Part shown: positions 1 through 64,000 of the stretch, one piece after another
How positions within the stretch are numbered: position 1 is the stretch's first letter
How the letters are laid out: every line of letters begins with the position of its first letter
NCBI GenBank assembly: GCA_000165345.1
Contig: CM000434.1
Span: 416,001 to 480,000 of the forward strand
Reading direction: 5' to 3'
DNA length: 64,000 nt
Translations under genes and position numbers: made by a program
The notes under the pieces: model-generated
Told to the model about the DNA's origin: nothing
Seen by the model: only the letters and a program-made list of their open reading frames with translations
The model's database searches: none

Positions 1-796
1 TCTTATCAATGTAGTTTGCTCTCCCCAAAAAGTAAAGCAGAGAGAATATCCACCATGAGTAACAAACATCTGGTGCCTTCTCAGGCCTACCATTAAATCC
101 CCCACAAAGAAGTTGTCTTTCGCAAAGCCAGAAGGCAAGCCTATCAATATTTATTATATCCAGAGAGTTTAAAAGTGCAAGCGAAACAACACAGCAGTAT
201 GTGTATGCTGCATGTGATTCTGAGCACGGAACTCCGCCAAATGCTCCATCAGAATTGTAACACCTTAATAAATAAGACCGGGCGCCTATTATGTCAATTT
301 CGTTTATTCGGTTTAGAATTGTTAGGCTTGATAGTGCACAGTAGGAAAATCTGCAATCAGTCTCCAAATATTGATCGCAACGAAATGACCCATCCTTATT
401 TTGGAGTGAAGATATCCACTTTGAAATTTTAGCTGAATCAGCTTGATCTAGTTTGCCAATCATAATTAGTATAAGGAGTGCGTAATGCGTGGAAACTATG
501 TTAGCGTTTAACCCCTTATTCTGAGAATAACCAACCATCGTCACATCTCCATCAACAAATACTTTACAGCTCTCAACAAACTCAAAAATACGAGTCTCTA
601 GTTTTTTAATTTGATTTCTATCTTCACTTTGTAAATTATTAAATAATAGCTTCATACTTCCAATACCCCAAAATAGACCTGACATTTTGATGGGGTAACT
701 TAGAAGACTATTAACTGTTTCCTTATTGGAATACAGATCCAATAGAAACTCATAATGTTTCTGAGAATTTAATTTTTTAGTAGATAAACTTTGCAT
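1..796 (-). CDS. Protein prenyltransferase beta subunit (Rab geranylgeranyltransferase beta-like), 3'-partial; ORF runs off the left window edge
   Basis: Minus-strand ATG at 796, open frame to position 1. Translation [51 protein letters not shown]...[24 protein letters not shown]...[20 protein letters not shown]...[18 protein letters not shown] shows the repeated G-G-F-x-G-R/P and D-x-C-Y-S-W-W alpha-alpha toroid repeats of prenyltransferase beta subunits. The N-terminus resembles Bet2/RabGGTB. Missing from the ORF track because no stop lies inside the window. The + strand ORF 175..432 is antisense noise inside it. Confidence 0.6.
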
Positions 797-875
797 TTAG
801 AATAATTAATAATACTTTAAGTTATCGCGGCAAGCAATACAAATATATAATGGTAAAAAAGGTGAACTTAAAATT

Positions 876-3707
876 TTAGGCCCAGTAGAGAGCCCAATCA
901 TGAAGAGTATCAACAACTGCGGGAAAAAGTGCATTTGATGACGTCATAATTATTTCTCTTAAATACCTTTCTGCCTCTTTTTCTGATTGATCCAACCTGA
1001 ACTTATCTTTAATTCTTTCCAAAATAGCTGTATAGTTGTTTTCAGGTCTTGAATTGAGATCCTTTATACTACTATCAACCATCAATAACAAAACATTTAA
1101 TATTAGCCATGACTTCCTGCGAATATACCTATAATAATCGCAGCATTTGTCAACAAAAAGCTTGAATCCTAATGAGTTTAATCCGCCCATAGCTTCTATC
1201 ATTTCTGAACAAATTTTCATTGGTGGTGGGAAAGGTTTCGGATCTTCTCCAAATATATATCCAAAATCAACATGTAAAAAGTGGCCGCTTTTCCCGACCA
1301 GTAGATTATCAAGATGCCGATCTCCAACACCAAGTATAAATGTAATAACGCTATATGCTGCGCAACTAGTTATAAAGGTGGTTAGAACATTATGAGGAAT
1401 ATTGTTTATGTTAGTTTTATATGCATTTGCCCAATAATTCAATATGCAATTTTTTCCATATTTTTTTCTGATTGATCCGATTGAAGAAAAATCGTCAAGA
1501 AATTCAATTAATCCATCAAATTGCGAAAACGGCGTAACTTTATATGTGATAATTGAACTGTTCGCATTCCATTCGTTAAGTAGCTTATAAGATATCTCCA
1601 AAAGTTGTACAACTAATCTATCTTGTCTCAAATCATCCCCCACCTTGTACATATATTTTGATTCAACTACAGGATATATTGATTCGGATGTGTAAATATC
1701 CTCTCTCGGAACATTTGCCTGACTATTTTCTTTTTTGCTATTATTGACAATTGCCATTCTACAAGAAAATATAATTGGGCATTGAGAAGACTTGATAATA
1801 AAACTTTCGCTTGGAACAATACCAATTAACGCTCTATTAACATCAATTGGAAGTAGAAGAAGATCACTCAAGTTCGTTATATTTAACAATGGCAGCTCAA
1901 TTCCCTCGATTTTTGAAGGAAGACCCTTTAAACTTTCAATATTGTGACTACTAACAAATTTTAAAGAAAGTAAGTTTCTTTTTTTGCTACAATAATTCGA
2001 AAATTCGCTTTCAACTTTTAACATTAATTTGATCGAGTTGATTAATTTAACAGTTATTTTATCTATACCTGTTGAACGTGAAGAAATCTTTGATTGAGAA
2101 TAAGGCATCTTTCCTAGTTCAAAATCGCTCAATATACTTTGAAATTTTTGTATTTTTTTCTCTGCTCTTTCTCTCTTACAGTCTTCAACTGAAATACGAT
2201 GTATCCATAACAACGTTGCTCTAAATTGTATCTGGCAAAGAATTAGATCAATTATTTCTAAACAGAAATGATATTTACAGCAATGAGATTCCTCCATACT
2301 TTCTTTAATATTATAATTATTATAATCAGCAAGGCCATCAACTATTTCGAATATTGTCTGCTCAAAGACTTTAGGATATTCTTGAATTGAAATTTCCGAA
2401 ATTAACAACCAAAATAATTCAACACAAAATTCTAGATCGCATGTTGCTTTTCTTTTTAGAAACTTCATGAGCTCAGTTCCATTTTCATATCTAAGAGACT
2501 GAACCAGTTGTGGTAGAACAAGAAATAACTCTTCTTTTGTGCAAAATTCCAAGCTTTCTATTGCAAGCTTGCGAATATTCAAGAACTCCTTATATTTTCT
2601 TGAAAGCAAATTTAACGAGTCTTCAATATTCAAAATTCTTTTTTTATGAGTATCAATCGGTTCTTTAATTGTTTGAATGATTGAGCTGATTAAATAATCA
2701 ATTTCAACCATTATTTCTTTATCGCTTAAATTAATAAAATGAAACAACATAGGTATTCCTGCCTTAAATCTGAATAAATAAAACCTGTATTTCCAGATCA
2801 ATCCAACCTCATCCTCATATAAGTCTGTATTATTGAACTTTGTAATATATCCTATATATAATTGATTTATTGCTCTTTCTAACTCCAACCTCTCTTTATT
2901 CATTAAATAATTATTAATTAATGAATTCTCCACAGAAAAACAAGGTAAACGATCTATTGAACATTTGTTATTATTCATTAGAAGACTGAAATCAATTCTT
3001 TTCCCCGAATCTCCAACAGTTGATAGATTTATGTGATCCGAAATAATATTAAAAATGCAACTAGAATTAATTATTTGTTTTGTATTCAAAACGTTTTTAT
3101 TGGCCATTATGTAAGAAACCTTCTTTTCTTTAAAGTTAAATGATAAGCGTAAATAACCAAGTAATTTATCGCTAAATTTGCTCAAATAAATGTCATCTTG
3201 AAATTTATTTTCTTGTGGGAAAAGTATTTCATATATTTGTGCATTCAAATCAAAAATTAATTTTTCCTCGAATACCCCCGAAAAGTTTATTAGAATAGGT
3301 AAGTTAATAGATGAAAGTTTTTCAGTGTAATAAGCCGAAACCAAAGGAAGTATGGAGTACCCGAGTACAAATTCTCCATTACCAAGGTAATTTTCATCTA
3401 ACAGTTTAAAAATATAGACATTAGTATAGTTGCAAAGCGATGAAAAATTAACTGCTCCGCAATTAGGCAAGCCAATCTCACAATTAACACATATCTTCTC
3501 ACTTTTTTTATTTATGTTTTTATCAATTACAATCAGCTGCGATTGAATTGCAGTTTTACTATCTGAAATGATTTTTCCGGATGAATTTATTAAGTATTGC
3601 TCACAATGAACTCTTAGTGCAATTGGAAAGTATTTCATATTCATGAGCGAATATTTACTTTGTATTTTCTCAAATGAGAATGCAATGTAGTCTATGTTAA
3701 CATTCAT
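876..3707 (-). CDS. Phosphatidylinositol 3-kinase, class III (Vps34-like)
   Basis: 943-aa ORF. Catalytic-loop/activation-segment block GDRHLDNLLVGKSGHFLHVDFGYIFGEDPKPFPPPMKICSEMIEAMGG is near-identical to the Vps34 consensus (GDRHLDNLLLT..G.LFHIDFGYILGRDPKP.PPPMKL..EMVE.MGG). N-terminal C2-like and helical accessory regions precede it. Length is Vps34-like. Confidence 0.85.
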   Translation of the reverse strand: MNVNIDYIAFSFEKIQSKYSLMNMKYFPIALRVHCEQYLINSSGKIISDSKTAIQSQLIVIDKNINKKSEKICVNCEIGLPNCGAVNFSSLCNYTNVYIFKLLDENYLGNGEFVLGYSILPLVSAYYTEKLSSINLPILINFSGVFEEKLIFDLNAQIYEILFPQENKFQDDIYLSKFSDKLLGYLRLSFNFKEKKVSYIMANKNVLNTKQIINSSCIFNIISDHINLSTVGDSGKRIDFSLLMNNNKCSIDRLPCFSVENSLINNYLMNKERLELERAINQLYIGYITKFNNTDLYEDEVGLIWKYRFYLFRFKAGIPMLFHFINLSDKEIMVEIDYLISSIIQTIKEPIDTHKKRILNIEDSLNLLSRKYKEFLNIRKLAIESLEFCTKEELFLVLPQLVQSLRYENGTELMKFLKRKATCDLEFCVELFWLLISEISIQEYPKVFEQTIFEIVDGLADYNNYNIKESMEESHCCKYHFCLEIIDLILCQIQFRATLLWIHRISVEDCKRERAEKKIQKFQSILSDFELGKMPYSQSKISSRSTGIDKITVKLINSIKLMLKVESEFSNYCSKKRNLLSLKFVSSHNIESLKGLPSKIEGIELPLLNITNLSDLLLLPIDVNRALIGIVPSESFIIKSSQCPIIFSCRMAIVNNSKKENSQANVPREDIYTSESIYPVVESKYMYKVGDDLRQDRLVVQLLEISYKLLNEWNANSSIITYKVTPFSQFDGLIEFLDDFSSIGSIRKKYGKNCILNYWANAYKTNINNIPHNVLTTFITSCAAYSVITFILGVGDRHLDNLLVGKSGHFLHVDFGYIFGEDPKPFPPPMKICSEMIEAMGGLNSLGFKLFVDKCCDYYRYIRRKSWLILNVLLLMVDSSIKDLNSRPENNYTAILERIKDKFRLDQSEKEAERYLREIIMTSSNALFPAVVDTLHDWALYWA

Positions 3708-3876
3708 TAGTTATTGAGTTTCTTAAATCTACTTCATTTCATCCTACGAAAAAAATTGTTCACACTAAATAAATATTACCGGTATATGTAACAAAGTCTA
3801 CCGCCTTTATTTCAATTAAAAGCGTCTCTTAAAGTATTCATATTAAATGCGTTAGAGGCAGCTTTTTTTCACTCTC

Positions 3877-5883
3877 ATGATTGATAAATCGAGAAGAGGA
3901 CTTAGTCCGCTGATAAGCTATTCAATTCAAAGCCAAGGATGTCTGACGGCAGATCAACAAACTTATTTGCATCTTTCGAACCAGAATTTCAATGGTTTTA
4001 AAGATTTTTATTCTTCAGGCTTAATGACCTTTAAGCAGTTTACTTTAAGTCAAGACGATAATTTAGCTCCAAATGAACTTATTGAAATGTATGATTCTTA
4101 CAAGACTAAATACGTTCAAAAACATCAATTAGAATTTTTAGAAAATAATAGAAACTCGCCCCTAATTCTCGAAAAATTTCACCCAATTTGGATTAGAAAA
4201 ATTATTGATGAACGGAGAAATTTGGTTTTAAAGCGTATTGAAGTTTTTTCTCTGAAATTAAAAAGAGGAGGATTTAGTACAGTAAATAAAACAAACAATG
4301 ACGTCGAAAAAATAGGCTGTGAAATTACTATTACTGATACTAGTCACACTAATGAGAATGACTCGATTACGGTATTTGGAGATTATCCTAATTTTGAGAC
4401 TGATTTGAAATCTCACATTATGTTGCTTACAGACATTCCTAGTTATATTTCATATTTAGATATAACAAAGTTCTTTAACAGTGATTTTCCATTAACAGAT
4501 GGGGGGCTTGGGAAATGCGAAGGTTTCCTTGATATTCTTCTTTCTCCTCCCAGATTTACACGTGGTATTTTAAACAGACATTGTTATGTTTTATTTGATA
4601 ATATGAAGAATAGAGATTCTGCAATTGAATTAATAAAAGGCAAAACAATAAAGTCTTCAGTTACTACTAATTCAATTATTATGTCCTACTGTGATGCGAA
4701 TAATCAGATGGAAGATACAAATGAACATGAAGATCTAGTTGTACAACAACCTGGCGCAAAGTTTTCAATTTATATTATTCAAGCAAAGACTTACAATGAA
4801 AATTATTCCTTAAAAATTAGGCAAATTTCAAATACTTTCTTAACTCAAGAAAGACTTTCAAAAGACAAGAATAATATGAAAAGGATTATTGAAAAAATTG
4901 AAAATGATCAAAGTATTAACTCTAACATAATTGAAGTGATAGAAAGCGTAGGAGGTAGCGACCCCATGAATATTAAAACTGTTGTCGACTTGATGTCGTT
5001 ATATCTAAAGTTTGCGCATGGATTAGACTATTATTCATTATCTACATCACATCCTGTACAATTCATTTCATTTAGCCCTTCAAATCAACAGATTCTGGAA
5101 TGTTCTTCAGATCTTAATAATACGAAAGACTTGAATTTATCTGACACTTTCAGTCGAGAAAATCACGAAAATTCAACCAAAAATAACGAAAAGTCATTCA
5201 TTATATATAGCAATCTCACATTTTTATCTAAGGGATATATCGATACTTTATTTACGAATAAATTTAAAATTTGGTATCAAAGAGACGAAGGTAGTATTTC
5301 CGAATCGCAAATATGCAAGGAGAAAATGGATGAATTTCAAAATCAAGCTCTAGCTAATCAGCTTGAAGAAAATGTTAATATTTTGTTAAAGCTACCATCT
5401 ATTTTTGACCTATTACCCCAACCAATCGAAGATAATGATGAGTCACTCTCTTGTTCATGGAAGAGATATTGTGAACAGCATACATTAAGGAAAAAAGCTG
5501 ATAGATGGCAGTGTGGTAAATGTTTGAAGCAATTTAAAGGTGAAGAATATGTTCATAAACATCTTGCTAAAAAACATAAAGATTTTCTGGAAACAATTAG
5601 AGAAGAAATTACATTTGAAAGAATTATCAAGCCAATAGCAGAAAAATTTCCATATTTAATATACCCAATGAATGCTGACGAGCTTAATATAAGCTCAATA
5701 AATAGGAGAGTAAATGGCAATGGAAATTCTCAAGGTGTATATAGATCAAGAAACAACAAGCACTTACGTTCCAACCCATTCGAAAAAAGAAAGCATTTTA
5801 GAGACTGGGATACGCCAAAACAACAAACAACTATTAACTCATCAAATGATATGAGAACTTCGATAAAATATGATGACTTATAG
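3877..5883 (+). CDS. SERRATE/ARS2 (SRRT)-like zinc-finger RNA-processing protein
   Basis: 668-aa ORF. C-terminal block WQCGKCLKQFKGEEYVHKHLAKKHKDFLETIREEITFERI aligns with the ARS2/SERRATE C2H2 finger region (C..[35 protein letters not shown]). Confidence 0.65.
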   Translation: MIDKSRRGLSPLISYSIQSQGCLTADQQTYLHLSNQNFNGFKDFYSSGLMTFKQFTLSQDDNLAPNELIEMYDSYKTKYVQKHQLEFLENNRNSPLILEKFHPIWIRKIIDERRNLVLKRIEVFSLKLKRGGFSTVNKTNNDVEKIGCEITITDTSHTNENDSITVFGDYPNFETDLKSHIMLLTDIPSYISYLDITKFFNSDFPLTDGGLGKCEGFLDILLSPPRFTRGILNRHCYVLFDNMKNRDSAIELIKGKTIKSSVTTNSIIMSYCDANNQMEDTNEHEDLVVQQPGAKFSIYIIQAKTYNENYSLKIRQISNTFLTQERLSKDKNNMKRIIEKIENDQSINSNIIEVIESVGGSDPMNIKTVVDLMSLYLKFAHGLDYYSLSTSHPVQFISFSPSNQQILECSSDLNNTKDLNLSDTFSRENHENSTKNNEKSFIIYSNLTFLSKGYIDTLFTNKFKIWYQRDEGSISESQICKEKMDEFQNQALANQLEENVNILLKLPSIFDLLPQPIEDNDESLSCSWKRYCEQHTLRKKADRWQCGKCLKQFKGEEYVHKHLAKKHKDFLETIREEITFERIIKPIAEKFPYLIYPMNADELNISSINRRVNGNGNSQGVYRSRNNKHLRSNPFEKRKHFRDWDTPKQQTTINSSNDMRTSIKYDDL

Positions 5884-6088
5884 GCATTTGTTTTTTGTGA
5901 TACTGACTAACTTTGTTTATTCACTAGAAAAAAAATAAATTGTGGATAATCAACAAATTTTGTGCATTATATAAAGCACACTTTTCCATTTCAACATGCC
6001 AATTTTTAATTTCCTTTAAGACGCATGTTCTGAAGCTAACCAAACAATTTTATTATTCTATTTCATTATTTTTTTAGAATATAAAATT

Positions 6089-7834
6089 TTAAGTTGTAAT
6101 TTCTATATGCCTCCAAGAGTTCAAAACAGTTCTATCTACATTAGTTATTTTTAAGTTGTTGATTGTCTCTTGATAATTTTGATAAATCTGATCAATATTT
6201 GAACATGAAGAATTTGTATTATCGCTTTTTTTATTTGGAAATTTACATCCTGGAACTTTAGGGCTGAACAAGACGCTTTCGCATGAGTTTAACTTTGATT
6301 GAGTGGGAACGGAGTCGTATAAATTCAAGTATAAATTATCGCATGTAAAAGGGTATGAACCACACTTTTTTTCTGGTTGCATGAAGCAATCTGAAAATCT
6401 TAAGGAATTTATTCCTAATTGATTAAAAAAATACAAAAATGAATCGTAGTCTTGCTTATTTGAAGGTATACAAATTACAATGCCCTTCTGCCCAAATCTA
6501 CCAGATCTACCTGCACGATGCAAAAAAGTCTCTCTATCAATAGGTACATCGATATTAATTATAAGATCAATCATTCTTATGTCAATTCCACGTGCAAGTA
6601 AGTCAGAACAGACTACAACCCTACACTTATTTTCAATTAATGAAGTAATTATTTCCTCTCTTTCAATTTGCGATCTTTTTCCATTTGTATATAAAGTTGG
6701 GATATTTAATGAATTTAAAGCAGACATAACTTTATATCCAACAGAACCATTATTAGTAAAAATAAGTGACTGCCTAAATGGAACTTTGATCAAAATATCG
6801 ACAATTGAATTCACTATATATGCCCACTGATGGTAATTGTTTTCAGTTAATCCATCTAGCTGAAATATTTCACTTAAAAAAGAATCGTATAGAAAAAATA
6901 TCATATTTTTTAGTACGGGGTTTTCAAGAGTGTTCGAAACCGATAATCTTGAATTTGGATACATGGCATCTGCATTTCTAATGTCTTGAACATGATTCAA
7001 TACTTCAAGATAGCCAACGTTTACATTTTTTGTTGTGAAGGATGAACATAATTGAATTTGCCTCAACTTAAATAGTTTCTCGTCCCTCGAATTTATGTTG
7101 ATTTTATACAATGTTCTTTTAAGTAGCTGTAATTTATCAATAGGGAAGGTAGCTGAACATGCTATAAATTGAGCAGCTGTAGAACCTAAACATAGTTCTA
7201 ATATATACTTTGATTGCTCAATAAAACAATCTTCAAGAAGACGATCAGCTTCATCAAAAATTATAAAAAAAAGTGAATCCTTCAAAATTTCTACAGAAAA
7301 AAAGTTGTTTGATTCACAATTTATTAATTGAATAAATCTCCCTGGTGTAGATACTAATAAAGTAGGAATGTTGAAATGAAACTTTCCAAAATCTTCGAAA
7401 ATAGGGCTTCCTCCTATACAGCAAACACTGTCTATAGAGTAAATATCTTTAATTGAATTCAAAAACATTGAGATCGTCTTGTTTATTTGAATGCAAATCT
7501 CTCTTGTTGGAGCGATAAAAAGAGATTTTAGTTCGAAACAAAGGCTTGATCGCTCCAAACAGTTATCTAAACTATCCAATAGTTTATTGAGAATAAATAA
7601 AACAAATGCAATAGTTTTTCCGGTTCCGGACTTTGCTTGGACTAATAAGTTTTCCTCTATAGCTCCTTGACTCAAAATATGATATTGCACAGGCGAAGGA
7701 AAAATAAAACCATTAGAGAAAAGTGCATCAATTAAGCACCTGTGAAGAGGAAAATCTGAAAACCTTATATTATGACTTACTTTAAGCCTGATATCATCAG
7801 GAAGTTCATTTTTTTTTAAGTCTTGTGAAAACAT
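6089..7834 (-). CDS. DEAD-box ATP-dependent RNA helicase with a C-terminal extension
   Basis: 581-aa ORF with Q motif (F..PSPVQ), motif I AKSGTGKT, motif II IIFDEADRLL (DEAD), motif III SAT (CSATFP), ARGID and motif VI HRAGRSGRFG. The extra roughly 150-aa C-terminal tail is not assignable to a subfamily by eye. Confidence 0.85.
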   Translation of the reverse strand: MFSQDLKKNELPDDIRLKVSHNIRFSDFPLHRCLIDALFSNGFIFPSPVQYHILSQGAIEENLLVQAKSGTGKTIAFVLFILNKLLDSLDNCLERSSLCFELKSLFIAPTREICIQINKTISMFLNSIKDIYSIDSVCCIGGSPIFEDFGKFHFNIPTLLVSTPGRFIQLINCESNNFFSVEILKDSLFFIIFDEADRLLEDCFIEQSKYILELCLGSTAAQFIACSATFPIDKLQLLKRTLYKININSRDEKLFKLRQIQLCSSFTTKNVNVGYLEVLNHVQDIRNADAMYPNSRLSVSNTLENPVLKNMIFFLYDSFLSEIFQLDGLTENNYHQWAYIVNSIVDILIKVPFRQSLIFTNNGSVGYKVMSALNSLNIPTLYTNGKRSQIEREEIITSLIENKCRVVVCSDLLARGIDIRMIDLIINIDVPIDRETFLHRAGRSGRFGQKGIVICIPSNKQDYDSFLYFFNQLGINSLRFSDCFMQPEKKCGSYPFTCDNLYLNLYDSVPTQSKLNSCESVLFSPKVPGCKFPNKKSDNTNSSCSNIDQIYQNYQETINNLKITNVDRTVLNSWRHIEITT

Positions 7835-7886
7835 CTAAGTAATTCATGAATTTATTTATTGCGCCAAAAGCAAACAAATATTGAAA

Positions 7887-10775
7887 CTATGCCATAATAT
7901 TGGGATGAATATTCATTGGAAATAAATTTGAAATAGTTGAAACTAAACAACTTTTCTTATTAACCACAGCAGCATTCATAGTTACAGGGGAAGCAATAGG
8001 ATAATCAAATTTAATTTGTATTAAATCAGTCATTGAGATCCTTAATGTATCTTTAGCTATTGGAAAAACGTAAGCCTGTCTACTGTCAACCATCAATGGA
8101 ATTGTGTCATTTTTAATTGGGTCATCTTTTTTAGAATGAGTTGCAATAAACGATGTTGATTTGTTTATTTGGCAATATACATTGGCTGTATTATAGCTTT
8201 CAAAATTAATAGAGTTTACTTCATTCAAAATGGTATGTGGCCCACAAATTAAAGATTTTCTGTTATCATTGTCACCAAGCTGATTTAAATCTGAATTTTT
8301 AAATCCAAGGGCTTGAGGTGTTTGAATAAATAAGTGTACACTTTGATCAATTGACGTTTTTTCTTTATTTATCGATGAATGAACATCAAAACTAATACAT
8401 ACTGGAATTTTTTGTAAAACTTTGAATGGAAATGTATAAAACTTGGTCTTAGTTCTTTTGAGAATAATATCTTTTATTTTTGAAAAAACAACTTTTGAAG
8501 AACCATCTAAGTATTCAGGATGGCTTTCTTGATAATATGTGTTAAATTTACATATGATACATTGGCAAAATAAGCTCCTGAATTCAATCAACTTGTCAGT
8601 TAAATTCCCTAATAATAAGCAAAGCTTTTCATATTTGTTTTTTTTTGGCATATAATTTTCAAAAAAGTACGAAGATGATATTGATCCGCAAATATCAGGC
8701 GAAGAAATAATGAAGGATGAACAAATTAGCACATTATTATCAAATATTTTGCATAATTCACTGCTAAATTTACTGTTAACTGGCCATATAGAGTATGAAA
8801 TCGGTAAATTTACAGTTCTGAATTCTTTTGGACTAGCACCGAAATTAATGTGGCATTTGATCAAATTTGACTGAGTGAAAAATTTACTTCCCATTAGAAA
8901 CTGGACACTTGAGATGTTGAACATAACGTTAGTACGTGGGTTAATTTTTTTGATTTTCAAGTATGAAGTTAGTACTTCTAATAGATTAAAAAAGCTTTTC
9001 CTGTTCATGGTAATATATGTAATAGAAGTAAATTTACTTATTGAAAATTTAAATATACTTTCTATTGGAGAGTGTTCGCTAAGGCACATCTCCATGGTTG
9101 TGCTTTTCAAAAATTCATTTATTTGAATGTTCCCAATTGACACGAATAATCCCTTTTTGAATAAATTCGTATTTATAAATTTATTTTTTAATTTCATAGG
9201 ATAAAGTCCTAATGAATAATTCAAAATATTCGAATTATAGAGTTGTGGTTTAACTTCAAAATTATATGAACCTGCGTTCTCATTGGAAACCCTAATTCTG
9301 AGATCTGGGATATTTGATGAAAAATTAAATTTTGCAGCTGGATAAAGTAGCAGTAAATCAAAATTAATATTTTTTACAATGGAAGGAGTTTTCCAAATTG
9401 CCCAAAATAAAAAAATCGATATCGATGCATGATAAATCTCTTCTTCTTTGATATAATACTGTTCAAATAAAATGGGTATAATTTCGTGAGCAAAAGTCGA
9501 GTTCTTTATTGCTGCAGACGAAAAAACATTAAATACAAGTTTTTCGTCAAAATGTAGTAGCGGTGATTCAAGTACAGCAGTTAATGCTTTGTGAAGAGCT
9601 TCTACATCTTCAAAATATGAATTAGAGATTACTTTTAATATATTATACCTTGTATATATATTGCTGTCATTAATTATAGGCAATATTTTATTGATATTAT
9701 TTATTGAAATTGGAGAGGTTTCAGATAGATTAGTAATAATTTCTGAGACCAGTGATTGAATTGCGATATTTTCGTCTAAGAAACAGTCGTATACTATTTC
9801 ATTTATTGAATTTAATAGCGCTTTAGAATTTTTTATTTTAATATTTTCTATCAACTCATAAATCAAAATAAAAATCTCGAACCTTACTGCAGGGGATTCA
9901 TCGTCTAACCGTCTGGACAGCCAACCTTTGTCAAATAAATCGTTATTTGAACCACAGTTATTAATTATTCTCTCATAATTTATGATAGAAAATAAATGTG
10001 TAAAAGATTGTCTTGAATTTGCTTCGTGGAATTTGGGTATAGATGCAACAAATAATTCTGGATTAGTGGTATCGCCTTGAATCAAAAGACAATTATTTGT
10101 CTTAGAATCAAGGTAGTTTATGGGAGAAATTGGCGTTGAAAGTGCATCCTCAATAATTGACATATCGAACTCTTCTAATTTAGCAATTAGTGTCGTACAA
10201 TAAACGCAAGCAACCCGAACTCTAGTTTCTGTTGATACACTCAAACAACTGAATATCTGAATAGCTTTTTTCATAGATTTTTGAATAATTGTATTCAATT
10301 CTGAATGTTCTACATACTGTCTCTTTTTCACCCTAATATTAATACATTGACGTTTTAGATTAACTAAAATATCAATCAATAATGGAATTGAGTAAATAAT
10401 TGTAGTTAAAATTTTTGAATCGTTTACAGAGAGCCAAATAACTATTCCTTCAAATAGCTTCGCCATTTTATTAAATGTTTCAAAATAATTGGATTCATTA
10501 GTGAATATTATTGTCGAATTAAATATTCTCAATAGATCACCCAAGAGTACTAGAATGTGATTAAATAACTCATAATCTGCGCTATTTGTTCCATTGTTAT
10601 TTTTTGTCAAATCAAAGGTTATTTCAGGAATTTTTCTTGTAAGTTCATCTAGAGTCACATGAATATTTTCGTCAGATATAACTCCGCCAGAATTAGGTTC
10701 ATACCCAAATAAAATTCCTCTATGTTTTCTCTTTTTTTTTGATTCAATCTTCTTATTTAAAATCATATATTTCAA
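7887..10775 (-). CDS. Hypothetical protein, 962 aa, HEAT/ARM-like helical N-terminal half
   Basis: Long uninterrupted ORF, only 52 nt downstream of the DEAD-box gene on the same strand. Central region (residues roughly 290-440) shows amphipathic helical-repeat periodicity typical of HEAT/ARM solenoids; no catalytic motif recognised. Confidence 0.5.
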   Translation of the reverse strand: MKYMILNKKIESKKKRKHRGILFGYEPNSGGVISDENIHVTLDELTRKIPEITFDLTKNNNGTNSADYELFNHILVLLGDLLRIFNSTIIFTNESNYFETFNKMAKLFEGIVIWLSVNDSKILTTIIYSIPLLIDILVNLKRQCINIRVKKRQYVEHSELNTIIQKSMKKAIQIFSCLSVSTETRVRVACVYCTTLIAKLEEFDMSIIEDALSTPISPINYLDSKTNNCLLIQGDTTNPELFVASIPKFHEANSRQSFTHLFSIINYERIINNCGSNNDLFDKGWLSRRLDDESPAVRFEIFILIYELIENIKIKNSKALLNSINEIVYDCFLDENIAIQSLVSEIITNLSETSPISINNINKILPIINDSNIYTRYNILKVISNSYFEDVEALHKALTAVLESPLLHFDEKLVFNVFSSAAIKNSTFAHEIIPILFEQYYIKEEEIYHASISIFLFWAIWKTPSIVKNINFDLLLLYPAAKFNFSSNIPDLRIRVSNENAGSYNFEVKPQLYNSNILNYSLGLYPMKLKNKFINTNLFKKGLFVSIGNIQINEFLKSTTMEMCLSEHSPIESIFKFSISKFTSITYITMNRKSFFNLLEVLTSYLKIKKINPRTNVMFNISSVQFLMGSKFFTQSNLIKCHINFGASPKEFRTVNLPISYSIWPVNSKFSSELCKIFDNNVLICSSFIISSPDICGSISSSYFFENYMPKKNKYEKLCLLLGNLTDKLIEFRSLFCQCIICKFNTYYQESHPEYLDGSSKVVFSKIKDIILKRTKTKFYTFPFKVLQKIPVCISFDVHSSINKEKTSIDQSVHLFIQTPQALGFKNSDLNQLGDNDNRKSLICGPHTILNEVNSINFESYNTANVYCQINKSTSFIATHSKKDDPIKNDTIPLMVDSRQAYVFPIAKDTLRISMTDLIQIKFDYPIASPVTMNAAVVNKKSCLVSTISNLFPMNIHPNIMA

Positions 10776-10838
10776 ATTTTCAGCGATAAAGGTTAATTAT
10801 TTTATATTTTTTTCTTTCATGTGTAAAAAGAAATTAAC

Positions 10839-11630
10839 TTGTACTGCCGCATAGAATTAATTATGACTCAAATAATTAAGAATCAGAAAATTTCAAGGAA
10901 AAAATCAATAGCTATAAGTAGAAAGAATAAATATAAATGTTTAATTAAAGAAATTAGAAAGTCTAAAGACTTCTTTTTAAATCTGCTCCAAGACAAAAAT
11001 TTGATATACTTTAAGACAGAATTAACAAAAATATCAAATAGATCAAATCTTCACATTGCAAGAAGAAGTGATTTGTCCAGCACTCATATGGAAAATATAT
11101 TAAAAATTACGAGGGATAACATGAAAATTCTTTATGACGAAAATCCATGGGGCGATATTTGGAGTCAAGGTTGGGATGATCATTTGAAAATGAATGAATT
11201 ATGCCATAATTTGTCTAATTATATAATTATTTATGAAAGAAATACAGATAATGCTACTAATACTATAATGAGCACTGACTGCTCTTCAGATATAAGCTTC
11301 CACAATGACTTACGTACGGATATAAATATCTTGTCGTTTTTGAGCTTCCGCTTCGAGTTAGAGGATGAATTTGACTCATGTAATAAGCATATAATAGGAT
11401 ATATGTATGAATTGCAATCATTGGTTAAAGGGAAAGGTTATGGAAGACTTCTTATTGATTTGCTCCGTTTCATTTGTAATGAACTTCAGATATACAAAAT
11501 AATATGTACAGTATTAAGAAAGAATGTTGACGCAGTGAGATTTTATACTAAAAAGTGTGGCTTCGCTATTGACGAAACATCTCCAGAAAATGAGCCATAC
11601 ATCATTTTATCTACTAATACTTCAAAATAA
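10839..11630 (+). CDS. N-alpha-acetyltransferase 40 (NatD/Nat4-like histone H4/H2A N-terminal acetyltransferase), GNAT fold
   Basis: GNAT motif A KGKGYGRLLIDLL. Flanks resemble human NAA40: YDENPWGDIWSQGWDD vs YEQSEWGWKDREKREE; LSFRFELEDEFDSCNKHIIGYMYELQSLVKGKGYGRLLI...ICTVLRKNVDAVRFYTKKCGFAIDETSP vs [36 protein letters not shown]...[28 protein letters not shown]. Confidence 0.65.
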   Translation: MYCRIELIMTQIIKNQKISRKKSIAISRKNKYKCLIKEIRKSKDFFLNLLQDKNLIYFKTELTKISNRSNLHIARRSDLSSTHMENILKITRDNMKILYDENPWGDIWSQGWDDHLKMNELCHNLSNYIIIYERNTDNATNTIMSTDCSSDISFHNDLRTDINILSFLSFRFELEDEFDSCNKHIIGYMYELQSLVKGKGYGRLLIDLLRFICNELQIYKIICTVLRKNVDAVRFYTKKCGFAIDETSPENEPYIILSTNTSK

Positions 11631-11738
11631 TCTTATGCATGTAAAAAGACAATTAGGGCGCTTTCCCCCCTTCTTTTTGCAAGTTTAAATTAGTTCTCGT
11701 TCATATTTTGATTTTCGGAAATTATAAGACTTTGCTTA

Positions 11739-12413
11739 ATGGTGCAAAATTCGTTTGAACTATGTAAGACTTACAACCAGTTTAAACTTAAAAATCTTAC
11801 AGAATACTCGTATTGTACTCCTGATTTGTTAGAGCTCACTCAGTTTATTATATTTAACAGCAAGTCATCATTCGATACAATAAGTGAAGTGGTAGATGTA
11901 TTTAGTTTTTTTGATACTGTCAAGCGAATTTATTATTCGTGGCAAAAAAATCCTGTTGCATCAAGACAAGTCGATTATGATTTGTTGGCACTTTTGACTG
12001 TTTTCAGAGCATCAAATTGGCTGAACTCGAATCAACACAAAATTTTAGAAGAGTATATTACAGATTTGACGGATGGATATACAAATTGGGATGTACTTTT
12101 CCCCGTTCAAAATCTCCGTATTGCAGTTGAAAGAGCACTAAAGAGTCAAGTTACAGGGATTGTGCAAGGGAGAAATGGAGTCGAGGTATGGTTTAGAGAA
12201 GGGCATATTGGTTCTAATCAAGTTTCCGGGATGGTAATTTTATCTCCCTGTTACATTCAGATCAAAGATGTGATTGATGGAAGTATGTATACATATACTG
12301 GTGGCCCATTCCCCATGTCACCTCTAGACTTTGAGGACATTTTGATGAATTGCCCGAAATCGTGGGTTTATAATACATCTATATATTCATCCAATTCAGA
12401 CTCACAATTGTAA
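11739..12413 (+). CDS. Hypothetical protein, 224 aa, no recognisable domain
   Basis: Single ORF in a gene-sized gap between NAA40 and MAK16. Codon usage matches neighbours. No similarity recognised by eye. Confidence 0.4.
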   Translation: MVQNSFELCKTYNQFKLKNLTEYSYCTPDLLELTQFIIFNSKSSFDTISEVVDVFSFFDTVKRIYYSWQKNPVASRQVDYDLLALLTVFRASNWLNSNQHKILEEYITDLTDGYTNWDVLFPVQNLRIAVERALKSQVTGIVQGRNGVEVWFREGHIGSNQVSGMVILSPCYIQIKDVIDGSMYTYTGGPFPMSPLDFEDILMNCPKSWVYNTSIYSSNSDSQL

Positions 12414-12464
12414 AAAATTAGTAAGCTAAATCATAATTAAATATTAATCTAGTAAGTATTTAAA

Positions 12465-13302
12465 TTAACTAGTCATTTTAATATCTTCTTCTACTTCATA
12501 TTCGAGGTTAATTTTTTTCTTTTTTGAAAGAATTTCCCTCAACTCATGCTTATGCATCGCTTCAAGTTCATCTTCTGAGTCATCATCTATGCCCTCGATA
12601 TATTCGGCCAACTCATTTTCAAGAGAATCTCCATTACTAACTTCATCTTGAGTAACATTCTCAAGATTATCTAGTGTTTTCTCAAAATTATTAGTTGGAT
12701 AGTTGTATATTCCATCATACAATCCCTCTTTAAGTCTAAGTAATAACTCATTTTCAATTTCATTTTCAATCTTTGCCGCATTAAGTGCCTTATGCTCTCT
12801 TGACGCCTCTCTTCTTTCCGTTTTTTTCTTAATTGGTACAAGCTTGGGTCTTACGGTTAATGCCATCTTTCTTGCACGAATAAGAGTTTGTCTAATTCTA
12901 GTTAACCTATGTTTGCATTTTAGTATTTGATGCTCGGGATAAACATTCTTTAAATTATCATTTATTTGGGAGATTGCAACCAAAAAATTGTTACTAAGTT
13001 TAATTTTTTCCCAAAGATATCTAGGGGTATGAGCTCTCTCAGCAGTTTTCATATATAAATAGCAATCTCCTTCGTGTTCAATAACTGTTGCATATAGTAA
13101 ATTTGATAAGGGGCATGATGTACGATTGCATAGCCCTGTTACATTATATTCGTTTCTGCAAAAAGAGGTTTTGTCGCATCTAATAAATAAAACAAGAAAA
13201 GAGTAAAGTTCATTGATTATTTCGTTGTAATAAAACTTACTTTACTTTAAATGAGCAAAAATTATTGCTAACACTATTCCATATTAACTCAGGGTCGTTC
13301 AT
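12465..13302 (-). CDS. MAK16: MAK16 ribosome-biogenesis protein (Ribosomal_L28e/Mak16 family), 2 exons: 13302..13241 and 13179..12465, intron 13240..13180 (61 nt)
   Basis: The listed ORF 12465..13052 starts at a Met that aligns to the middle of yeast Mak16 (MKVIERAHFPRRLWERVRLS). The open frame continues upstream as [46 protein letters not shown]. A 62-nt first exon, MNDPELIWNSVSNNFCSFKVK (cf. [22 protein letters not shown]), is joined through a GTAAGT...TTATTAG intron. Total 777 nt, 258 aa. C-terminal acidic tail is typical of Mak16. Confidence 0.8.
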
Positions 13303-13446
13303 TTTTTAATAACTTTTTTTTTATTCAAAAGGTACAATTTGACTATAAAACTTTTACGCGCCAGCAATTCATCTTGTAAATCTTAGGAAATTTTTTTTTA
13401 GTGTATACCTAAAAATTACATTGGTTCATTTCATGATTGATTAATA

Positions 13447-14922
13447 ATGCATTTATATGGCTCTAATCATACTAAAAATGCCTTTTCTTTAGGAAATACA
13501 CGATCATTCGTCAAATCCATATTGGCTAACGATTATAGACTGGAATTTTTTTTGAACGATACCTACAGGCTAGACAATAAATATGTTCCGGGCGAATTAC
13601 GTGGAATAATTAATTGTGAGCGAATAAACATAGATGAAGAGCATTTGATGATTAATCACTCAGTATTTTCATTAAAAAAACACGTTTTTCTATTGTTAAA
13701 ATTAAAGATTGATAAAAAAAATAAAATAATTCAGTTATTTCCAATTGAAATTAAATATAGCCAAAACGAAAAAAATGAATATTCTTTAATTGAAGAATTG
13801 ATAGTTGAAAATAATATTGAGATTGCCGATCCTATTTCAATTCTCGAGAAAAATTTTGATTATTTTCATTTAAATGAAGCCCTTGAAAATTTATTCACGC
13901 CTAACTTAGACTCATTAATGGACTTCATATTTTTTATTTGGGCTGCAGATGATGAGTTTTGGGACAAAAATAAATTATGTGACATGGGAATATCAAAATG
14001 GTATGAAAGGCTAAGTAATTACAAATCCAAGGTTACAATAGATGGGATTTTATTTAACATTCCAGATTCATTAATACTTGAGTATTTCGAATTAGATGGC
14101 TTTGACATAAACTATGAAGCCCTATCAGAGAGCTCAAGGAAGTGCCTAGAAGATATTAATAAATCGATCAGAGAAAATACAGAGTTTTTTAGTATGGGCT
14201 TTTCACCAAAATTTACATGGTCAGCTCCTACAGACGCAACTTGGATCAATTCAAATAGAAGTATTTGTTGCAGGACTTTAGAAGAATTATTTATTCTTTT
14301 AAAAGCATCTACAAAAGTTTCTGAGGACATTGATAGAGCGAAAGAAGGAAATATAAGTAACGTATTATTGCTTAGAGAGTATGTACCAACACTAAATGAA
14401 ATGTTCGAATTTAGAGTGTTCATTGGGGGATGTAGCCTACATTCTGAATATAAAATTTTAGGTATAAGCCAAAGGCATATATGTTACTATTACAAAGAGC
14501 TTTCTGAAAACTTCAAATTGAGAACTGATATTAAATCTTGTATCATGGAATTTTTTCTGTATTCAAAAAAAGAATTGATTTTAGAATTATTCGACATTTT
14601 TAACAGTATGTGTATTGCATTTGATATATATATCTCAAATTATAAAGACAAATTATCAATTCTTATAATTGATGTACAACCTTTATTGCACGCTTCGCCC
14701 CTTTTATTCAATTTATTCGAACTCAAACTCAATTTATTGACTGAAGAAGGAACAGAGTTAGGTTTTGATATTCTAAGAACAACAGAGAATAATTCAACAA
14801 AAAACATGATTAATAATAGTTATCTAAAAGGTTTCGTTCCGGACGAACTTTTATCCGTTTCTAACTCCGACTTTTATAATAATGAAACTCTAGATAAACT
14901 AGAATGGATTGATTATAAATAG
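13447..14922 (+). CDS. CDC123: CDC123/D123 family protein (cell-division-cycle 123 homolog; eIF2 assembly factor)
   Basis: [39 protein letters not shown] aligns with human [76 protein letters not shown] aligns with [33 protein letters not shown]. 491 aa is longer than the roughly 340-aa norm (extensions). Confidence 0.7.
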   Translation: [491 protein letters not shown]

Positions 14923-14953
14923 GCACTTTCTAGACAATCTGTTTTAATTTAGA

Positions 14954-16672
14954 TTATTTACTATAATATATAGGATTCCACAGGTCAGGCGCAGAAACAA
15001 AATGTTCTTTGTAGAAATTATAATTTTTTTTAGGTATTTTGAACCCATAATTCAAGTAATCATTTATGGACTTGTCAAACTTAAAAAAAGATGAGCTCCT
15101 CCTAATAGAATTTTTTTCATTAATAAATGTTAGATTATTTTTTATGCCGGAATTACGTTGGTTTTTATCAAATTCATCAATAATTTCCTCTTGTATTATC
15201 TCTTCAATTATATCTTCAAGAGTTGCAATCCCAATTATTTCACAGTTTTCTGGCAAGGGTGTATTTGTCTTAGTTGAATATGTGTACTCATCAACATAAT
15301 TTGTGAGAATAGCAACATGGCAACGACCTTGCTGAAACATATTTAGAGCATCATAGGGGTTTGTATCTGGGGCAGTGAAAATTGGTTCTACAATATATCT
15401 ATTACAAGCTTTAGAGTCAAACAATGACTTTATTGTTATTGAGTCGTCTGGGTCAATAGTAATTAATGACTTAACTAAAAGCAATCCTTTAATATCGTGT
15501 CTATTTCCTGAATAAATGGGAATCCTAGAATGCCCTACTCTTAGTATGTCTTCCAAAAGCAAGTGATCTAGCTTTGAGTCGATGTGTAACATATATACTT
15601 TATCTAAAGGGACTGAAAGTTCAAGAAGGCTCTTATTTGCCATATCTAGTACGCCTTGAATAATTGTCACTTCATCATTCGCCAATCCACAATTTTCGAT
15701 TGTTTTAGATCCAAGCGGATTTTTACTTTCTATTCGCTTTTGGGAGCCAATAATAAATCTTTCATTGCTATCCAATAATGTTTGAAAAAATGAAGGGCTT
15801 AAATGCATTTTTTCAAAACTTTGAATTTTTCCTTTAATGTCATTATGCTGATTCTTTCCTGAATCATTTACTTGAACCTCTTCAATATAAATTTTTTTTT
15901 CAACTCGTCCGTCCATAATGTTTGGTACGACTGAAAGTAGAGATATAGGGGCATTATCAAATTCACCAGTTCTTCGATGTAACGCTATTAGTGCTTTGAG
16001 TTGGCCTCTTGCGTAGAAATTATTTGTCTTACCATTCTCCCCAATGAAATAATCCAGAAATTTACTAATTGGCCATGAAAAAACAAATAGACAAATGATG
16101 AGGCATCTAACAAAGGTTGCACAACTCGCTGCTATTCTAAGTTGGTGTTTACCTGTACAAATTGCTTGTGGTAGTATTTCACCAAAAATTAAGATTGCAG
16201 TGACTGAACAAATGACCGCAACCCAGCTTGGGATTATTCTATCAAGAAAAAGTGGAAGCGCTTCCATACAAATAGAGTTAGCAAGTAATAGGGTAACCAA
16301 TAATAGATGGTGCCTTTTTATAAGGTCGAGGGCAATACTTGCCCACCTTTTTTCGTGCTCGTTCCCTGCTTCAATTAATACGCGTAATTGAACGCTATCT
16401 AATGACATTAAACCCGTCGTTAAACCTGATAAAATTCCTCCAAAAAAAATTAGTGCTATGCTAAATAAAATACATAAATAGAATTCGATCGAACCCGTCT
16501 TATATTTGCTTTCACCTGCATCAGATACTAATTCATTGTCTGTTGAATTGCTAATTTGTAAAGCATCACACAAAATACAATGATCAGTTAATCCTAAAAT
16601 TGCCAGATAAATTATTGCAGAAATGAGTTTAGTAGATAAATACTGGCAACTTAATTTGGAACACCTCACCAT
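14954..16672 (-). CDS. CNNM/Mam3-type metal (Mg2+) transporter: DUF21 transmembrane domain plus CBS pair
   Basis: N-terminal DUF21 signature (ILSGLTTGLMSLDSVQLRVLIEAGNEHEKRWASIALDLIKRHHLLLVTLLLANSICMEALPLFLDRI...GEILPQAI) followed by a CBS-pair region (RIPIYSGNRHDIKGLLLVKSLI). Confidence 0.8.
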   Translation of the reverse strand: MVRCSKLSCQYLSTKLISAIIYLAILGLTDHCILCDALQISNSTDNELVSDAGESKYKTGSIEFYLCILFSIALIFFGGILSGLTTGLMSLDSVQLRVLIEAGNEHEKRWASIALDLIKRHHLLLVTLLLANSICMEALPLFLDRIIPSWVAVICSVTAILIFGEILPQAICTGKHQLRIAASCATFVRCLIICLFVFSWPISKFLDYFIGENGKTNNFYARGQLKALIALHRRTGEFDNAPISLLSVVPNIMDGRVEKKIYIEEVQVNDSGKNQHNDIKGKIQSFEKMHLSPSFFQTLLDSNERFIIGSQKRIESKNPLGSKTIENCGLANDEVTIIQGVLDMANKSLLELSVPLDKVYMLHIDSKLDHLLLEDILRVGHSRIPIYSGNRHDIKGLLLVKSLITIDPDDSITIKSLFDSKACNRYIVEPIFTAPDTNPYDALNMFQQGRCHVAILTNYVDEYTYSTKTNTPLPENCEIIGIATLEDIIEEIIQEEIIDEFDKNQRNSGIKNNLTFINEKNSIRRSSSFFKFDKSINDYLNYGFKIPKKNYNFYKEHFVSAPDLWNPIYYSK

Positions 16673-16861
16673 CCAAATGAGATGAAAATAATACTTTGAA
16701 AGTTTTAAATTTTAATCTTTTATTCTACTTATTTTAGTCTGTAAAATTTTTCCTCGATTTAATATAATTTATTCCAGTTATTTTCATGACAATTATTTTA
16801 TAAAACATTCAAGGCGCCTTAATGTTCAGATTTTTAAAAGATTTTTTCAACTATAAAATCA

Positions 16862-17738
16862 ATGGACCTTACACTATTAGAGTCAAGTATTGGAATGCCA
16901 AGTCTCCCAAATCAAACTTGTGATGATTTTATGTCCAGCTTAATTGAAATAGGAGACTTGGCATCCTGGTCCCTTTCTTCTGCTAAAGTATGTTTTTACT
17001 TGCACTTGAAAAAATAAAATACATTTCAGCCAGGAAATGGAATACAACAGTTGAGAGATAATAACTCAAGCACATTTTGGCAAAGCGATGGCCAAAGCCC
17101 ACACACAATCACGCTGAGATTTCCTAAAAAAACAAAAGTTTCGGTAATTGATCTATACCTTGCATACAAAATAGATGAAAGTTATACTCCCCAAATTATT
17201 TCTATTAGGTCTGGAAATCAAGAAAGCGATTTGGAGGAGTTGAAAGAAATGCAACTTACTGAACCAGATGGATGGGTAAGAATTCCTCTCTCCCCAAGGG
17301 AAATCGCGGATAATTTTTTTAAAGATGCAATGTAAGTAAATAATAGGTAATTCAAACAATTAATTGTTATTTTTAAGGCCTATACAAATCAAGACAATGT
17401 GCGATTCTCAAAATTATATTTCTGCATTCTGCATTCAGGTAAGAAACATCTTAGAAAATATGAACATACTTATTTATTTTAGATAGCAATACTTGCAAAT
17501 CATCAAACTGGAAGAGATACACATGTCAGGTATGTAAAGTGTGTTTATTTGAATTATTTAATATGCCTTGTTAGACAAATAAGAGTTTGGGGGCCAAGAG
17601 AAGTGAATGACAACGTTGTAGGAAAGTAAGTTAAAAATATAACTTAAAAGATTGACTAAACCTTTCAGAGTCCCAATTTCACAACCAATAAAAATGGGCA
17701 CGACGATTGATACAAGAATGTATCAGATTTTAAGATAA
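16862..17738 (+). CDS. APC10: Anaphase-promoting complex subunit 10 (APC10/DOC1), 6 exons: 16862..16987, 17030..17331, 17378..17438, 17483..17529, 17575..17625, 17669..17738
   Basis: DOC-domain signature: FWQSDGQSPHTITLRFPKKTKVSVIDLYLAYKIDESYTPQIISIRSGN vs human [48 protein letters not shown]. Exon 1 EIGDLASWSLSSAK = human EIGSQAVWSLSSCK. Exon 4 IAILANHQTGRDTHV = IAVLANHQNGRDTHM. Last exon MGTTIDTRMYQILR* = CTTIDFMMYRSIR*. Five introns of 42-46 nt with GTATGT/GTAAGT/GTAAGA donors and YAG acceptors; phases are consistent and total 657 nt (218 aa). The ORF track shows only exon 2 (17051..17335). Confidence 0.75.
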
Positions 17739-17924
17739 AATTGTAAAGTGCAAAATTAAAAAAAATTTATTAAATTAATTCGTAATTGACACGTAACCCA
17801 ACCATATAATCTTCCACATTAGAATAGGCAAAAAATTAAATGAACATGTTATTTTATGAATAATTCTCAAATATTTAGATATAGTATTAAGTACTAAATA
17901 ATAGGTTCTTAAACGTAACTAGAA

Positions 17925-18269
17925 ATGTTGAAAATATTAGGCTTTTTGATGGCATGCTTCCAGCAAAGCAATAACCAGTATTACAAAGATGATAAATTCA
18001 AAGATTGTAGCGATTCAAATTCGCTTGTGAAGTATACATCAATTGGAATAAAAATAATAGTATATTCAATTTCATGGATAATGGTGTTAATATGGGATGC
18101 TTATGAATATGGGATGGTTTTTTATGGGCTAATATTGAGTATTTATATCTTGAAATATTACTCAAAATACTCATGTTTAAGATGTGTATTTGAAGAGATT
18201 TTTAAAAAACAAATACTGAAACATATATTCCCAAAAAGTTTAAACAAAATAGTAGAATGGCAATCTTAA
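17925..18269 (+). CDS. Possible small hydrophobic protein (114 aa); may be spurious
   Basis: ORF with one or two predicted TM helices (IKIIVYSISWIMVLIWDAYEYGMVFYGLILSIYIL) lying between APC10 and SRP19. Its end is only 40 nt from the SRP19 ATG, so it would overlap the SRP19 promoter. No homology recognised. Confidence 0.2.
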   Translation: MLKILGFLMACFQQSNNQYYKDDKFKDCSDSNSLVKYTSIGIKIIVYSISWIMVLIWDAYEYGMVFYGLILSIYILKYYSKYSCLRCVFEEIFKKQILKHIFPKSLNKIVEWQS

Positions 18270-18308
18270 TACGCGCATTATTTAATTTGTTAGTAATTTG
18301 TTAATAAA

Positions 18309-18821
18309 ATGAACAAGGAACGAACACAAGCGGATCAAGATACTTCAAAGTGGAAGATTATTTACCCTTCATACTTAAATAGTAATAATACAAAGTCCAG
18401 TGGTAGATTATCTTCTCTAATTCATTGTGTAGAAGATCCAACTATTGCAGAAATAGCAGAAGTATGCATCCAATTGGGAATACCTTGTAAGGTTGAGAGC
18501 AAAAGATATTCAAAGGACTGCCGAACTCTTGGAAGAGTTAGGTTTCAACTTTTTGATGAAAGTGGGAGGGCTTTTAATGATAGAATTTTGACAAAAAAAA
18601 TTCTACTCAATCAAATTGGTATAATGATACCAAAATTAAAAAATAGACAAAATACTACATCATCTGTTATTGATCATGCGAATTCAAGAAATAATAAGGC
18701 AAATATTGATGACATTCATAATGAAAATAATTGCAAAATTAAGGAAACAGACTCGATAACTTATAGCGGTGTAAACATACATTCCAGCAATGCAAAGAGC
18801 AATTCAAAAAAAAAGAAATAA
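18309..18821 (+). CDS. SRP19: Signal recognition particle 19 kDa protein (SRP19)
   Basis: KWKIIYPSYLNSNNTKSSGRLSSLIHCVEDPTIAEIAEVCIQLGIPCKVE...GRVRFQLFDE...MIPKLK aligns with human SRP19 RFICIYPAYLNNKKTIAEGRRIPISKAVENPTATEIQDVCSAVGLNVFLE...GRVRVQLKQE...MIPKLK. Lys-rich C-terminus as in SRP19. Confidence 0.8.
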   Translation: MNKERTQADQDTSKWKIIYPSYLNSNNTKSSGRLSSLIHCVEDPTIAEIAEVCIQLGIPCKVESKRYSKDCRTLGRVRFQLFDESGRAFNDRILTKKILLNQIGIMIPKLKNRQNTTSSVIDHANSRNNKANIDDIHNENNCKIKETDSITYSGVNIHSSNAKSNSKKKK

Positions 18822-18938
18822 GTCAAGAAATTAAGTAGTATAAAAGAAATATTAAATATGAACAATTTTTATCTATAATTAAAAAAATTATATAACTGAA
18901 AAAAAATTCAAAAACATAGGCATAGAGGAAATAGCATC

Positions 18939-19820
18939 TTAATTGTAGTTTTTTTGAAATTGATCATAGCTTAAAATTGAAACCAAGAACTGCTGGTTCA
19001 TCAGATCTGTCTCATCTTTCTTGCCTGTTCCACAGAGTTGTTTTTTGTCTCCTTGCCAAATAATAGTATGCAAAGAATTAATAACGAGCTTTTCTTCTTC
19101 GTATTTTTGATATATTATAGTATTGCTATCAGGCGAAATATACCTAGTCGTAAGTAAAATTATGTAATCCCATTTGTAATACTCTCTTTCTTTATTTGGA
19201 ATATCAGTATATAAGTTATCTATCGTCCACTGTATATCGTCTTTTAAACAATTACAAAGGGCAGGAACTATTTCAAGGGGAGTATTTGGAAATCTTTCAT
19301 TAACCATCAATCCAACATTTTTCTCATATATAACGGAATTAAACAGATTTTCAAATTCTTTGTTGCGACTTTTCGAAATAACTCCACTTAAATAGTCAAC
19401 AATTTTATTTAAAGTTTCTTTGTATTGACGAAAGTTCAGAATTGTAGAAAATGCAATAATACTGTCAGAAATAGAAACTGTAGTTCCTATATTACCTTGA
19501 TTACAAATCAAATCAACAAATTCATGAAATTGAATGCCCTTAATTCGAGAATATTGCGACATTAGTAAAATGTTCTTTATGCTATGGTAATCATTTTCAT
19601 TAGGGTCGTTAAATTCAAATTCTCCATCAATAACAGATTCATTATCACTAGAGTCTGAATCAGTTCTTTTAGCTTTCTTTCCGTAAGATGGGCTTTCAGT
19701 TGCTGACAAAAAAATTTCTCCATCTATAGATTCATTGTTGAAGTTTAATTGGTTAGATTCATCATCAACTCGAATATGTTTTTTTGAGCTCATAATAAAT
19801 TTGATAATATGTATATTCAA
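18939..19820 (-). CDS. BCP1/BCCIP family protein
   Basis: Acidic Ser/Asp N-terminus followed by EFEFNDPNENDYHSIKNILLMSQY, ...GLMVNERFPNTPLEIVPALCNCLKDD and ...KWDYIILLTTRYIS, matching the BCCIP/Bcp1 fold hallmarks (DFEFFDP..DFH..K.LL.Q; GL.NER.IN.P..V.P). Real start may be the second Met (MSSKKH). Confidence 0.55.
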   Translation of the reverse strand: MNIHIIKFIMSSKKHIRVDDESNQLNFNNESIDGEIFLSATESPSYGKKAKRTDSDSSDNESVIDGEFEFNDPNENDYHSIKNILLMSQYSRIKGIQFHEFVDLICNQGNIGTTVSISDSIIAFSTILNFRQYKETLNKIVDYLSGVISKSRNKEFENLFNSVIYEKNVGLMVNERFPNTPLEIVPALCNCLKDDIQWTIDNLYTDIPNKEREYYKWDYIILLTTRYISPDSNTIIYQKYEEEKLVINSLHTIIWQGDKKQLCGTGKKDETDLMNQQFLVSILSYDQFQKNYN

Positions 19821-20046
19821 AAATCAGTTATTAATAAAGAAGAGCTATATCTATAATTTATTTCGAAATAAATTTAAATCAAAAAAGACTAAACAACTAA
19901 CCGCGCCTTCTTTGATATACTTTGAAAAGTAATTTTGACCAAAAACTTAATTGAATTATCAAAACTAACGATATAAATTAACATTATGTTGTGTAGATAA
20001 TAATTTAACACAAGAATAATTGCAAGTTAAAAAAGAGCAAACGTTG

Positions 20047-20057
20047 TTGGCGCGAAA
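20047..20057 (+). promoter_or_regulatory. Canonical E2F site TTGGCGCGAAA in the BCCIP/basic-protein divergent promoter
   Basis: Perfect match to the TTTSGCGCGAAA-type E2F consensus, 33-43 nt upstream of the ATG at 20090. Similar GC boxes occur upstream of other genes in this window, e.g. 7861..7870 (GCGCCAAAA, 27 nt upstream of the DEAD-box ATG on the minus strand) and 59766..59774 (TGGCGCAAA, 18 nt upstream of the AMPK-beta ATG). Confidence 0.4.
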
Positions 20058-20089
20058 TCAACAGATTTATTTAGCAAAATCATTTTAAA

Positions 20090-28605: not shown

Positions 28606-31443
28606 TTATTTTTCATTAATCGAATTTCTTGAGTTTTTTATTCTATTTGCAGAATTGATCGCTCTTTGAATTTTTATTCCTTTAAATTCGATTATTTTTC
28701 TTTGATTAGACTCTGCAGCACGTAATTTAAGAACTTCTAGTCTGTTCTTTTTAATATTTTTATTAACCGATTTGTCATTAGCATCGGGGGAAATTAATTT
28801 CCTATTATATTTAGTTTTAGAATTTATCTTATTTATATTATCACTGAGATTAGGAGGTTTGAATTTTTCGTCATTTGATAAATAAGTTTTCGTGTCATCA
28901 ATGTTCACTTTGTCATTTGTTATCATACAAGAAATTGGTATATTGTTTCCCCAAAATAATTTATGAGCATATAAATTGCCAAGAGTAAATCTGAAATATT
29001 TATCTAAGTATTTTTTTGAAGATTGATGTTTTTCTTCAGAGTCATTCAAATCAAAATTTATTTGAAAAACATCTTGTTCAAACTTCGTGTTTTTTTGTGG
29101 TAAATAAAGTAAACCAATAAACTGAAGTGTATTCATAACTCGAATAAATCTACTGAATAAATCTTTATATTGATCAGGAAGACAATTTATTTCTAACCTT
29201 ACTTTATTAGTTTTTTCAAGTTTATTTTTTGAATCAGATTTATTGCAATATTTATTTGAGCTGTCCATTATTTGCTTACAAAATGTAGAAAATAATTTAA
29301 ACAAATTTATTTTATTTCCATTATTTAAAGTGTAAATTTTATAAATTGCTGAAAAGTCATCAAAAATATTTTCATTATCACAAGTTTGGTCAAGCTCATT
29401 GATTATTTTCGGAATAAAATTAGGTGTAAGAATTTCTTCTAAAAAATAGTCCATTTGATTAGAAAAAGTTTTAATATTTGAATAGATAAATATGCGAAAA
29501 ACATTATCACTAATATGCTCTGAAAGCTGTGATTCATCAAATGAATGAATGAAAAGTTTTGAAATGTTACATTCAAAAGTTTTGATATTCCATGGAAGCT
29601 CAATGAATGCTTGATTTTTTATTTCATAAAAAGATTTATTTCTTGTTAAAAAAATCTCGGTAATATTATTTATTTTTGTAAAAACTATGTTTTTATCTAA
29701 GGCAACGTTATTTATACCTTTAATTTCACGAGTTAGATTGCCTATTTTTTTAGTCAGTTCCTTTCTTCTATTCCTTTCGAGTACCTCTAACCATTCGATA
29801 ATCAAGTTATATCGCTCGTTAATATCAAATATATTTAACATATCCGAAAGTATGGTATTAATAATACACAATCCTAGAGCTATGGACTTTAGGTTCAATT
29901 TAAGCAGAGAAATTTCAACTATTGCTGCTTCTCTTAACTTAATTCCAGATAAAAAACTTTCTTCATTTATCTGGTATTTGAGTTTCAATTGATCTATTAT
30001 TTGTTTGCTAAGATCCTGAATACTTATTTCCTCTTTACGTTGAAACAAAAAATCAAAGTGATTATCTGTGAAATGCAATTGAAATATAATAAAAATAGTC
30101 TTCAAAGAAGAAGTTATACTGTAATCATACTGAAAGAAGTTATCTTTTATATGCCTTATGCATGCAGAAGATAAAAGTGGGAAGGAAAAAAGTTCTGATT
30201 CAGAATCAGTGATTGCGTTGGAAGGATCATTTAATTCAAGATTATTTCCTGGTATTAACTCTTTAAATTTTACAAAATTGCCTTTAAGAAAAATTCTTGA
30301 AGTAAAGTCATCTAAATGTAGAAGTGGATTTATTATTGACTGAAAGAAAGCCATCTTTGAGTCTAGCAATTTTACGGAAATAAATTTCAATCTATTCATA
30401 ATGGCTTGACCGACAATGCGCTGAGCATATAATATATTAGTTGAAATACCCAAAATTATTGTGAATGTGATTTTATATGTTTCTTTAATTTGAGATATAA
30501 TTTCGAGCAGTTGTCCTAGTTGACCGGGAGCAAGGCATTCACTACTTGGAATCAAAATAATTATGGGCTTAATATTTAAATTGTTTTTCTTTCTCATTTT
30601 AAATATCGACCCAATAAATTTGAGGCCTTTAATAATGTTTATGTATTTTTGGTTACTGTTTCCATTTGATAAAGAAAATTTTGAACTGTCGAAATTAAAT
30701 GGAATGGTTTGGATAGGTAACCACTTGTTTTTACTTTCAACTTTAGAGGAATCAGAAAAAACTATTTTTTTGTTTAAGTCAAAGTGAGTTTCTTTTATTC
30801 CAGAGTGTTCAATGTTACATTTCCTTTTATTCCTTTTAACTCTGTCAGCTAATTTTTCATCATTTTCTTTTAGTTTATTAAGATAAGTTGATTTCCCAGC
30901 CAATGAGTCATTCTCGTAATCATATCCTTTTTGAGAATCAATAAAATTATTTTCCTCAATTAGCAAGTCTAAAAATTTATCTTTAATGCTATTCCAGATT
31001 GTCTCTAATAATTTTGATACGTTTAATCCTTCGATACCTATTTTCTCGTGGTCCAAGAATATTGTATATGGCTGGCCTGAAGAATTGAGTAGTTCTTCCA
31101 AAACATTAAATGTTATAAGATGGTCGCAATTGTTTGATCCTGATAGCGCACCTATGACAGTTAGCTCGTAGTTTACATCATGATCCACGAGGGAATCAAT
31201 GCTTTCGAGTATTTTTACCATCCCATCGCTCATCTCAAGTCTAAAACCATTTAGAAATTTTGAGAAAAATAAATTCCAAGATTTATTAAACGATAAATTG
31301 AAGTCATTTTTACAGTAGGTAAATGGCCTAACAGCTCCAAATGGAGTGAATATATTGCTTTTATCCGTTTTTTTTGAGTTGGAAAATTTGATATTTTCTT
31401 TTCTATATTCTATTACAGAGATATCAAATGGTTTATCCTGCAT
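28606..31443 (-). CDS. Origin recognition complex subunit 3 (ORC3)-like protein, tentative
   Basis: 945-aa ORF. Block PIIILIPSSECLAPGQLGQLLEIISQIKETYKITFTIILGISTNILYAQRIVGQAIMNRLKFISVKLLDSKMAFFQSIINPLL parallels the human ORC3 N-domain [80 protein letters not shown]. Following DFS/HF block also similar. Weak, pattern-level similarity only. Confidence 0.45.
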   Translation of the reverse strand: MQDKPFDISVIEYRKENIKFSNSKKTDKSNIFTPFGAVRPFTYCKNDFNLSFNKSWNLFFSKFLNGFRLEMSDGMVKILESIDSLVDHDVNYELTVIGALSGSNNCDHLITFNVLEELLNSSGQPYTIFLDHEKIGIEGLNVSKLLETIWNSIKDKFLDLLIEENNFIDSQKGYDYENDSLAGKSTYLNKLKENDEKLADRVKRNKRKCNIEHSGIKETHFDLNKKIVFSDSSKVESKNKWLPIQTIPFNFDSSKFSLSNGNSNQKYINIIKGLKFIGSIFKMRKKNNLNIKPIIILIPSSECLAPGQLGQLLEIISQIKETYKITFTIILGISTNILYAQRIVGQAIMNRLKFISVKLLDSKMAFFQSIINPLLHLDDFTSRIFLKGNFVKFKELIPGNNLELNDPSNAITDSESELFSFPLLSSACIRHIKDNFFQYDYSITSSLKTIFIIFQLHFTDNHFDFLFQRKEEISIQDLSKQIIDQLKLKYQINEESFLSGIKLREAAIVEISLLKLNLKSIALGLCIINTILSDMLNIFDINERYNLIIEWLEVLERNRRKELTKKIGNLTREIKGINNVALDKNIVFTKINNITEIFLTRNKSFYEIKNQAFIELPWNIKTFECNISKLFIHSFDESQLSEHISDNVFRIFIYSNIKTFSNQMDYFLEEILTPNFIPKIINELDQTCDNENIFDDFSAIYKIYTLNNGNKINLFKLFSTFCKQIMDSSNKYCNKSDSKNKLEKTNKVRLEINCLPDQYKDLFSRFIRVMNTLQFIGLLYLPQKNTKFEQDVFQINFDLNDSEEKHQSSKKYLDKYFRFTLGNLYAHKLFWGNNIPISCMITNDKVNIDDTKTYLSNDEKFKPPNLSDNINKINSKTKYNRKLISPDANDKSVNKNIKKNRLEVLKLRAAESNQRKIIEFKGIKIQRAINSANRIKNSRNSINEK

Positions 31444-31644
31444 ATTATTAATTCTAAAATTCCATTTAGGTATTTGGTTATTCGGATGTTATATTAATTA
31501 ATACAAATAATAAACGAATTAAGAACTTATATATTTTAATTATCTTTACTTATTACTTAACATATTTATCCACTATACATTAGTTCGTCCTCCCATTCAT
31601 AATGCGCTAAGACATTTTATTATCGAAATTTTAGTTAAATAAAA

Positions 31645-32057
31645 ATGAAAAATAAAATAAAAGCTTTAGCGACGTCTAATTCCTCAATAGAAAACAATAA
31701 TAAAGTATTCAAACAATGCAGATTAATCGGGACAGTGCTTTTCGGGACTTTAGCAGGAATTTTGGGGTTTAAGGGATTTTCAGGTAAGTCATCTTATGAT
31801 TATTAATATTCCTATTAAACTTCTGTTTTAGGCATTATGTTCTATATTTACTCCTTAATAACTACTTTAATCATCATAGTACTGAAGATAAGAATTAATA
31901 AGTGCAATCACTATTTTGACACGTTTAATGAAGTATTAGGAATTGGTGATTACTTTCTAGTAAGTTCTCAGAAAATAAATATAAATAAATGACTAATTTT
32001 TAGAGTTTTATTCTTTTTTGGTCGATTTCATATTGTATTTGCCACATTTACTATTGA
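31645..32057 (+). CDS. EMC6: ER membrane protein complex subunit 6 (EMC6/TMEM93), 3 exons: 31645..31783, 31832..31959, 32004..32057; absent from the ORF track
   Basis: Spliced product MKNKIKALATSNSSIENNNKVFKQCRLIGTVLFGTLAGILGFKGFSGIMFYIYSLITTLIIIVLKIRINKCNHYFDTFNEVLGIGDYFLSFILFWSISYCICHIYY* (106 aa) aligns along its length with human EMC6 (...[82 protein letters not shown]). Introns of 48 and 44 nt, both GTAAGT...TTTTAG, phases 1 and 0. Confidence 0.7.
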
Positions 32058-32242
32058 CTTAGTTTATCAAGGCTCAAAAAGATGAATAGGCATTCTCAGC
32101 ATCTTTAGAAAAAAAATGGCGGAATAAATCTTATTTGATGGAAAGTAGGTCATTCAAGTAATAAATTTACAGAATTTAAATACCTGACAGTCTAATAAAT
32201 TAGATACATTTCATATTAGTACTGGTTAAATTGGCCACATAT

Positions 32243-32249
32243 GGCGGGA
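32243..32249 (+). promoter_or_regulatory. E2F-like GC box (ATGGCGGGAC) about 185 nt upstream of the RNR R1 ATG
   Basis: GGCGGGA in an otherwise AT-rich spacer. E2F-type GGCGGGAAA/TTTGGCGC boxes are the established dominant upstream motif class of DNA-replication genes in Cryptosporidium-like apicomplexans. Position and target gene (S-phase RNR) fit. Confidence 0.4.
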
Positions 32250-32270
32250 CCCCACATGGAAAGCTAATCT

Positions 32271-32281
32271 ATTCCCCACTT
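32271..32281 (+). promoter_or_regulatory. ATTCCCCACTT element upstream of RNR R1 (149 nt before the ATG); member of a recurring TCCCCAC(T) promoter motif
   Basis: Same core in sense orientation at 20705..20715 (ACTCCCCACTT, 144 nt upstream of the kinesin ATG at 20859), 26696..26704 (minus-strand ATTCCCCAC, 158 nt upstream of the kinesin ATG at 26538) and 54367..54377 (CGTCCCCACTT, 211 nt upstream of the METTL16 ATG). A second CCCCAC lies at 32251..32256. Each copy sits 10-25 nt from a GC box (GGCGGGA; poly-C/CGC at 20683..20696; ACCGCG at 26673..26678; CGTCGCGG at 54400..54407). Confidence 0.35.
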
Positions 32282-32429
32282 AATTGTGTGGAAATGTGCT
32301 CGTAACGCCCCACCGAAGTGAATGGAAAATTTGTTTTAGTATTTTTTGTCGCATGCTCGAACACTAAATAAGGTTAAAACAACTAATTCGTAATATTAAT
32401 TGGGTCTTAAATTCCAATAATCATAAATA

Positions 32430-34841
32430 ATGTATGTGGTGAACAGAAAGGGTGAAGAGGAGCCTGTATCATTTGACCAGATTCTTAGCAGAATCACTAA
32501 ATTATCATATGGACTTCATCCACTTGTTGACCCAGCGAGGGTTACTCAAGCAGTGATAAATGGTCTATATAGTGGAATCAAAACATCTGAATTGGACGAA
32601 CTTGCTTCGCAAACTTGTGCATATATGGCAGCTACCCACAATGATTTCTCTAAACTCGCTGCTCGGATATCGACTTCTAATCTACACAAAAATACTTCTT
32701 CTGATATTGGTGATGTTGCATCGCAACTATATAATTTTAAAGACAATCAAGGTTGCCCTGCTCCTTTAATTTCAAAACCTGTTTATGATTTTATCATGGA
32801 AAATAGAGAAAGAATTAATTCAAAAATTGATTTTTCAAAGGATTTTGAATACGATTATTTTGCCTTCAAAACTCTAGAAAGATCCTATCTTCTTAAAATT
32901 GACAACAAAGTTGTGGAAAGACCACAACATCTTCTGATGCGGGTCTCTTGTGGTATTCATTGTGGTGATATTGAAGCTGCACTTGAAACATATGAGTTGT
33001 TATCGCAAAAATATTTTACTCATGCAACACCCACACTCTTTAATTCAGGCACTCCACGACCTCAAATGTCATCTTGTTTTTTACTCAGGATTCCAGAAGA
33101 TTCAATAAACGGTATCTTTGACACACTAACTAAATGCGCAAACATTAGTAAGACTGCGGGTGGTCTTGGGGTGGCAGTGAGTAATATTAGAGGAACTGGT
33201 TCATATATTCGAGGAACAAATGGGAGATCTAATGGATTAATTCCGATGCTGCGCGTTTATAATGACACTGCTAGGTATATTGATCAAGGTGGAGGGAAGC
33301 GTAAAGGTGCCATTGCAATTTATTTGGAGCCGTGGCACGTTGATGTTGTAGAGTTTATTGAAATCAGGAAGAATCACGGAAAGGAAGAGATGAGATGTCG
33401 CGATCTCTTTCCTGCCCTTTGGGTTCCTGATCTGTTCATGGAAAGAGTTGAGAAGGATCAAGATTGGACTCTAATGTGCCCAGATGAATGCAGGGGATTG
33501 CAAGATGTTTGGGGCGATGATTTTAAGAAGCTATATGAAGAGTATGAGAAACAAGGCCGTGGAAGGAAAACGATGAAAGCGCAGAAACTTTGGTTCTTAA
33601 TCTTACAGGCTCAAATTGAGACGGGGACACCATTTATTTGTTATAAAGATGCTGCAAATAGCAAAAGTAACCAGAAAAATTTGGGAACTATTGTTTCAAG
33701 TAACTTATGCACAGAAATCATAGAATACACTAGCACGGACGAAGTTGCCGTCTGTAATCTGGCGTCTATTGGCCTTCCAAAATTCGTTGATAAAAATAAC
33801 AAGACGTTTGATTTTGATAAGTTAAAAGAAGTTACGAAGGTGATTACGAGGAATTTGAATAAATTGATTGACGTTGGATATTATTCTCTCAAAGAGTGTA
33901 AAAAATCGAATTTAAGACATCGTCCATTGGGGATTGGCATTCAAGGGCTCGCAGACTGTTTTATGATGCTTCGTATGCCGTACGAGTCTGAGGGAGCTAA
34001 GAAGTTAAATAAACAAATTTTTGAAGTTATCTATTATGCAGCTCTCGACGCTAGCTGTGAGCTTGCAGAAAAATACGGGCCATACGAAACATATTCCGGT
34101 TCGCCTGCGAGTAAGGGTATTTTACAATTTGATATGTGGGGAGTTACACCAGACTCTGGACTTTGTGATTGGGATTTGCTTAAAGATAGGATTTCCAAAC
34201 ATGGTATTCGTAATTCTCTATTAATATCTCCAATGCCAACAGCATCCACTTCGCAAATTTTAGGTAACAATGAGAGTTTTGAGCCATTTACCTCGAACAT
34301 TTATCATCGTAGAGTACTATCTGGTGAGTTCTTTGTAGTAAATCCGCATTTGCTAAATGATTTACTAGAGCTTGGGTTATGGGATGATAGGCTTAAGCAG
34401 AATATTATTGCAAATAATGGCAGTATTCAAAATATACTTACAATTCCGGAAGATATACGCGAGCTTTATAAGACTGTATGGGAAATTAAGCAAAAGACAG
34501 TAATTGATATGGCTGCAGATAGGGGTCCATATGTTTGTCAATCGCAATCTTTGAACATTCATATGGAAAATGCTAACTTTGCAAAGTTATCATCTATGCA
34601 TTTTTATGGTTGGAAAAAAGGTCTAAAAACAGGCATTTATTATTTAAGGACCCAAAGCGCGACACGCCCCATACAATTTACAGTAGATCAACAACTCCTG
34701 AAATCGGAAACTAAAGAAAAGGATTCACTGGAGACTAACAAACGACAAGCACTCGAACCAGAGGCACAAAAGCTCATCGCTTGCCCATTAAGACCGACAA
34801 ATATGAAGGATGATGAAGAATGTATGATGTGTTCTGGTTAA
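32430..34841 (+). CDS. Ribonucleoside-diphosphate reductase large subunit (RNR R1)
   Basis: 803 aa. N-terminal ATP-cone ([23 protein letters not shown]), catalytic-site NLCTEI and active-site Cys/Glu context ([12 protein letters not shown]), [12 protein letters not shown], and the C-terminal redox-shuttle CxxC tail (ECMMCSG*). Textbook class Ia R1. Confidence 0.95.
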
Positions 34842-35004
34842 ATAATAGGCTTCAGAGTTCATGGTTTTTAATCAAGTCTTTTAAAATATTTTTTATGCTT
34901 GGTTTTAAGTGTTAATTAGGTGATTCGGTAATTTATTCTTCCACACAGTACACACGCTTAGACCGCCAACTCAAATTGACATTTAAAATTTCTTATCCAC
35001 TGAA

Positions 35005-37434
35005 ATGAAATCTAGAATTATTCCCTCAAAGATTATCAAACTCGGCAAAAACCGAGTTTTTTGTAGGACTTTTCTAATTACTATTCTAATTTTTCTGATT
35101 TTTTTCTTTAAGCGAAGATTGGTGATCGATTTATTGTTGATTGTCGAACTTATATTAATTGACATTTTATTTTCAAAATTCCTAAAGAAAAAAAAGGCGA
35201 TTTACAGTTCTATAAGTTCTACAAATTTAAACTTGGAGAAAAGAAATTCTATTGAGCTTAAAAAATTATCTACTGATAGCTGTAATAACTCCCTTAAGCA
35301 ACAAAAAACTATTAAAAGCCTGAGCGATGACAGAAAATCACGAAAAATTGGGAGAAAAAAAAATAAGGGATATGGCTGGACTCTCACAATTATAGCCTCA
35401 TTAATATTGATATTTACGTCGTTTTATGAAAGCTTTATTGCTAACATTATTTATAAAGAATATTCTAATGAAAAGGAAATAACAAGCCTAATAGATCAAT
35501 ATTCGGAAGAAAGGAAGTATTATAGCAATGTTTTTAAATATAACCCTCCAATTAATTTACCTACTCTAGAATTTTCCAATTGGTTACTCACTAATTGGGT
35601 TTTTAGAACTATTTCAAATTTACCAATTTTATTTTCCGACTATTCAAATATTAAAAAAAAAGGAATTGAATATATCGAAACTGAATTTGATACGTTCATT
35701 AATTTGAAAAAAGGCTCAATATCGAATATAACTAATAATGAACTTGAAAATAGTAAGTTTGATGGGCAAGAAACAAATATTGATTTTGTTTCTGATTCAA
35801 GTGAATTCAATGAAAACGATAGAATAAGTATTGTAATTCCAGCTCATAACGAAGATGAATTTATTAGCAAAACAATAATCTTTACTATTGAGTCAACTCC
35901 AACTGAATTACTAAGAGAGATCATAATTGTTGATGATTTTAGTGAAAAACCAGTGTTTGAAATACTTGAAGAAGAACTTCCAGAAAATTATAAAAAATAT
36001 GTGAAAATAATTAGGTTAAAGAAATGTGAAGGTTTAATAAGATCAAAAATTATTGGTGCAGATGCTGCTTTAGGCCCTAACATATTTTTTTTAGATGGGC
36101 ATTGTAAACCAAAAAAGGGTTGGTCAGAAGCGCTAGTTAAATCAATTAGAGAAAATTACAAGAGAGTTGTATGCCCAATCGTCCAAAGTATTTCAAATAT
36201 TGATTGGAGTGATATAGGAACTGCTGGTGCGAAAATGATGATAGAATGGAACTTTGCATTCCATTGGTATGATGATGGATTACCAGAAATTCCAATAGCA
36301 TCTGGAGGAATATTAATGATTACAAAAAGATGGTGGGAAGAAAGTGGTAAATATGATCCAGGAATGCTTTATTGGGGTGGGGAAAATATTGAGCAAAGTT
36401 TTAGAGTATGGCTTTGCGGCGGAGAAATACATGTGGTAAGAAATTCTTTAGTTGGGCATATTTTTGAAAGAAATAATTCAAATAGAAGAAATCAAGATTT
36501 CCAATATAAAAAAATGTTAATTGATAATATGAATAGCAATCATCAAAGAACAGCATTTGTGTGGTTAAGCGAACAGTTTTATGAAACTTATTTCAAAAAT
36601 TATCATGTATTAGGTTATTTACCTATTAGTTATACTAAGGGCCTAAGCGAAAGACTTTCATTAAAACATATATTAAAGTGCAAACCTTTTGAATGGTATA
36701 TAGGAAAATTTAGACCGGCCTTTGAAAGGCAAGGCGAACTTTATTATAATTTCCACCACATTCAGCATGTAAAAAGCAAATTATGTCTCTCTATAGCAAA
36801 TAAACAGAATGATCGGATTGGAGTTGGAAAAGCTGAGATTGAAATTCCAATGACAGTGGTGCCAAACGATGTATCGAGATATAGCATTAAAACGACAACA
36901 GATTATGATATTTTAGCTTTAAAAACATGTAACTATCTTGATGAATCCCAAAAGTGGAGCTTTATCCTTGGAAATCGGATGTTATATAACTTCAAATCAA
37001 AGAAGTGCTTAGATAAAGCAAGTTCAGTTAATTTATTCAAAAAAATGAAGACAAAGGATTTTATATATTCTCCAAATAACAGCTCAGAATCTAATACTGA
37101 ACTAGAATTGCCTTTACTGTATGAGTGCGACTGGAATCTTGTAATGAGAGCAAGAAATTACAATCAATTTTGGGCATGGAAAGATATTGGCGATAAAAGT
37201 GGAAAAATCGTCAATTGGAGCGGCGATGAGCATAGATCAAATGTAACAGGGGGCGCAGAAGAATTCATAGTCCCAATAAACAAAGGAGTAGATAGCGAAA
37301 GTTACTGTTTGTATTCAAATACTGCTTTAGGTAGTTATGAAGAAACGAAAATGTTTTACAGTAATTGTAAAACAGAAAACAACTCTGAAGAAATTTCATT
37401 TAAGAAAATTTGGAGGCAAAATCTTTTTGTTTGA
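35005..37434 (+). CDS. UDP-GalNAc:polypeptide N-acetylgalactosaminyltransferase (GT27 pp-GalNAc-T) with C-terminal ricin-B lectin domain
   Basis: GT-A catalytic core: IIVDDFSEKP (DxD-like), FLDGHCKP (DxH), Gal/GalNAc-T motif YWGGENIEQSFRVWLCGGEIHVVRNSLVGHIF. C-terminal beta-trefoil with QxW-like repeats (QKWSF, QFWAWKD) and Cys pairs. Hydrophobic N-terminal anchor segments; true initiator may be downstream of 35005. Confidence 0.85.
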   Translation: MKSRIIPSKIIKLGKNRVFCRTFLITILIFLIFFFKRRLVIDLLLIVELILIDILFSKFLKKKKAIYSSISSTNLNLEKRNSIELKKLSTDSCNNSLKQQKTIKSLSDDRKSRKIGRKKNKGYGWTLTIIASLILIFTSFYESFIANIIYKEYSNEKEITSLIDQYSEERKYYSNVFKYNPPINLPTLEFSNWLLTNWVFRTISNLPILFSDYSNIKKKGIEYIETEFDTFINLKKGSISNITNNELENSKFDGQETNIDFVSDSSEFNENDRISIVIPAHNEDEFISKTIIFTIESTPTELLREIIIVDDFSEKPVFEILEEELPENYKKYVKIIRLKKCEGLIRSKIIGADAALGPNIFFLDGHCKPKKGWSEALVKSIRENYKRVVCPIVQSISNIDWSDIGTAGAKMMIEWNFAFHWYDDGLPEIPIASGGILMITKRWWEESGKYDPGMLYWGGENIEQSFRVWLCGGEIHVVRNSLVGHIFERNNSNRRNQDFQYKKMLIDNMNSNHQRTAFVWLSEQFYETYFKNYHVLGYLPISYTKGLSERLSLKHILKCKPFEWYIGKFRPAFERQGELYYNFHHIQHVKSKLCLSIANKQNDRIGVGKAEIEIPMTVVPNDVSRYSIKTTTDYDILALKTCNYLDESQKWSFILGNRMLYNFKSKKCLDKASSVNLFKKMKTKDFIYSPNNSSESNTELELPLLYECDWNLVMRARNYNQFWAWKDIGDKSGKIVNWSGDEHRSNVTGGAEEFIVPINKGVDSESYCLYSNTALGSYEETKMFYSNCKTENNSEEISFKKIWRQNLFV

Positions 37435-38166
37435 AAAATGGAGCTGCATTTTATTTTGAAAAAGTTCAGAAAAATACTCAACTATGTGTTTATACAAAGT
37501 ATTACGTATTAAAGATAGTGATTAAATAAAGTGAATCCCGTAATAATACATATTACTTTATTGCAGCCTGTGATATAAAATGCGAAGTTCTATTATATTT
37601 TCAACACTGCTTTCAAGCTGCTATCCCACACATAAGGAATGCCAATAAAAATTATGGAAACTTTGTTTTCTTTACTTAAATATCAAAACATTCGAAATCC
37701 CGTGATTTAAAGTTGCAGATTTATTTGATTGAATTAAATCAAAACATGCGCACACAAAATTAAATTGTCATTTTGGGTATAATTTTTTTTTTGTAAGAAA
37801 TTTATCAATACAGAGTTGTAACAATTCTAACATGTTTTTGAGTATATTCGGTTTGCAAGTAAATAGTTTGAATTATTTTTACAAGTATTTAGCTATCATT
37901 GTTATCTTGTTCACAAAATATTGTAGCTTATAATATTAAGAAACTCTCTAATCGAGCAACTAATTAAAAAAGGAAAAATAACATACAATAAGAAATATAA
38001 TTAATTTCGGCGATTTTAATGTTTGTACTGCCTATATTTAGAGCTTTTTGTAAAGCTCATTGGAATTAAAATGAGCCAATTTGTTCTTATACAAATTCAA
38101 TTTCTAATTAATATATTTTACAATTGCATTAGGAGTTAGAAACAAAAATCAGTTTTTGAATCGTAG

Positions 38167-41100
38167 TTAATCGAATAATGAAGTATCATATCTCTTTCTC
38201 TTTTTTACTTCTGGCATTATCTCTTCAAATAAAAAACCTTCAATTACTTCGCTATTTTCTGAATATAAATTGACAAAATTTACCCCATTTGATGAAATTC
38301 CCAAAAATTGTATAAGTAACTTGACAACTTCAAGAAAATAATTTCTTGAATAAATAACTTTTTTATCTAAAGAAAAAGTAAAACATTTGTTGAAAATATT
38401 AATAAAATTGAACTCCAAGGATACTTTTATTTCACCTATCTTATGAACAACTGAGAAGGGGATATTAGTTTGTAGAAAACTCCCTAATTGCCTTTCTAAT
38501 TGCTTTATAACGCTTAAAGGAATGCATTGCGCAAACTCACTTTTAAGTTGTGATTTTTTATGTTCTGAGCTGACTATTTCGTATTTATAGAATATAATAA
38601 CTAAACCGAACAAACTTGAGAATAGTTTGCCATCCACTGGAAGACCTATTTCATCAACAAAATTAAATATGTCAAGAATATTATTCAAAATCTTTAATAT
38701 AATATTTAATGATATATTAAAGTGCCCAGACTCAGAAATGTCATTCCAGTTGATAATGCCAATATCGATTAAATTGGTATTAATTCCTTTCTTATTATTG
38801 TTTTTAATTTGATCATTTATTAGATACTCAAACTTTTCAACTGCTGGTAGTTGCCTAATTGATTTAAACTCATTTATCAATAAGTCAATTAAGTGATCTA
38901 ATATTTGATTTAAATTCACTAAATAATAATATGAGATATCACTTAAATTAGCAAAATTATCACATTTTGTATCTAATAATGAATTATAAATTGGGAAAAA
39001 AATAGGAGAGCTATAGCGGTCATCCAATGTTAGATCTTTGTTGAAACATGCGAAAATCTCTGTTTCAGAATTTATGCAGTTATACAATATATTGTTCATA
39101 TCGAAAGTAATCTCATTCTTGATCACCAAAATTAACATTGAAGGAACTAACATAAACTTATATTTATAACATAAATACTTTCTGTTTCTTCTTAGATACA
39201 AACCATTATAATGATCATTAATCAATTTATTAGTTTCAAGCCCCCAAAAGTTCATGACTTTCTTATTCAATAAAAGGAACTTTTGATAATATAAAAGCAG
39301 ATTTGTTGAATTTTCTCCTAAAAGAATATAGTTAATCATTGAGAAATAGGAAAATGATTGGTTTATAATAGGCGTAAATATACTTTGTGTTAACTTATTT
39401 TTTTTTAAAGTTGTTTGGCTAGAATTTAACTCATCAAAAATTAATTCATTTATCATTTCTGTAATGCTATAATTATTAATCGAATGAGAGTTGATTTTAA
39501 TTAAATCCTTAAACTCTGCAATTTCATTGTCATTGATTGGAAATGATTTATTTGTGATAAAAAGGACAATAAATTGCTTAATTGATTGAAGATTAATGAA
39601 TGATTTATAAAAATAAAATAGTATACCGGCAAGATTTGTACTTAAATTTGAATATGAAATATTAATATTTTTTAAAATATCATTTATTTGGCTCTTCATA
39701 AATCCAATCTTGTTGTATAATGGGTTCTTCTCGGGAAATTTATTCAAATAAATATTGAAAAATAATATATAAATAGTTATTAATCTTGAATTAAAAAACT
39801 TAGTTATCTCAATACCAGAATGTTTTTCATAGTTCTTGAAAAATGTATCTATTTCATCTGTATTTCCACTTAAAATCAAATAACAAATAATTAATGATTC
39901 GATTGAAAGGTAATATGAATTTTTTAATTCAGTTATTGCAGCTTCAACATGATTATGGTTGTCTACAGGGCTGTATATAAATGAAGAAATCATTATTTTT
40001 GCAAGCTTGAATCTTGCTTTTGATTCTAATAATGATGGAAGCCAAACACAATTTTGGATTTGAGAGAAAGAATTTGTATAAATACAGTACCACTTTTTTT
40101 CTTCATTGGAAATTTTTGGTATAAATTCTGTAAACAAAGTTTTTCTTAATTTTGATATTACTTGAATTAAATTGATAAGTAAATCTTTTTCGAAACTTCT
40201 TGGAAATATTTCATTATTGAAGTTATGTTTAGATAGAACTTTAACTTTATTCAAGTATATTAACAAATATTTAGCGTTAGTTTTTCCATAAACGCTTTTA
40301 ATATTAATAAGCCTAATTATTAGTTGATCAAATGAAGCTGAAAGTATATTATTTACAATCTGAGAATAGGGTATTTGTATATTTCTTTCAGGCTTAAGGA
40401 AAAATTTGATTTCGCACTGAAGTAAGTAAATTAATTGGGCAACCATTCTTTTTATGAATACAGGAAAATTTCTTTCTAGTCTTTGAAAAGTATCATAATC
40501 ATCTAGTTCACAGATAATTTGTTTCAATACATTATTGCAGCATGTAACTATATTTAAATCATAATTATCCATTAAAAAAAGATTCATATTTAGTAATTTC
40601 AAATATTTGAACAATGTGCTAAGGCTAAGTTGTATATTATTATTTCCTGTTACTCCAAATCTACCTGGACTCCATAAGCTCGATGATCTATCCATATATG
40701 AGACAGGTATGCAGGAAATGAAACAATCTTTTATAAATCTGAAAGGAATAAATTTTTGAATATTATTTTTCCAATTAATTTTAAGAAAAATATTATCTCC
40801 ATTAGGAAAAGAAATCAAGTTTTCTACCTTGCTTCTAATTTGAACTAAAGTTTCATCCAAAAATTCATTGCTTAAATATTTAATATCCAAATTCGATTTC
40901 ATAAACCTATCCAAAAGAATTGTATAGTAATATTTAGAGTATAAAAGTGGCTCTAATGAAGCAATAACTAAATTATTTTCTTTTATGTAGATTGAAATTT
41001 CGTCAAACAATAGATCTTCAAAACCATGTTTTTCCACCTCAAATTCATCCATTTCAAAGTTTGAAAATGAAGGGGAAAGAACCATAATATTGTCATAGTA

Positions 41101-44100
41101 ATTTAATATTTGATCAGAAACTTGCGAATTATAGAGGATTGAAGAAAAATCATCTTGAAGAAGAGTTTTCCCAGTAGTATCAAAATAAAATTTTTCACTA
41201 TTCATTATCTCACTTAAGGTTTCCATAAATAATGGATATATTAATGGAGATGAAATAATATTCCAGATATTGCCGGCATCTGCTTCTTTTAAGTTATTTA
41301 AATTGAAAAATAGTCTTTCAACTAGTCCTATGATTGATGTATAAAACTTTACTTTACTATCTGAGTATTGTCTTTCCGTTAAAGAAGTACAGTTAATTAA
41401 TGTTTGAAAGATATTGCAAGAGAGAATAATTAATGGTGAATATGGAGAAATATATTCTAAAATTCCAGATGAACGAAATTCATTATTTTTTATTAAATTA
41501 ATTATCCAATTAATGAATAAATTCTTGAAATTTGTTTCATTTGAAACTAATATTTTTAGATCAAATAAATAATCATATATTTGAGATTGATTATAAATTG
41601 CCATCTTATTAAACGGCATCGAGGGTAATGGGCAAACTGGAAGTCCATAAAGAAGCTGAAATTGTATTCCTAGCAATTCTAAATATTCAGTTTCTTGTTC
41701 AGGAAATAAACAGTATTTTTCTAACTCAATCTTTTCATATAATTTTTTCATATTCAAATTGCAAAATAGTGCTGAATAATTTTTGACTACTTTTCTACAA
41801 TTATGGTATAATAAATTCCAATTTTTTAAGTGACTATTTGTTTTATATACTTGAACAAAAGTATAAATTTCCTTGAACCAATTTTCAATAACTGAAAGAT
41901 TAGAAAATAAGCCGTACTTTATTGTTATAGTTAATAGTAGCACTTTTGTGCTCAAGGTTGAATTAAAAAATTTATCAAATTGTTCATTTATCATTACCTC
42001 ATTAATGTCATAAATGCCTTCAAAATCAAAAGTCTGTTCCTCAATAATTGGAAATAAAATGCAATAATTGTTCAAAATATGTCTTTTAAATGTATCCTCT
42101 TCGGATTGTTTAGTATAAACTTTTGTTTCTTTTTGCTCTTTATTTTCATCCTTAACAAATTCAAATGAAAACTCCAAATATGTAAGATATCTTATTAGGT
42201 TAATTATTGAATTTGAAGATATTTCTTCTATAGTGCTTGAATATTTGAAAAAATCGAATAAAGCTATTAGAAGATTAATTAAGTTTTTCATGACTAATAT
42301 ATTCAATTTATTTGCTGATAAATTATTCATAAAAACCTTATGAATACATGAGATATTTATTAATATAGTTTCCATCGTTAGCTTATGCAATGGTTTTTTA
42401 GATAATTTACTTATATTTATCAAATTTAATTCATAAATCTCTGTAATTTTTATTATTAATTTTGTAATATTCGAAATTATAGAATTTACTATAATGTTGT
42501 TAAAATATAAATATTGTATATCTTTATTAATAATAAGTACCAAATTTTTTAACAATGAAATTAAAAATTCGCAAAAGTTTTCAGATAGATCAAATCGTTC
42601 AAATTTTTTAATCCATTGATTAATATCTAATATTATGCTATTTGTATGCTGAAGAAATTTATGATCAATTATTTCATTTCTCAAATTGCAATTTATTTTT
42701 TTCATCTGCATGTATTCAAGATAATTATTGTCTAAAAATACTGAATAATTTGCAATAATATCATAAGTGGGAAATTCATGGCTGCATTTTGAATTATAAA
42801 TGCTAATCCAGTTTGAAAATTTTTCTTTAATTGTCCTGATACTATTATCTGAAAGAAGCTTTAGAGCAAACCCAGTTGAAATAATTCCACCTTGATTATT
42901 TTGATCTAAATCTGAAAATAGCTTTAATATCAAATTAATATTTCCAGCGTATCCGCTTATTTTCATTAGATCCTCTTTTAAAAAAAATACAAGTTCATCT
43001 TCCAAGTAAATTTTTACTATAGGTATTTCAATCACTTTAAATATTATTAATAATTTTTTTGTTGAGAGATCGATTTCAGAAATTAAATAATTATTTAATT
43101 TTTCTTTTATTATAGTGAAAGTGTCCAGTAAATACAAAAAATTTGATTTTAACTCATTATAAAAAGATATTTGTATGTTACTTTTAGTATTTGAAATAAT
43201 ATTATTGGTGACGAAAATAAAAATAATTAAAGTTTTCATAATACTGTAAAATAGCAATAAAATTTCTTTCTGAATTTGTTTGTTAACTTGAAAAAGTAAA
43301 TAATAAAGTTTGCTTGTAAGTTTTGAGCAAAGGTAGTTTTTATCAAAAATCCTTGATTTGTGATTTGAACATTGAAATCTAATCGTTGGTTTATCATTAT
43401 ATCTATGAAATTTTGTAAAATCAACTATATTTGTTATTATTCCCATTGTATATTTGAATAACTTTTCTGTAATACTAAATAACAAACTGCTAATTGTTTC
43501 AGAAGTAATTATTATATCTTCATTCTTTGTTGAGAATATAAACTTCTGTATTTTGTTTAATAAATTATTAGAATTTAATAAAAATTCATCGACTGATGTT
43601 AGAAGGTTACCTGAAAGAAATGAAAACCTATTATCAACTTCAAAAATATGTTGCTCATCAAAATTCATAAGAAATTTGTGCCTTAAATTATCAAATAATT
43701 GTTTTATATCTTGAAAACTAACATATTTTGTCTCTAGCATAGCTGAATATTGCTCTGTTATAAAGTTTGTTTCATGAACAATCATTTCATCAAATTGTTC
43801 TATAGAAGGAAAATTGTTATTTAAATTTAAACTAAAAATATTATCGCACTTCATCTCTTCTTTTTTTAAAACACTTAAAATAAGATTGTAGCAATAATAC
43901 GGGATTGTTTGGATCCAAATCTTATATTGCTTATCATTATATTTAGGAAATGTTACAGTATTACTTGAAATATCAATAATTATCTTTTTTAATGGATTGT
44001 CTAATTCCAATAATAAATCACGTTCAATAACTTCTTTATTCAAATTAACATTTGGTAAATCATTATTAACGTTTTTGCTTCTTGTTCTTCTATCAGAATT

Positions 44101-45270
44101 CACCTTAAATTCGTTTTTGTAATTTGATAAATTTAATTTAGCACTTAAATCATTTATGTAGTCTTCTAGAAGTTGGAAAGGCTCAAAGCTTATATATAAG
44201 TTATTTATCCCAAATAAAGAAATAATTTGTTTAAAGTATGAAAAAATATTGTTTGAATCATCTTGAATTGACTTAGAAATGTTTCCTATTGATTTTATGT
44301 AATTTTCTTCAAAGTTGGTATTTGTTATATATCTTTCAATTTCAAGACACTTTTTTTCGTATTTCTTACAACATTCTATTCTTAATAATATATTTTCGAA
44401 AATCTTATTATATTTCTCTTGAAGTGCCAATTTAGGAGATGTGCCTTTAACTTTTAGTTCTCTATAGATTTTGATAAGTGAATACTTTATCTCCTTAATT
44501 GTCTCGGTGTAATTACTGTGATCTGATAATTCAAAGTTATCTTCATCTAAAATCATGGAGCATAATTTCTGCAACTTAAGTTCTTTTAACATAAGATCTC
44601 CAAATATATGGTCATTATTCTTATTTGCTGAAATTGAATTCCTTATATTAAATAAATTCCAAGAACTGAAAAAATCAAATAAATATTCACAATTCACTAT
44701 AATTTTTTTATTAAATATTTCTTCTTCCGAATAATCACCCAAAATCCTCTCCAGAACAATACTACATTCCAAAAAATCGCCTTGATAGAATAAAACTTTG
44801 CAAAGTAATTTAAATAGAACATTTTCTTCTTCAAGGCTTGAATTCATTTTTTCCAATTTATTTTCTCGTTGGCAAATAAGAAACTCTATACAAAATCTAC
44901 AAAGTTTTAAAACATTTGTGGTTCTTCCATCTAATGCTTCAATAAAACTATTTCTTTTTAAAACATTATTTTCTCCAGAAAATGATATAGAATTAAATAT
45001 TCTATAATATCTATCCAAAATTTCAACCCCAATGTTTGCAATGGTTTTGCAGGTATTTAGCCTTGCATTACCATCATAAATATCATCTTTGAATAATGAA
45101 AAAAGCTTTTTTGATTCATTTTCGAAAGACAGTAATATGTCATAGTTACATAATTGTTCAATATTCATAGCAAATAGTCTATTAAAAAGTATAAATTGAA
45201 TTTCATGTATTCCCGCATCAACTTGAAAAGTAACATTTATTATTAACAATCCTTCTAAAGAAAGATGCAA
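38167..45270 (-). CDS. Very large hypothetical protein (2367 aa), helical-repeat-like, no recognisable catalytic domain
   Basis: Single 7.1-kb uninterrupted ORF. Composition like neighbouring genes. Long stretches of predicted amphipathic helices; no kinase/ATPase/Sec7/RING motifs seen. Confidence 0.6.
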   Translation of the reverse strand: MHLSLEGLLIINVTFQVDAGIHEIQFILFNRLFAMNIEQLCNYDILLSFENESKKLFSLFKDDIYDGNARLNTCKTIANIGVEILDRYYRIFNSISFSGENNVLKRNSFIEALDGRTTNVLKLCRFCIEFLICQRENKLEKMNSSLEEENVLFKLLCKVLFYQGDFLECSIVLERILGDYSEEEIFNKKIIVNCEYLFDFFSSWNLFNIRNSISANKNNDHIFGDLMLKELKLQKLCSMILDEDNFELSDHSNYTETIKEIKYSLIKIYRELKVKGTSPKLALQEKYNKIFENILLRIECCKKYEKKCLEIERYITNTNFEENYIKSIGNISKSIQDDSNNIFSYFKQIISLFGINNLYISFEPFQLLEDYINDLSAKLNLSNYKNEFKVNSDRRTRSKNVNNDLPNVNLNKEVIERDLLLELDNPLKKIIIDISSNTVTFPKYNDKQYKIWIQTIPYYCYNLILSVLKKEEMKCDNIFSLNLNNNFPSIEQFDEMIVHETNFITEQYSAMLETKYVSFQDIKQLFDNLRHKFLMNFDEQHIFEVDNRFSFLSGNLLTSVDEFLLNSNNLLNKIQKFIFSTKNEDIIITSETISSLLFSITEKLFKYTMGIITNIVDFTKFHRYNDKPTIRFQCSNHKSRIFDKNYLCSKLTSKLYYLLFQVNKQIQKEILLLFYSIMKTLIIFIFVTNNIISNTKSNIQISFYNELKSNFLYLLDTFTIIKEKLNNYLISEIDLSTKKLLIIFKVIEIPIVKIYLEDELVFFLKEDLMKISGYAGNINLILKLFSDLDQNNQGGIISTGFALKLLSDNSIRTIKEKFSNWISIYNSKCSHEFPTYDIIANYSVFLDNNYLEYMQMKKINCNLRNEIIDHKFLQHTNSIILDINQWIKKFERFDLSENFCEFLISLLKNLVLIINKDIQYLYFNNIIVNSIISNITKLIIKITEIYELNLINISKLSKKPLHKLTMETILINISCIHKVFMNNLSANKLNILVMKNLINLLIALFDFFKYSSTIEEISSNSIINLIRYLTYLEFSFEFVKDENKEQKETKVYTKQSEEDTFKRHILNNYCILFPIIEEQTFDFEGIYDINEVMINEQFDKFFNSTLSTKVLLLTITIKYGLFSNLSVIENWFKEIYTFVQVYKTNSHLKNWNLLYHNCRKVVKNYSALFCNLNMKKLYEKIELEKYCLFPEQETEYLELLGIQFQLLYGLPVCPLPSMPFNKMAIYNQSQIYDYLFDLKILVSNETNFKNLFINWIINLIKNNEFRSSGILEYISPYSPLIILSCNIFQTLINCTSLTERQYSDSKVKFYTSIIGLVERLFFNLNNLKEADAGNIWNIISSPLIYPLFMETLSEIMNSEKFYFDTTGKTLLQDDFSSILYNSQVSDQILNYYDNIMVLSPSFSNFEMDEFEVEKHGFEDLLFDEISIYIKENNLVIASLEPLLYSKYYYTILLDRFMKSNLDIKYLSNEFLDETLVQIRSKVENLISFPNGDNIFLKINWKNNIQKFIPFRFIKDCFISCIPVSYMDRSSSLWSPGRFGVTGNNNIQLSLSTLFKYLKLLNMNLFLMDNYDLNIVTCCNNVLKQIICELDDYDTFQRLERNFPVFIKRMVAQLIYLLQCEIKFFLKPERNIQIPYSQIVNNILSASFDQLIIRLINIKSVYGKTNAKYLLIYLNKVKVLSKHNFNNEIFPRSFEKDLLINLIQVISKLRKTLFTEFIPKISNEEKKWYCIYTNSFSQIQNCVWLPSLLESKARFKLAKIMISSFIYSPVDNHNHVEAAITELKNSYYLSIESLIICYLILSGNTDEIDTFFKNYEKHSGIEITKFFNSRLITIYILFFNIYLNKFPEKNPLYNKIGFMKSQINDILKNINISYSNLSTNLAGILFYFYKSFINLQSIKQFIVLFITNKSFPINDNEIAEFKDLIKINSHSINNYSITEMINELIFDELNSSQTTLKKNKLTQSIFTPIINQSFSYFSMINYILLGENSTNLLLYYQKFLLLNKKVMNFWGLETNKLINDHYNGLYLRRNRKYLCYKYKFMLVPSMLILVIKNEITFDMNNILYNCINSETEIFACFNKDLTLDDRYSSPIFFPIYNSLLDTKCDNFANLSDISYYYLVNLNQILDHLIDLLINEFKSIRQLPAVEKFEYLINDQIKNNNKKGINTNLIDIGIINWNDISESGHFNISLNIILKILNNILDIFNFVDEIGLPVDGKLFSSLFGLVIIFYKYEIVSSEHKKSQLKSEFAQCIPLSVIKQLERQLGSFLQTNIPFSVVHKIGEIKVSLEFNFINIFNKCFTFSLDKKVIYSRNYFLEVVKLLIQFLGISSNGVNFVNLYSENSEVIEGFLFEEIMPEVKKRKRYDTSLFD

Positions 45271-45485
45271 TTATTAAAATTATAAGCTTTAACTTTAAGA
45301 ACTATTTCCAATGTTTCTAAGTGATTTATTGTGTTATATTGAGATTAAATTAATCATAATAAAGACTAAAAGCCGCAAATTTATTCACTACTTTATGTTA
45401 TAGCAATTTTTCGGCGCATATAATACGTGTAATAATACCGATTGTTAAATATCGCACATTTCTTATATAAAGACATTCAATAATC

Positions 45486-46106
45486 ATGAAACATACAAAA
45501 TATCTACTATTGTTGCTTACTCCTACATTCTTAGTATATTGTTCAAATATAACTCCCAAATTGGAAAATGATACTTTTATAGACGCTTTAGACAAGGATT
45601 TGTCTGAGAATGAAAAAGAAAAAAAAATGACAGTTTGTTTTGAACTAACACAAAAGGAATTCATAGAGAAACGTGATGTTTATCAGAAGATAGCTGCTTC
45701 AATAAAAGATAAAGAGTCAATAACTTCTAATGATGCGCTTAGAGCGCTTTTCCATCAGAACCTCATTACTTGCTACTTCAACTCAAATATAAAAGATATA
45801 AATTCTGTCATTAATAGAAATATACCGAAAGAAGGGATCGCGAAGATGTTTACAGTTAGTGAAAACACCCCACTAAGATTTTCGTCCAATCAATTAAAGA
45901 TTCTTGAACGAGTTATCTCAATGAGTACAAAAAATACAGGCAAACAAATTTCTGGAGGAATTGCAAAACAATTAAGTGGGTTTTATGGGCATTTATATTT
46001 CATTTTTGCGCTACTTCTAATTGGAGTTTCATTTTATTTTGCTCTAGATCGTCTGAATAAAAGCATTAAAGGCGCTAAAGGAAAGATAACTAAAAAGAAC
46101 AAATAA
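45486..46106 (+). CDS. Hypothetical small type-I membrane/secreted protein (206 aa)
   Basis: N-terminal signal peptide MKHTKYLLLLLTPTFLVYCSNITP and a single C-terminal TM (HLYFIFALLLIGVSFYFAL) followed by a short Lys-rich cytoplasmic tail. Confidence 0.4.
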   Translation: MKHTKYLLLLLTPTFLVYCSNITPKLENDTFIDALDKDLSENEKEKKMTVCFELTQKEFIEKRDVYQKIAASIKDKESITSNDALRALFHQNLITCYFNSNIKDINSVINRNIPKEGIAKMFTVSENTPLRFSSNQLKILERVISMSTKNTGKQISGGIAKQLSGFYGHLYFIFALLLIGVSFYFALDRLNKSIKGAKGKITKKNK

Positions 46107-46139
46107 GCTCTAAAAGAATAATCCTTGATTAAATTAACA

Positions 46140-49100
46140 CTATTGCCATTGTATGGGTTGGGATTCATTAGCTGAGTTGATTTTACTATTATCAATTTCC
46201 CAGGTTCTTCCTCTTCTAACTTGTTCTCCTTTTGAAAAGGTGATTTTGGATTTTCCTTCGATTTGTTTGTTTCCTTCAGGATTTTTTCTTGCAATAAGTG
46301 CAATAGGATCAATTACTTGGTATAATTCTTTTGACCTTGTTGAGTTTAAGTCAAAAAACTGTACAGAGGTTTTCACTGGAATGAACCAAGGAAAGCTATT
46401 CTCTATTGTAATCATTGATTCTGTAGTTCGTATTCCAAAAAGTGATTTAATGCAAAATGATTCATCGCATATGTATTCACATTTATCGATTTTTATAGAA
46501 CCTCCATTTTCGGAAATAAAAAGTGGAATATTGGATTTTTCTGAAGATGTGTTTGTTGTATTTTTTCTTGAAATCAAATAATTAACTTGAAGATTTTCAA
46601 TATATATTTTTGATGAATCTTGCGACACTAAAGTTGTCGGATAGGAAATTACAGCGCTTTTAGCAATAAAAACACCACCATCGTCAGTAAACACATCTCC
46701 CTTAATAATTGTTTTATCACAATTCAGTATTGAAAATTCATCTACCATAATTCCACTATTTACTTCTAATAAATATCTTTCAGAAACATTCATGAGTGAA
46801 TTTCCTTGTAGTACAACTACTTTATTAATATTTACTTGATACTGCTGAATTGCATTATTTTCCCTTTTAATATTTATTATTGAACCGGATGTTAATATTA
46901 CGCTTTCGATTGAAATGCTTCCTTCGAAGACAAGCATTTCAGAAAATGTGTCAATTGTAAGATTGCCATTAATTAGAAGATTGATTGGAATTTTATTTCT
47001 AAACAGAAATAAATCCGTAAATTCATTTCCTTTTTCTCCATTTACCACTGTTAAAGACTTCGTCGACATACCCAAGCTCCCCTGATTAATATAAATTTGT
47101 TCTACTTCAAGATAGCTTTTCATAATTAAAACAACATTTCCATTTTTCACAATTAATTTCCCGTTAATTATAAATATGCCATTAGAAATGAAAAAACTCT
47201 TATAATCGTTAGATTTTACTTCAAAGCTTGGATTTACACTATTAATTATTAAATTACCTTTATTTATAAAAAAGCTAGATTTTCTTGTTGAAATAAATGA
47301 TTTCCCAACTTCCATACTTTCTCCTAATAGAAAACTCCCTTCAATTAAATCTACATGCTCATTTACCTTCAAACTACCATTAGCAATGAACATATTACTT
47401 GAATTTGATACAAGTATTGAACCAAGAATACAGTGTTGATATCTCTCACAATTATTATTTGAATTATTATTGCTATTTGAGTCATTTGAATGACCTAAAA
47501 TTAGGATTTCTGATCCGTCACTAATGACAGCATTTTCAAAAATACTAACTTTGCCCATGGACAAAAACTCAGATCCATCATTTATTTCAATTGAGCCTTG
47601 CACAAATACTTCTCCATAAATTGTAGCAGCTGATGCTGAAACAACTTGGAAAAATCCTGCCATTTTATCATTTATTTCTGTATATTGTGTACTGCTTATA
47701 CCAAAAATACTTGAAATATTATAGCTATTATGATAATATTCTATATTTTCAATGCTTTGGTTCAGTATTTTAAGAGAGTCAGCGTAAAATGTAGACGAAT
47801 CTCTTATTGATGCAATGTGTAGCATTACATTCCCACCTATTCGAATTTTAGAACCGGAATGTAACAATAAAATACTATTAATTTTTAATTCTCCCTTTTT
47901 CACGATAACAACTGATGATCTAATTAAAGATAGCCTGCTTGTAAAGATAGATGAATTCATCATATGAAGGCTTCCGGAATCCCTAATATGTATGCCTAGC
48001 CCATGCGTAGTGTTAGTTTTCAAATTACCGCAAGTACCAAAAACAAGGCCTGCATCAGAAATAACGACTTCGCCAGCACTAATATCGCCTCTTACCCATA
48101 ATTTACCACTATTTCCGACATATATCTTTCTCCCAGACCATAGAGAGCCCAAGTTCTGTTCTTTTGTTTCACTTTCATTGGATTTGGAACTATCTTGAAA
48201 TTGATTTTGAACAATATTATTATCAAATGTATTTAAACAACTGTTAGAGGCATGAAAAAGTTTAACTCTAGTGATAGAAAAAGGGTTCCAGCTATCTGAT
48301 CCACTATTATTCTGATATACATCAGAAAATAAATATAGAACTCCAATAAATAGATTAGATGACAGATCCACCTGTAAATCTGCGGTGTAGACATTTTTTC
48401 CAACAATCAATTTCCCAATGACTATTAAGTTAGAAAATGGAAGTATCATTGAGCCTCTTACAGTTAAACCTTTCCTAATAATACACCTTCTTTTTGAGTG
48501 TATTGGTTGAGTTTTACCAACTGACAAATTTTGAGCTTCAAGTGCATCAAACGAAGTCAGAGTATTTAGCTGACCATTTGCAACAATAAGATCTCCACAT
48601 ATTAAGACATCGCCATCAACAATAACTGAGACACAATTTGAATCTTCGAGAACCAAATCTTCATTTTCATAATTCAATATTATATCCCCGGAATCGGAAT
48701 AGGAATATTCGTTTGAATTATATGAATATGCAATTGGAGAAGGATCGAAAGCATTTTCACAATAACTTCTTTCTTTCATATTTTCAAAACCTTTCAATCT
48801 TTTTTCGTTGCAATATTGATTCTTTATACCAGAAGTAGTTGGGCAGCTAAAGCCAATATTTCTGATTTGATCTGCTAATAGATCATACATTTGATTTACT
48901 TGATTAATATAAACCTTTTCTTTTGTATCATTGATTAATTTACGCAATTTTTCATGCTCCTCATTGAATTTAATCTCATATTTATTCATTAATTTTCTTT
49001 TTACTAAATTCTGAATTTCATTTTGATGAATCCTTTCTGATACTGTTATCGGATTGCTAAATTCATAATCAGGAATCCATGGTAGAGAATTTGCAACAAT

Positions 49101-49175
49101 AATTAGAGATAGGCATTGGATCACAAATATAAAAATTACGCGTGGTAATAATATCAAGTTGTCCCTAAAATTCAT
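46140..49175 (-). CDS. Large secreted/membrane-anchored protein with beta-solenoid (parallel beta-helix-like) repeats (1011 aa)
   Basis: N-terminal signal/anchor MNFRDNLILLPRVIFIFVIQCLSLIIVANS. Most of the protein consists of roughly 20-25-residue degenerate repeats rich in G/N/S/I/V with the pattern NGxLxIxGxxxI / GSxxIxxS (e.g. NGSLKVNEHVDLIEGSFLLGESMEVGKSFIS...GNLIINSVNPSFEV...NGIFIINGKLIVKNGNVVLI...INGNLTIDTFSEMLVFEGSISIESVILTSGSIINI). This is typical of right-handed beta-helix/adhesin-like passengers. Confidence 0.6.
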   Translation of the reverse strand: MNFRDNLILLPRVIFIFVIQCLSLIIVANSLPWIPDYEFSNPITVSERIHQNEIQNLVKRKLMNKYEIKFNEEHEKLRKLINDTKEKVYINQVNQMYDLLADQIRNIGFSCPTTSGIKNQYCNEKRLKGFENMKERSYCENAFDPSPIAYSYNSNEYSYSDSGDIILNYENEDLVLEDSNCVSVIVDGDVLICGDLIVANGQLNTLTSFDALEAQNLSVGKTQPIHSKRRCIIRKGLTVRGSMILPFSNLIVIGKLIVGKNVYTADLQVDLSSNLFIGVLYLFSDVYQNNSGSDSWNPFSITRVKLFHASNSCLNTFDNNIVQNQFQDSSKSNESETKEQNLGSLWSGRKIYVGNSGKLWVRGDISAGEVVISDAGLVFGTCGNLKTNTTHGLGIHIRDSGSLHMMNSSIFTSRLSLIRSSVVIVKKGELKINSILLLHSGSKIRIGGNVMLHIASIRDSSTFYADSLKILNQSIENIEYYHNSYNISSIFGISSTQYTEINDKMAGFFQVVSASAATIYGEVFVQGSIEINDGSEFLSMGKVSIFENAVISDGSEILILGHSNDSNSNNNSNNNCERYQHCILGSILVSNSSNMFIANGSLKVNEHVDLIEGSFLLGESMEVGKSFISTRKSSFFINKGNLIINSVNPSFEVKSNDYKSFFISNGIFIINGKLIVKNGNVVLIMKSYLEVEQIYINQGSLGMSTKSLTVVNGEKGNEFTDLFLFRNKIPINLLINGNLTIDTFSEMLVFEGSISIESVILTSGSIINIKRENNAIQQYQVNINKVVVLQGNSLMNVSERYLLEVNSGIMVDEFSILNCDKTIIKGDVFTDDGGVFIAKSAVISYPTTLVSQDSSKIYIENLQVNYLISRKNTTNTSSEKSNIPLFISENGGSIKIDKCEYICDESFCIKSLFGIRTTESMITIENSFPWFIPVKTSVQFFDLNSTRSKELYQVIDPIALIARKNPEGNKQIEGKSKITFSKGEQVRRGRTWEIDNSKINSANESQPIQWQ

Positions 49176-49236
49176 AAAGTTTTGTTTAATTTTTTTTTCG
49201 AAGTTTCAATTATGTTGCAGGATTGCATTGTCGGCG

Positions 49237-49252
49237 CTTAATTGTGTGGAAA
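49237..49252 (+). repeat. 16-nt exact repeat CTTAATTGTGTGGAAA shared with 32279..32294 (RNR promoter); both copies follow a GC box
   Basis: Copy A 32279..32294 lies immediately downstream of ATTCCCCACTT in the RNR promoter. Copy B 49237..49252 follows GTCGGCGC about 60 nt upstream of the minus-strand beta-solenoid gene (start 49175) and just past the stop of the 1676-aa gene. An exact 16-mer with G/C content recurring in two promoters of a 64-kb AT-rich window is unlikely by chance. Confidence 0.4.
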
Positions 49253-49282
49253 GAAAAAGAATAAAATGATTAATTATAATTA

Positions 49283-52200
49283 TCAAGCTAAAGCGTCTAT
49301 ACATATACATTTATGTATCATTGACTCAAATTTTTCAGATAGTGCTCTTATATTCACATTATTTGAAGATTTAATCAAATACCTGACTTTTGCTACGAAG
49401 TAAATTGGTAGTTCAATTTGTTTATCTGAGATTATAGCTGTAATAAACCTCAGAGCTTCATCGATAAAACTAAAGCTAAGTAAATTTTCGATTACATTGA
49501 TAAAAATGTGTATATGTTGACCAATTGATGTTGAGCAACTTCTAATTATCTTCATCAAGTACTCTGGGTCTTTATACATTTTTTTTAATTGAATAGGTAG
49601 GATTGAAGTATAAGCGCTATCCGATGGATTATCACTGTTCATTGCACCGTAGATGCGTTCATTTGCCAATAATGCAATGTGAACGCCCTGGAGAAAATAA
49701 GGAGAGTGATTTATACGGCTTATTATTGAACTCCAATAATTAATATTAATAGCAAAGGCCAAATTGTCAGATCCTTTCAGTATTTGTATATTTCTAAGCT
49801 TAGCATTTTGAAGGAGTATTTCTTCGAATACTGTAATTTTCGGATCTGGTGAGCTATATGATAACTTTTTTTTTTTCTGTCCACTAGTTTGCGTTAGGAA
49901 ATCATTTTTATATTCAACTAAAGAATTAAAATATATTGTATTGTATGATAAAAAAAAGCAATAAGTGAACATCCAAAATCCAATAGTTTTATAAATATTA
50001 TTTGGAATAAATTGAGTTAAAGGGTTCGAAAAAATTATCCATTTATTATTTGAAAGATTTGAAGAATAATCTTTAAGATAATTGTTCATAAACTTATTTG
50101 CAACTTGGGTTAGTCTGTGTGAAGTCTCAAAGTAGCCATTGATTATTAAGTAGTAATTTAGCTCTACAATAGATATGCTTAACAAACTAGCTAAGTTTTT
50201 TGAACAAAACAGATGCGGATTAAATATTGTTTTGAAGTAAATTCCACTACGTTCTAAGTAATTCTTGTATCTTTCAATGTTTTTGCAAAAATTAATGAAA
50301 TGTTGATAAGTTTCTGCTAAAGTTAAATCTGAAGTTAATAATTTATTTATTCCGACAAAATACCACTTTAAGTAAGAAATATATTCAATAGACGGTAAAA
50401 ATGTGACCTTATGGTGAATTCCTTGAGAATAATTATTTTGATAGATTATTTTTGGAAGTTCAATACCGAAAAAGAGATTTGGTATACAAATAGGTTTATC
50501 AGAATATTGCCGATCATTAAATTGGTTTATTAGTGTAGCGCTTGAATAAGTAATGCATGTGTTTAATGAAGAGATAATTATGTTTAAAGGCTCGGAATCC
50601 GCATTAATGACTTCTTTTTCAAAGCTGAAGTATTGGATTATACCACTCAAATTCTCAAGCGCCTCATTTATGATTTTAAATGAATCGAATTCTTCATAAC
50701 GAGAATTATTCATTAAAATAAATTCTATCCAGCTCTCCGGAAATAAAGCATTTGTACAATTATTATATGAACACAAATCGCAATATTTATCCAGTGCATT
50801 TAAATATGCTAAAGTGACTATTTCTTGATACCTCTCTCCTCTTTTCCATTCATTCATTAGAAACTTATAAATTGATCGAACTATGAAAGCACCTTTTGAG
50901 TAAAATCTTAAAAAAGCTTCCGAATTAGTGTTATTAAGGAATTTAGTTTTTTTCCAGAATATCTGAATTAACAATGAATAAAATTCTTCAAGTTCAGTTG
51001 CAAAAACTGATGCCGAAATTGTAGAAAATTTCAATTCACTTTTATTTTCAACTTTGTTTGACAAATAATGCTTGATCCAAAGGACCATCAGAAACAGCAT
51101 TTTCTCATGCTTAGAATTAAAGCATGACAATGATTTATTTAGAAGCTTAACTATTGAATGATCTTCGATATTATTTCCGCTCAAATATATATATTGTATT
51201 AGATATTTTTTATGAATCTCATTAATTAATATTTTCTGGTTTGGAGAGCAACTGGAGAAACATGCGCATATCAGATTAATTGATATTTCTAATAAATTAA
51301 AGTATATTGAATTATAGTATATTTTTATTCTTGGTTTACTAAACAATCTAAATATTAATGAAATTAAATAAATAACTTTGATTTCGTTGCAAGAAAACCC
51401 TTCAAGTATGTTTTTTTTATTTTGATCTTCTTTTGGTTTAATTAATTCAATGATTTCATCAACTAACTTAATATCACTGATCAATTGTTTTAATATTGAA
51501 AGTGATGAATCTGAAGTATGACTTTTATAGGGAAGCAAACGAATGATATATGAAATGTAGCGCGTGTAGTTGTGTTCAAAACATCCATTGATAATTTGTT
51601 GTTCAAGGTAATCGTAAACTAAGTCAACCAGCTGAAAATTACATTCTTGAGAAACTTTTTTAGAACAAAAGTCATTAAGAAATAGCTCCCAGAAAATTTT
51701 ATTTGAAAAAATATATAGAGAAAGATCATTGGCTCCAGAATCGATAAAAACATCTGAAGAAAAAAATTTGTATATTGAATTATAATATAAATAAACCCTA
51801 TAAACTTGATCAACAGACGGAACAAAATGATGTTCATTGATCCTCCCACAATTATGAGTAATAATATTCAACTTTCCTGTTACCATATATTTGCCTAGAT
51901 TCAAAAATGAATAATCTTCTGAAAAAAACTGTAATATATTTTCAACTCCACAGCTATATGTTAAATTTATATTTCTAATTAAATTTTTCCAGGAAAAATA
52001 CTTGAAAATATTTCTTGTAATAATTGAATAGATATTCAAAATTAAAATAGTATTTTTTACCTTCATTATTTCTAAATTAGAAGCTTTAAAATATTTATTA
52101 GTTTCTTTATCCACGGAATTTAATACTAAGCACTTAACATCACCGTTATGATCTGCTTTAATTGATTTTCCAACGAAATTTAAAACTTCATCATTTGATG

Positions 52201-54313
52201 TTGGTGAAAGATTGACAAAGAATTGGATTATGTTCTGTATTAATGATTTAAGTTCATCCGTTGTGAAATTCTGTGTTAATATATCATAATAGATCAAGTT
52301 AAAATTATTTATATAATTAGATGCTGGGCTGAAAATTTCATTTAGCGATGTATAATGGTTAATAGTATCCTCTAATTTATTCATAAAAGTAAGCTTCTTA
52401 GATAGTACTTCTATAAGCTCCATAATTAAAGCGCACACTATAATTTTATTATTTATTCCATCTGAGATGTAAAAATCGAATAAATCGAATAAATGTTTGT
52501 CCAATCTTGTTTTATTGCTATTAAAAATAATTCTCAATACCAAATACTTTAATTTTAGATAATTTCTTATTATTTCAAGAGATATGTATAGATATGAATT
52601 ACAATTGTCGGAAATTGATGATGGCTTATCCAACTCTTGTCTGGATAAAGAACTTATAACAGAAACTGATATAGGAGATAATAAAAAAGTTTTATCTTTA
52701 TCTGAAAAAATTCGAATACAGTAATTGCCAATATTTTTAAAGTAATTAATTAAGAGATGAAGAGGCGTGATTATGAATATTATCTTTTCTATATCATATT
52801 TGCATTTTATACGAGTCTCAAACTCTTTATTTATTAGTGCTTTCCCATCTAGATATATGTAAACATTTTTCATTAAATTTACCAAGTCCTCAAATTTAGA
52901 AGTTGAGTATAAAATATTCAACAGCTCACATTGTTTCTTTTCGCAAACAATCTTTGAAATAATGCTTTCAAGGAATCTCAAATATCTATTAAAAGCCATA
53001 GCAACTACAGTGTTTGATTTACACTCACCAATAACTCTACAGAGAAGAAAATTTATGATTTCTTCAAAGTTTGATAGTTTTTCTATATTGGAAATTAACT
53101 TGCATTTTAAATCACTAATATCAAGTGGATTTTTAAAAGAATTTTGTAGTCCCTGACTCCAAACTAACGTAGAATTGCCTAGATTGGCATTTGATGGGAA
53201 ATTGTTCGAAGTGTGATCATTTAAGCAAATTTTGTGAATCTCACAAATTGGAAGGCATAAATCATAATCATTCATAATATTTCCAGGAAAAGCTGCCCTG
53301 GCAATATAAATTTCTGATTTATTACAATAGACCTGAGGATATAACAATTTTTTTTTATCTCCGCTCTGTTGAAGATCTAAATTAAGATAACTTGAAAGTT
53401 GCAAATTAATGTTTTCGGAATTATAATCACAAAAGTTCAATATCTTATAGAGATAAACTGTACTGTTAATCAACAAAACAAAATGATCTGTGCCTTCTAG
53501 GAGGGAAATTACAGGGTGGGTATCTATATTAATTCCAATTTCAATATCTGTTCTTCTATCAATTATATTACTACAAACATTATTTTCTGCAGGATTAAAT
53601 CTGATCAATATAAGACATAATTCTTTATTTTTTTCAGAAAATGTAATTAAATAAATATTTTCTGTGTTTTTGTTGGTTACTGTAGTTTTCACTATTTGAA
53701 ATGCAGAAATTTCGAGAGATTCTGTAAAGATATTTTTTTTAATAAATAGTGGTAAAAACTCGTCTTTCAAGATTGTTGAATTTGAAATTATCCCAAAAAC
53801 CCCCAATTCATTGCATGCTAAAAATAGAGATTTAGTTGCTTGAGTAAGTAATTTCAAATTTGAAAGCTCCGTTTTGAAACTTCTCGTTGTCAAAATATTA
53901 AAACCATACTCGCATTCCCCAAATACAGATATCTCAATGATATATAACTGTCCTTCATTAGAGCAAACTGAAATCGTGAGAATTGATGTGCATCTATCGA
54001 AAAATAAACTACAATTACAATTTGGATTGAATGGTAAATTTATATTAAATAATGATTTAATATTTGGTGCTCTACATTTATCTTGAGCTCTGTCTCTAGA
54101 AAATATTATAGTGGAGACATTGTAAACACAGATTGTATCGTTATTTATTACTGAGGCAATATGTAAATCATCGAACAACTTTAATTCATTACCAAAAAAT
54201 TTGTCAAAATCAGAATACGTATCTGTACAATTGTTTCTTTCATTTGTTAATTCTGCATAAAAATTATTAGAGAAAGCAAAATAGCCAATGATCTGCTCAA
54301 CATTTAGAAGCAT
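49283..54313 (-). CDS. Very large hypothetical protein (1676 aa), N-terminal beta-rich region followed by a helical solenoid
   Basis: Uninterrupted 5-kb ORF. Clathrin heavy chain has the same length but was excluded because its conserved N-terminal motifs are absent. No family assigned. Confidence 0.6.
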   Translation of the reverse strand: MLLNVEQIIGYFAFSNNFYAELTNERNNCTDTYSDFDKFFGNELKLFDDLHIASVINNDTICVYNVSTIIFSRDRAQDKCRAPNIKSLFNINLPFNPNCNCSLFFDRCTSILTISVCSNEGQLYIIEISVFGECEYGFNILTTRSFKTELSNLKLLTQATKSLFLACNELGVFGIISNSTILKDEFLPLFIKKNIFTESLEISAFQIVKTTVTNKNTENIYLITFSEKNKELCLILIRFNPAENNVCSNIIDRRTDIEIGINIDTHPVISLLEGTDHFVLLINSTVYLYKILNFCDYNSENINLQLSSYLNLDLQQSGDKKKLLYPQVYCNKSEIYIARAAFPGNIMNDYDLCLPICEIHKICLNDHTSNNFPSNANLGNSTLVWSQGLQNSFKNPLDISDLKCKLISNIEKLSNFEEIINFLLCRVIGECKSNTVVAMAFNRYLRFLESIISKIVCEKKQCELLNILYSTSKFEDLVNLMKNVYIYLDGKALINKEFETRIKCKYDIEKIIFIITPLHLLINYFKNIGNYCIRIFSDKDKTFLLSPISVSVISSLSRQELDKPSSISDNCNSYLYISLEIIRNYLKLKYLVLRIIFNSNKTRLDKHLFDLFDFYISDGINNKIIVCALIMELIEVLSKKLTFMNKLEDTINHYTSLNEIFSPASNYINNFNLIYYDILTQNFTTDELKSLIQNIIQFFVNLSPTSNDEVLNFVGKSIKADHNGDVKCLVLNSVDKETNKYFKASNLEIMKVKNTILILNIYSIITRNIFKYFSWKNLIRNINLTYSCGVENILQFFSEDYSFLNLGKYMVTGKLNIITHNCGRINEHHFVPSVDQVYRVYLYYNSIYKFFSSDVFIDSGANDLSLYIFSNKIFWELFLNDFCSKKVSQECNFQLVDLVYDYLEQQIINGCFEHNYTRYISYIIRLLPYKSHTSDSSLSILKQLISDIKLVDEIIELIKPKEDQNKKNILEGFSCNEIKVIYLISLIFRLFSKPRIKIYYNSIYFNLLEISINLICACFSSCSPNQKILINEIHKKYLIQYIYLSGNNIEDHSIVKLLNKSLSCFNSKHEKMLFLMVLWIKHYLSNKVENKSELKFSTISASVFATELEEFYSLLIQIFWKKTKFLNNTNSEAFLRFYSKGAFIVRSIYKFLMNEWKRGERYQEIVTLAYLNALDKYCDLCSYNNCTNALFPESWIEFILMNNSRYEEFDSFKIINEALENLSGIIQYFSFEKEVINADSEPLNIIISSLNTCITYSSATLINQFNDRQYSDKPICIPNLFFGIELPKIIYQNNYSQGIHHKVTFLPSIEYISYLKWYFVGINKLLTSDLTLAETYQHFINFCKNIERYKNYLERSGIYFKTIFNPHLFCSKNLASLLSISIVELNYYLIINGYFETSHRLTQVANKFMNNYLKDYSSNLSNNKWIIFSNPLTQFIPNNIYKTIGFWMFTYCFFLSYNTIYFNSLVEYKNDFLTQTSGQKKKKLSYSSPDPKITVFEEILLQNAKLRNIQILKGSDNLAFAININYWSSIISRINHSPYFLQGVHIALLANERIYGAMNSDNPSDSAYTSILPIQLKKMYKDPEYLMKIIRSCSTSIGQHIHIFINVIENLLSFSFIDEALRFITAIISDKQIELPIYFVAKVRYLIKSSNNVNIRALSEKFESMIHKCICIDALA

Positions 54314-54587
54314 TTTGATTCCTAAGTTATATAATTGATTTTTATTGCTGAACTTTGTAACTATTTCGTCCCCACTTAAGAAAAAAAATTGTTATACAAC
54401 GTCGCGGCATCATGAACTTTTATAATTGCGATGGATTATTTACCATTTGACACCTACAGTGTGAATAACCAAATACTGTTTATAATACAAAGAGTTTTTA
54501 AAGATAATGTATTTTTACTGTTTATTTATATTGCTATCTTCTTATCAACAACTATTGTCACAATTTTTATTTTAAGAATACTTTTAA

Positions 54588-55634
54588 ATGGGCCAAGCTA
54601 ATAATAAAAATCAACAAAAAAAAGCAACTCAACTCCATCATAGAAATGTGCATGCCAATGATGATTTTTTATTTTTATCTGAAAGATACCCTGAGCTTAA
54701 AAAATGTATCAAAATAATAAATAATAAAGTACGTATTAATTATAACCCCGCAGCATTACACTGTATTTCGAAAGTATTGCTGCATTACAGATATAATATT
54801 AATTGGGACATACCGGATAAATTTCTAATACCAACAATACCTTCGAGAGCTAACTATGTACACTTTATTTCAGACCTGTTAACTCCAGAACACTTTTATA
54901 ATACGGAAAAAGTAAACGATGAAGGATTAAGAAACGATCTAAAGACAAAAACATGTATTGAAGGTGGTACAGATGTTTGTTTTTCTGAGCTTATTCCTAG
55001 AGGAAAACAAGTTTTGGGGTTTGATATAGGAATTGGTGCAAACTGCATATTTTCTCTTCTATGCAACAAAATTTATTCTTGGAATATGATCGGCTCAGAT
55101 ATTTCAATTGAAAGCCTGAGTGTTTCAGACACTATTATTAAAAAAAACAATCTTTGTGGTTGTATAAAACTTTTGCATCAAGAAAAACCAGAATATATAT
55201 TATTCGGGATACTTGACAAAACTGAAATAGAAGACTTGAAATTCTCATTCACTATCTGTAACCCTCCATATTATGATTCAGTTGAAGATTCAGAAATTAA
55301 TATGCACCCTGCTCGCTTCAGGAGTTGTCAAAATTACGAAATAATAACTCATGGAGGTGAATCTCAATTTATCTTGAAATTGTATTTCGAAAGCAAGAAT
55401 TTTTCGAAAAGGGTAATCTGGTACACTTCTCAAGTTTCGAAACTAAAAAATTTGAAATTTTTGAAAAGTGTTCTTAAAAAAGAAATCATTAACAATGAAT
55501 TAAAATCACTTAGATACACTACTCTAAAACAAGGGAAGCATGACAAGTGGGTAATTGCATGGAGCTTTTTTGAAAAGGAAGAGAGAACCTCAATATTAAA
55601 GTTTCTCAGAAACAATAAAAACATGAGCTCTTGA
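54588..55634 (+). CDS. METTL16-like RNA N6-adenosine methyltransferase (U6 snRNA m6A methyltransferase family)
   Basis: PAALHCISKVLLHYRYNINWDIPDKFLIPTIPSRANYVHFISDLL aligns with METTL16 [42 protein letters not shown]. SAM motif I GFDIGIGANCIFSLL vs GIDIGTGASCIYPLL. Catalytic NPPY/F (FTICNPPYY vs FCMCNPPFF). C-terminal KWVIAWSFFEKE vs RWALAWSFYD. Confidence 0.75.
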   Translation: MGQANNKNQQKKATQLHHRNVHANDDFLFLSERYPELKKCIKIINNKVRINYNPAALHCISKVLLHYRYNINWDIPDKFLIPTIPSRANYVHFISDLLTPEHFYNTEKVNDEGLRNDLKTKTCIEGGTDVCFSELIPRGKQVLGFDIGIGANCIFSLLCNKIYSWNMIGSDISIESLSVSDTIIKKNNLCGCIKLLHQEKPEYILFGILDKTEIEDLKFSFTICNPPYYDSVEDSEINMHPARFRSCQNYEIITHGGESQFILKLYFESKNFSKRVIWYTSQVSKLKNLKFLKSVLKKEIINNELKSLRYTTLKQGKHDKWVIAWSFFEKEERTSILKFLRNNKNMSS

Positions 55635-55670
55635 CGAATTTTAATTAAATATTAATGTTTGATCAAAATT

Positions 55671-55688
55671 TGCATGTGTATGCATGCA
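55671..55688 (+). promoter_or_regulatory. TGCATGTGTATGCATGCA: GCATGCA (AP2-type) palindromic motif upstream of the BT1 transporter gene
   Basis: TGCATGCA at 55681..55688 preceded by TGCATG at 55671..55676, roughly 90-105 nt upstream of the ATG at 55776. GCATGC(A) is an established over-represented upstream motif in apicomplexan promoters (ApiAP2-binding). Additional copies: GCATGC at 32351..32356 (RNR promoter) and CATGCATG at 26689..26696 (kinesin/coiled-coil divergent promoter). Confidence 0.35.
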
Positions 55689-55775
55689 AATTATTATTTA
55701 GCACATGCGTTAATTATTTACACAGAATAATAAATTATCTTCTGTTAACCTTATTATTAATAAACTTATAATAAA

Positions 55776-57301
55776 ATGGATGGGACGCTACATCAAAATG
55801 AAATTATTTCTTTGCTAGACGAAAAAAGAACCATTTCAAGCACAATAAAATTTTCGTCGCTACTTGGGTCTATTACAATAACCAAGTTAGTAATATTTTT
55901 GGTCGGATTCTCAGATGGACTGACTCACCTCGCAACGCTGGCAATTTACTACTTGCTGAAGGATGATTTACGCCTCTCTCCTCCTGAAGTATCGGTTATA
56001 TATGCAATTCCTGCGATACCTTGGTTTTTGAAACCTTTATTTGGTAAGCTACAAACCATTTTTTAAAGTATAAATAAATTTCTTAAAGCATTTTGCAGTG
56101 ATTCAATACCTATTGCAGGTAAGCTTGAAGCTCATTCAAATATATTCGTATAACATACTTATAGGAATGAGAAGAAAGCCATACTTGATTTTTTTCTCAA
56201 TTCTTCAAGTTATAGGCTTTTTACTACTTGCAACAAACGTAAGTTAACTCTAAATTTATAATAATATTTTTAATAGTTTCAGGCTGATACTGTTTTTAAA
56301 GCTGCAGTCTGCCTACTACTAATATCTTTAAGTGCAGCATTTTGTAGCAGTATTGCTGAGGTAAGTTATTAGAAAATAGATTAATTAATCAATAATCTCT
56401 AAAAAAACAGGCATTAGTTGTAGAGACATCTGGAATTAATGGTGGTGCTGAAACAGTCTCCGATTATTTTGGCTCAAAGGCATTGGGTGCACTAGCAACG
56501 GCATATTTTTCTGGTTCATTGTTAGATACATACAGTAAACAAGGAATATTTCTTACAACGTCAATTTTTCCATTATTTGTTTTTATCGCTTGTCTGATAA
56601 TGGATGATAAAAAACAGACAGAAGATCTCACTGCGAAGAATCAGCTATTTTCGCTTAAGGAATTTTTGAAAAAACCCATAATTTGGGGGCCTGCAATATA
56701 TATTTTTACTTATACTGCAGGACCAGACTACGACGATGCAATGTTTTTTTACTTTACAAATAGGCTTGGCTTTTCGCCGACATTTATGGGTAGCTTAAGG
56801 CTTACTTATGGAATTGCAGGTATAATTGGAATTGTTCTATATAGAATTATTCTCAAGAAGACCCCATTCCGTGAAATATTGCTTTGGACTACTTTGTTTT
56901 CAATACCAATTTATATTCTACCTCTAGCGCTTGTCACAGGACTCAATTTGAATATGGGAATTTCGAATAGAATGTTTGCATTGTCTGGTGGATTTCTGAT
57001 TGAAGCCATTGCAGAAATACAGTTGTTACCACTTCTTGTAATGACTGCAAAGTTTTGCCCAAAAGGCCTTGAAGGGTCTGTATATGCGGTTATGATGTCA
57101 ATACGAAGTCTTGGAATAGGGGTTTCAAAAGTTATCTCCGCAGGATTGGCCTACTCACTTGGAATTACAGCATTCAATTTTTCAAACTTGGGGTTATTAA
57201 TTTGGATTTCTTCCGCATTTCTCCTGCTGCCTCTCTTTTTTCTAAATTTGGTTAGTTATCATACTTTTTCCATATTTCAAGTTCATTTTTTTAGGTTGTG
57301 A
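55776..57301 (+). CDS. Folate-biopterin transporter (BT1 family, MFS), 5 exons: 55776..56043, 56089..56118, 56165..56238, 56283..56360, 56411..57301
   Basis: Exon 1 carries the BT1 signature GLTHLATLAIYYLLKDDLRLSPPEVSVIYAIPAIPWFLKPLF. Splicing gives ...KPLFAFCSDSIPIAGMRRKPYLIFFSILQVIGFLLLATN... (cf. plant/protist BT1 [30 protein letters not shown]), then ADTVFKAAVCLLLISLSAAFCSSIAE and ALVVETSGINGG... continuing into the listed ORF 56483..57301. Introns of 45, 46, 44 and 50 nt (GTAAGC/GTAAGT donors, AAG/TAG/CAG acceptors). An alternative acceptor at 56098 is excluded because it creates an in-frame TGA in exon 3. Total 1341 nt, 446 aa, roughly 11 TM helices. Confidence 0.75.
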
Positions 57302-57446
57302 ATGAAGAAGAGATCCAAAGTACAGAAAATCAAGTATAATTCAATATTCTCAAAATGATTAAAATTAAATAACGAAATATCTTATGAGATTTTATTTAGA
57401 ATTGAAAATAATTTTCTATACTACAGTAAATTTTTACTATGAAAGT

Positions 57447-59615
57447 CTATATTGAACGGTTACTTTGCTTCTTTACTTTGTAAATTCTTATAACCCAATT
57501 ATCAGTTGTATAAGCTTCCTCAAAATGAGTAAGTGAGAATTGAGTTTTACCTATGTGGTAATTCCTTACTAAGTCAAAACCATCCTTCTGAAGATCCGAA
57601 AACCTATAATATGATAGCTTGTAAATCAGAGAATTAAGCATCGCATTAGATGCGTCTTTCCCCACAGTATAATGCCCACTATCCGATAGATAATCGTTTT
57701 GCTGAATGTGAGGATAAATTCCAGAAGCAATTCTTACCATCCATAAGAATTTATTGATATCATCAGAAGAATATTTTGCAAACCCACCAAATACAACAAA
57801 AACATAATCTACATCCAGTTTTTCTATTATTTTATAAGCCTCATCCTCAGGAGATGCCAATGCAAGCCCAACTGTAGCGATATGTGTGTTATTCCATGTA
57901 TTGTTATCTACAATTACGGTTCTGTCGCCTAATTCAGTGCATTGATATCCATAATCCCACCAAGACATTATCCTTGCATTGTAAGGGGTGTTCTTTCTCA
58001 ACCAATAATATGCTTCCCTAAAATCATCCTGAATTAGTCTAGTTCCATCTCTAAGACGGTTTGAAGTAATTACTGATGGATGCGAATACGCAACAGCAGA
58101 GCTCCAAACACTATGCACGACATAACTCACACAGAGCAAAAACATTAATAATACAAAAAAAACTCTGAGAATACCAAAATTCCCTTGGCTCCCGTCACCA
58201 TAAGTGGTTTTTTTTGTTTGCCTTCTGCCTATTAGACTCGATAATATAAAAGAAAATCCCACTGCAGAAAGGCAACAAGCCGCAGGCCCAAAAACCAGCA
58301 TCAGTCTAATCATGACAGAAGAAAAATAGACAGCAAGGACTCCATATACAATTAAAAATATTGCAGTATCGGGAATGCACGTACTATGTGATGTTTGAAA
58401 TGGTGAATTTTTTGGTGATTTTTTTTGAGAAATATAAATTGAATACGCACAGACAAATATTCCAAGAGGGAAAAATATCGCAGTAATATGGAGGTCAAAA
58501 ATATACTGTGACCAAGTTGTTGCTTGGTGTTCTGATACTGATGCGATAATAGGAACATGCTTAGACGCATATGTGGGATCTAAAAGAGTCATACTTCTTG
58601 CCGCCCACCTAGTTTTTCCAGACAGTGTCAATACCAAGAAGGCGGAGCTAGATACCAAGAAGCAAGAAATCCATATAGCTTTTAGAAGTATTCGGCTTGA
58701 AGAAGTGCTCAGAATATATTTTGAGGAGTTCAATGCTATAACGCACACTACAAGAAATGCCATACAGTGTGATGAAAGGTGTTCCGAAGATTTTACGGCG
58801 CCCACGTTGACAAATGGAATGTTAAGGTTCAATATTGTACCAATAACATAAAATACAATATAAACTACAAAGTGTTTGTATGTAAATCTGTTGAGTAATA
58901 CAAGAGCTAGTGTATAGATTGCAATTGTATTAATTACAAACACATATCCTCCCCAACTCATAGTCATATAATTGTAGGCAAGAGCTGCAAAAAATGAACT
59001 CAATATTCTACCATCATTTACTGCCCTCAAATATAGTGCAAAGCTGAATACAAGAGCAAAAATTGCAACTGCTTCATTATCATAACTTCCTGCAACGCTC
59101 CTACTCAGATACGTAGGAGATATACCCGTAAAGAGAGCTGCCATTATTCCCGTTTCATTTCGCTTAGTTATTTGAAATGTGAGTAAGTATGAAGCAAGTG
59201 CAGTTAGACTTGAGATTATTGGTCCTGTAAAAACACAAATGTGTAAAATACTTACAAGTAAACCCAATTGATGTGCAATATACCTCATCAAAGCAGCAGT
59301 AAGCATGAGACCAGGAAATAGAGTTTGCCCAATAATCCTACCAAGAGGGTACCAACTCCTGCTATCAAACCAGTTCCAAAATGCATAAAACCCATGTTTT
59401 GAAAGAAATTTCGAGGTTCTATAGTTAAAATGTGGATCAAACTCGTGTATTATCGCCTCATATCTTACTACGGCAAAAAGCCTCACAAAAATACAAAGTC
59501 CCATAATTAAAACCACGGATAGAAACAACAAAACAGGAGATATCCTTCCAGCAGATTCAAATATTGATTTTTTTTTGTATTCATTTTCTAATTCTTTATA
59601 ACTTATGTCTTTCAT
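57447..59615 (-). CDS. STT3: Oligosaccharyltransferase catalytic subunit STT3
   Basis: 722 aa, multi-TM N-terminal half, WWDYGYQ (the invariant WWDYG motif), DK-type motif DNNTWNNTHIATVG, and MxxI-like region. Typical STT3 architecture. Confidence 0.95.
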   Translation of the reverse strand: MKDISYKELENEYKKKSIFESAGRISPVLLFLSVVLIMGLCIFVRLFAVVRYEAIIHEFDPHFNYRTSKFLSKHGFYAFWNWFDSRSWYPLGRIIGQTLFPGLMLTAALMRYIAHQLGLLVSILHICVFTGPIISSLTALASYLLTFQITKRNETGIMAALFTGISPTYLSRSVAGSYDNEAVAIFALVFSFALYLRAVNDGRILSSFFAALAYNYMTMSWGGYVFVINTIAIYTLALVLLNRFTYKHFVVYIVFYVIGTILNLNIPFVNVGAVKSSEHLSSHCMAFLVVCVIALNSSKYILSTSSSRILLKAIWISCFLVSSSAFLVLTLSGKTRWAARSMTLLDPTYASKHVPIIASVSEHQATTWSQYIFDLHITAIFFPLGIFVCAYSIYISQKKSPKNSPFQTSHSTCIPDTAIFLIVYGVLAVYFSSVMIRLMLVFGPAACCLSAVGFSFILSSLIGRRQTKKTTYGDGSQGNFGILRVFFVLLMFLLCVSYVVHSVWSSAVAYSHPSVITSNRLRDGTRLIQDDFREAYYWLRKNTPYNARIMSWWDYGYQCTELGDRTVIVDNNTWNNTHIATVGLALASPEDEAYKIIEKLDVDYVFVVFGGFAKYSSDDINKFLWMVRIASGIYPHIQQNDYLSDSGHYTVGKDASNAMLNSLIYKLSYYRFSDLQKDGFDLVRNYHIGKTQFSLTHFEEAYTTDNWVIRIYKVKKQSNRSI

Positions 59616-59791
59616 TATTAAATCGAAGCATTCAGATAAAATTTTCTAAATAATCAAGAACCTTTAAATAAGGTAAGAATTTTTATTTTCTTTGCCACAA
59701 ATTTTATAGTTTATATTAAATGTCTCAAAAATAAAGTTGCTGTGTGCCTCCGTCAGGTAATTCGATGGCGCAAATTTAATATTTATTTATT

Positions 59792-64000: not shown

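Follow-up and report, generated by a model that had tools for sequence, protein, structure and literature searches.

The gene on the minus strand at positions 13302 to 12465 of the window, that is, the whole 64-kb stretch of DNA that was analyzed, is in our judgment a two-exon MAK16 gene of Cryptosporidium parvum chromosome 6 that is interrupted by one canonical U2-type GT-AG phase 2 intron of 61 nt (probability approximately 0.96). This two-exon model is already known and has been public since the 2003 chromosome 6 record.

Structure of the MAK16 gene

The start codon ATG of MAK16 occupies positions 13302-13300 of the minus strand, and an in-frame TAA is located two codons earlier at 13308-13306. 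Exon 1 (13302..13241, minus strand) comprises 62 nt, equal to 20 codons plus 2 nt, and encodes MNDPELIWNSVSNNFCSFKV together with the first two bases of the Lys21 codon; the TGC codon of Cys16 (13257-13255) lies inside this exon. The phase 2 GT-AG intron (13240..13180, minus strand; 61 nt, 21% GC) begins with the donor GTAAGT at 13240-13235 and continues through a T-rich tract to the acceptor TTATTAG at 13186-13180. Apart from the AG in GTAAGT, the 61-nt intron contains no AG before that of the acceptor. The sequence TTTAC at approximately 13207-13203 is a candidate branch site, and most Cryptosporidium species have candidate TTNAC-like elements that precede the acceptor by approximately 10-25 nt. 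Exon 2 (13179..12465, minus strand) comprises 715 nt including the TAA stop codon at 12467-12465 and codes for residues 21 (third base) to 258, in an open frame that differs from the frame in which exon 1 would be read through. These residues complete the Ribosomal_L28e domain, adding Cys28, Cys38, and Cys43-Pro44, and continue through the central and C-terminal Mak16 region to a short tail that is acidic and basic. Joining 13241 to 13179 yielded a stop-free 777-nt coding sequence of 258 aa, and the unspliced read-through from exon 1 ended at the TAA within GTAAGT. The exon and intron boundaries proposed in an earlier note on this DNA (13302, 13241, 13240..13180, and 13179..12465) were all correct.

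A mechanical open reading frame (ORF) of 195 aa (12465..13052, minus strand) begins at Met64 of the spliced protein. This ORF is a calling artefact and arises because, in its frame, Met64 is the first ATG past the stop that precedes exon 2. The earlier note had placed this methionine at approximately residue 55 of Mak16 and had described the ORF as the 3' two-thirds of the gene; both values require adjustment, since the methionine has position 64 in the spliced product and aligns to residue 64 of yeast Mak16, and the ORF accounts for 76% of the protein. The same note had described the frame as remaining open upstream of the ORF with conserved Mak16 sequence, and Cys28, Cys38, Cys43-Pro, and NVTGLC were indeed found there.

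The 144-bp divergent intergenic region that MAK16 shares with the neighboring gene D123 is the most likely place for transcription to start. On the basis of the sequence and the comparative evidence, the spliceosome would remove 13240..13180 and thereby join AA to A to form the Lys21 codon. Translation from the ATG at 13302 would then produce the 258-aa protein.

Membership in the MAK16 family

Comparison of the spliced 258-aa product with the Ribosomal_L28e profile (PF01778), which the earlier note had named as a check, gave a near full-length match of 115 bits covering profile positions 1-114 of 115, and the Pfam gathering cut-off for this family is 33.2 bits. The 195-aa ORF alone scored 39 bits and matched profile positions 61-114 only. 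The Mak16 domain (PF04874; gathering cut-off, 23.5 bits) was detected with 75.3 bits at residues 138-227 of the spliced product and is also present in the 195-aa ORF. A search of PDB chains at E <= 0.001 returned four matches, all of which were MAK16 (human, S. pombe, S. cerevisiae, and 8I9P) and none of which was ribosomal protein L28e. The E-values against these chains ranged from 1.6e-62 to 7e-48, those of human, S. pombe, and S. cerevisiae being 1e-62 to 1e-50. The alignments begin at residue 2-4 in both partners (2-3 for human and yeast), and those with human and S. pombe MAK16 are gap-free between the splice junction and Cys28. The profile and structure-chain comparisons support the assignment of the predicted 258-aa product to the MAK16 family. 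The likeness to yeast Mak16 (5Z3G/6EM1) and human MAK16 (8FKP) comprises the L28e-like N-terminal domain, the cysteine motif, and the central Mak16 region, and extends to approximately residue 226; in contrast, the Cryptosporidium protein is shorter (258 versus 300-306 aa) and its acidic/basic C-terminal tail is reduced.

Exon 1 is more than a chance match. A hidden Markov model (HMM) of MAK16 residues 1-21 was constructed from 110 homologs, none of them from Cryptosporidium, and was compared with all 3035 stop-to-stop peptides in the six-frame translation of the window. The results revealed that the exon 1 peptide was the sole significant match (35 bits, E = 1.3e-9), and the runner-up scored 7 bits (E = 0.72).

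Cysteine motif and predicted function

The spliced product exhibits the cysteine pattern C16-X11-C28-X9-C38-X4-C43-P44, and each of the four cysteines is kept in 110-111 of the 111 homologs (Cys16 in 110). Cys16 is part of the protein only when exon 1 is spliced on, and the 195-aa ORF lacks all four motif cysteines. The earlier note had proposed that the spliced exon restores the Cys-rich N-terminus, and this proposal held: the pattern C-X11-C-X9-C-X4-CP is complete, with its first cysteine contributed by exon 1.

A 2025 study of yeast Mak16 demonstrated that a [4Fe-4S] cluster is bound by Cys15, Cys28, Cys38, and Cys43 of the motif CX11-13CX9CX4CP; Mak16 requires this cluster to be stable and to bind Rpf1, and the maturation of 25S rRNA depends on it as well (PMC12646323). 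By homology, Cys16, Cys28, Cys38, and Cys43-Pro of the C. parvum protein would bind a [4Fe-4S] cluster as in yeast and human MAK16, and the protein would act as a nucleolar pre-60S ribosome-assembly factor; the cluster and the binding to Rpf1 and pre-60S particles are predicted from the yeast findings (PMC12646323). Loss of Cys28 or Cys43 in yeast was as severe as the empty-plasmid control, and the C15A single mutant was viable and grew normally (PMC12646323). Of the four ligands, the cysteine encoded by exon 1 would therefore matter least.

Conservation among Cryptosporidium species

The 62-nt exon 1 and the phase 2 intron were present in all eight species compared, namely C. parvum, C. meleagridis, C. 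ubiquitum, C. canis, C. felis, C. bovis, C. ryanae, and C. muris. The deposited models of seven species carry the intron at the site corresponding to 13240..13180 of C. parvum. The intron length ranged from 49 to 74 nt across the eight species (C. meleagridis, 61; C. ubiquitum, 61; C. canis, 49; C. felis, 62; C. bovis, 64; C. ryanae, 64; and C. muris, 74 nt), and every intron has the ends GTAAGT...YAG, with a closing TAG after a T-rich stretch. The mean pairwise identity was 0.84 in exon 1 and 0.79 in the first 190 nt of exon 2; the corresponding values were 0.50 in the intron core and 0.49 in the upstream intergenic DNA. Among the 24 variable columns of exon 1, 6, 2, and 16 fall at codon positions 1, 2, and 3, respectively. 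Exon 1 thus evolves under coding constraint, with most of its changes at third positions.

None of the eight introns has a length divisible by three, and in each species the read-through meets the TAA in GTAAGT. Because of this in-frame stop at the donor and the length of the intron, splicing would be obligatory for the MAK16 reading frame.

Published data place this intron among those of its genome. Introns of C. parvum have a mean length of 84-99 bp and 22% GC, and approximately 10.8% of the genes contain introns (PMC4637869); the MAK16 intron, with 61 nt and 21% GC, is typical in both length and GC content. The introns of the CPATCC annotation are stated to have 100% RNA-seq support, a statement that applies to the annotation as a whole and is not specific to MAK16 (PMC8744675). 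The spliced MAK16 junction had no exact match in JGI metagenome contigs, a result that is uninformative on splicing. A short Logan contig (L010; SRR12959777, 1406 nt) still contains the intron and therefore offers no evidence of splicing. It differs from the window by few substitutions, such as AAT to ATT at codon 9, and therefore represents a near-identical isolate.

Choice of splice sites and alternative models

We enumerated all in-frame, stop-free GT..AG combinations that start from the ATG at 13302 and obtained ten. Conserved residues are deleted or replaced in nine of these, and the 62/61 model is the only pair that keeps FCSFKVK and FCRN and fits the intron site of the orthologs. The acceptor look-alike TTTTTGCAG, followed by A (13155..13164, minus strand; AG at 13157-13156), codes for Phe-Cys28-Arg. 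Use of this site with the same donor would produce an 85-nt intron and a 250-aa protein without CDKTSFCR, either as the main product or as a minor isoform; this is very unlikely. The combination is one of only ten that are open, and the site has a good pyrimidine tract; however, its use would delete the invariant Phe27-Cys28-Arg29, and C. bovis and C. ryanae lack its AG, carrying the Lys codon AAA instead. Splicing normally selects the first AG that follows the branch site, and the AG at 13180 comes first after the donor hexamer. Moreover, the orthologous intron of Vitrella and Xenia ends at the equivalent of 13180. The acceptor at 13156 was rejected on the basis of the loss of Cys28 and the lack of conservation of its AG.

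A single-exon gene, translated from Met64 (13052) into 195 aa without the Cys-rich N-terminus and with the similarity farther upstream representing a relic, is extremely unlikely. The 195-aa frame is the longest mechanical ORF and automatic callers report the same product, but the open frame upstream of 13052 codes for the invariant Cys28, Cys38, Cys43-Pro, and NVTGLC, and the stretch upstream of Met64 is 79% conserved across the eight species. The 195-aa form would retain just half of the L28e domain and would lack two residues, Cys28 and Cys43, whose individual loss in yeast equals the empty-plasmid control in severity (PMC12646323). An assembly or sequencing artefact that mimics an intron, or a disrupted pseudogene, has nothing in its favor beyond the interruption of the frame and is vanishingly improbable: BX526834.1 and CP029785.1, two separate assembly records, carry an identical sequence, eight species have an intron with canonical signals at this site, and the coding constraint on exon 1 also speaks against this reading. 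The two-exon model with the 13240..13180 intron is the preferred reading.

Existing annotation and truncated calls

The exact 258-aa protein has been deposited as CAD98724.1, EAZ51509.1, QOY41062.1 (CPATCC_002704), and KAL5368055.1, all from Cryptosporidium parvum, and its UniProt name is "Protein MAK16 homolog" (A0A7G2HL02). The MAK16 gene region of the window is 100% identical to BX526834.1 (chromosome 6) and CP029785.1. With 838 nt for a protein of 258 aa, the deposited gene must contain the same 61-nt intron; the 62/61 split is the sole GT..AG split that reproduces the deposited protein. The deposited C. parvum MAK16 homolog (CAD98724.1 on BX526834.1) is thus the same gene with the same model and shows no difference. 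The novelty implied by the earlier note is absent, because the curated C. parvum annotation already has the correct model. A literature search by the gene identifier (CPATCC_002704) and by Cryptosporidium MAK16 found no publication. For C. parvum, the present result has little consequence, since GenBank, UniProt, and the current reference annotation all carry the correct model.

The statement that single-exon automatic calling truncates the protein was borne out elsewhere, namely by Logan calls of 195, 203, and 221 aa and by a single-exon GenBank model of C. felis. The 195-, 203-, and 221-aa forms were found only as Logan automatic ORF calls; several Logan contigs carry Cryptosporidium MAK16 with the intron and with truncated calls of these lengths (P0015, P0018). 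MAK16 calls of 195-221 aa in this large metagenomic protein collection are ORF-only artefacts. More generally, ORF-only calling in compact, intron-poor eukaryotic genomes strips the Fe/S-binding N-terminus from MAK16.

For C. felis, the deposited MAK16 (P0013; 253 aa) is a single-exon model whose start ATG lies within the intron and whose N-terminus, MSHIYKLIDNVTTLLLR, is translated intron. The real exon 1 of C. felis is located at L005:927-988 (JABXOJ010000022.1, GCA_014529505.1), comprises 62 nt, and encodes MNDPELIWNSVCNNFCSFKVK. It is followed by a 62-nt intron that starts with GTAAGT at L005:989 and ends at 1050 with TTACTTAG. The public C. felis model is wrong and lacks Cys16, and it should be corrected to the two-exon structure. 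This revision of the C. felis model is the actionable by-product of the analysis.

Age and retention of the intron

The exon chains of Vitrella brassicaformis and Xenia sp. MAK16 were rebuilt from the deposited proteins (L011:501-2088 for Vitrella and L012:501-2834 for Xenia). Both revealed an intron after nt 62 of the coding sequence, in codon 21 and in phase 2, within FKV^K. Vitrella MAK16 contains seven introns, the first of which is at the Cryptosporidium site, and MAK16 of the octocoral Xenia contains nine, the second of which is at this site; in contrast, Cryptosporidium has only one. Vitrella and Xenia also share a phase 1 intron after nt 172, and near-matching phase 2 introns occur after nt 392 in Vitrella and nt 389 in Xenia. 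Among the MAK16 intron positions of Vitrella and Xenia, only that after nt 62 is present in Cryptosporidium. The position is common to a chromerid, an alveolate relative, and an animal, and the rebuilt exon chains indicate that it is ancient.

Whether the retention of this intron is functional, with MAK16 expression depending on splicing or being regulated by it, may be considered, although we regard this as unlikely. The idea is conceivable because all other Vitrella and Xenia positions have been lost and the nt 62 intron has been kept in all eight Cryptosporidium species, and regulation through splicing is conceivable because unspliced MAK16 RNA terminates at the donor. Alternatively, the intron may be a passive survivor of 3'-biased intron loss. 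The surviving introns of intron-poor genomes lean to the 5' end, and the Cryptosporidium MAK16 intron fits this tendency.

Gene neighborhood and other features of the window

The window has a GC content of 29.7% and its genes are tightly packed. The genes around MAK16 also match the deposited chromosome: the divergently oriented D123 on the upstream side, and on the downstream side a 224-aa gene and a GNAT acetyltransferase. ARAGORN detected no tRNA genes in the 64-kb window, and no Rfam family reached the gathering threshold across it.

The divergent intergenic region between MAK16 and D123 (13303-13446, 144 bp) contains an E2F-like core at 13357-13362, which reads CGCGCC on the plus strand and GGCGCG on the MAK16 strand and is located approximately 55-60 nt ahead of the ATG. 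In the alignment, all eight Cryptosporidium species have related GC-rich cores (GGCGC, AGCGCG, AGCGGG, and GGCGG) at this spot, and the surrounding region is approximately 49% identical. Six SGCGCS sites were observed in the window versus 2.35 expected, and 2 of 100 shuffles reached six. The E2F-like core matches the motif class that reportedly outnumbers all other upstream motifs of C. parvum (PMC3734150).

The two assembly records differ in their models of the genes on either side of MAK16. D123 (13447-14922) is 477 aa in BX526834.1 versus 491 aa in CP029785.1, and the BX526834.1 model would therefore contain a 42-nt in-frame intron. The 2003 record, BX526834.1, gives one 364-aa multi-exon product across the two genes of CP029785.1, the 224-aa gene and the GNAT-like gene of 255 aa. 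In the neighboring region 10839-12413, a mechanical 263-aa ORF with a TTG start at 10839 overshoots the 255-aa GNAT-like gene by eight codons.

Follow-up and report, generated by a model that had tools for sequence, protein, structure and literature searches.

Introduction

In the stretch of Cryptosporidium parvum chromosome 6 examined here, the gene encoding MAK16 is interrupted by 61 nt at positions 13180-13240 on the minus strand. The whole 64,000-nucleotide stretch that was analysed (hereafter the window) is gene-dense, with a GC content of about 30%, and the interruption raises the question of whether this and similar short, AT-rich elements nearby are genuine spliceosomal introns. An original prediction, made from the letters of the DNA, had described 13 such elements as a uniform class with strong donors, confined to small and highly conserved genes, and had derived from them a pattern for re-annotating the genome. 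Here we evaluate the identity of these introns, their conservation across the genus, the possibility that some of them are alternatively spliced, and their association with gene size.

Introns in Cryptosporidium have been surveyed previously. Irimia & Roy 2008 (PMC2483917) described C. parvum as an intron-poor exception in which the branch point is not clear, and reported 213 Cryptosporidium introns that are T-rich and 78% AT, with GTAAGT donors in 84% and lengths that average 82 nt (median 61 nt). A later survey (Isaza et al. 2015, PMC4637869) reported 688 introns with a mean length of 99 nt and 22% GC, 10.8% of genes having introns. More recently, the introns of the CPATCC (CpIA) annotation were described as 100% RNA-seq supported (Baptista et al. 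2022, PMC8744675), and the gene models of the 2025 T2T paper are likewise based on RNA-seq.

Results

The 803-aa ribonucleotide reductase ORF of the window (32430-34841) is identical in BX526834.1, CP141123.1 and CP029785.1, all of which represent C. parvum chromosome 6. Pfam content, which includes a chagasin-type inhibitor, a mucin-type GalNAc transferase, a BT1 transporter and kinesins, agrees with this identity, and tRNA and Rfam scans of the whole window returned no matches. Introns were located by finding GT-AG excisions whose products have the lengths annotated for them in public assemblies, an approach for which the solutions were unique or nearly so, and splicing was deduced from reading frame, similarity to known proteins, conservation between species and identity to models of annotations described as RNA-seq supported. 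Matching accessions come from the IOWA-ATCC annotation (QOY..., CPATCC tags) and the IOWA-BGF T2T annotation (WRK..., cpbgf tags).

The MAK16 gene (12465..13302, minus strand) consists of two exons encoding 258 aa. Exon 1 (62 nt, 13302..13241) opens with ATG and is followed by the 61-nt intron (13180..13240, minus strand; GTAAGT...TTATTAG), which lies in phase 2 after codon 20, with its donor G at 13240 and its final G at 13180. Excision fuses exon 1 to a 195-codon ORF, and a single GT-AG model yields the annotated 258 aa, identical to CAD98724.1 and QOY41062.1. The Ribosomal_L28e domain scores 39 bits over profile positions 61-114 in the unspliced ORF and 115 bits over positions 1-114 of 115 in the spliced product, and retention of the intron ends translation at 21 aa.

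Four further genes, all on the plus strand, contain comparable introns. The APC10 gene (16862..17738) has six exons encoding a 218-aa product identical to QOY41065.1 and WRK32784.1. Its five introns comprise one of 42 nt in phase 0 (16988..17029; GTATGT...TTTCAG), retention of which leads to a stop at 51 aa, followed by introns of 46 nt in phase 2 (17332..17377; GTAAGT...TTTAAG), 44 nt in phase 0 (17439..17482; GTAAGA...TTTTAG), 45 nt in phase 2 (17530..17574; GTATGT...TGTTAG), which is in frame and stop-free, and 43 nt in phase 2 (17626..17668; GTAAGT...TTTCAG). A DUF1764 'basic protein' gene (20090-20487; 117 aa, identical to QOY41069.1 and WRK32788.1) carries a single 44-nt intron (20391..20434; GTAAGT...CAATAG), and its profile score is 75.5 bits (7-100 of 100) when spliced versus 31.6 bits when unspliced. 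Similarly, the EMC6 gene (31645-32057; 106 aa, identical to QOY41075.1 and WRK32794.1) has a first intron of 48 nt (31784..31831; GTAAGT...TTTTAG), retention of which leads to a stop at 53 aa, and a second of 44 nt (31960..32003; GTAAGT...TTTTAG).

The BT1 gene (55776-57339; 444 aa, identical to QOY41083.1 and WRK32803.1) is interrupted five times. Intron 1 (56044..56088; 45 nt, GTAAGC...TTAAAG, phase 1) and intron 2 (56119..56164; 46 nt, GTAAGC...TTATAG, phase 1) flank a 30-nt microexon (56089..56118) encoding AFCSDSIPIA. They are followed by intron 3 (56239..56282; 44 nt, GTAAGT...TTTCAG, phase 0), intron 4 (56361..56410; 50 nt, GTAAGT...AAACAG, phase 0) and intron 5 (57251..57294; 44 nt, GTTAGT...TTTTAG, phase 0), the last of which shifts the stop from 57301 to 57339. 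The original prediction had assigned four introns to this gene, and since its donor list contains GTAAGC, which occurs only at the two sites flanking the microexon, these four appear to include it. All four are real; the fifth (57251-57294) was missed, and the 446-aa protein thereby implied, with its stop at 57301, is absent from the protein collection searched, whereas the five-intron product of 444 aa is deposited.

In total the window holds 14 CDS introns, spread over 5 of its 32 genes (16%). Each of the 13 originally proposed (one in MAK16, five in APC10, two in EMC6, four in BT1 and one in the basic protein) proved correct, the count itself falling one short. All five spliced products (258, 117, 106, 218 and 444 aa) match deposited C. 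parvum proteins residue for residue, and in Pfam comparisons all five outscore unspliced or partly spliced rivals and reach the ends of their profiles. Retention of any one of 12 of the 14 introns would introduce a premature stop; together with the exact matches to deposited proteins, this makes the pattern far more than could be expected by chance. When sequence collections were searched for the spliced products, they were present in NCBI, UniRef and EukProt sources and on none of the Logan contigs.

The physical description of these introns as a class also held. Every one of the 14 falls within the anticipated range of 42-61 nt, the median being 44.5 nt, with ten at 42-46 nt and none shorter than 42 nt. 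All have GT...AG ends, with acceptors in TAG, CAG or AAG as proposed. The donors GTAAGT (8 of 14, 57%), GTATGT (two), GTAAGC (two) and GTAAGA (one) were correctly listed, GTTAGT (one) being the sole omission, and ten of the 14 conform to GTAWGT. GC content is 22.4% in introns, 25.6% in intergenic DNA and 30.2% in CDS, in agreement with the proposed combination of AT-rich introns and strong donors. Branch-point motifs (CTAAY, YTAAY, CTRAY and related forms) are no commoner in the 14 introns than in shuffled sequences. U12-type introns have the donor consensus RTATCCTT and the branch site TCCTTAAC; none of the 14 donors resembles ATATCC or GTATCC. Self-splicing group I and group II introns are ruled out by the 42-61 nt size and by the lack of Rfam matches in the window.

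Conservation across the genus provides further evidence on the origin of these interruptions. Intron positions were compared at the base level for APC10 in four species and for BT1 between C. parvum and C. andersoni; for MAK16 and DUF1764 the comparison was with C. muris and covered total intron length. C. canis, C. bovis and C. muris each carry the five APC10 introns at the same positions and in the same phases, with lengths ranging from 42 to 79 nt. Exons are 73-81% identical to those of C. parvum and intron interiors 44-50%, which is the level of shuffled controls (49.9 +/- 5.4%). All five BT1 intron positions, including those that delimit the microexon, are kept in C. andersoni, and the DUF1764 orthologue of C. 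muris has one intron of 79 nt, as judged by total intron length. Judged by annotated gene ranges, MAK16, APC10, DUF1764 and BT1 are the only ones of these genes to bear introns in C. muris and C. andersoni, and the orthologues of the large genes in both species are single-exon. That the same genes bear introns in these species implies that this distribution, with large genes free of introns, was in place before the genus radiated. In the gastric-clade species C. muris and C. andersoni the orthologous introns measure 57-79 nt, against 42-52 nt in C. parvum and C. canis, a systematic difference that fits lineage-specific intron shortening.

The element at 13180-13240 and its 13 counterparts are almost certainly conventional U2-type (GT-AG) spliceosomal introns of C. 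parvum. Coincidental GT...AG ends are readily found in so AT-rich a genome, where GTA- and -AG strings are frequent: a looser, broad donor pattern marks 102 distinct donors in the window, 13 of them true (recovering 13 of the 14 introns) and 89 false. One could propose that errors of assembly or sequencing created the interruptions, or that they belong to decaying pseudogenes. However, several independent C. parvum assemblies agree on the translations of neighbouring ORFs and show the same genes as interrupted; the interruptions keep their codon and phase in species whose exons are only 73-81% identical; and the spliced products span full Pfam profiles. We consider an origin through error or decay to be exceedingly improbable.

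With the interruptions read as spliceosomal introns, it can be asked whether all are constitutively removed. Two are compatible with read-through, APC10 17530-17574 (stop-free and in frame) and BT1 57251-57294 (with a nearby stop), and both, being kept in some deposited models, may be partially retained. A stronger proposal is that alternative splicing or retention, affecting some of these two introns and the BT1 microexon, gives two isoforms, which would account for the deposition of both forms of each protein (218 and 233 aa for APC10; 444 and 434 aa for BT1), for the open frame across the 45-nt APC10 intron and the short extension through BT1 intron 5, and for the presence in BT1 intron 3 of two in-frame acceptors 6 nt apart.

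For APC10, the 233-aa models KAL5368058.1 and WKS78294.1 keep the 45-nt intron 4, and newer assemblies with models of this retained type also include C. hominis (KAL3127532.1). Excision of intron 4 (17530-17574) restores GRDTHVRQIRVWGP, and the ANAPC10 profile scores 204.2 bits with this intron removed versus 193.6 bits with it retained. Pfam scores thus favour the fully spliced 218-aa form over the 233-aa form as the probable product.

For BT1, older models of 434 aa omit the microexon (56089-56118), the inclusion of which raises the Pfam score by 26 bits (266 versus 240). The encoded AFCSDSIPIA aligns with a conserved motif of C. andersoni, C. felis, Toxoplasma, Plasmodium FT2, Porospora and a cyanobacterial BT1. 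Skipping of the microexon is seen in the C. parvum models CAD98492.1 and KAL5368076.1, and also in C. hominis, C. tyzzeri, C. bovis (432-435 aa) and C. ubiquitum (438 aa); in addition, the 3' intron is left unspliced in the models of C. ubiquitum, C. felis and C. bovis. Removal of intron 5 gives the C-terminus VVNEEEIQ, which aligns with VINEEEYK of C. andersoni and PNEEHIE of Plasmodium, and the corresponding intron of C. andersoni occupies the same position and has the donor GTAAGT, the GTTAGT of C. parvum being weaker. Of the two acceptors of intron 3 (TAATAG at 56276 and TTTCAG at 56282), annotation takes the distal; the 444-aa database protein corresponds to 56282, and the product of the proximal acceptor, which would insert the residues FQ, is absent from the protein collection.

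Against the existence of two isoforms, the alternative forms lose conserved residues, namely a DOC-domain motif in APC10 and the SDSxPI motif in BT1, the intron positions are kept across the genus, and the alternative forms resemble the output of different annotation pipelines rather than transcript evidence. Furthermore, only three putative alternatively spliced genes are reported genome-wide (CPATCC_0027530, CPATCC0027960 and CPATCC_0035590; PMC8744675), and by their numbering none is among the five genes described here. We regard the production of two isoforms as unlikely, and the BT1 models that skip the microexon or keep the 3' intron are persistent mis-annotations.

A related difference between models concerns EMC6, which newer assemblies annotate as 99 aa, the second intron (31960-32003) being missing. 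The EMC6 profile scores 46.2 bits (2-81 of 81) for the 106-aa form versus 35.1 bits (2-62) for the 99-aa model, which favours the 106-aa form as the likely protein.

Given these verified introns, the usefulness of a scanning rule could be assessed directly. The pattern originally recommended, GTAWGT(N30-50)YAG, finds only 8 of the 14 introns when applied to the window, along with 21 non-intron donors, 17 of which lie within coding sequence. In intergenic spacers the rule matches at about the background rate, and the spacer matches at 12421(+), 20498(+), 37986(-) and 55678(+), which do not exceed that rate, join no ORFs. It had also been suggested that other genes may hide short 5' exons; RNA-seq-based annotations contain no such exons, and spacers hold no excess of matches to the pattern. 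The advised scan range of 40-60 nt is narrow relative to the published genome-wide median of 61 nt and means of 82-99 nt, and the proposed use of the rule in re-annotation has been overtaken, the genome having already been re-annotated with RNA-seq.

Within intronless ORFs only two in-frame, AT-rich, intron-like pieces were found. One of these, at 14606-14647 in D123, was rejected as a hidden intron as it lies within the D123 Pfam match; it encodes an FDIYI stretch, which we take to resemble a conserved D123 motif. An apparent avoidance of GTAAGT on the sense strand of CDS (5 occurrences versus 18 on the antisense strand) was also dismissed, because it is explained by protein sequence and codon usage (synonymous-codon shuffles gave 7.6 +/- 2.6, P=0.22).

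The proposed association of introns with small genes holds in the window, within the bounds of five intron-bearing genes. Their median length is 218 aa, compared with 604 aa for intronless genes (one-sided Mann-Whitney p=0.008, n=5 vs 27, the test being post hoc). All 14 introns lie in genes of at most 444 aa, and genes of at most 450 aa make up 17% of coding length. The large genes expected to be uninterrupted (2367, 1676, 1011, 962, 945 and 943 aa) are indeed single ORFs, and where annotated they are single-exon, with a gene range equal to 3 x (aa+1); for the 2367-aa and 962-aa ORFs, annotation places the start further in, giving 2333 and 959 aa. High conservation, the other property by which intron-bearing genes were said to be marked, does not distinguish them, most intronless genes here also having Pfam domains.

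This restriction to small genes could be a sampling accident of the window or a product of detection bias, given that only five genes bear introns, that the comparison was prompted by the pattern itself, that ten small genes in the window are intronless, and that detection by eye works only where homology reveals a broken ORF. Several observations run counter to such an explanation: the RNA-seq-based annotations also give the large genes no CDS introns, the size difference is captured by the Mann-Whitney test with all introns falling in 17% of coding length, C. muris and C. andersoni have the same distribution, and of the two intron-like pieces in intronless ORFs one is the segment inside the D123 match. 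We consider accident or bias possible, but on the improbable side. That the confinement of introns to short genes represents a genome-wide, genus-old rule of Cryptosporidium, which has not been explicitly described before, is a tentative idea that we think is probably not correct. If true, such a rule would suggest that, in the ancestor of the genus, intron loss depended on length or selection acted against the splicing of long transcripts.

Discussion

The short, AT-rich GTAAGT introns of C. parvum are already published, and all 14 introns of the window are present in current reference annotations. Like the published C. parvum introns, those described here are AT-rich, have GTAAGT as their commonest donor and occur in a small fraction of genes (16% in the window, about 11% in published data). 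No branch-point motif exceeds shuffle level in them, which agrees with the published description. They are shorter than the published set (median 44.5 versus 61 nt), and the share of GTAAGT is 57% in the window compared with 84% in a predicted set of the 2004 era, but nothing of substance differs.

From what is generally known of the spliceosome, the near-consensus donors would be expected to pair with the 5' end of U1 snRNA, and the donor may serve as the main recognition signal in an intron-poor genome that has no recognisable branch-point consensus. The tight range of lengths, with ten of the 14 introns at 42-46 nt, could reflect shrinkage to the minimal spliceable length in a compacted genome, and this cluster suggests a lower length limit. 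In APC10 and BT1, the two genes compared between species, introns keep their positions and phases throughout the genus, and their length and interior sequence drift freely.

Comparable systems share some of these features. Hemiascomycete yeasts, Encephalitozoon, Giardia and Trichomonas likewise have few introns and a near-invariant, U1-matching 5' splice site; however, they also have a strong ACTAAC-like branch point at a fixed distance from the AG, a motif that is not enriched in the 14 introns of the window. Narrow length distributions near the lower limit, as in the window, are found in Paramecium and the Bigelowiella nucleomorph. A minimal-length intron class in compact genomes is also known from Schizosaccharomyces and Pneumocystis. 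Compact genomes with minimal introns are intron-rich and have a weak splice-site consensus, in contrast to C. parvum, which is intron-poor and combines short introns with strong donors.

These findings have value for quality control, in that a reading of sequence by itself recovers real introns in a compact parasite genome, including those around a 30-nt microexon. Furthermore, several public Cryptosporidium models are still wrong, including the 434-aa BT1, which does not have the transporter motif, the 233-aa APC10 with its retained intron, and the truncated 99-aa EMC6.

Additional observations relate to the organization of the window. The 3' ends of two convergent genes are separated by a gene-free gap of 733 nt (37435-38166), which is unusually long for the C. 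parvum genome, where the published mean intergenic length is about 550-590 nt; no ORF, Rfam match or repeat was found in it, and it probably holds the 3' UTRs of both flanking genes. At the 5' end (45169-45270, minus strand) of the 2367-codon ORF the start is TTG, with no ATG there, and the first ATG gives the annotated product of 2333 aa. Upstream of this annotated start lie 34 stop-free codons, and no intron of the 42-61-nt class is able to supply the 2333-aa gene with a 5' exon.

Finally, the 2003 annotation of BX526834.1 merges adjacent genes through long predicted introns: APC10 is joined to SRP19 as a protein of 241 aa, the 1011-aa and 1676-aa genes are combined as 2470 aa, and the 224-aa and 255-aa genes as 364 aa. 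Merged models of this kind may have inflated early genome-wide statistics of intron length.

Follow-up and report, generated by a model that had tools for sequence, protein, structure and literature searches.

The six-exon APC10/Doc1 gene of Cryptosporidium parvum: splice model, conservation in the genus and comparison with known APC10 proteins

In human and yeast, the DOC domain of APC10 and the WD40 domain of the coactivator together constitute the co-receptor of the D-box, and the tail of APC10 binds the TPR groove of APC3 (PMC5717348). With regard to Cryptosporidium, a 2011 survey of APC/C subunits reported APC1, 3, 6, 8 and 11 for C. hominis and did not list APC10 (PMC3195147). Introns are present in 10.8% of C. 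parvum genes; the intron-bearing genes have 2-10 exons with a mean of 2.6, and the introns have a mean length of 99 nt and a G+C content of 22% (PMC4637869). The closest described system is a deposited gene of the same species, CPATCC_002707 of C. parvum IOWA-ATCC; the paper on the IOWA-ATCC annotation states that its introns are 100% RNA-seq-supported, a general statement that is not specific to this gene (PMC8744675). Here, we analyse a locus in a window of C. parvum DNA, by which we mean the whole stretch of 64,000 nucleotides under study. A preliminary description of this locus had proposed an APC10/DOC1 gene split into six exons by five introns of 42-46 nt. We conclude that positions 16862..17738 of the plus strand very probably represent the single-copy APC10/Doc1 gene of C. 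parvum, interrupted by five short GT-AG spliceosomal introns and coding for the APC10 subunit.

Gene structure and evaluation of the splice model

The exons and introns of the gene are as follows.

Exon 1, 16862..16987 (+): 126 nt; ATG at 16862; residues 1-42, ending ...WSLSSAK.
Intron 1, 16988..17029 (+): 42 nt; GTATGT...CAG; phase 0; in frame, holds a stop.
Exon 2, 17030..17331 (+): 302 nt; residues 43-142; first part of the DOC domain.
Intron 2, 17332..17377 (+): 46 nt; GTAAGT...AAG; phase 2, splitting the Met142 codon as AT|G.
Exon 3, 17378..17438 (+): 61 nt; residues 143-163; PIQIKTMCDSQNYISAFCIQ; includes Q163.
Intron 3, 17439..17482 (+): 44 nt; GTAAGA...TAG; phase 0.
Exon 4, 17483..17529 (+): 47 nt; residues 164-179; IAILANHQTGRDTHV plus positions 1 and 2 of the R179 codon.
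Intron 4, 17530..17574 (+): 45 nt; GTATGT...TAG; phase 2, splitting the R179 codon as AG|A.
Exon 5, 17575..17625 (+): 51 nt; residues 179-195; (R)QIRVWGPREVNDNVVG plus positions 1 and 2 of the K195 codon.
Intron 5, 17626..17668 (+): 43 nt; GTAAGT...CAG; phase 2.
Exon 6, 17669..17738 (+): 70 nt; residues 195-218; ...TTIDTRMYQILR; LR tail, then TAA at 17736..17738.

Joining the exons of 16862..17738 (+) after removal of the five introns and translating the product yields a frame of 657 nt with one terminal stop, corresponding to 218 aa. The exon and intron coordinates of the preliminary description are exact and restore this frame, while several of its details had to be adjusted. All five introns have GT...AG boundaries, and their donors are GTATGT, GTAAGT or GTAAGA as it had listed; four of the acceptors also agree with the YAG ends that it gave, and that of intron 2 is AAG instead. 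It had placed the exons in three different frames; they occupy two, since the intron lengths modulo 3 are 0, 1, 2, 0 and 1. Its statement that exon 2 alone appears as an open reading frame holds at a cut-off of about 60 aa or more and fails below it, where exon 1 is found in a 51-aa ORF. Its colinearity with human APC10 stands, and the C-terminal IR that it had read is in fact LR (...MYQILR).

The G+C content of the exons is 33-41% and that of the introns 17-24%, in an AT-rich region (29.7% for the window). When retained, intron 2 gives an immediate TAA stop, and intron 4 of C. parvum is in frame and stop-free. Skipping of exon 3 would join AT|ATAG, which reads as a stop. A look by eye at the five introns for branch-point and polypyrimidine signals revealed no obvious consistent motif. 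As regards placement, four of the five introns (16988..17668) lie within the last 35% of the coding sequence. We also note a 33-aa ORF at 16822..16923 (+) that begins at an upstream ATG in another frame and overlaps the start codon of APC10; it would count as a uORF in a transcript whose 5' UTR extends that far.

Two comparisons suggested by the preliminary description, of the joined exons with a DOC/APC10 profile and of the locus with its orthologs, both bear the gene model out. The spliced protein matches Pfam PF03256 (ANAPC10) with 204.2 bits (E=1.8e-60; profile positions 18-171 of 185), where the curated cut-off is 21 bits, and exons 1-2 alone reach 154.5 bits (positions 18-125 of 185). 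The best sequence matches in the PDB are all APC10/Doc1, with human APC10 at E=4.7e-46 over residues 21-184 of 185. In the alignment to human APC10, four of the five junctions lie within conserved stretches that are free of gaps, namely SSAK|PGNG, FCIQ|IAILANHQ, THVR|QIRVW and VGK|VP; the first of these, at intron 1, aligns without gaps to human SSCKPGFG, and the second, at intron 3, with human FMIQIAVLANHQ.

In order to have a measure of how often such splice signals would arise by chance, strict pairs of a strong donor and a YAG acceptor were counted. The APC10 gene holds 4 of them, compared to a mean of 0.43 and a maximum of 3 in shuffles of the gene segment; intron 2 misses this strict pattern solely through its AAG acceptor. 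With both strands scanned, the gene is the densest cluster of donor and YAG signals in the window. The intron pattern is not due to chance.

We then scored alternative splice models with a hidden Markov model built from 50 APC10 sequences that included no Cryptosporidium sequence. The 82 models consisted of the proposed one, 80 frame-preserving alternatives that changed one intron at a time, and one retention variant. The proposed model ranks first with 241.5 bits. Its margin over the best alternative junction is 31 bits for intron 1, 21 bits for intron 2 and 50 bits for intron 3, and just 1-3 bits for introns 4 and 5; in the case of intron 5, it is acceptors farther downstream that score this close to the chosen one. 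Because of these small profile margins, the junctions of introns 4 and 5 are decided by conservation across species, and that of intron 5 is settled by the constant 70-nt exon 6 together with the conservation of PISQPIKMGTTID in seven species.

Conservation across Cryptosporidium and competing gene models

For the ortholog comparison we used the orthologous loci of C. muris, C. bovis, C. canis, C. ryanae, C. felis and C. meleagridis against C. parvum. The orthologous gene models are themselves annotations, and the conservation statistics were computed on raw DNA. All five intron positions are the same in 7/7 species, and exons 2-6 measure 302, 61, 47, 51 and 70 nt in every one of them; the length of exon 1 differs in C. 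muris only, which carries a 27-nt N-terminal extension. The 35 introns of the seven species are all GT..AG, with lengths of 42-79 nt (42-63 nt for intron 1). Their donors are GTAAGT, GTATGT or GTAAGA in 22 cases, and their acceptors are TAG (20), CAG (10), AAG (4) and GAG (1). The acceptor of intron 2 is variable, being AAG in C. parvum, GAG in C. ryanae, and TAG in C. canis and C. muris. If retained, 33 of the 35 introns would shift the frame or bring in a stop.

With the very close C. meleagridis excluded, identity to C. parvum is 41-64% for the introns and 67-89% for the exons. In each of the six exons, the four short ones among them, most substitutions are at third codon positions of the proposed frame; between C. 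parvum and C. muris, the counts at the three codon positions are 13/2/52 in exon 2 and 2/2/13 in exon 3. At the level of sequence, each exon thus shows signs of purifying selection, and the locus as a whole bears the mark of genuine introns within a gene subject to such selection. The N-terminus MDLTLLESS... is conserved among the orthologs, and C. bovis, C. muris and C. ryanae have Ile or Thr in place of M12. At the other end, the stop right after LR is kept in all seven species, C. felis included. Colinear 218-aa orthologs are found in C. meleagridis, C. canis, C. bovis and C. ryanae, and the gene order D123-CNNM-APC10-(small ORF)-SRP19-BCCIP is constant across the genus.

The closest proteins in public records are Cryptosporidium APC10s, and the spliced 218-aa product is identical, residue for residue, to QOY41065.1 (CPATCC_002707) and to WRK32784.1. 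CPATCC_002707 is the same gene with the same model and no difference. The window itself matches C. parvum assembly GCA_035232765.1 (CP141123.1) with 100% identity across 20,877 nt, and 218-aa models have also been deposited for C. meleagridis, C. tyzzeri, chipmunk genotype I, C. canis, C. bovis and C. ryanae. The splice model is therefore correct but not new, the same model being already in GenBank. The supplements of PMC4637869, in which transcript evidence was sought, do not mention the gene; that the transcript is spliced as modelled is inferred, with the general RNA-seq statement of PMC8744675 as its support.

The preliminary description had warned that the gene is easy to mis-annotate, and the public records bear this out: at least seven different lengths have been deposited for APC10 across Cryptosporidium assemblies. 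Besides the 218-aa form, these include the following.

132 aa, C. parvum Iowa II XP_001388316.1: start at M12 and stop at the TAA opening intron 2; original reference annotation.
205 aa, C. hominis: partial.
211 aa, C. meleagridis.
233 aa, C. hominis KAL3127532.1 and C. parvum KAL5368058.1 and WKS78294.1: intron 4 retained.
285 aa, C. felis: the splicing skips the conserved stop and continues into the small ORF downstream.
313 aa, C. ubiquitum and C. hominis: probably a fusion as in C. felis, judged by length alone.

Such broken gene models are a possible reason for the absence of APC10 from the 2011 survey (PMC3195147). The practical value of the present case is modest: it shows plainly how, in a compact genome with few introns, gene models are broken by introns of about 45 nt, and the 218-aa model is the one to use for tagging, knock-out or modelling of Cryptosporidium APC10. 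It implies no new biology.

Three of the deposited annotations carry the 233-aa form, and it might be argued that this form, with the 45-nt intron 4 retained in frame, is the main or biologically relevant product, the more so as the intron is a multiple of 3 and stop-free in C. parvum, C. meleagridis and C. hominis. We consider this very unlikely. The 15 extra residues (YVKCVYLNYLICLVR) break the conserved THVRQIRVWGP block and lower the score by 10.6 bits against Pfam and by 10.3 bits against the non-Cryptosporidium profile, and the donor of the intron, GTATGT, fits the consensus, with TAG as the acceptor. It measures 52 nt in C. canis, 49 nt in C. felis, 60 nt in C. bovis, 57 nt in C. ryanae and 61 nt in C. 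muris, where its retention leads to a frameshift or a stop; since retention breaks the frame in these species, the open frame through intron 4 is a lineage-specific accident. The IOWA-ATCC model, which comes from an annotation described as RNA-seq-supported, also removes this intron.

Less probable still is a product in which splicing joins APC10 to the 114-aa ORF that follows it at 17925..18269 (+). This ORF is conserved in other Cryptosporidium species and has hydrophobic stretches, and a Pfam search matched it to no family. It lies on the same strand as APC10 at a distance of 186 nt, and fusion models have been deposited with 313 aa (C. ubiquitum, C. hominis) and 285 aa (C. felis). However, a stop directly follows the LR tail in 7/7 species, and a dipeptide of the form [I/V/L]R ends 113 of the 120 best homologs and docks into APC3 (PMC5717348). 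The 114-aa ORF is a separate gene in the annotations of several assemblies, and the authors of the IOWA-ATCC annotation warn that RNA-seq reads overlapping adjacent genes in this compact genome produce false exon fusions (PMC8744675).

The least plausible reading, a decaying pseudogene or truncated gene in which only exons 1-2 (XP_001388316.1) are functional and the rest are out-of-frame remnants, agrees with the original reference annotation in ending at the TAA that opens intron 2, but it is ruled out by the purifying-selection signature of the locus, as exons 3-6 hold their exact lengths in seven species at exon identities down to 67-89%, show third-position-biased substitution and carry family-invariant residues, and the 132-aa product would be without about 45 of the 185 DOC profile positions and without the tail.

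Intron density around the gene

The preliminary description had contrasted APC10 with mostly uninterrupted neighbours, and this contrast holds: 11 of the 14 complete annotated genes in the surrounding 20 kb are intronless. In a tally over the window, about 5 of roughly 31 genes have introns, and long uninterrupted ORFs dominate. The other intron-bearing genes are listed below.

12465..13302 (-): Mak16 gene; single intron of 61 nt at 13180..13240.
20090..20487 (+): DUF1764 gene; single intron of 44 nt at 20391..20434.
31645..32057 (+): EMC6-like small membrane-protein gene; annotated intron of 48 nt at 31784..31831 and a probable second intron of 44 nt.
55776..57339 (+): BT1/MFS gene (folate-biopterin transporter family); annotated 434 aa; introns totalling 259 nt.

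The second candidate intron of the EMC6-like gene (31960..32003, 44 nt, GTAAGT..TTTTTAG) is read through in the 99-aa model of GCA_031892065.1. The two-intron model encodes 106 aa and scores 46.2 bits over positions 2-81 of 81 of Pfam EMC6, compared to 35.1 bits over positions 2-62 of 81 for the 99-aa model, and this second micro-intron was probably missed in that annotation. For BT1, the best splice signals place introns at 56044..56164 (121 nt), 56239..56282 (44 nt), 56361..56410 (50 nt) and 57251..57294 (44 nt), a four-intron reconstruction that is not unique, as 544 combinations leave an open frame. APC10 is thus not the sole multi-intron gene in the window, since the BT1 transporter gene is multi-intron as well.

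Compared to Mak16, DUF1764, EMC6 and BT1, which like APC10 have GT-AG introns with GTAAGT-like donors (44-61 nt), the APC10 gene has more introns (5) and the highest density. It holds 7.6 introns per kb of coding sequence, against about 0.1 per kb genome-wide by arithmetic from Table 1 of PMC4637869. A six-exon gene with a coding sequence of 657 nt is, in view of the genome figures of PMC4637869, in the upper tail of the published range and inside it. The local modal intron size is about 44-45 nt, well under the published genome mean of 99 nt, and a length of 42-46 nt is the normal intron size in this window and no anomaly. The preliminary description consequently overestimated both the novelty and the oddity of the gene, whose model was already public and whose intron sizes are the local norm. 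The feature itself is confirmed as real, rightly interpreted, already known and biologically ordinary, with its splice model borne out by profile scoring, by the seven-species comparison and by identity with the deposited model.

An intron-rich stretch was also suspected at 60991..64000 and was ruled out: it is a single open frame, that of CNOT1 (60985..64000 (+), annotated with 2664 aa), which runs past the end of the window. The gene-free look of the window end is an artefact, because the list of ORFs omits frames that run off the window. Searches for tRNA genes and for Rfam matches gave none in the window.

That five introns are kept genus-wide in a genome whose introns have mostly been lost could be taken, from the conservation of their positions, to reflect selection for regulated splicing. 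Since retaining any of four introns destroys the frame, retention could in that case throttle the dosage of APC10 between life-cycle stages, and retention of intron 4 in the clade of C. parvum, C. hominis and C. meleagridis could give a 233-aa variant. We regard such selection as very improbable. Outside the genus, the APC10 gene of Coccomyxa has three introns, none of which coincides with the five Cryptosporidium positions; one of phase 2 is near the position of intron 2, within an ambiguously aligned loop. Of two further homologs compared for intron positions, one is intronless and the other is a transcript record.

The APC10 protein and its relation to known DOC proteins

Membership of the APC10 family is seen both in the sequence and in the predicted fold. 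The spliced protein retains all 28 invariant columns of an alignment of 56 APC10s, the first being W36 and the last P186. The short exons contribute Q163 (exon 3), H170, G173, R174, D175 and H177 (exon 4) and P186 (exon 5), and the codon of the invariant R179 is the one split by intron 4. An AlphaFold2 model (mean pLDDT 77, pTM 0.71) has a confident beta-sandwich core at residues 21-189, with a mean pLDDT per 10-residue block of 72-95 over 21-190, and low confidence at residues 1-20 and 190-207. Searched against the PDB with Foldseek, the model finds human APC10 chains as the best matches (E about 3e-19, TM 0.76-0.85 on target), then yeast Doc1, and the top 14 are all human APC10 or yeast Doc1. 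The predicted structure is thus consistent with the beta-sandwich (jelly-roll) fold of the DOC domain.

An insertion of about 20 residues relative to human APC10 (around 131-153, within the stretch 17256..17438 of the window, residues about 131-157) is specific to Cryptosporidium and conserved across the genus. It extends across the junction at intron 2 and takes up most of exon 3, and AlphaFold2 models it as two helices with moderate confidence (pLDDT 72-84). The APC10 of Chromera has a long insertion at the same point.

The protein ends in ...MYQILR, and the LR tail is present in 7/7 Cryptosporidium species. IR is the tail of 66 of the 120 best homologs, VR that of 36 and LR that of 11. As all three occur among homologs, the C-terminal feature of the family is taken as [I/V/L]R; LR is a common natural variant of the canonical IR tail, and by analogy it would likewise bind APC3.

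The following sequence of events may then be proposed. Removal of the five introns of 42-46 nt from the pre-mRNA would join the six exons and give a 218-aa protein with a short disordered N-terminus, a complete DOC beta-sandwich (about 21-189), a flexible linker and the C-terminal Leu-Arg tail. By homology, this protein would act as the APC10 subunit of the anaphase-promoting complex, its DOC domain forming with the WD40 domain of Cdc20/Cdh1 the D-box co-receptor and its [I/V/L]R tail docking into the TPR groove of APC3, and the result would be processive ubiquitination of cell-cycle substrates. This biochemical role in Cryptosporidium is suggested by analogy with the human and yeast proteins, and APC3 is among the subunits reported for C. 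hominis (PMC3195147).

The closest characterised protein is human ANAPC10 (PDB 1jhj; chain L of 4ui9, 5khu and 8tar), which shares the DOC beta-sandwich with about 40% identity. The two proteins are colinear from EIG..A.WSLSS to the C-terminal tail, and the family-invariant residues are all present. The Cryptosporidium protein differs in its insertion of about 20 residues before the F-x-x-Q strand, in the longer linker before the tail and in the end LR, where the human protein has IR. Doc1 of S. cerevisiae (PDB 1gqp, 8a3t) has the same fold and belongs to the same family (E about 1e-21 by sequence, about 1e-14 by fold), although it is more distant, with 27-29% identity, and longer, with chains of 221-250 aa. 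The DOC domains of HECTD3, HERC2 and CUL7 also have this beta-sandwich fold, with a weak sequence match for HECTD3 (E=6.5e-4), but they lie within large multidomain proteins and are far poorer matches than APC10. The Cryptosporidium protein, in contrast, is a small protein of 218 aa that stands alone, with a conserved stop directly after the tail, and its DOC domain outside any larger ligase, together with its [ILV]R tail, marks it as APC10 proper.

Follow-up and report, generated by a model that had tools for sequence, protein, structure and literature searches.

The motif TCCCCAC upstream of RNR R1 and kinesin genes of Cryptosporidium parvum corresponds in sequence to the opposite strand of the known G-box

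The closest described relative of the element discussed here is the G-box of Cryptosporidium parvum, given as 5'-G.GGGG-3' or 5'-G[T/C]GGGG-3' and documented in a series of studies (PMC1779779, 2007; PMC2832001, 2010; PMC3734150, 2013; PMC4117751, 2014; PMC12246861, 2025). [quoted passage not shown] A G-rich motif was described upstream of 11 of 12 heat-shock genes by Cohn et al. in 2010. Oberstaller et al. (2013) distinguished two G-box-like motifs, DTGTGGGG (motif 2, 38 clusters) and KKGRGGGGRR (motif 6, 16 clusters), found the G-box over-represented genome-wide upstream of 54 expression clusters holding 839 genes, and showed on protein-binding microarrays that the ApiAP2 domain of cgd8_810 binds 5'-G.GGGG-3' (PMC3734150). 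Oberstaller et al. (2014) added cgd2_2990 and cgd1_3520 as G-box binders in vitro and defined the motif as 5'-G[T/C]GGGG-3' (PMC4117751). In the 2025 review the G-box stands among the established Cryptosporidium motifs (Table 3 of PMC12246861).

Two further systems are comparable. The G-box of Plasmodium falciparum, (A/G)NGGGG(C/A), likewise has a G-rich hexamer core, is read by an ApiAP2 protein, lies close to promoters and is often paired (Militello 2004 and Campbell 2010, as related in PMC3734150); according to the same source, it is found upstream of heat-shock and ribosomal-protein genes and is bound by PF13_0235. The regulons of the two parasites differ, as the ribosomal-protein genes of C. 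parvum use E2F (PMC3734150, PMC4117751), and the G-box-binding AP2 domains of Plasmodium and Cryptosporidium are only distantly related (PMC4117751). At the present locus the targets are RNR and kinesins, in contrast to the heat-shock genes of the P. falciparum G-box. PF13_0235 is now called PfAP2-HS. The other system is that of the C. parvum E2F/DP sites (TTTGGCGGGAAV, [C/G]GCGC[G/C]), in animals the RNR, DHFR and TK genes being under E2F control. The box GGCGGGA at 32243 fits the E2F core and lies upstream of a classical E2F target gene; however, this likeness is limited to the RNR promoter, the other three GC boxes of the locus are non-canonical, and TCCCCAC itself is no E2F site.

The window, that is, the whole analysed stretch of 64,000 nucleotides of C. 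parvum chromosome 6, has about 30% G+C and is dense in genes. Four TCCCCAC sites noticed in the sequence-only reading are present at 20705-20715 (+), 26696-26702 (-), 32273-32281 (+) and 54367-54377 (+), and the genes downstream of them encode, by Pfam, two kinesins, RNR R1 and an RNA methyltransferase, all exact matches to C. parvum chromosome 6 proteins. The genes concerned, including those on the other side of divergent promoters, are as follows.

20868..23012, plus strand: kinesin 1 gene cgd6_1900, Pfam kinesin motor domain, E = 2.6e-64
23761..26538, minus strand: kinesin 2 gene cgd6_1920, Pfam kinesin motor domain, E = 1e-93
26774..28588, plus strand: gene of a 604-aa hypothetical coiled-coil protein, an alternative or additional target of the kinesin 2-side G-box
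32430..34841, plus strand: RNR large subunit gene cgd6_1950, Pfam ATP-cone, Ribonuc_red_lgN and Ribonuc_red_lgC, E = 8e-219, exact match to CAD98486
49283..54313, minus strand: gene of a 1676-aa hypothetical protein, its ATG 57 nt from the fourth G-box
54588..55634, plus strand: METTL16/YbiN-like RNA methyltransferase gene (the fourth gene), Pfam Methyltransf_10, E = 1e-58

The motif had been left unrecognised in that reading. Taken from the other strand, it is GTGGGGA, the published C. parvum G-box. All ten sites listed read GTGGGG on the complementary strand, and the C-run upstream of kinesin 1 reads GCGGGG. RNR site 1 and the kinesin 2 site (CCCCACAT) fit motif 2, DTGTGGGG, exactly, and TCCCCACTT, on which attention had centred, is a flank variant of the G-box core with two 3' flank positions off consensus (CCCCACTT versus CCCCACAH). 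Judged by its letters, TCCCCAC is the opposite-strand reading of an element already known. Besides the core hexamer, the sites share with the published G-box their upstream intergenic position, their frequent occurrence in several copies and their co-occurrence with AP2_1 (TGCATG) and E2F-like motifs. There is no essential difference; the genus-wide conservation and the fixed tandem at RNR, on the other hand, were not found in the G-box papers cited here. A literature search for these gene identifiers and for GTGGGG/CCCCAC in Cryptosporidium returned nothing beyond the known G-box papers. The main outcome is the removal of a false lead, as a motif without a place turned out to be the established G-box on the other strand; what the analysis adds is the genus-wide footprints of four promoters and the conserved layout of an E2F box and a triple G-box at RNR R1.

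The RNR promoter was in fact part of the original G-box material. The large subunit (CAD98486) corresponds to cgd6_1950, which was included in the nucleotide-metabolism set of the 2007 study as RDPR with an upstream region of 627 nt (PMC1779779). Counted from the ORF ending at 31806, this region corresponds to positions 31807-32429 of the window and holds all three RNR sites described below. A 12-bp motif common to RNR, dCMP deaminase and DHFR-TS was reported there (PMC1779779), and it is equated with the G-box here through the statement made in PMC3734150.

Regarding frequency, TCCCCAC occurs 8 times in the 64-kb window as opposed to 1.6 times expected, a count reached in none of 100 shuffles, and 4 of the 8 matches fall in coding ORFs. 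The core CCCCAC occurs 13 times (3.9 expected), with 6 of the 13 matches outside ORFs, in the non-coding 12.6% of the window, where shuffled non-coding sequence gives 0.26; the non-coding excess is about 23-fold (Poisson P of about 3e-7, binomial P = 3e-3). These six copies, all of them at most 232 nt upstream of an ATG, are spread over four intergenic regions only: the region upstream of kinesin 1, the divergent region between kinesin 2 and the 604-aa gene, the region upstream of RNR with three copies, and the divergent region between the 1676-aa gene and the methyltransferase gene. The same intergenic enrichment recurs in 11 orthologous loci. A further CCCCAC match, at position 100, lies inside a prenyltransferase-like ORF that runs off the window. 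Searches at the motifs with Rfam (gathering thresholds) and ARAGORN revealed no non-coding RNA or tRNA gene, and the possibility of such a gene beneath them was rejected on these grounds. A G-quadruplex was dismissed by inspection, there being only three G-runs, 24-34 nt apart.

Orthologous loci were collected through a series of kinesin 2 orthologues, all from Cryptosporidium, ranging from 95% down to 38% identity. The syntenic loci compared were those of C. hominis, C. meleagridis, chipmunk genotype I, C. ubiquitum, the Logan contig SRR31860986, C. canis, C. felis, C. xiaoi, C. ryanae, C. serpentis and C. muris, and gene order is kept throughout these 11 loci besides C. parvum. Orthologous promoters of as many as 11 further species of the genus, reaching as far as C. 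muris and C. serpentis, retain the TCCCCAC sites within intergenic sequence that is largely unalignable. Because the sites are retained genus-wide amid unalignable intergenic DNA, they are under purifying selection and functional; by its intergenic enrichment and its conservation, TCCCCAC is a genuine promoter-proximal cis-element. The flanks are freer than the core: over all orthologous sites, position -1 is T in 18, A in 10, C in 6 and G in 2 cases, and position +1 is T in 16, A in 13, C in 6 and G in 1. Since both positions vary, T flanks are not obligatory, and a motif definition that demands them was ruled out. The kinesin 2 encoded on the Logan contig shares 63% identity with the C. parvum protein, which puts the divergence of this contig between those of C. 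ubiquitum and C. canis; the kinesin 1 and kinesin 2 G-boxes are both retained in it.

The RNR R1 promoter holds the largest number of sites, arranged as follows.

32116..32124, plus strand: distal E2F-like box ATGGCGGAA, found in C. parvum, C. hominis and chipmunk genotype I
32243..32249, plus strand: E2F-type box GGCGGGA, directly adjoining RNR G-box site 1, core of motif 4 TTTGGCGGGAAV
32250..32255, plus strand: RNR G-box site 1, CCCCAC with GTGGGG as its minus-strand reading, preceding the ATG by 180 nt; its context ACCCCACAT fits motif 2 DTGTGGGG
32273..32281, plus strand: RNR G-box site 2, TCCCCACTT, the instance first noticed
32308..32313, plus strand: RNR G-box site 3, GCCCCACC, not noticed before
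32349..32357, plus strand: GCATGC (AP2_1-like) box between the RNR G-boxes and the ATG, kept from C. parvum to chipmunk genotype I

Two CCCCAC copies had been claimed for this promoter; that there are several is correct, and their actual number is three (32250, 32274 and 32308). In an alignment of ten Cryptosporidium species, site 1 is present in all ten and forms the sole invariant block of six columns upstream of the ATG, and site 2 is likewise present, as tCCCCACt, in 10 of 10. Across the orthologous promoters, site 1 always reads aCCCCACa/c and site 2 always tCCCCACt. Site 3 is found in the intestinal clade, C. parvum to C. canis as well as C. ryanae, except in C. xiaoi, where it is degenerate. 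The only strand-specific 6-mers with G or C that are common to five diverged lineages in this promoter are ACCCCA, TCCCCA, CCCCAC and CCCACT. All 27 CCCCAC copies in the ten RNR promoters are on the sense strand and none is antisense, a count that is weak evidence because orthologous copies are not independent observations; across species they lie 122-216 nt from the ATG. The layout of an E2F box followed by three G-boxes keeps its order and, among the intestinal species, also its spacing, with 23-27 nt between sites 1 and 2 and 28-34 nt for the other interval. The E2F-type box adjoins site 1 in six species; GGCGG(G/C)(A/G) is kept from C. parvum to C. canis, and CCGCGG is found instead in C. 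xiaoi and C. ryanae. In C. parvum, TATGGCGGGACC fits motif 4 at 10 of 12 positions, with the full GGCGGG core.

Some minor features of this region may be mentioned here. Between G-boxes 2 and 3 lies a block, ATTGTGTGGAAATGTGCTC (32283-32301), kept from C. parvum to C. canis, of which GTGGAAA is also present in C. xiaoi and C. ryanae. Its opposite strand holds CACACA, which is AP2_2-like, and together with G-box 2 the block makes up an imperfect inverted repeat, CCCCAC-TTAATT-GTGTGG. Further upstream, a small EMC6 homologue with an intron extends from 31645 to about 32089 on the plus strand and separates RNR from the ORC-like gene; the annotations of C. meleagridis and C. xiaoi include it, and a simple ORF list shows only fragments of it. 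Because this gene occupies part of the interval, the true intergenic region upstream of RNR measures only about 340 nt. Public annotations merge RNR with the neighbouring glycosyltransferase in C. hominis UKH1 (L001 1-4105) and in C. canis (L006 1-4141), and EMC6 with RNR in C. ubiquitum (L004 1555-4782); these are likely gene-model errors.

The two kinesin genes present different arrangements.

20685..20695, plus strand: C-run (C9) CCCCCCCCCGC, GCGGGGGGGGG on the minus strand, earlier taken as the GC box of kinesin 1; G-box-like G[C]GGGG, motif 6 KKGRGGGGRR
20705..20715, plus strand: kinesin 1 G-box ACTCCCCACTT, 153 nt from the ATG at 20868
26689..26701, plus strand: CATGCAT joined directly to GTGGGG, an AP2_1-like site with a G-box, within the divergent promoter of kinesin 2 and the 604-aa gene

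Upstream of kinesin 1 the site itself is present, and its distance of 144 nt needs correction, as the codon at 20859 is TTG and the first ATG, at 20868, gives 153 nt. The G-box persists as ACTCCCCACTTTTTGA, or in a closely similar form, in 10 of 12 species and is degenerate, as CCCCTC, in C. xiaoi and C. ryanae; all orthologous CCCCAC copies are on the sense strand, and C-rich tracts at the position of the C-run are kept in most species. The G-box at 26696 lies 158 nt from the kinesin 2 ATG and 72 nt from that of the 604-aa gene. There, CATGCATGTGGGG is kept in 11 of 12 species, C. muris, C. serpentis and C. felis included, and CCCCAC and TGCATG are the only 6-mers common to five diverged lineages. 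Binding to TGCAT as well as to the G-box is reported for the AP2 domain of cgd1_3520 (PMC4117751), so that the fused CATGCAT-GTGGGG at 26689-26701 could be a single composite site.

The fourth promoter is divergent as well.

54367..54377, plus strand: fourth G-box CGTCCCCACTT, between the 1676-aa gene (minus strand) and the small ORF and methyltransferase gene (plus strand)
54400..54411, plus strand: CGCG-type GC box CGTCGCGGCATC near the fourth G-box, kept as GCGGCATC in C. canis
54431..54601, plus strand: unannotated 56-aa ORF MDYLPFDTYSVNNQILFIIQRVFKDNVFLLFIYIAIFLSTTIVTIFILRILLNGPS, hydrophobic in its C-terminal half and closer to the fourth G-box than any other plus-strand ORF

In the alignment with C. 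canis the corresponding position retains the G-box as GCCCCCACC; in C. parvum the distances from the G-box are 57 nt to the ATG of the 1676-aa gene on the minus strand and 56 nt to the 56-aa ORF. The proposed sense orientation upstream of a named gene consequently stands for RNR and kinesin 1 and is ambiguous at 26696 and 54370; each of these two sites lies between divergently transcribed genes, which makes its target ambiguous too.

In regard to the GC boxes, the sequence-only reading had combined a GC box and TCCCCAC into one recurring composite element. A GC-rich box is indeed found within 10-30 nt of each of the four sites, but the boxes differ in kind, so that the composite holds only loosely: the E2F-type GGCGGGA at RNR, the C-run CCCCCCCCCGC at kinesin 1, at kinesin 2 the CGCG-type ACCGCGTA (at 26672, along with the CATGCAT abutting the G-box), and at the fourth site CGTCGCGGCATC, also of CGCG type. 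Motif 4, TTTGGCGGGAAV, is E2F-like with the core GGCGGG (PMC3734150), and the boxes at 20685, 26672 and 54400 do not fit it. A single composite element was ruled out by these four kinds of box. E2F-like boxes are widespread among the promoters of this window and are the most widespread of all motifs in the genome-wide survey, where the co-occurrence of the G-box with AP2_1 is also reported (PMC3734150); the adjacency of GC boxes therefore does not make a new composite element.

We consider it probable, at roughly 0.78, that the G-box at these promoters serves as a promoter-proximal binding site for ApiAP2 transcription factors. One to three G-boxes lie about 120-230 nt upstream of the start codon beside other known types of site, namely the E2F/DP-type GGCGGGA at RNR R1 and the TGCATG AP2_1-type site at kinesin 2/604-aa. 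From the binding studies cited above, we infer that a G-box-binding ApiAP2, with cgd8_810, cgd2_2990 and cgd1_3520 as candidates, may occupy the double-stranded site just upstream of the core promoter and that, in combination with whatever factor binds next to it, it would determine when or how strongly the adjacent gene or genes are transcribed; the partner would be E2F/DP at RNR and a TGCAT-binding AP2 at kinesin 2/604-aa. As cgd8_810 is reported to be specific to the female stage (PMC12246861), which fits poorly with a replication gene needed in asexual stages, the relevant factor may be one other than cgd8_810. Another point against the ApiAP2 reading is that ATAC-seq peaks of sporozoites show no enrichment of AP2 motifs, although sporozoites do not replicate. 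The strict sense orientation at RNR and kinesin 1 does not follow from a simple orientation-free enhancer model, and the ApiAP2 reading leaves it unexplained.

A link of the motif to S/M-phase genes, suggested by RNR and the two kinesins, is not supported. G-box clusters peak at every in vitro time point (PMC4117751), and the two kinesins belong to different expression clusters, 24 and 42. The other cell-cycle genes of the window, an ORC-like gene, BCCIP and a D123 homologue, have no G-box upstream. It is conceivable, though rather improbable, that the sub-types aCCCCACat and tCCCCACtt, set in a fixed same-orientation tandem abutting E2F/DP at RNR, represent a genus-wide module of AP2 and E2F co-operation in replication and mitosis, with the sub-types read by different AP2 paralogues. 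The RNR promoter offers a compact and well-defined test case for the dissection of AP2 and E2F functions, C. parvum now being genetically modifiable.

Among the rival explanations, the one that survives best, unlikely as it is, holds that the G-box is read in vivo by a non-AP2 factor, for example a C2H2 zinc finger, and that the AP2 binding seen on microarrays is incidental. C2H2 zinc-finger proteins bind CACCC/GT boxes in other eukaryotes, and CCCCAC(C) is similar to CACCC-type boxes. Such proteins have been discussed as possible regulators in Cryptosporidium, and the female specificity of cgd8_810, the best-studied G-box AP2, would suit this explanation (PMC12246861), as would the open-chromatin (ATAC-seq) peaks of sporozoites, a non-replicating stage, in which AP2 motifs are not enriched. 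It has to contend with three independent AP2 domains that bind G[T/C]GGGG on protein-binding microarrays, with the expression of at least one G-box-binding AP2 at each time point at which the G-box clusters peak (PMC4117751), and with the fact that no zinc-finger binding to the motif is reported in Cryptosporidium.

We regard as less likely still that TCCCCACTT with its GC box forms a distinct and hitherto unrecognised S/M-phase promoter module, separate from the generic G-box and possibly read by another paralogue than the one acting at CCCCACAT sites. RNR and the kinesins are plausible as replication and mitosis genes, the site-specific flanks at RNR sites 1 and 2 are conserved over long distances, and the E2F-type box at site 1 in six species and the uniform sense orientation of the RNR and kinesin 1 sites point the same way; yet flanks vary once all orthologous sites are considered, and the GC boxes are of four different kinds. 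Nor do the genes themselves behave as one group, with the kinesins in different expression clusters, the fourth site serving an RNA methyltransferase, a small ORF or a hypothetical protein, and the ORC-like, BCCIP and D123 genes devoid of the motif, and the G-box clusters cover all time points and many functions (PMC3734150, PMC4117751).

An action of the C-rich motif in RNA instead of DNA, in which a protein of the poly(C)-binding type would recognise it in the 5'UTR of the sense transcript, is highly improbable. The sense-strand position of all 27 RNR copies, interdependent as they are, and of all kinesin 1 copies would agree with it, but intergenic regions are very short in this genome and the sites precede the ATG by 120-230 nt. 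The kinesin 2 and fourth sites belong to divergent promoters, where only about 57-72 nt separate them from the ATG on the opposite side, and the AP2 domains were shown to bind double-stranded DNA (PMC3734150, PMC4117751). Finally, functionless C-runs arising by chance in AT-rich DNA, which could account for the 4 of 8 TCCCCAC matches in coding sequence, presumably just codons, were ruled out as an explanation of the motif by the shuffles (0 of 100 reaching the observed count), the roughly 23-fold non-coding excess and the retention of sites at orthologous positions within unalignable intergenic DNA.

The 56-aa ORF beside the fourth G-box overlaps the ATG of the methyltransferase gene by 14 nt in a different frame; it belongs to no Pfam family, and its exact sequence is missing from a collection of 15 billion proteins. 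In C. canis the ORF is likewise open (L012 2841-3014, plus strand) and about 75% identical, and it probably either encodes a small membrane protein missed by annotation or is a conserved upstream ORF.

What the first reader, a model, noticed from the sequence alone, without database searches (positions are those of the whole stretch)
46140..49175. 1011-aa secreted protein built from degenerate beta-solenoid repeats (adhesin/beta-helix-like)
A signal peptide/anchor followed by roughly 900 aa of G/N/S/I/V-rich pseudo-repeats of 20-25 residues (NGxLxI...GSxxI) is the hallmark of right-handed parallel beta-helix proteins such as bacterial adhesins and pectate-lyase-like folds. In a parasite genome such a protein is a candidate surface/secreted adhesin or a laterally acquired gene. 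It is flanked by the shared GC-box/16-mer promoter element and by a convergently arranged small signal-peptide/TM protein (45486..46106).
Basis: inference. Interest (0 to 1): 0.6.

Follow-up and report, generated by a model that had tools for sequence, protein, structure and literature searches.

The report
Secreted beta-helix protein of Cryptosporidium
This is a real, single-copy Cryptosporidium parvum gene for a secreted rod-shaped beta-helix protein; the family is old and uncharacterised, is shared with gregarines and chromerid algae, shows no sign of bacterial origin, and its function is still untested.

Summary
The ORF at 46140..49175 lies on the minus strand and encodes 1011 aa. It is identical to C. 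parvum Iowa II EAK89859.1 / Q5CX94, "hypothetical protein", probably cgd6_1990.

- **Secretion:** it has a signal-peptide-like N-terminus that is conserved in orthologues, and no other membrane segment.
- **Sequence families:** no Pfam or NCBIfam family matches.
- **Distribution:** a profile search of 1.84 billion proteins finds relatives only in Cryptosporidium, Rhytidocystis, Cardiosporidium, Selenidium, Siedleckia, Chromera and two unnamed contigs. No bacterial relative turned up. GC content matches the surrounding genome, and gene order is conserved in C. muris. Lateral acquisition is therefore not supported.

The fold and secretory route are well supported. An adhesin or structural role is inference only. 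The residues conserved across the whole family are mostly Gly and Cys, which argues weakly against an enzyme. This is a new sequence family within a known fold, of moderate interest.

The parts
46140..49175 (-). Complete CDS of the 1011-aa protein (stop codon at 46140-46142). Identical to C. parvum Iowa II EAK89859.1 / Q5CX94; probably cgd6_1990.
   Evidence: The gene id is inferred from gene order: cgd6_1950 is RNR and cgd6_1960 is the 809-aa GalNAc-T. The C. meleagridis tag cmbei_6001990 agrees.
49086..49175 (-). Residues 1-30, a predicted cleavable signal peptide: MNFRDNLILLPR, then VIFIFVIQCLSLIIV, then ANS|LPW.
   Evidence: Highest hydropathy in the protein. The pattern is conserved in 10 of 11 orthologues, and most carry a Pro in the hydrophobic region. 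This is a heuristic call; SignalP was not run.
48756..49058 (-). Residues 40-140, an N-terminal helical region (long helices 40-84 and 90-128) that contains invariant C111 and C122.
   Evidence: AF2 model 2, pLDDT 56-81. Invariant residues.
48306..48698 (-). Residues 160-290, family-defining conserved block 1: the first coils of the beta-helix (C181..DGDVxxCGDLxVxNGQLNxLTSFDA..C231xIRxG..VRGSxxxPFSNL..G..VGK..D..Q.DLSS).
   Evidence: Best-matching stretch in every remote homologue. 85-88% mean identity within the genus. pLDDT 64-93 in model 2.
48156..48305 (-). Residues 291-340, a poorly conserved low-confidence insert or loop. In Rhytidocystis and Cardiosporidium this position carries long low-complexity insertions.
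47766..48149 (-). Residues 343-470, conserved block 2: seven coils including GSLWSG..VGN.GKLWVRGD, TCGNLKTNTT.GLGI and the conserved sequon N388.
   Evidence: pLDDT 80-93.
46368..48149 (-). Residues 343-936, the main right-handed parallel beta-helix: about 25 coils of 17-22 residues, interrupted by short low-confidence loops at 477-503, 564-574, 648-657, 716-728 and 871-880.
46143..46361 (-). Residues 939-1011, a C-terminal tail predicted disordered yet conserved within the genus (D956 P957, KGEQ 982-985, W992, I1008, W1010; the protein ends ...PIQWQ).
   Evidence: pLDDT below 40. Invariant columns. 60-70% block identity.
49176..49282 (.). The 107-bp spacer between the stop of the upstream 1676-aa gene and this gene's ATG. 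It contains GGCGC (49233-49237) next to the 16-mer CTTAATTGTGTGGAAA (49237-49252).
45486..46106 (+). Convergent neighbour of 206 aa, with 33 bp between the two stop codons. It looks like a type I membrane protein with an N-terminal signal-like stretch, a C-terminal TM segment and a KKNK tail. Listed as context; nothing shows that it belongs to the same system.
   Evidence: Its C. muris orthologue is 42% identical, sits in the same convergent position and ends in KKQK.

Best explanation
The gene encodes a soluble secretory protein and is most likely a non-enzymatic extracellular rod.

**Proposed route and shape**
1. A cleavable signal peptide (probably cut after Ser30) takes the protein into the ER.
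2. There it is N-glycosylated, probably at the genus-conserved sequons N388, N591 and N738, and disulfide-bonded through conserved cysteines.
3. After an N-terminal helical region, residues ~183-936 fold into one long right-handed, three-sided parallel beta-helix of roughly 30 coils of 17-22 residues. At the usual ~4.8 A rise per coil this gives a stiff rod of about 14-15 nm.
4. A conserved but disordered C-terminal tail follows.

**Proposed role (inference)**
- The rod acts as a binding or structural scaffold: an adhesin-like or matrix/wall component released from or displayed on the parasite.
- Its conserved N-proximal coils (residues 181-270 and 343-470) form the interaction surface.
- The conserved C-terminal tail acts as a short linear motif for a partner or for sorting.

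**Origin**
The family is ancient and vertically inherited in apicomplexans and chromerids.

**Shown versus inferred**
- Shown: the ORF, conservation, distribution, predicted fold and secretory features.
- Inferred: signal-peptide cleavage, glycosylation, disulfides, and the whole binding/structural role.
- My confidence is about 0.85 for 'secreted beta-helix' and about 0.45 for 'non-enzymatic adhesive/structural role'.
For: **Fold**
- AF2 with 11 orthologues: pLDDT about 90 for residues 340-935, pTM 0.64.
- AF2 with 12 more diverse sequences: mean pLDDT 73, with residues 171-320 also confident.
- Independent sequence support: a ~6.6-residue hydropathy period in the target and all homologues, absent from control proteins; enriched turn/strand motifs.

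**Secretion**
- N-terminal hydrophobic peak with a conserved -3/-1 site and no other TM or GPI-like segment.
- 9 invariant Cys and 3 sequons conserved in 11 of 11 orthologues.
- Signal-like N-termini in the Chromera, Selenidium, Cardiosporidium and Rhytidocystis homologues.

**Non-enzymatic**
- No CAZyme or PbH1 HMM matches, even at E up to 10.
- Family-wide invariant and near-invariant residues are mostly Gly and Cys: 12 of 19, plus N355, D195, D270, V258 and A367.
- His391 of the GH28-like 'HGLG' stretch is not conserved even within the genus.

**Vertical descent**
- Homologues occur only in Cryptosporidium, Rhytidocystis, Cardiosporidium, Selenidium, Siedleckia, Chromera and two unnamed contigs.
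- Their conserved blocks are collinear with the target, and pairwise BLAST between them is significant in both directions.
- No bacterial relative was found.
- GC content is about 30%, like its surroundings.
- Gene order is conserved in C. muris.
Against: - No experimental or expression data for this gene could be found, so location, life-cycle stage and ligand are unknown.
- The alignments behind the AF2 models are shallow (11-12 sequences), and AF2 is known to favour solenoids for repeat-like sequences.
- Foldseek against the PDB gave no significant hit (best E 0.096), although every listed hit was a beta-helix protein.
- The strong conservation of residues 181-270 and 343-470, which includes several invariant Asp, Arg, Lys and Asn within the genus, would also fit an active site.
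- The gene is single-copy and 97% identical between C. parvum and C. hominis, unlike many parasite adhesins.
- The signal peptide was judged by eye, so a type II signal anchor is not excluded.
Confidence: 0.55

Rival explanations
1. It is a secreted carbohydrate-active enzyme of the pectin-lyase-like fold (polysaccharide lyase, glycoside hydrolase or epimerase). It would act on host mucus or glycocalyx, or on parasite wall glycans, with the active site in the highly conserved coils 181-270 and 343-470.
For: - The most conserved part of the protein holds genus-invariant D187, D189, D195, R234, R240, D266, D270, R362, E369, D374, K386, D399, R414 and R419.
- Glycosylation genes (GalNAc-T, STT3) lie nearby. 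Gene neighbourhood carries little weight in this genome.
Against: - No Pfam or NCBIfam CAZyme or PbH1 match, even at permissive thresholds.
- Of the charged residues, only D195 and D270 stay conserved across the whole family. The rest of the family-wide invariants are Gly, Cys and Asn.
- His391 in the GH28-like 'HGLG' is Ala or Asp in C. ryanae and C. muris.
- The top structural neighbours are non-enzymatic passengers and receptor-binding proteins.
Confidence: 0.15
2. The N-terminal hydrophobic segment is not cleaved and acts as a type II signal anchor. The beta-helix would then project as a ~15-nm stalk from the parasite plasma membrane or an organelle membrane: a membrane-tethered surface adhesin or spacer rather than a soluble protein.
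For: - Counted from L7 to V27, the hydrophobic stretch is 21 residues, and AF2 models residues 6-30 as one helix.
- There is no C-terminal anchor that could otherwise tether the protein.
Against: - Arg/Lys12 splits the segment and leaves only about 15 hydrophobic residues. Most orthologues have a Pro in the middle. A small-residue -3/-1 site (A/T/V/I-x-S/C) directly before the invariant W33 is conserved.
- Two depositors annotate orthologues as 'signal peptide-containing'.
Confidence: 0.15
3. The gene descends from a bacterial autotransporter or two-partner-secretion type adhesin, acquired by lateral transfer.
For: - The best structural matches are bacterial passenger and TPS proteins and phage fibres.
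- Beta-helix adhesins are far more common in bacteria than in eukaryotes (general knowledge).
- UniRef names the Chromera homologue 'Auto-transporter adhesin head GIN domain-containing'.
Against: - No bacterial protein reached E 1e-3 in a full profile search of 1.84 billion representatives.
- No relative was found in 185,579 prokaryotic genomes.
- Sequence identity to the structural matches is only 7-15%.
- No autotransporter barrel, TPS domain or GIN Pfam hit.
- Host-like GC content.
- The gene is present across deep apicomplexan lineages and chromerids, with collinear blocks. Any transfer would therefore predate the apicomplexan-chromerid ancestor and cannot be detected.
Confidence: 0.05
4. 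The beta-helix is a modelling artefact. The protein would instead be a largely irregular or differently folded Ser/Asn/Ile-rich protein, of the kind common in AT-rich parasite genomes.
For: - Shallow alignments.
- Foldseek hits are not significant.
- Internal repeats are weak by profile self-alignment.
- In C. parvum alone, the 6.6-residue spectral peak does not pass the strict shuffle threshold.
Against: - Two independent alignments give the same strand pattern with pLDDT of about 90.
- The periodicity recurs in homologues of very different composition, including the GC- and Ala-rich Rhytidocystis and Chromera proteins. It is absent from four control proteins of the same window.
- Family-wide conservation falls on Gly, Asn and Cys at turn positions.
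Confidence: 0.05

Closest known systems
Passenger domains of bacterial type Va autotransporters (Bordetella Vag8 7akv_G, pertactin 2iou_H, E. coli UpaB, Ag43, H. influenzae Hap, H. pylori VacA p55)
   Different: - No C-terminal beta-barrel translocator; the C-terminus here is hydrophilic and disordered.
- 7-13% sequence identity and no HMM match.
- A eukaryotic ER signal peptide, conserved N-glycosylation sequons and conserved cysteines.
- An extra N-terminal helical region.
- Found only in apicomplexans and chromerids.
Two-partner-secretion exoproteins (HxuA 4rt6_A, EtpA 8vba_A, HMW1 2odl_A)
   Different: No TPS secretion domain (no Pfam hit), no TpsB partner, and no detectable sequence relationship.
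Pectin-lyase-like fold enzymes and phage tailspikes or receptor-binding proteins (phage Andhra gp15 8egr_A, K1 lyase, AlgG, PL6, GH28, GH110)
   Different: No PbH1, Beta_helix or Pectate_lyase HMM match. No family-wide conserved catalytic constellation. No trimerisation or particle-binding module.
DUF2807 / 'auto-transporter adhesin head GIN domain' (Pfam PF10988; e.g. 7muc_AM, 3ljy_A, 3jx8_A)
   Different: Pfam PF10988 matched neither the target nor any homologue, including the Chromera protein. The protein here is three to four times longer.
Fungal beta-helix wall adhesins (Candida glabrata Awp1/Awp14 A-domains, 7o9q_B, 7qpk_B)
   Different: These are short A-domains on GPI-anchored Ser/Thr-rich stalks. 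The protein here has no stalk and no GPI signal, and there is no sequence similarity.

Membership tests
Right-handed parallel beta-helix (pectin-lyase-like) fold | Stacked coils of about 18-25 residues with three short strands per coil, forming a right-handed solenoid | tested here: met
Right-handed parallel beta-helix (pectin-lyase-like) fold | Match to sequence models of the superfamily (PbH1 repeats, Beta_helix, Pectate_lyase, NosD and similar) | tested here: not met
   No such Pfam family at E up to 1 for the target, or at E up to 10 for all 12 members of A2. NCBIfam gave nothing. A PDB profile search gave nothing.
Polysaccharide lyases / glycoside hydrolases of the beta-helix fold | A conserved catalytic constellation (e.g. 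GH28 NTD / DD / GHG / RIK, or the Ca2+-binding Asp plus catalytic Arg/Lys of pectate lyases) | tested here: inconclusive
   No motif series in the right order. His391 of 'HGLG' is not conserved. Family-wide, only D195 and D270 are conserved acidic residues. Model coordinates could not be inspected, so a novel active site cannot be excluded.
Type Va autotransporter | C-terminal 12-stranded beta-barrel translocator domain | tested here: not met
   No Autotransporter Pfam hit. Residues 939-1011 are hydrophilic and predicted disordered.
Two-partner secretion exoprotein | N-terminal TPS (haemagglutination activity) secretion domain | tested here: not met
   No Pfam hit. The N-terminus is a eukaryotic-type signal peptide followed by helices.
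DUF2807 / GIN domain (PF10988) | Match to the PF10988 model | tested here: not met
Eukaryotic secretory-pathway protein | N-terminal signal peptide with a cleavage site; luminal features (conserved Cys, N-glycosylation sequons); no retention or TM signals | tested here: met
   Heuristic only. The hydropathy peak and the -3/-1 rule are conserved in orthologues. There are 9 invariant Cys, and sequons N388, N591 and N738 are conserved in 11 of 11. SignalP and DeepTMHMM were not available.
Unnamed apicomplexan/chromerid beta-helix family (this protein's own family) | Collinear conserved blocks: C..DGD..CGD..C block (residues 160-290), G..VxN..G..A...D..S...CG..TN.T.G.GI block (334-405), and the C-terminal GD.F.DD / QD..I.S / EN / T.ES.I block | tested here: met
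   Profile hits with E from 1e-26 to 7e-4, with blocks in the same order. Reciprocal BLAST network. Alignments A2 and A3.

The most novel reading that the evidence does not exclude
This is the Cryptosporidium member of a previously undescribed, ancient extracellular beta-helix family. The common ancestor of apicomplexans and chromerids would have used it to build or attach a surface structure, such as a cell or cyst wall layer or an attachment apparatus. The family would have been retained in Cryptosporidium, gregarine-grade lineages, Rhytidocystis, Cardiosporidium and Chromera, and lost or diverged beyond recognition in coccidians and haemosporidians. In Cryptosporidium it would contribute to the epicellular attachment zone or to the oocyst or sporozoite surface.
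Probability: 0.2. Interest if true: 0.6.

Novelty: new member of a known kind. Interest (0 to 1): 0.4.

Why it matters
Cryptosporidium has few defined surface or secreted structural proteins beyond mucins, TRAP-like proteins and COWPs, and there is no vaccine. This protein is conserved, single-copy, secreted and about 15 nm long. It has no host homologue and varies little (97% identity between C. parvum and C. hominis). It can now be tagged and knocked out with existing CRISPR tools.

Its distribution (Cryptosporidium, archigregarine, blastogregarine, Marosporida, Nephromycida, Chromera) also makes it a useful marker for what the ancestral apicomplexan cell surface carried. It is a rare eukaryotic example of a giant beta-helix outside fungi and plants. 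If it turns out to be an ordinary luminal or wall component, the value is mainly better annotation: a 'hypothetical protein' gains a fold, a family and a phyletic pattern.

Tried and rejected
**Searches that added nothing or were unavailable**
- Word-indexed homologue searches with the mixed alignment A2 and with the trimmed remote-only alignment A3. A2 returned only Cryptosporidium, and A3 returned nothing, not even its own members.
- The afdb50 Foldseek library was not available, so no structural search among eukaryotic predicted proteomes (Toxoplasma, Plasmodium) was possible.
- Foldseek against the PDB gave no significant match (best E 0.096). Only the ranking was informative.
- A PDB sequence-profile search gave only noise.

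**Weak sequence evidence**
- Profile self-alignment for internal repeats gave only weak hits, E 0.009 or worse. The 'repeats' are structural and periodic rather than recognisable sequence copies.

**Literature**
- No text or held supplement mentions Q5CX94 or cgd6_1990.
- The hyperLOPIT paper (Guerin et al. 2023) is not held.
- No paper in the library describes an apicomplexan beta-helix family.

**Ideas considered and set aside**
- A GH28-like reading of 'KTNTTHGLGIHIRDSG': the motif order is wrong and the His is not conserved.
- The shared 16-mer as a significant promoter element: the window holds 17 repeated 16-mers, against 6-18 in Markov-1 simulations.
- The NCBI name 'PPE domain-containing protein' for the C. 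felis orthologue: no PPE hit at E up to 10.
Full report
**Identity and observation.** The window is Cryptosporidium parvum chromosome 6. It is AT-rich (about 30% GC throughout) and densely packed with intronless ORFs. The ORF at 46140..49175 is on the minus strand and encodes 1011 aa. It is identical, residue for residue, to C. parvum Iowa II EAK89859.1 / UniProt Q5CX94, annotated 'hypothetical protein'. Ribonucleotide reductase (window 32430-34841) is cgd6_1950 and the 809-aa GalNAc-transferase (35005-37434) is cgd6_1960. By gene order, and from the C. meleagridis tag cmbei_6001990, the target is most probably cgd6_1990. That identifier is inferred, not verified.

**Secretory features.**
- The strongest hydrophobic stretch is at the N-terminus (19-residue Kyte-Doolittle mean 2.54). 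The next best (1.94, residues 181-199) is an Asp-containing beta-strand region. The last 25 residues average -1.62, so there is no second TM segment or GPI-like signal.
- The N-terminus reads MNFRDNLILLPR / VIFIFVIQCLSLIIV / ANS|LPW. The basic residue at position 12, a hydrophobic core of about 15 residues (with a Pro in most species) and small residues at -3/-1 before the invariant W33 recur in 10 of 11 orthologues. The C. ryanae gene model simply starts later.
- Nine cysteines are invariant in the genus. Three N-glycosylation sequons (N388, N591, N738) are conserved in all 11 sequences.
- The remote homologues also begin with signal-like sequences.
- I could not run SignalP, so cleavage versus signal anchor remains a judgement.

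**Repeats.** The composition is S/I/N/L/V/G-rich.
- Hydropathy and BLOSUM autocorrelation peak at lags 6-7, 13-14, 20 and 26, with z up to 4.4.
- A ~6.6-residue period is the top spectral peak in the C. parvum protein, three other Cryptosporidium orthologues, and the Chromera, Rhytidocystis, Cardiosporidium and P0026 homologues. It is not the top peak in four control proteins from the same window. It passes a max-over-periods shuffle threshold in 6 of 8 proteins tested, but not in C. parvum itself or in Chromera.
- Profile self-alignment detects only weak internal similarity, E 0.009-0.03.
- The repeats are therefore structural periodicity: three strand-turn units of about 6.6 residues per coil of about 20. 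They are not recognisable sequence copies.

**Fold.**
- AlphaFold2 with the 11 orthologues gave mean pLDDT 64, but about 90 across residues 340-935, all short beta-strands, with pTM 0.64.
- A second run with a more diverse 12-sequence alignment that included the remote homologues raised the mean to 73. It also made residues 171-320 confident (64-93). Long helices appeared at 40-84 and 90-128, and residues 939-1011 stayed below 40.
- Coil lengths read from the DSSP strings are 17-22 residues. That gives roughly 30 coils, or about 14-15 nm at the canonical 4.8 A rise (established knowledge of beta-helices).

| PDB match | Model 1 | Model 2 |
|---|---|---|

- Foldseek listed the same kinds of protein but without significance, best E 0.096.
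- Sequence identities are 5-15%. No Pfam, NCBIfam or PDB sequence model matches. The similarity is of fold, not demonstrable homology.

**Family and origin.**
- The word-indexed search found one orthologue per Cryptosporidium species and no paralogues. Identity ranged from 92% (C. meleagridis) to 38% (C. muris, C. serpentis).
- C. parvum and C. hominis are 97% identical, 983 of 1011 residues.
- An exhaustive HMMER profile search of 1.84 billion representatives found 11 proteins at E 1e-3 or better. Three were Cryptosporidium representatives. The other eight were non-Cryptosporidium proteins with E from 1.4e-26 to 7e-4.
- Those eight identify as two Rhytidocystis transcripts, Cardiosporidium cionae KAF8819538.1, Selenidium pygospionis, Chromera velia Cvel_26802, Siedleckia nematoides and two unnamed assembly contigs. 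One of the unnamed contigs, P0026, is closest to the Chromera protein (32% over about 400 aa, E 1e-52).
- The matches are collinear: block 160-290, block 334-405, then the C-terminal coils 520-880. They form a reciprocally significant BLAST network.
- No bacterial protein appeared. A scan of one genome from each of 185,579 prokaryotic species found no relative.
- In C. muris the locus is syntenic: BT1, methyltransferase, 1709-aa ORF, target, convergent 209-aa ORF, 2511-aa ORF.
- Together with the host-like GC content, this argues for an old, vertically inherited gene of apicomplexans and chromerids, and against recent lateral acquisition.
- Absence from coccidians and haemosporidians is only 'not detected at E 1e-3 with a Cryptosporidium-only profile'.

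**Function.** Nothing experimental could be found.
- Conservation within the genus is highest in residues 181-270 and 361-420, at 81-88% block identity. It is appreciable in the disordered C-terminal tail, which carries invariant D956/P957, KGEQ, W992, I1008 and W1010.
- Across the whole family the invariant and near-invariant positions are C181, C193, C231, C382, nine Gly, N355, D195, D270, V258 and A367. These are mainly turn and disulfide positions rather than a catalytic set.
- His391 of a GH28-like 'HGLG' is not conserved.
- I therefore favour a non-enzymatic rod that binds or builds something outside the cell. The conserved N-proximal coils would be the interaction surface, and the tail would be a linear motif.
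- A carbohydrate-active enzyme is the main rival (about 0.15). A type II anchored stalk is a variant of the main explanation (about 0.15).

**Flanking elements.**
- The 206-aa gene at 45486..46106 is convergent, with 33 bp between the stop codons. It has a signal-like N-terminus, a TM segment at residues ~168-188 and a KKNK tail. Its C. muris orthologue is 42% identical, sits in the same position and ends in KKQK.
- GGCGC occurs 23 times in the window against 10.7 expected, with 0 of 100 shuffles reaching 23. About half the sites lie in short spacers just upstream of start codons, including 45413 and 49233. GGCG-core upstream motifs have been described in C. parvum (PMC1779779).
- The 16-mer CTTAATTGTGTGGAAA at 49237 recurs at 32279, about 150 bp upstream of the RNR start codon. 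Repeated 16-mers are no commoner in the window (17) than in Markov-1 simulations (6-18).

**Verdict.** The beta-solenoid and secretion parts of the interpretation are supported. The lateral-transfer option is not supported, and the adhesin role is open. This is a new, unnamed sequence family of a well-known fold, restricted to apicomplexans and chromerids. It is of moderate interest, mainly as a tractable, conserved extracellular protein of an important pathogen and as an evolutionary marker.

Noticed in passing
window 45486..46106 (+); L001:11163-11792 (-): The 206-aa convergent neighbour (probably cgd6_1980) looks like a type I membrane protein. Its short cytosolic tail ends in KKNK, and the C. 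muris orthologue (42% identical) ends in KKQK. This is a conserved KKxx dilysine motif of the kind used for ER retrieval. It has no Pfam family.
   Followed up: partly
window-wide; e.g. 7861, 11657, 13358, 16813, 19903, 20049, 45413, 49233, 59767: GGCGC is about twice as frequent as expected (23 vs 10.7; 0 of 100 shuffles reach 23). About half of the sites lie in short intergenic spacers 25-150 bp upstream of start codons. This fits the GGCG-core (E2F-like) upstream motifs reported for C. parvum.
   Followed up: partly
window 32279-32294 and 49237-49252: The exact 16-mer CTTAATTGTGTGGAAA is shared between the upstream region of ribonucleotide reductase (cgd6_1950) and the spacer upstream of the beta-helix gene, in opposite orientation relative to the gene. 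Each copy sits beside a GGCG core. It is not statistically remarkable by the count of repeated 16-mers, but the position is suggestive of co-regulation.
   Followed up: partly
window 38167..45270 (-) and 49283..54313 (-): The two giant flanking ORFs (2367 aa and 1676 aa) have no Pfam domain at all, yet they are conserved in position and size in C. muris (2511 aa and 1709 aa). They are large genus-conserved orphans.
   Followed up: no
P0007 (C. felis orthologue of the target): NCBI names this orthologue 'PPE domain-containing protein'. No PPE or other Pfam family matches it at E up to 10, so the name looks like an annotation error that could propagate.
   Followed up: partly
P0017 (CAD98490.1, 2470 aa) and P0008 (C. 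ryanae, 978 aa): An old C. parvum chromosome 6 gene model of 2470 aa clusters with this 1011-aa protein and presumably extends well beyond it. The C. ryanae model lacks the signal peptide and starts at the residue aligned with L31/W33, which is probably a mis-called start.
   Followed up: no
L002 (ENA metagenome scaffold ROVI19-1_SAMN06685590_METAG-scaffold_93504, 1580 bp): A 355-aa fragment, 40% identical to the N-terminal third of the target, sits on a metagenome scaffold. It probably comes from an unsequenced Cryptosporidium species or a close relative.
   Followed up: no
window 35005..37434 (+), 57447..59615 (-): A polypeptide GalNAc-transferase (cgd6_1960) and the oligosaccharyltransferase STT3 lie within 12 kb on either side of this heavily sequon-bearing secreted protein. 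This is probably coincidence in such a compact genome.
   Followed up: no

Follow-up and report, generated by a model that had tools for sequence, protein, structure and literature searches.

Several families of short motif have been described upstream of Cryptosporidium parvum genes, among them E2F (DTTGSCGCCH, TTTGGCGGGAAV), the G-box (G.GGGG, with motif 2 written DTGTGGGG), AP2_1 (GCATGC) and AP2_2 (GCACAC/CACACA), together with A[T/A]G[T/A]GGA.A, a motif without assignment that precedes class II COWP (oocyst-wall protein) genes (PMC3734150). In protein-binding microarrays performed in vitro, four C. parvum AP2 domains (cgd8_3130, cgd4_600, cgd5_2570 and cgd6_2600) bind CACACA and three bind the G-box (PMC4117751); cgd8_810 and cgd2_2990 are G-box binders. 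The earliest motif study placed ribonucleotide reductase (RNR) together with dCMP deaminase and DHFR-TS and described the DNA-replication motif aatgTGGGGaa (Mullapudi 2007, PMC1779779), and its supplement gives atgTGGGG, gTGctcGT and CCCCACcg among the MEME motifs of the RDPR/dCMPD/DHFR-TS subset. C. parvum polycistronic transcripts, with E2F motifs in the short spacers between their ORFs, have been described in a preprint (10.1101/2025.01.17.633476).

Here we compare with these systems a 16-nt string, CTTAATTGTGTGGAAA, which occurs twice in the window, the whole 64-kb stretch of C. parvum-like DNA that was analyzed (30% G+C, with long ORFs that are densely packed and mostly without introns). 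An earlier note on this DNA had reported two exact copies, each directly preceded by a GC box or CCCCAC element and oppositely oriented with respect to the nearest gene start, and our analysis bears out all of these observations. Both matches are present and both read on the plus strand (Table 1); the first base of copy 1 is the last C of the G-box TTCCCCAC, the first base of copy 2 is the last C of the GC box GTCGGCGC, and the nearest ATGs lie on the plus strand for RNR and on the minus strand for a gene encoding a protein of 1011 aa. Copy 1 is situated 136-151 nt 5' of the ATG of the RNR large subunit (RNR R1) at 32430, and copy 2 is situated 62-77 nt 5' of the ATG of the 1011-aa gene and only 30 nt past the stop codon (49283-85) of the preceding minus-strand gene, which encodes 1676 aa. 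No further copy with up to two mismatches occurs in the 64-kb window, and the 40-nt flanks of the two copies agree at 11/40 and 7/40 bases, which is the level of random sequence.

The identities of the two downstream genes were examined by domain search and structure prediction. The Pfam matches listed in Table 1 confirm the RNR label that the first gene had been given, and the gene carries the identifier cgd6_1950 (PMC1779779); gene descriptions for cgd6_1960, cgd6_1970 and cgd6_2000 in the PMC3734150 supplement agree with the neighboring ORFs. Orthologues of the 1011-aa protein occur in Cryptosporidium only, with identity declining from 92% in C. meleagridis to 38% in C. muris and C. serpentis, and the neighboring 2333-aa protein is 96% identical to its C. 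hominis counterpart. Together with the RNR identifier, these values assign the window to chromosome 6 of C. parvum or of a very near relative. The 1011-aa gene is probably cgd6_1990. The 1011-aa protein has a hydrophobic N-terminus and returned no match in a Pfam search. Its AlphaFold2 model, built with 11 orthologues, has a mean pLDDT of 64 that rises to ~90 across much of residues 340-930, a region of many short beta strands. A Foldseek search of this model against the PDB gave nothing significant (best E = 0.096), and the weak top matches were nearly all right-handed beta-helices (autotransporter passenger domains, tailspikes and polysaccharide lyases). The designation "secreted beta-solenoid" proposed for this protein is plausible, with weak support.

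Two further genes bear on how much of the window is regulatory. A small intron-containing EMC6 gene lies at ~31645-32052, between an ORC3-like gene and RNR, where the ORF listing misses it; its exon blocks are conserved, with a splice donor near 31784. EMC6 is annotated in C. meleagridis and C. xiaoi, and the C. ubiquitum annotation fuses it with RNR. Because EMC6 fills this interval, the RNR promoter is only ~370 bp long. The stretch at 37435-38166 has no ORF of at least 150 aa and probably contains a YjeF_N-family gene, which is annotated in C. ubiquitum and C. serpentis; the CACACA sites at 37627 and 37751, counted here as non-coding, fall inside the stretch and may therefore be coding or intronic.

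To place the string pair against chance, we counted exact repeats of at least 16 nt. The whole window holds 13 independent repeats of this kind, compared with 10-11 expected from Markov-1 and Markov-3 simulations. In the non-coding DNA (8.1 kb, defined by a coding mask that includes the open frame at 60985-63999 running off the 3' end, another at the 5' end, and EMC6), the 16-mer is the only repeat pair of at least 16 nt, with 0.29-0.32 pairs expected and a P(>=1) of ~0.25. The probability of the non-coding pair decreases to ~0.01 when words are required to contain at least five G/C, a filter that is post hoc and drops AT-only words, and a smaller expectation of 0.16 is no fair test because it treats the word as chosen beforehand. 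For the exact 16-mer in the 9.1-Mb genome, our own calculation from base composition gives a chance expectation of ~0.01 copies. On these figures the evidence that the pair exceeds chance is equivocal. Given the 8-9-nt core that the two sites share (see below), it is improbable that the remaining 7-8 bases should also match exactly, and hence some extended constraint beyond the core may have acted in the parvum-to-ubiquitum clade.

Two shorter words also recur in the non-coding DNA of the window. The 8-mer TTGCAAGT/ACTTGCAA has five copies (11677, 17491, 20020, 37853 and 56226), none of which is in masked coding sequence (p = 3e-5, uncorrected for multiple tests), and may be another upstream motif. 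The 14-mer GAATAACCAAATAC is the second G/C-containing non-coding repeat. One copy, at 31470-31483 (minus strand), is in the divergent ORC3-like/EMC6 promoter region, and the other, at 54463-54476 (plus strand), is in the divergent promoter region of the methyltransferase and 1676-aa genes, where it (54464) falls inside a conserved block.

Conservation was assessed across the syntenic region in C. hominis, C. meleagridis, chipmunk genotype I, C. ubiquitum, C. canis and C. ryanae; for RNR we added the locus from C. felis, C. serpentis and C. xiaoi, and for the 1011-aa gene that from C. felis and C. muris. Alignments were made separately for each intergenic region. The exact 16-mer is limited to C. 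parvum, C. hominis and C. meleagridis, where it occupies both orthologous places; ~27 kb of synteny in six other species yielded no extra copies, and the remaining four of these syntenic loci gave no match. Among intergenic 16-nt windows of the aligned regions, copy 1 ranks at the 82nd percentile of conservation and copy 2 at the 61st. Site 1 keeps GTGGAAA and site 2 keeps ACACAATTA, so the two copies are constrained in different sub-parts. Nor are the same positions constrained in both copies across species, since site 1 contains a variable spacer and site 2 loses GG in chipmunk genotype I; in this genotype and in C. ubiquitum the two sites diverge independently and at different positions.

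Table 1. Promoter elements, string copies and adjacent genes, with positions in the window.
Feature	Position	Strand	Remarks
E2F-like TGGCGGGA fused to G-box CCCCAC(AT); with CCCCACAT, 32242-32257	32242..32255	+	Ranks with the best-conserved 16-nt intergenic windows
G-box CCCCAC (GTGGGG on the other strand)	32274..32279	+	Abuts copy 1; conserved in all intestinal species
16-mer copy 1 (CTTAATTGTGTGGAAA), RNR R1 promoter	32279..32294	+	Exact match
TGTGGAAA, (T/A)GTGGAAA element	32287..32294	+	Only deeply conserved part of copy 1
GTGCTCGT block, then third G-box CGCCCCAC (32306-32313)	32296..32313	+	Conserved from C. parvum to C. felis
GCATGC, AP2_1-type site	32351..32356	+	Conserved in C. parvum, C. 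hominis, C. meleagridis and chipmunk genotype I
RNR large subunit (RNR R1) gene	32430..34841	+	Pfam ATP-cone, Ribonuc_red_lgN, Ribonuc_red_lgC, E = 8e-219
Third core promoter, TTCCACACA-GT-ACACACGC-TTA-GACCGCCAA	34939..34969	+	5' of GalNAc-transferase-like gene
GalNAc-transferase-like glycosyltransferase gene (cgd6_1960)	35005-37434	+	
1011-aa protein gene, downstream of copy 2	46140..49175	-	ATG at 49175
TTGCAGGATTGCAT	49215..49228	+	Most conserved element in the 107-bp spacer, retained from C. parvum through C. canis
GC box GTCGGCGC, weakly E2F-like	49230..49237	+	Abuts copy 2; GC-rich island kept to C. canis (GGCGCC)
16-mer copy 2 (CTTAATTGTGTGGAAA), spacer 5' of 1011-aa gene	49237..49252	+	Exact match

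At the RNR locus, the proximal promoter (32116-32356) is a dense array of conserved elements that begins with TGGCGGAA at 32117. In the intestinal species the elements follow one order: GGCGG (E2F-like) with CCCCAC, ~20 nt, a second CCCCAC, a spacer, (T/A)GTGGAAA, GTGCTCGT and a last CCCCAC. Starting from C. parvum, most of them persist as far as C. felis or C. xiaoi, and in the gastric species C. serpentis only two CCCCAC are left. The E2F-like box matches the published form TTTGGCGGGAAV and its fused G-box matches motif 2 (PMC3734150), and the MEME motifs named above for the nucleotide-metabolism subset (PMC1779779) correspond to the same blocks that we find conserved here. The TTAATTG half of copy 1 is a spacer of 3 to 10 nt that also varies in sequence, reading ttaattg in C. 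parvum, ttaatag in chipmunk genotype I (where the position of copy 1 as a whole reads CTTAATAGTGTGGAAA), ttaatagtt in C. ubiquitum, ttaaac in C. canis, caactgaat in C. felis, tattat in C. xiaoi and cat in C. ryanae. The combination CCCCAC-N(3-10)-(T/A)GTGGAA occurs once per locus and only at the RNR promoter, 143-188 nt from the ATG, in 9/10 species, the exception being C. serpentis; TGTGGAAA and one G-box form an inverted CCAC...GTGG pair. CACACA at this site is not conserved past C. meleagridis and is lost in C. ubiquitum, C. canis, C. felis, C. xiaoi and C. ryanae.

A 107-bp spacer (49176-49282) that contains copy 2 separates two minus-strand genes, running from the stop of the 1676-aa gene to the start of the 1011-aa gene. 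On the plus strand the site reads CTTAATTGTGTAAAAG in chipmunk genotype I and CCTAATTGTGTGGGAAAA in C. ubiquitum, and nothing similar to the string is present at the locus in C. canis, C. felis, C. ryanae or C. muris. The only part of the site 2 string that is kept is ACACAATTA, as far as C. ubiquitum; CACACA is likewise kept to C. ubiquitum, with TACACA in chipmunk genotype I. The neighboring ATGCAATCCTGCAA persists to C. canis, as does the adjacent GC box. The element TTGCAGGATTGCAT is an imperfect direct repeat of TTGCA, and GGATTGCATT fits motif 23, DRMTTSCATB (PMC3734150). The minus strand of the spacer contains no A(A/G)TAAA poly(A) signal, as this signal is defined in the preprint 10.1101/2025.01.17.633476. 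With a GC box and without a poly(A) signal, the spacer resembles the inter-ORF spacers of C. parvum polycistronic transcripts, and by this analogy the report of such transcripts may be relevant to it.

The constrained parts of site 1 and site 2 overlap in TGTGTGGAA, which resembles known C. parvum motif classes and includes TGTGTG, the complement of CACACA, at 32285-32290 and 49243-49248. CACACA/TGTGTG is the most non-coding-enriched 6-mer of the window, with 9 of its 15 copies falling in the 12.7% that is non-coding (p = 2e-5), and at least five clear promoters carry it. CCACACA/TGTGTGG is the second most non-coding-enriched 7-mer (5/6), and all three copies of GTGTGGAA in the window are non-coding. 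GTGGAA alone displayed no non-coding enrichment (4/28), and neither did TGTGGA once the coding mask takes in 60985-63999, the 5' frame and EMC6.

The third copy of GTGTGGAA, at 34939-34947, is in the promoter of the GalNAc-transferase-like gene, where, in the direction of that gene, it reads TTCCACACA. The start of TTCCACACA is 66 nt from the ATG at this promoter versus 76 nt at site 2, the orientation is the same, and at both places TTCCACACA is followed by a GC box. Within 70 nt of its ATG, the glycosyltransferase promoter contains two CACACA-type sites and, on the opposite strand, an E2F-like TTGGCGGTC. This block is kept to C. canis, and C. felis retains TTCCAC-N9-CACACA. The glycosyltransferase site has only the 9-nt core in common with the 16-mer. 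In chipmunk genotype I the CC of TTCCACACA has been lost and ACACA kept, both at site 2 (TTTTACACA, locus ~5920-5950) and at the glycosyltransferase promoter (TTGCACACA, locus ~20240-20260), but TTTCCAC is still present at RNR, a pattern that gives a hint that different factors may read the two halves.

Of the described motif systems, AP2_2 (CACACA/GCACAC), an ApiAP2 motif of C. parvum and Plasmodium (PMC3734150; PMC4117751), is contained in the 16-mer as the complement TGTGTG, and the candidate sites show both the hexamer and its preference for non-coding DNA. Conservation of CACACA at orthologous positions is mixed, with the hexamer kept at site 2 and at the glycosyltransferase promoter and lost at RNR; past C. 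meleagridis the RNR site conserves GTGGAAA and not CACACA. A likeness to the G-box family is also apparent, as TGTGGAAA has TGTGG and the trailing AA in common with (A)TGTGGGGAA and lies among the three canonical G-boxes of a nucleotide-metabolism promoter. Because it is without the GGGG run, however, TGTGGAAA is no G-box by the published consensus: the 16-mer has GTGGAA in place of the core G[T/C/A]GGGG, and canonical G-boxes flank it at 32250, 32274 and 32308. Measured against the published consensus of the class II COWP motif (PMC3734150), the (T/A)GTGGAAA element at RNR fits 8/9 positions in all species, but the first position misfits and the published motif derives from another gene set. 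E2F/DP, the dominant C. parvum promoter motif, is represented by the GC boxes TGGCGGGA, TTGGCGGTC and CGGCGC, one in each of the three promoters that contain TTCCACACA and adjacent to it. The 16-mer itself, however, is no E2F site: it contains neither of the cores [A/T][C/G]GCGC[G/C][A/T] and TTTGGCGGGAA, and GCGC and GGCGG are confined to the adjacent boxes, of which the site-2 GC box is a weak match (6-7/8 by eye). Resemblances to a homeodomain-type TAATTG, a CSL-type (C/T)GTGGGAA and the SV40 core GTGGAAAG were dropped as unsupported.

With a probability of about 0.6, we conclude that the 16-mer is no functional or evolutionary unit and that it represents a clade-specific overlap of two independent compact promoters sharing a core of known type. 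Two independently evolving compact promoter regions, both built from the usual short motifs of Cryptosporidium (E2F-like GC boxes, G-box and GCATGC), would have come to overlap in sequence in the parvum/hominis/meleagridis clade. The RNR string would then consist of the last base of the G-box CCCCAC, the unconstrained AT-rich spacer TTAATTG and the deeply conserved (T/A)GTGGAAA, and the constrained part of the 1011-aa promoter, or inter-ORF spacer, would be (C)ACACAATTA beside the GC box. A common function is likely only for the core TGTGTGG(AA), or TTCCACACA on the other strand, which would act as an orientation-independent binding site for ApiAP2-type factors; candidate readers are the CACACA-binding domains and/or a G-box-like GTGG recognition, beside E2F/DP sites. 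Protein binding and a regulatory effect at the core are what we infer from sequence patterns. The other 7-8 identical bases are probably coincidental and would have arisen in one clade. The shared cis-module suggested in the earlier note accordingly persists as a short core, TGTGTGG(AA), that is non-coding-enriched and recurs in a third promoter, but not as a 16-nt unit, for which exact identity is confined to C. parvum, C. hominis and C. meleagridis.

A different account would treat the match as pure coincidence in AT-rich non-coding DNA, with copy 2 in neutral spacer or UTR and only the RNR copy overlapping a functional element. The agreement of the whole-window repeat count with expectation and the non-coding P of ~0.25 are what this account predicts, as are the 61st conservation percentile of copy 2, its absence outside the parvum-to-ubiquitum clade and its loss of GG in chipmunk genotype I. 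Coincidence alone nevertheless sits poorly with the strong non-coding enrichment of CACACA and CCACACA, with the third conserved TTCCACACA at a distance (66 versus 76 nt from the ATG) and orientation like those of copy 2, and with the fact that chipmunk genotype I and C. ubiquitum both retain ACACAATTA at site 2, and we regard it as unlikely. We are more doubtful still of an extended composite cis-module of ~13-16 nt (AATTGTGTGGAAA +/- CTT), acquired in the parvum-to-ubiquitum lineage and read by the same factor(s), which would couple RNR and 1011-aa expression. Although the P of ~0.01 under the filter for at least five G/C, the GC-rich box abutting both copies and the ~14-15/16 identity that the sites already had in the ancestor inferred for C. 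parvum and C. ubiquitum favor such a module, chipmunk genotype I and C. ubiquitum show independent changes at differing positions of the two copies, the 5' half is at site 1 a spacer whose length varies, and the third site has the 9-nt core only, with no other copy in 64 kb. A related and similarly doubtful proposal, held with very slightly more credence, is that (T/A)GTGGAAA, paired with the inverted G-box at ~150-190 nt from RNR in nine intestinal species, could be a so far unassigned cis-element with its own factor, which may have been recruited in the extended form AATTGTGTGGAAA to the promoter of the lineage-specific gene for a putative secreted beta-helix protein in the parvum lineage; if true, genes for DNA synthesis and for a secreted protein would share a regulon.

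The position of copy 2, 30 nt past a same-strand stop in a 107-nt spacer without A(A/G)TAAA on the minus strand, also suits an element acting at the RNA level (a signal in the 3'UTR or for polyadenylation, one between cistrons, or a segment of a small non-coding RNA), as does the occurrence of E2F motifs in the inter-ORF spacers of C. parvum polycistronic transcripts (10.1101/2025.01.17.633476). Relative to their flanking same-strand genes, however, the copies would be transcribed in opposite sense, Rfam returned 0 matches for the whole window at the gathering threshold, and the only stem is the 4-bp CCAC/GTGG at site 1, which makes an RNA element very improbable. The second suggestion of the earlier note, a fragment of a dispersed short repeat, draws, like a mobile-element remnant, on nothing except the exact identity of the two copies. 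With unrelated flanks and no other copy in the 64-kb window, the 16-mer is no dispersed repeat: its two copies have sharp edges, neither multiple copies with extended similarity in the window nor non-orthologous positions in the syntenic loci of the six other species were observed, these loci contain the orthologous copies alone, and among relatives each copy sits in an orthologous, alignable promoter context. We give this origin scarcely any credence. The overlap of two independent promoters around a shared core is the reading we retain.

The 16-mer itself gives no sign of a new repeat class or a new regulatory principle, and in this respect the finding is largely ordinary. Two useful by-products of the analysis are a ten-species, base-level footprint of the RNR R1 promoter (E2F box, three G-boxes, GTGGAAA, GTGCTCGT and GCATGC) and the recurrence of the TTCCACACA and GC box pairing in two neighboring promoters. 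Gene regulation in Cryptosporidium is poorly validated by experiment and its promoters are only ~100-400 bp long, which makes well-footprinted elements of use in reporter design and in the assignment of ApiAP2 and E2F targets.

Follow-up and report, generated by a model that had tools for sequence, protein, structure and literature searches.

Two open reading frames (ORFs), 55776..56066 (96 aa, beginning with ATG) and 56483..57301 (272 aa, beginning with TTG), stand apart from each other in a 64,000-nucleotide stretch of Cryptosporidium parvum chromosome 6 (about 30% G+C; hereafter the window, in whose coordinates all positions are given). A sequence-only reading of this DNA had listed both ORFs, which were indeed present, and had taken them for parts of one gene, a BT1 folate/biopterin transporter of five exons and 446 aa. 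The locus raises the question of whether the two ORFs form a single gene and, if so, how that gene is spliced and what its product may do for the parasite.

We enumerated every GT..AG path that joined both ORFs without an in-frame stop, with introns of 25–150 nt. Among the 28,102 open in-frame paths obtained, the path with the four junctions 56043/56089, 56118/56165, 56238/56283 and 56360/56411 ranked first against Toxoplasma, Plasmodium and cyanobacterial homologues. All four introns of this path had GTAAG..AG ends, and their lengths were 45, 46, 44 and 50 nt. These are the junctions that the sequence-only reading had proposed, and its rejection of an alternative acceptor (56097/98) was correct, because use of that acceptor puts a TGA in frame within the next exon. 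Together with a fifth intron described below, the frame is broken by five GT..AG spliceosomal introns of 44–50 nt, so a prokaryote-style ORF track renders the gene as two separate fragments.

The joined product was compared with the ORFs using the Pfam BT1 profile (PF03092; cut-off 22 bits). The ORFs lie about 420 nt apart with stops in all frames between them, and early annotations gave the 3' part only (a 301-aa 'transmembrane protein with 6 transmembrane domains, partial' and a 233-aa C. hominis protein), as would suit two separate genes or mRNAs. However, the first ORF alone scored 23.6 bits and covered profile positions 2–47 only, the second begins at a TTG within transmembrane helix (TM) 5, and the 301-aa form scored 186.8 bits, whereas the 444-aa product scored 266.3 bits, with residues 48–439 matching positions 2–420 of the 432-position profile without a break. 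The joined product also gave a single 12-helix major facilitator superfamily (MFS) fold, and the orthologues are single proteins in all apicomplexans examined. Two separate genes or mRNAs are therefore so improbable that we set this reading aside, and the ORFs are treated below as one gene, 55776..57339 on the forward strand, with six exons, five introns and a product of 444 aa (Table 1).

Table 1. Features of the BT1 locus and its neighbours. Positions are those of the window; conservation refers to the alignment of seven Cryptosporidium species, and variable columns are given by codon position.
Feature	Position	Strand	Length (nt)	Splice ends and phase	Content	Conservation
Methyltransf_10 RNA methyltransferase (upstream neighbour)	54588..55634	+				
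Exon 1	55776..56043	+	268		ATG at 55776; aa 1-89 and first base of codon 90; N-terminal tail, TM1, most of TM2	75% mean identity; variable columns 42/16/81; start M(D/E/T)..HQNEI kept
Intron 1	56044..56088	+	45	GTAAGC..TTAAAG, phase 1		45-67 nt; 51% identity with indels
Exon 2 (micro-exon)	56089..56118	+	30		AFCSDSIPIA, aa 90-99, including Asp94	85% identity, unmatched by any other segment; variable columns 2/1/6
Intron 2	56119..56164	+	46	GTAAGC..TTATAG, phase 1		46-70 nt; 41% identity
Exon 3	56165..56238	+	74		GMRRKPYLIFF...; second half of the TM2-TM3 loop motif, TM3	76% identity
Intron 3	56239..56282	+	44	GTAAGT..TTTCAG, phase 0		41-77 nt; 48% identity
Exon 4	56283..56360	+	78		aa 125-150; TM4	76% identity
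Intron 4	56361..56410	+	50	GTAAGT..AAACAG, phase 0		45-65 nt; 47% identity
Exon 5	56411..57250	+	840		aa 151-430; TM5-TM12; houses most of ORF 56483..57301	75% identity; variable columns 114/43/250
Intron 5	57251..57294	+	44	GTTAGT..TTTTAG, phase 0		44/45/46/46/42/57/57 nt, most of them not divisible by 3; 47% identity
Exon 6	57295..57339	+	45, including TAA stop		VVNEEEIQSTENQV; acidic C-terminal helix after TM12	V(V/I)NEEE motif in 7/7 species; stop aligned in 6/7
STT3 (downstream neighbour)	57447..59615	-				
AMPK-CBM protein (next downstream neighbour)	59792..60646	+				

We aligned the locus from seven species: C. parvum, chipmunk genotype I, C. ubiquitum, C. canis, C. felis, C. bovis and C. 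andersoni. The exon lengths were the same in all of them, with two exceptions: exon 5 of C. felis measured 837 nt (a 3-nt deletion), and the C. andersoni ORF was two codons longer. This constancy bears out the three tiny internal exons of 30, 74 and 78 nt that had been placed between the two ORFs. Exon identity was 71–85% and intron identity 41–51%, with many indels and with intron lengths spanning 41–77 nt; the introns were thus about as poorly conserved as the flanks of the gene, which showed 38–45% identity. GT..AG ends were found in 35 of 35 introns (five introns in each of seven species). Thus, conserved ends, diverging bodies and near-fixed exon lengths gave the canonical pattern of U2-type GT-AG spliceosomal introns. 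Variable columns piled up at third codon positions, and the six-exon layout yielded open proteins of 443–446 aa in each of the seven species. For C. andersoni, the model on deposit was made independently and consists of exactly these six exons. A pseudogene was ruled out by the open frame in the seven species and by the bias of substitutions to third codon positions. Gene order around the locus was the same in six other Cryptosporidium species, and a tRNA scan and an Rfam scan of the window returned no matches.

The 3' end of the gene differed from the earlier proposal. The splicing proposed there (exons of 268, 30, 74, 78 and 891 nt) gives an open frame of 446 aa that ends at 57301; it overlooked the fifth intron and the sixth exon, and the true product has 444 aa. 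The last 16 residues of the 446-aa form (SYHTFSIFQVHFFRL plus V) are read-through of the intron, this V being encoded by read-through and by splicing alike. Retention of 57251..57294, with a protein ending in ...LNLVSYHTFSIFQVHFFRL at 57301, is made conceivable by the frame, which stays open through this segment up to the TGA at 57299..57301. A read-through tail also occurs in older or automated models (EAK90128.1/XP_627563.1 and C. hominis XP_667451.1) and in entries for C. meleagridis, C. ubiquitum, the chipmunk genotype, C. bovis, C. felis and C. canis. However, the tails were unrelated between species, and the segment ranged from 42 to 57 nt and varied by non-multiples of 3, while its GT..AG ends and the exon downstream of it were conserved in all seven species. 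The spliced form raised the BT1 score from 259.7 bits, the value for the 446-aa form; exon 6 added 6.6 bits and moved the end of the profile match from position 412 to position 420. In addition, the spliced tail resembles those of Plasmodium and Toxoplasma homologues, which are acidic, and the RNA-seq-based annotations adopt the spliced form. We therefore regard retention of this segment as very improbable and keep the six-exon gene. The old partial entry EAK90128.1 also begins with a translated part of intron 4 (SLKKQ-ALVVE...).

A protein search matched the 444-aa product to QOY41083.1 (CPATCC_002726, 'Folate-biopterin transporter'/BT1 family protein) and WRK32803.1 (GCA_035232765.1, CP141123.1) with 100% identity over 100% of the length; both entries represent this same gene, with no differences. 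As deposited, the gene spans 1,564 nt, which coincides exactly with 55776..57339, and the underlying DNA was identical to that of the window. The gene with 500-nt flanks was identical in DNA sequence to CP141123.1 and to CP029785.1 (GCA_031892065.1). For the annotations that gave rise to the 444-aa model, the authors describe support from RNA-seq and Iso-Seq, and in the re-annotation of C. parvum IOWA-ATCC the introns are stated to be 100% supported by RNA-seq (PMC8744675). Five introns in one gene are unusual for this genome; only 4.2% of the genes in CryptoDB 6 carried an annotated intron (PMC5146892). Huang et al. (2004) assigned the gene of CAD98492 (BT-1) to chromosome VI and, with RT-PCR, EST and Southern evidence, described a nuclear gene for which cyanobacterial ancestry was inferred (PMC545779). 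The finding as such is not new, as the identical protein is already in GenBank and the gene has been in print since 2004; its remaining value lies in the evidence against the widespread 434-aa and read-through models.

The BT1 profile and the membrane topology had been named by the sequence-only reading as ways to check the family assignment, and both agreed with it. Besides the BT1 match, the protein scored 71.6 bits with Pfam MFS_1. The AlphaFold model of the 444 aa (mean pLDDT 90.9, pTM 0.88) contained 12 long helices, which are the 12 TM helices of the product. A PDB sequence search with the transporter matched no chain. Foldseek against the PDB gave 446 matches at E<=0.001, and the best 50 of the 446 were all MFS transporters; MdfA, SotB, VMAT2, G6PT1/SLC37A4, MelB and YajR share the 12-helix two-domain fold with TM-scores of about 0.6–0.8, but only 12–17% identity with the Cryptosporidium protein. 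No BT1-family structure was among the PDB matches listed in either search. Family membership and fold, like gene structure and conservation, are shown by the present analyses.

Plasmodium FT2, of the BT1/FBT family, is the nearest characterised relative (about 50% identity); it was about 48–51% identical to the Cryptosporidium protein over more than 90% of the length and shares with it the TM2-TM3 loop motif and an acidic C-terminal tail. Judged by names, every Plasmodium match with a specific name was a 'folate transporter 2', at 45–51% identity, and no FT1 appeared in the match list. The closest relatives outside apicomplexan-type sequences were plant chloroplast folate-biopterin transporter 1 and cyanobacterial folate/biopterin MFS proteins, with 33–39% identity, the same motif and the 12-TM layout. 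The plant proteins carry N-terminal extensions of about 100 aa, and their source records name them chloroplastic, whereas the N-terminal tail of the Cryptosporidium protein is only about 30 aa long. These plant and cyanobacterial proteins form the family of Klaus et al. (2005), as cited in PMC4010794, and members from both groups have been characterised (PMC7616068, PMC4010794).

The entry CAD98492.1 covers the same locus and the same DNA but uses exons 1, 3, 4, 5 and 6. Its 434-aa model lacks the 30-nt micro-exon, reads KPLF-G-MRRKPY at the junction and hence is without Asp94. Two further C. parvum entries, WKS78312.1 and KAL5368076.1, also have 434 aa, and models of this type without the micro-exon were found for C. 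hominis and C. tyzzeri and among the chipmunk, C. ubiquitum and C. bovis proteins. In C. parvum, the 434-aa and the 444-aa models rest on identical DNA, so the difference between them is an annotation choice alone.

To see what the micro-exon encodes, we located the family motif KP..(A/G)F.SD..P..G.RR.PY, which is present as KPLFAFCSDSIPIAGMRRKPY at aa 86–106 and is divided over exons 1, 2 and 3. In the AlphaFold model, residues 86–95 form the end of TM2 and residues 96–103 the loop to TM3; exon 2 supplies TM2's cytoplasmic end together with the first half of the loop motif. We take this motif to be equivalent to MFS motif A, and its position matches where motif A sits. In an alignment of 63 family members, K86, P87, D94 and R103 were invariant, and G100, R102 and Y106 were at least 90% conserved; the same four residues were also invariant, and the other three nearly so, in a 13-sequence family alignment. 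Both alignments comprised apicomplexans, plants, algae and cyanobacteria. Because exon 2 carries the family-invariant Asp, this exon is probably required for a working transporter, as judged from the alignments.

These data bear on whether the micro-exon is normally or conditionally skipped, with a 434-aa protein as the main product or as a regulated isoform. Skipping would keep the frame, as 30 nt correspond to 10 codons, and 434-aa models have been deposited for C. parvum, for C. hominis and for C. tyzzeri, the C. parvum DNA being identical to the window. However, the micro-exon showed 85% identity against 41–51% for the adjoining introns, its splice sites were intact in seven species, its substitutions fell mostly at third codon positions, and it encodes the invariant D94. 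Skipping it lowered the BT1 score by 26.4 bits, to 239.9 bits, and a 30-nt exon is easily overlooked by gene predictors. The re-annotation of C. parvum names only three putative alternatively spliced genes (CPATCC_0027530, CPATCC0027960 and CPATCC_0035590; PMC8744675), and none of these IDs is an obvious match to CPATCC_002726, the tag given with QOY41083.1. Two scans of metagenome contigs, a collection that probably contains no C. parvum cDNA, gave 0 hits, one scan being for the exon 1–exon 2 junction and the other for a gapped pattern that fits mRNA with or without exon 2. We consider skipping, as a rule or on condition, unlikely. A narrower form of this idea, in which the micro-exon is alternatively spliced and stage-specific skipping yields a transport-dead 434-aa isoform that controls the parasite's sole folate/pterin carrier, is slightly less likely still; if true, alternative splicing would account for the 444 and 434 aa in transcript-informed annotations of identical DNA. 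The deposited 434-aa models that skip exon 2, including CAD98492.1, are probably wrong, and inclusion of the micro-exon in the 444-aa product is the reading we retain.

We then asked whether the introns are older than the genus. The introns of the Cyclospora and Porospora orthologues were determined by exact spliced mapping with junction resolution and were projected on one alignment, a comparison that depends on the accuracy of the deposited models for these two organisms. The Plasmodium FT2 gene is intronless. The deposited Porospora model has four introns of 26–29 nt, and the deposited Cyclospora model has 17 introns, including two GC-AG introns, as well as an 8-nt micro-exon. When codon and phase were both considered, the five Cryptosporidium introns had no counterpart among the 17 Cyclospora and four Porospora introns; intron 5 came nearest, at a distance of 2 nt from one in Cyclospora. 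An ancient origin shared beyond the genus was therefore rejected for the lineages sampled (Cyclospora, Porospora and Plasmodium FT2). The five introns are thus conserved throughout the genus, including the divergent C. andersoni (PMC5146892), and are not demonstrably shared outside it.

For the substrate, direction, coupling and location of transport, we infer from relatives and from the metabolism of the parasite. Liu et al. (PMC5146892) list no folate or pterin biosynthesis for Cryptosporidium and a single folate/pterine transporter for each species, in agreement with the sequence-only reading's remark on parasites that lack folate synthesis. PMC2877875 and bioRxiv 10.1101/2023.03.05.531216 contained nothing relevant to this side of Cryptosporidium biology. 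For the function of the BT1/FBT family, PfFT1/2 and Leishmania FT1/BT1 serve as models, as do its plant and cyanobacterial members (PMC4010794, PMC7616068). PfFT1 and PfFT2 carry folates and their precursors in oocytes and E. coli (PMC7616068, PMC4010794). Since folate and pterin synthesis is absent, the transporter is single and its relatives transport such compounds, import of host folates or pterins is its most likely role. By analogy, the carrier would take up the folates and/or pterins that the parasite cannot make, and such a salvage role is plausible. Transport would proceed by the alternating access of the MFS and is probably coupled to protons, again by analogy. Cryptosporidium has no apicoplast (PMC5146892), and because the organism is without a plastid, the parasite plasma membrane or the host-parasite interface is the most likely site.

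The same gene structure could also belong to a carrier of an internal compartment, a plastid-type relic like P. berghei FT2 (PbFT2), or to a carrier of another substrate, instead of a folate importer of the plasma membrane. A Leishmania member of the FBT family transports S-adenosylmethionine, and pABA is another candidate substrate. Apicomplexan-type sequences aside, the nearest relatives come from cyanobacteria and from plants, the plant proteins being named chloroplastic, and this points in the same direction. P. berghei FT2 is resident in the apicoplast, with a small apical fraction, and is not in the plasma membrane; its authors argue against a salvage transporter (PMC7616068). Plasmodium has de novo folate synthesis and an additional FT1, unlike Cryptosporidium (PMC7616068, PMC5146892). 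The absence of an apicoplast in Cryptosporidium (PMC5146892) speaks against an internal carrier of this kind, as does the absence of an evident N-terminal targeting extension, the first ~27 residues being short and of low confidence in the AlphaFold model. Moreover, with a sole reported family member and no folate or pterin synthesis, some importer is needed (PMC5146892). DHFR-TS is dispensable in C. parvum (PMC6800313), so the demand for folate may be modest. We regard an internal location or another substrate as the less likely reading, and prefer uptake at the parasite surface. Taken as a whole, the locus very likely encodes a BT1-type, 12-helix MFS transporter of six exons and 444 aa, the sole reported member of its family in the genus, with a presumed role in folate/pterin uptake.

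The practical value of these results lies in cleaner annotation: the gene is correctly modelled with six exons and 444 aa, and the 434-, 301-, 272- and 233-aa entries, together with most orthologue entries from species other than C. parvum, mis-splice the locus. The commonest of these errors deletes a family-invariant residue, and expressing, tagging or modelling the transporter from a 434-aa record would probably give a non-functional protein. The gene itself is a long-known marker of plastid ancestry in an apicomplexan that has no plastid (PMC545779). As the reported sole folate/pterin carrier in a genus unable to make either compound, the transporter is a reasonable candidate for a nutrient-uptake bottleneck (PMC5146892).

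The BT1 gene is mis-spliced in most deposited Cryptosporidium orthologue models. We compared the loci of chipmunk genotype I (L006), C. ubiquitum (L005), C. bovis (L002), C. canis (L004) and C. felis (L003), in all of which the BT1 gene begins at locus position 3001, together with the proteins P0086 (C. meleagridis) and P0088, P0089 and P0091 (C. tyzzeri and C. hominis). The conserved 30-nt micro-exon was left out in the chipmunk, C. ubiquitum, C. bovis and C. tyzzeri entries and in some C. hominis entries, and intron 5 was translated through in those of chipmunk, C. ubiquitum, C. canis, C. felis, C. bovis and C. meleagridis. The deposited C. felis protein was also frame-shifted across exon 3 (GRNEKETISTLIF...), whereas the C. 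felis exon 3 DNA encodes GMRRKPYLLLF and its TATAG acceptor is intact.

A published transporter table lists two folate/pterine transporters in C. hominis UdeA01 but one in every other Cryptosporidium species (PMC6532270). In view of how frequently annotations break up or shorten the BT1 locus, the second transporter counted for UdeA01 may come from a split model of one gene rather than from a paralogue.

Annotation also varied at the neighbouring Methyltransf_10 gene, which encodes 348 aa in the window and 345-352 aa in other species but only 273 aa in C. ubiquitum; the C. ubiquitum entry is probably a model truncated at its 5' side. Upstream of the methyltransferase lies an uninterrupted 1,676-aa ORF, in which no Pfam domain was found at E<=0.001. 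Other Cryptosporidium species carry large genes (1,511-2,686 aa) at the same position, likewise with no recorded Pfam match. In the 64-kb window (1..64000), ARAGORN detected no tRNA gene, and the Rfam scan gave no match at or above a family's gathering score.

In the window, BT1 and STT3 are arranged tail-to-tail, with 107 nt between their ends. The pair is also tail-to-tail in the coccidian Cyclospora cayetanensis, indicating that the micro-synteny reaches outside the genus Cryptosporidium.

Positions of features in the window and in the related loci
Feature	Sequence	Position	Strand	Remark
Uninterrupted ORF, 1,676 aa	window	49283..54313	-	upstream of methyltransferase
BT1 introns 1-5	window	56044..57294	+	
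BT1 end	window	57339	+	
STT3 end	window	57447	-	
Methyltransf_10, C. ubiquitum	L005	2035-2856		273 aa
BT1, Cyclospora	L009	1501-4243		
STT3, Cyclospora	L009	4318-5743		
8-nt micro-exon GCCCGATG, Cyclospora	L009	within 4051-4171		near C-terminus; flanked by ..TTGTAG and GTATGC..

The Cyclospora BT1 orthologue contains 17 introns, two of them apparently GC-AG introns (donors GCGTGA and GCAAGA), and Plasmodium FT2 has none. All five Cryptosporidium introns are kept throughout the genus, and four of them lie no more than 635 nt from the start of the gene. When they were compared with L007, L008 and L009, 0/5 matched a Cyclospora or Porospora intron in both codon and phase. The Cryptosporidium lineage is noted for intron loss, and against that background this pattern is unexpected.
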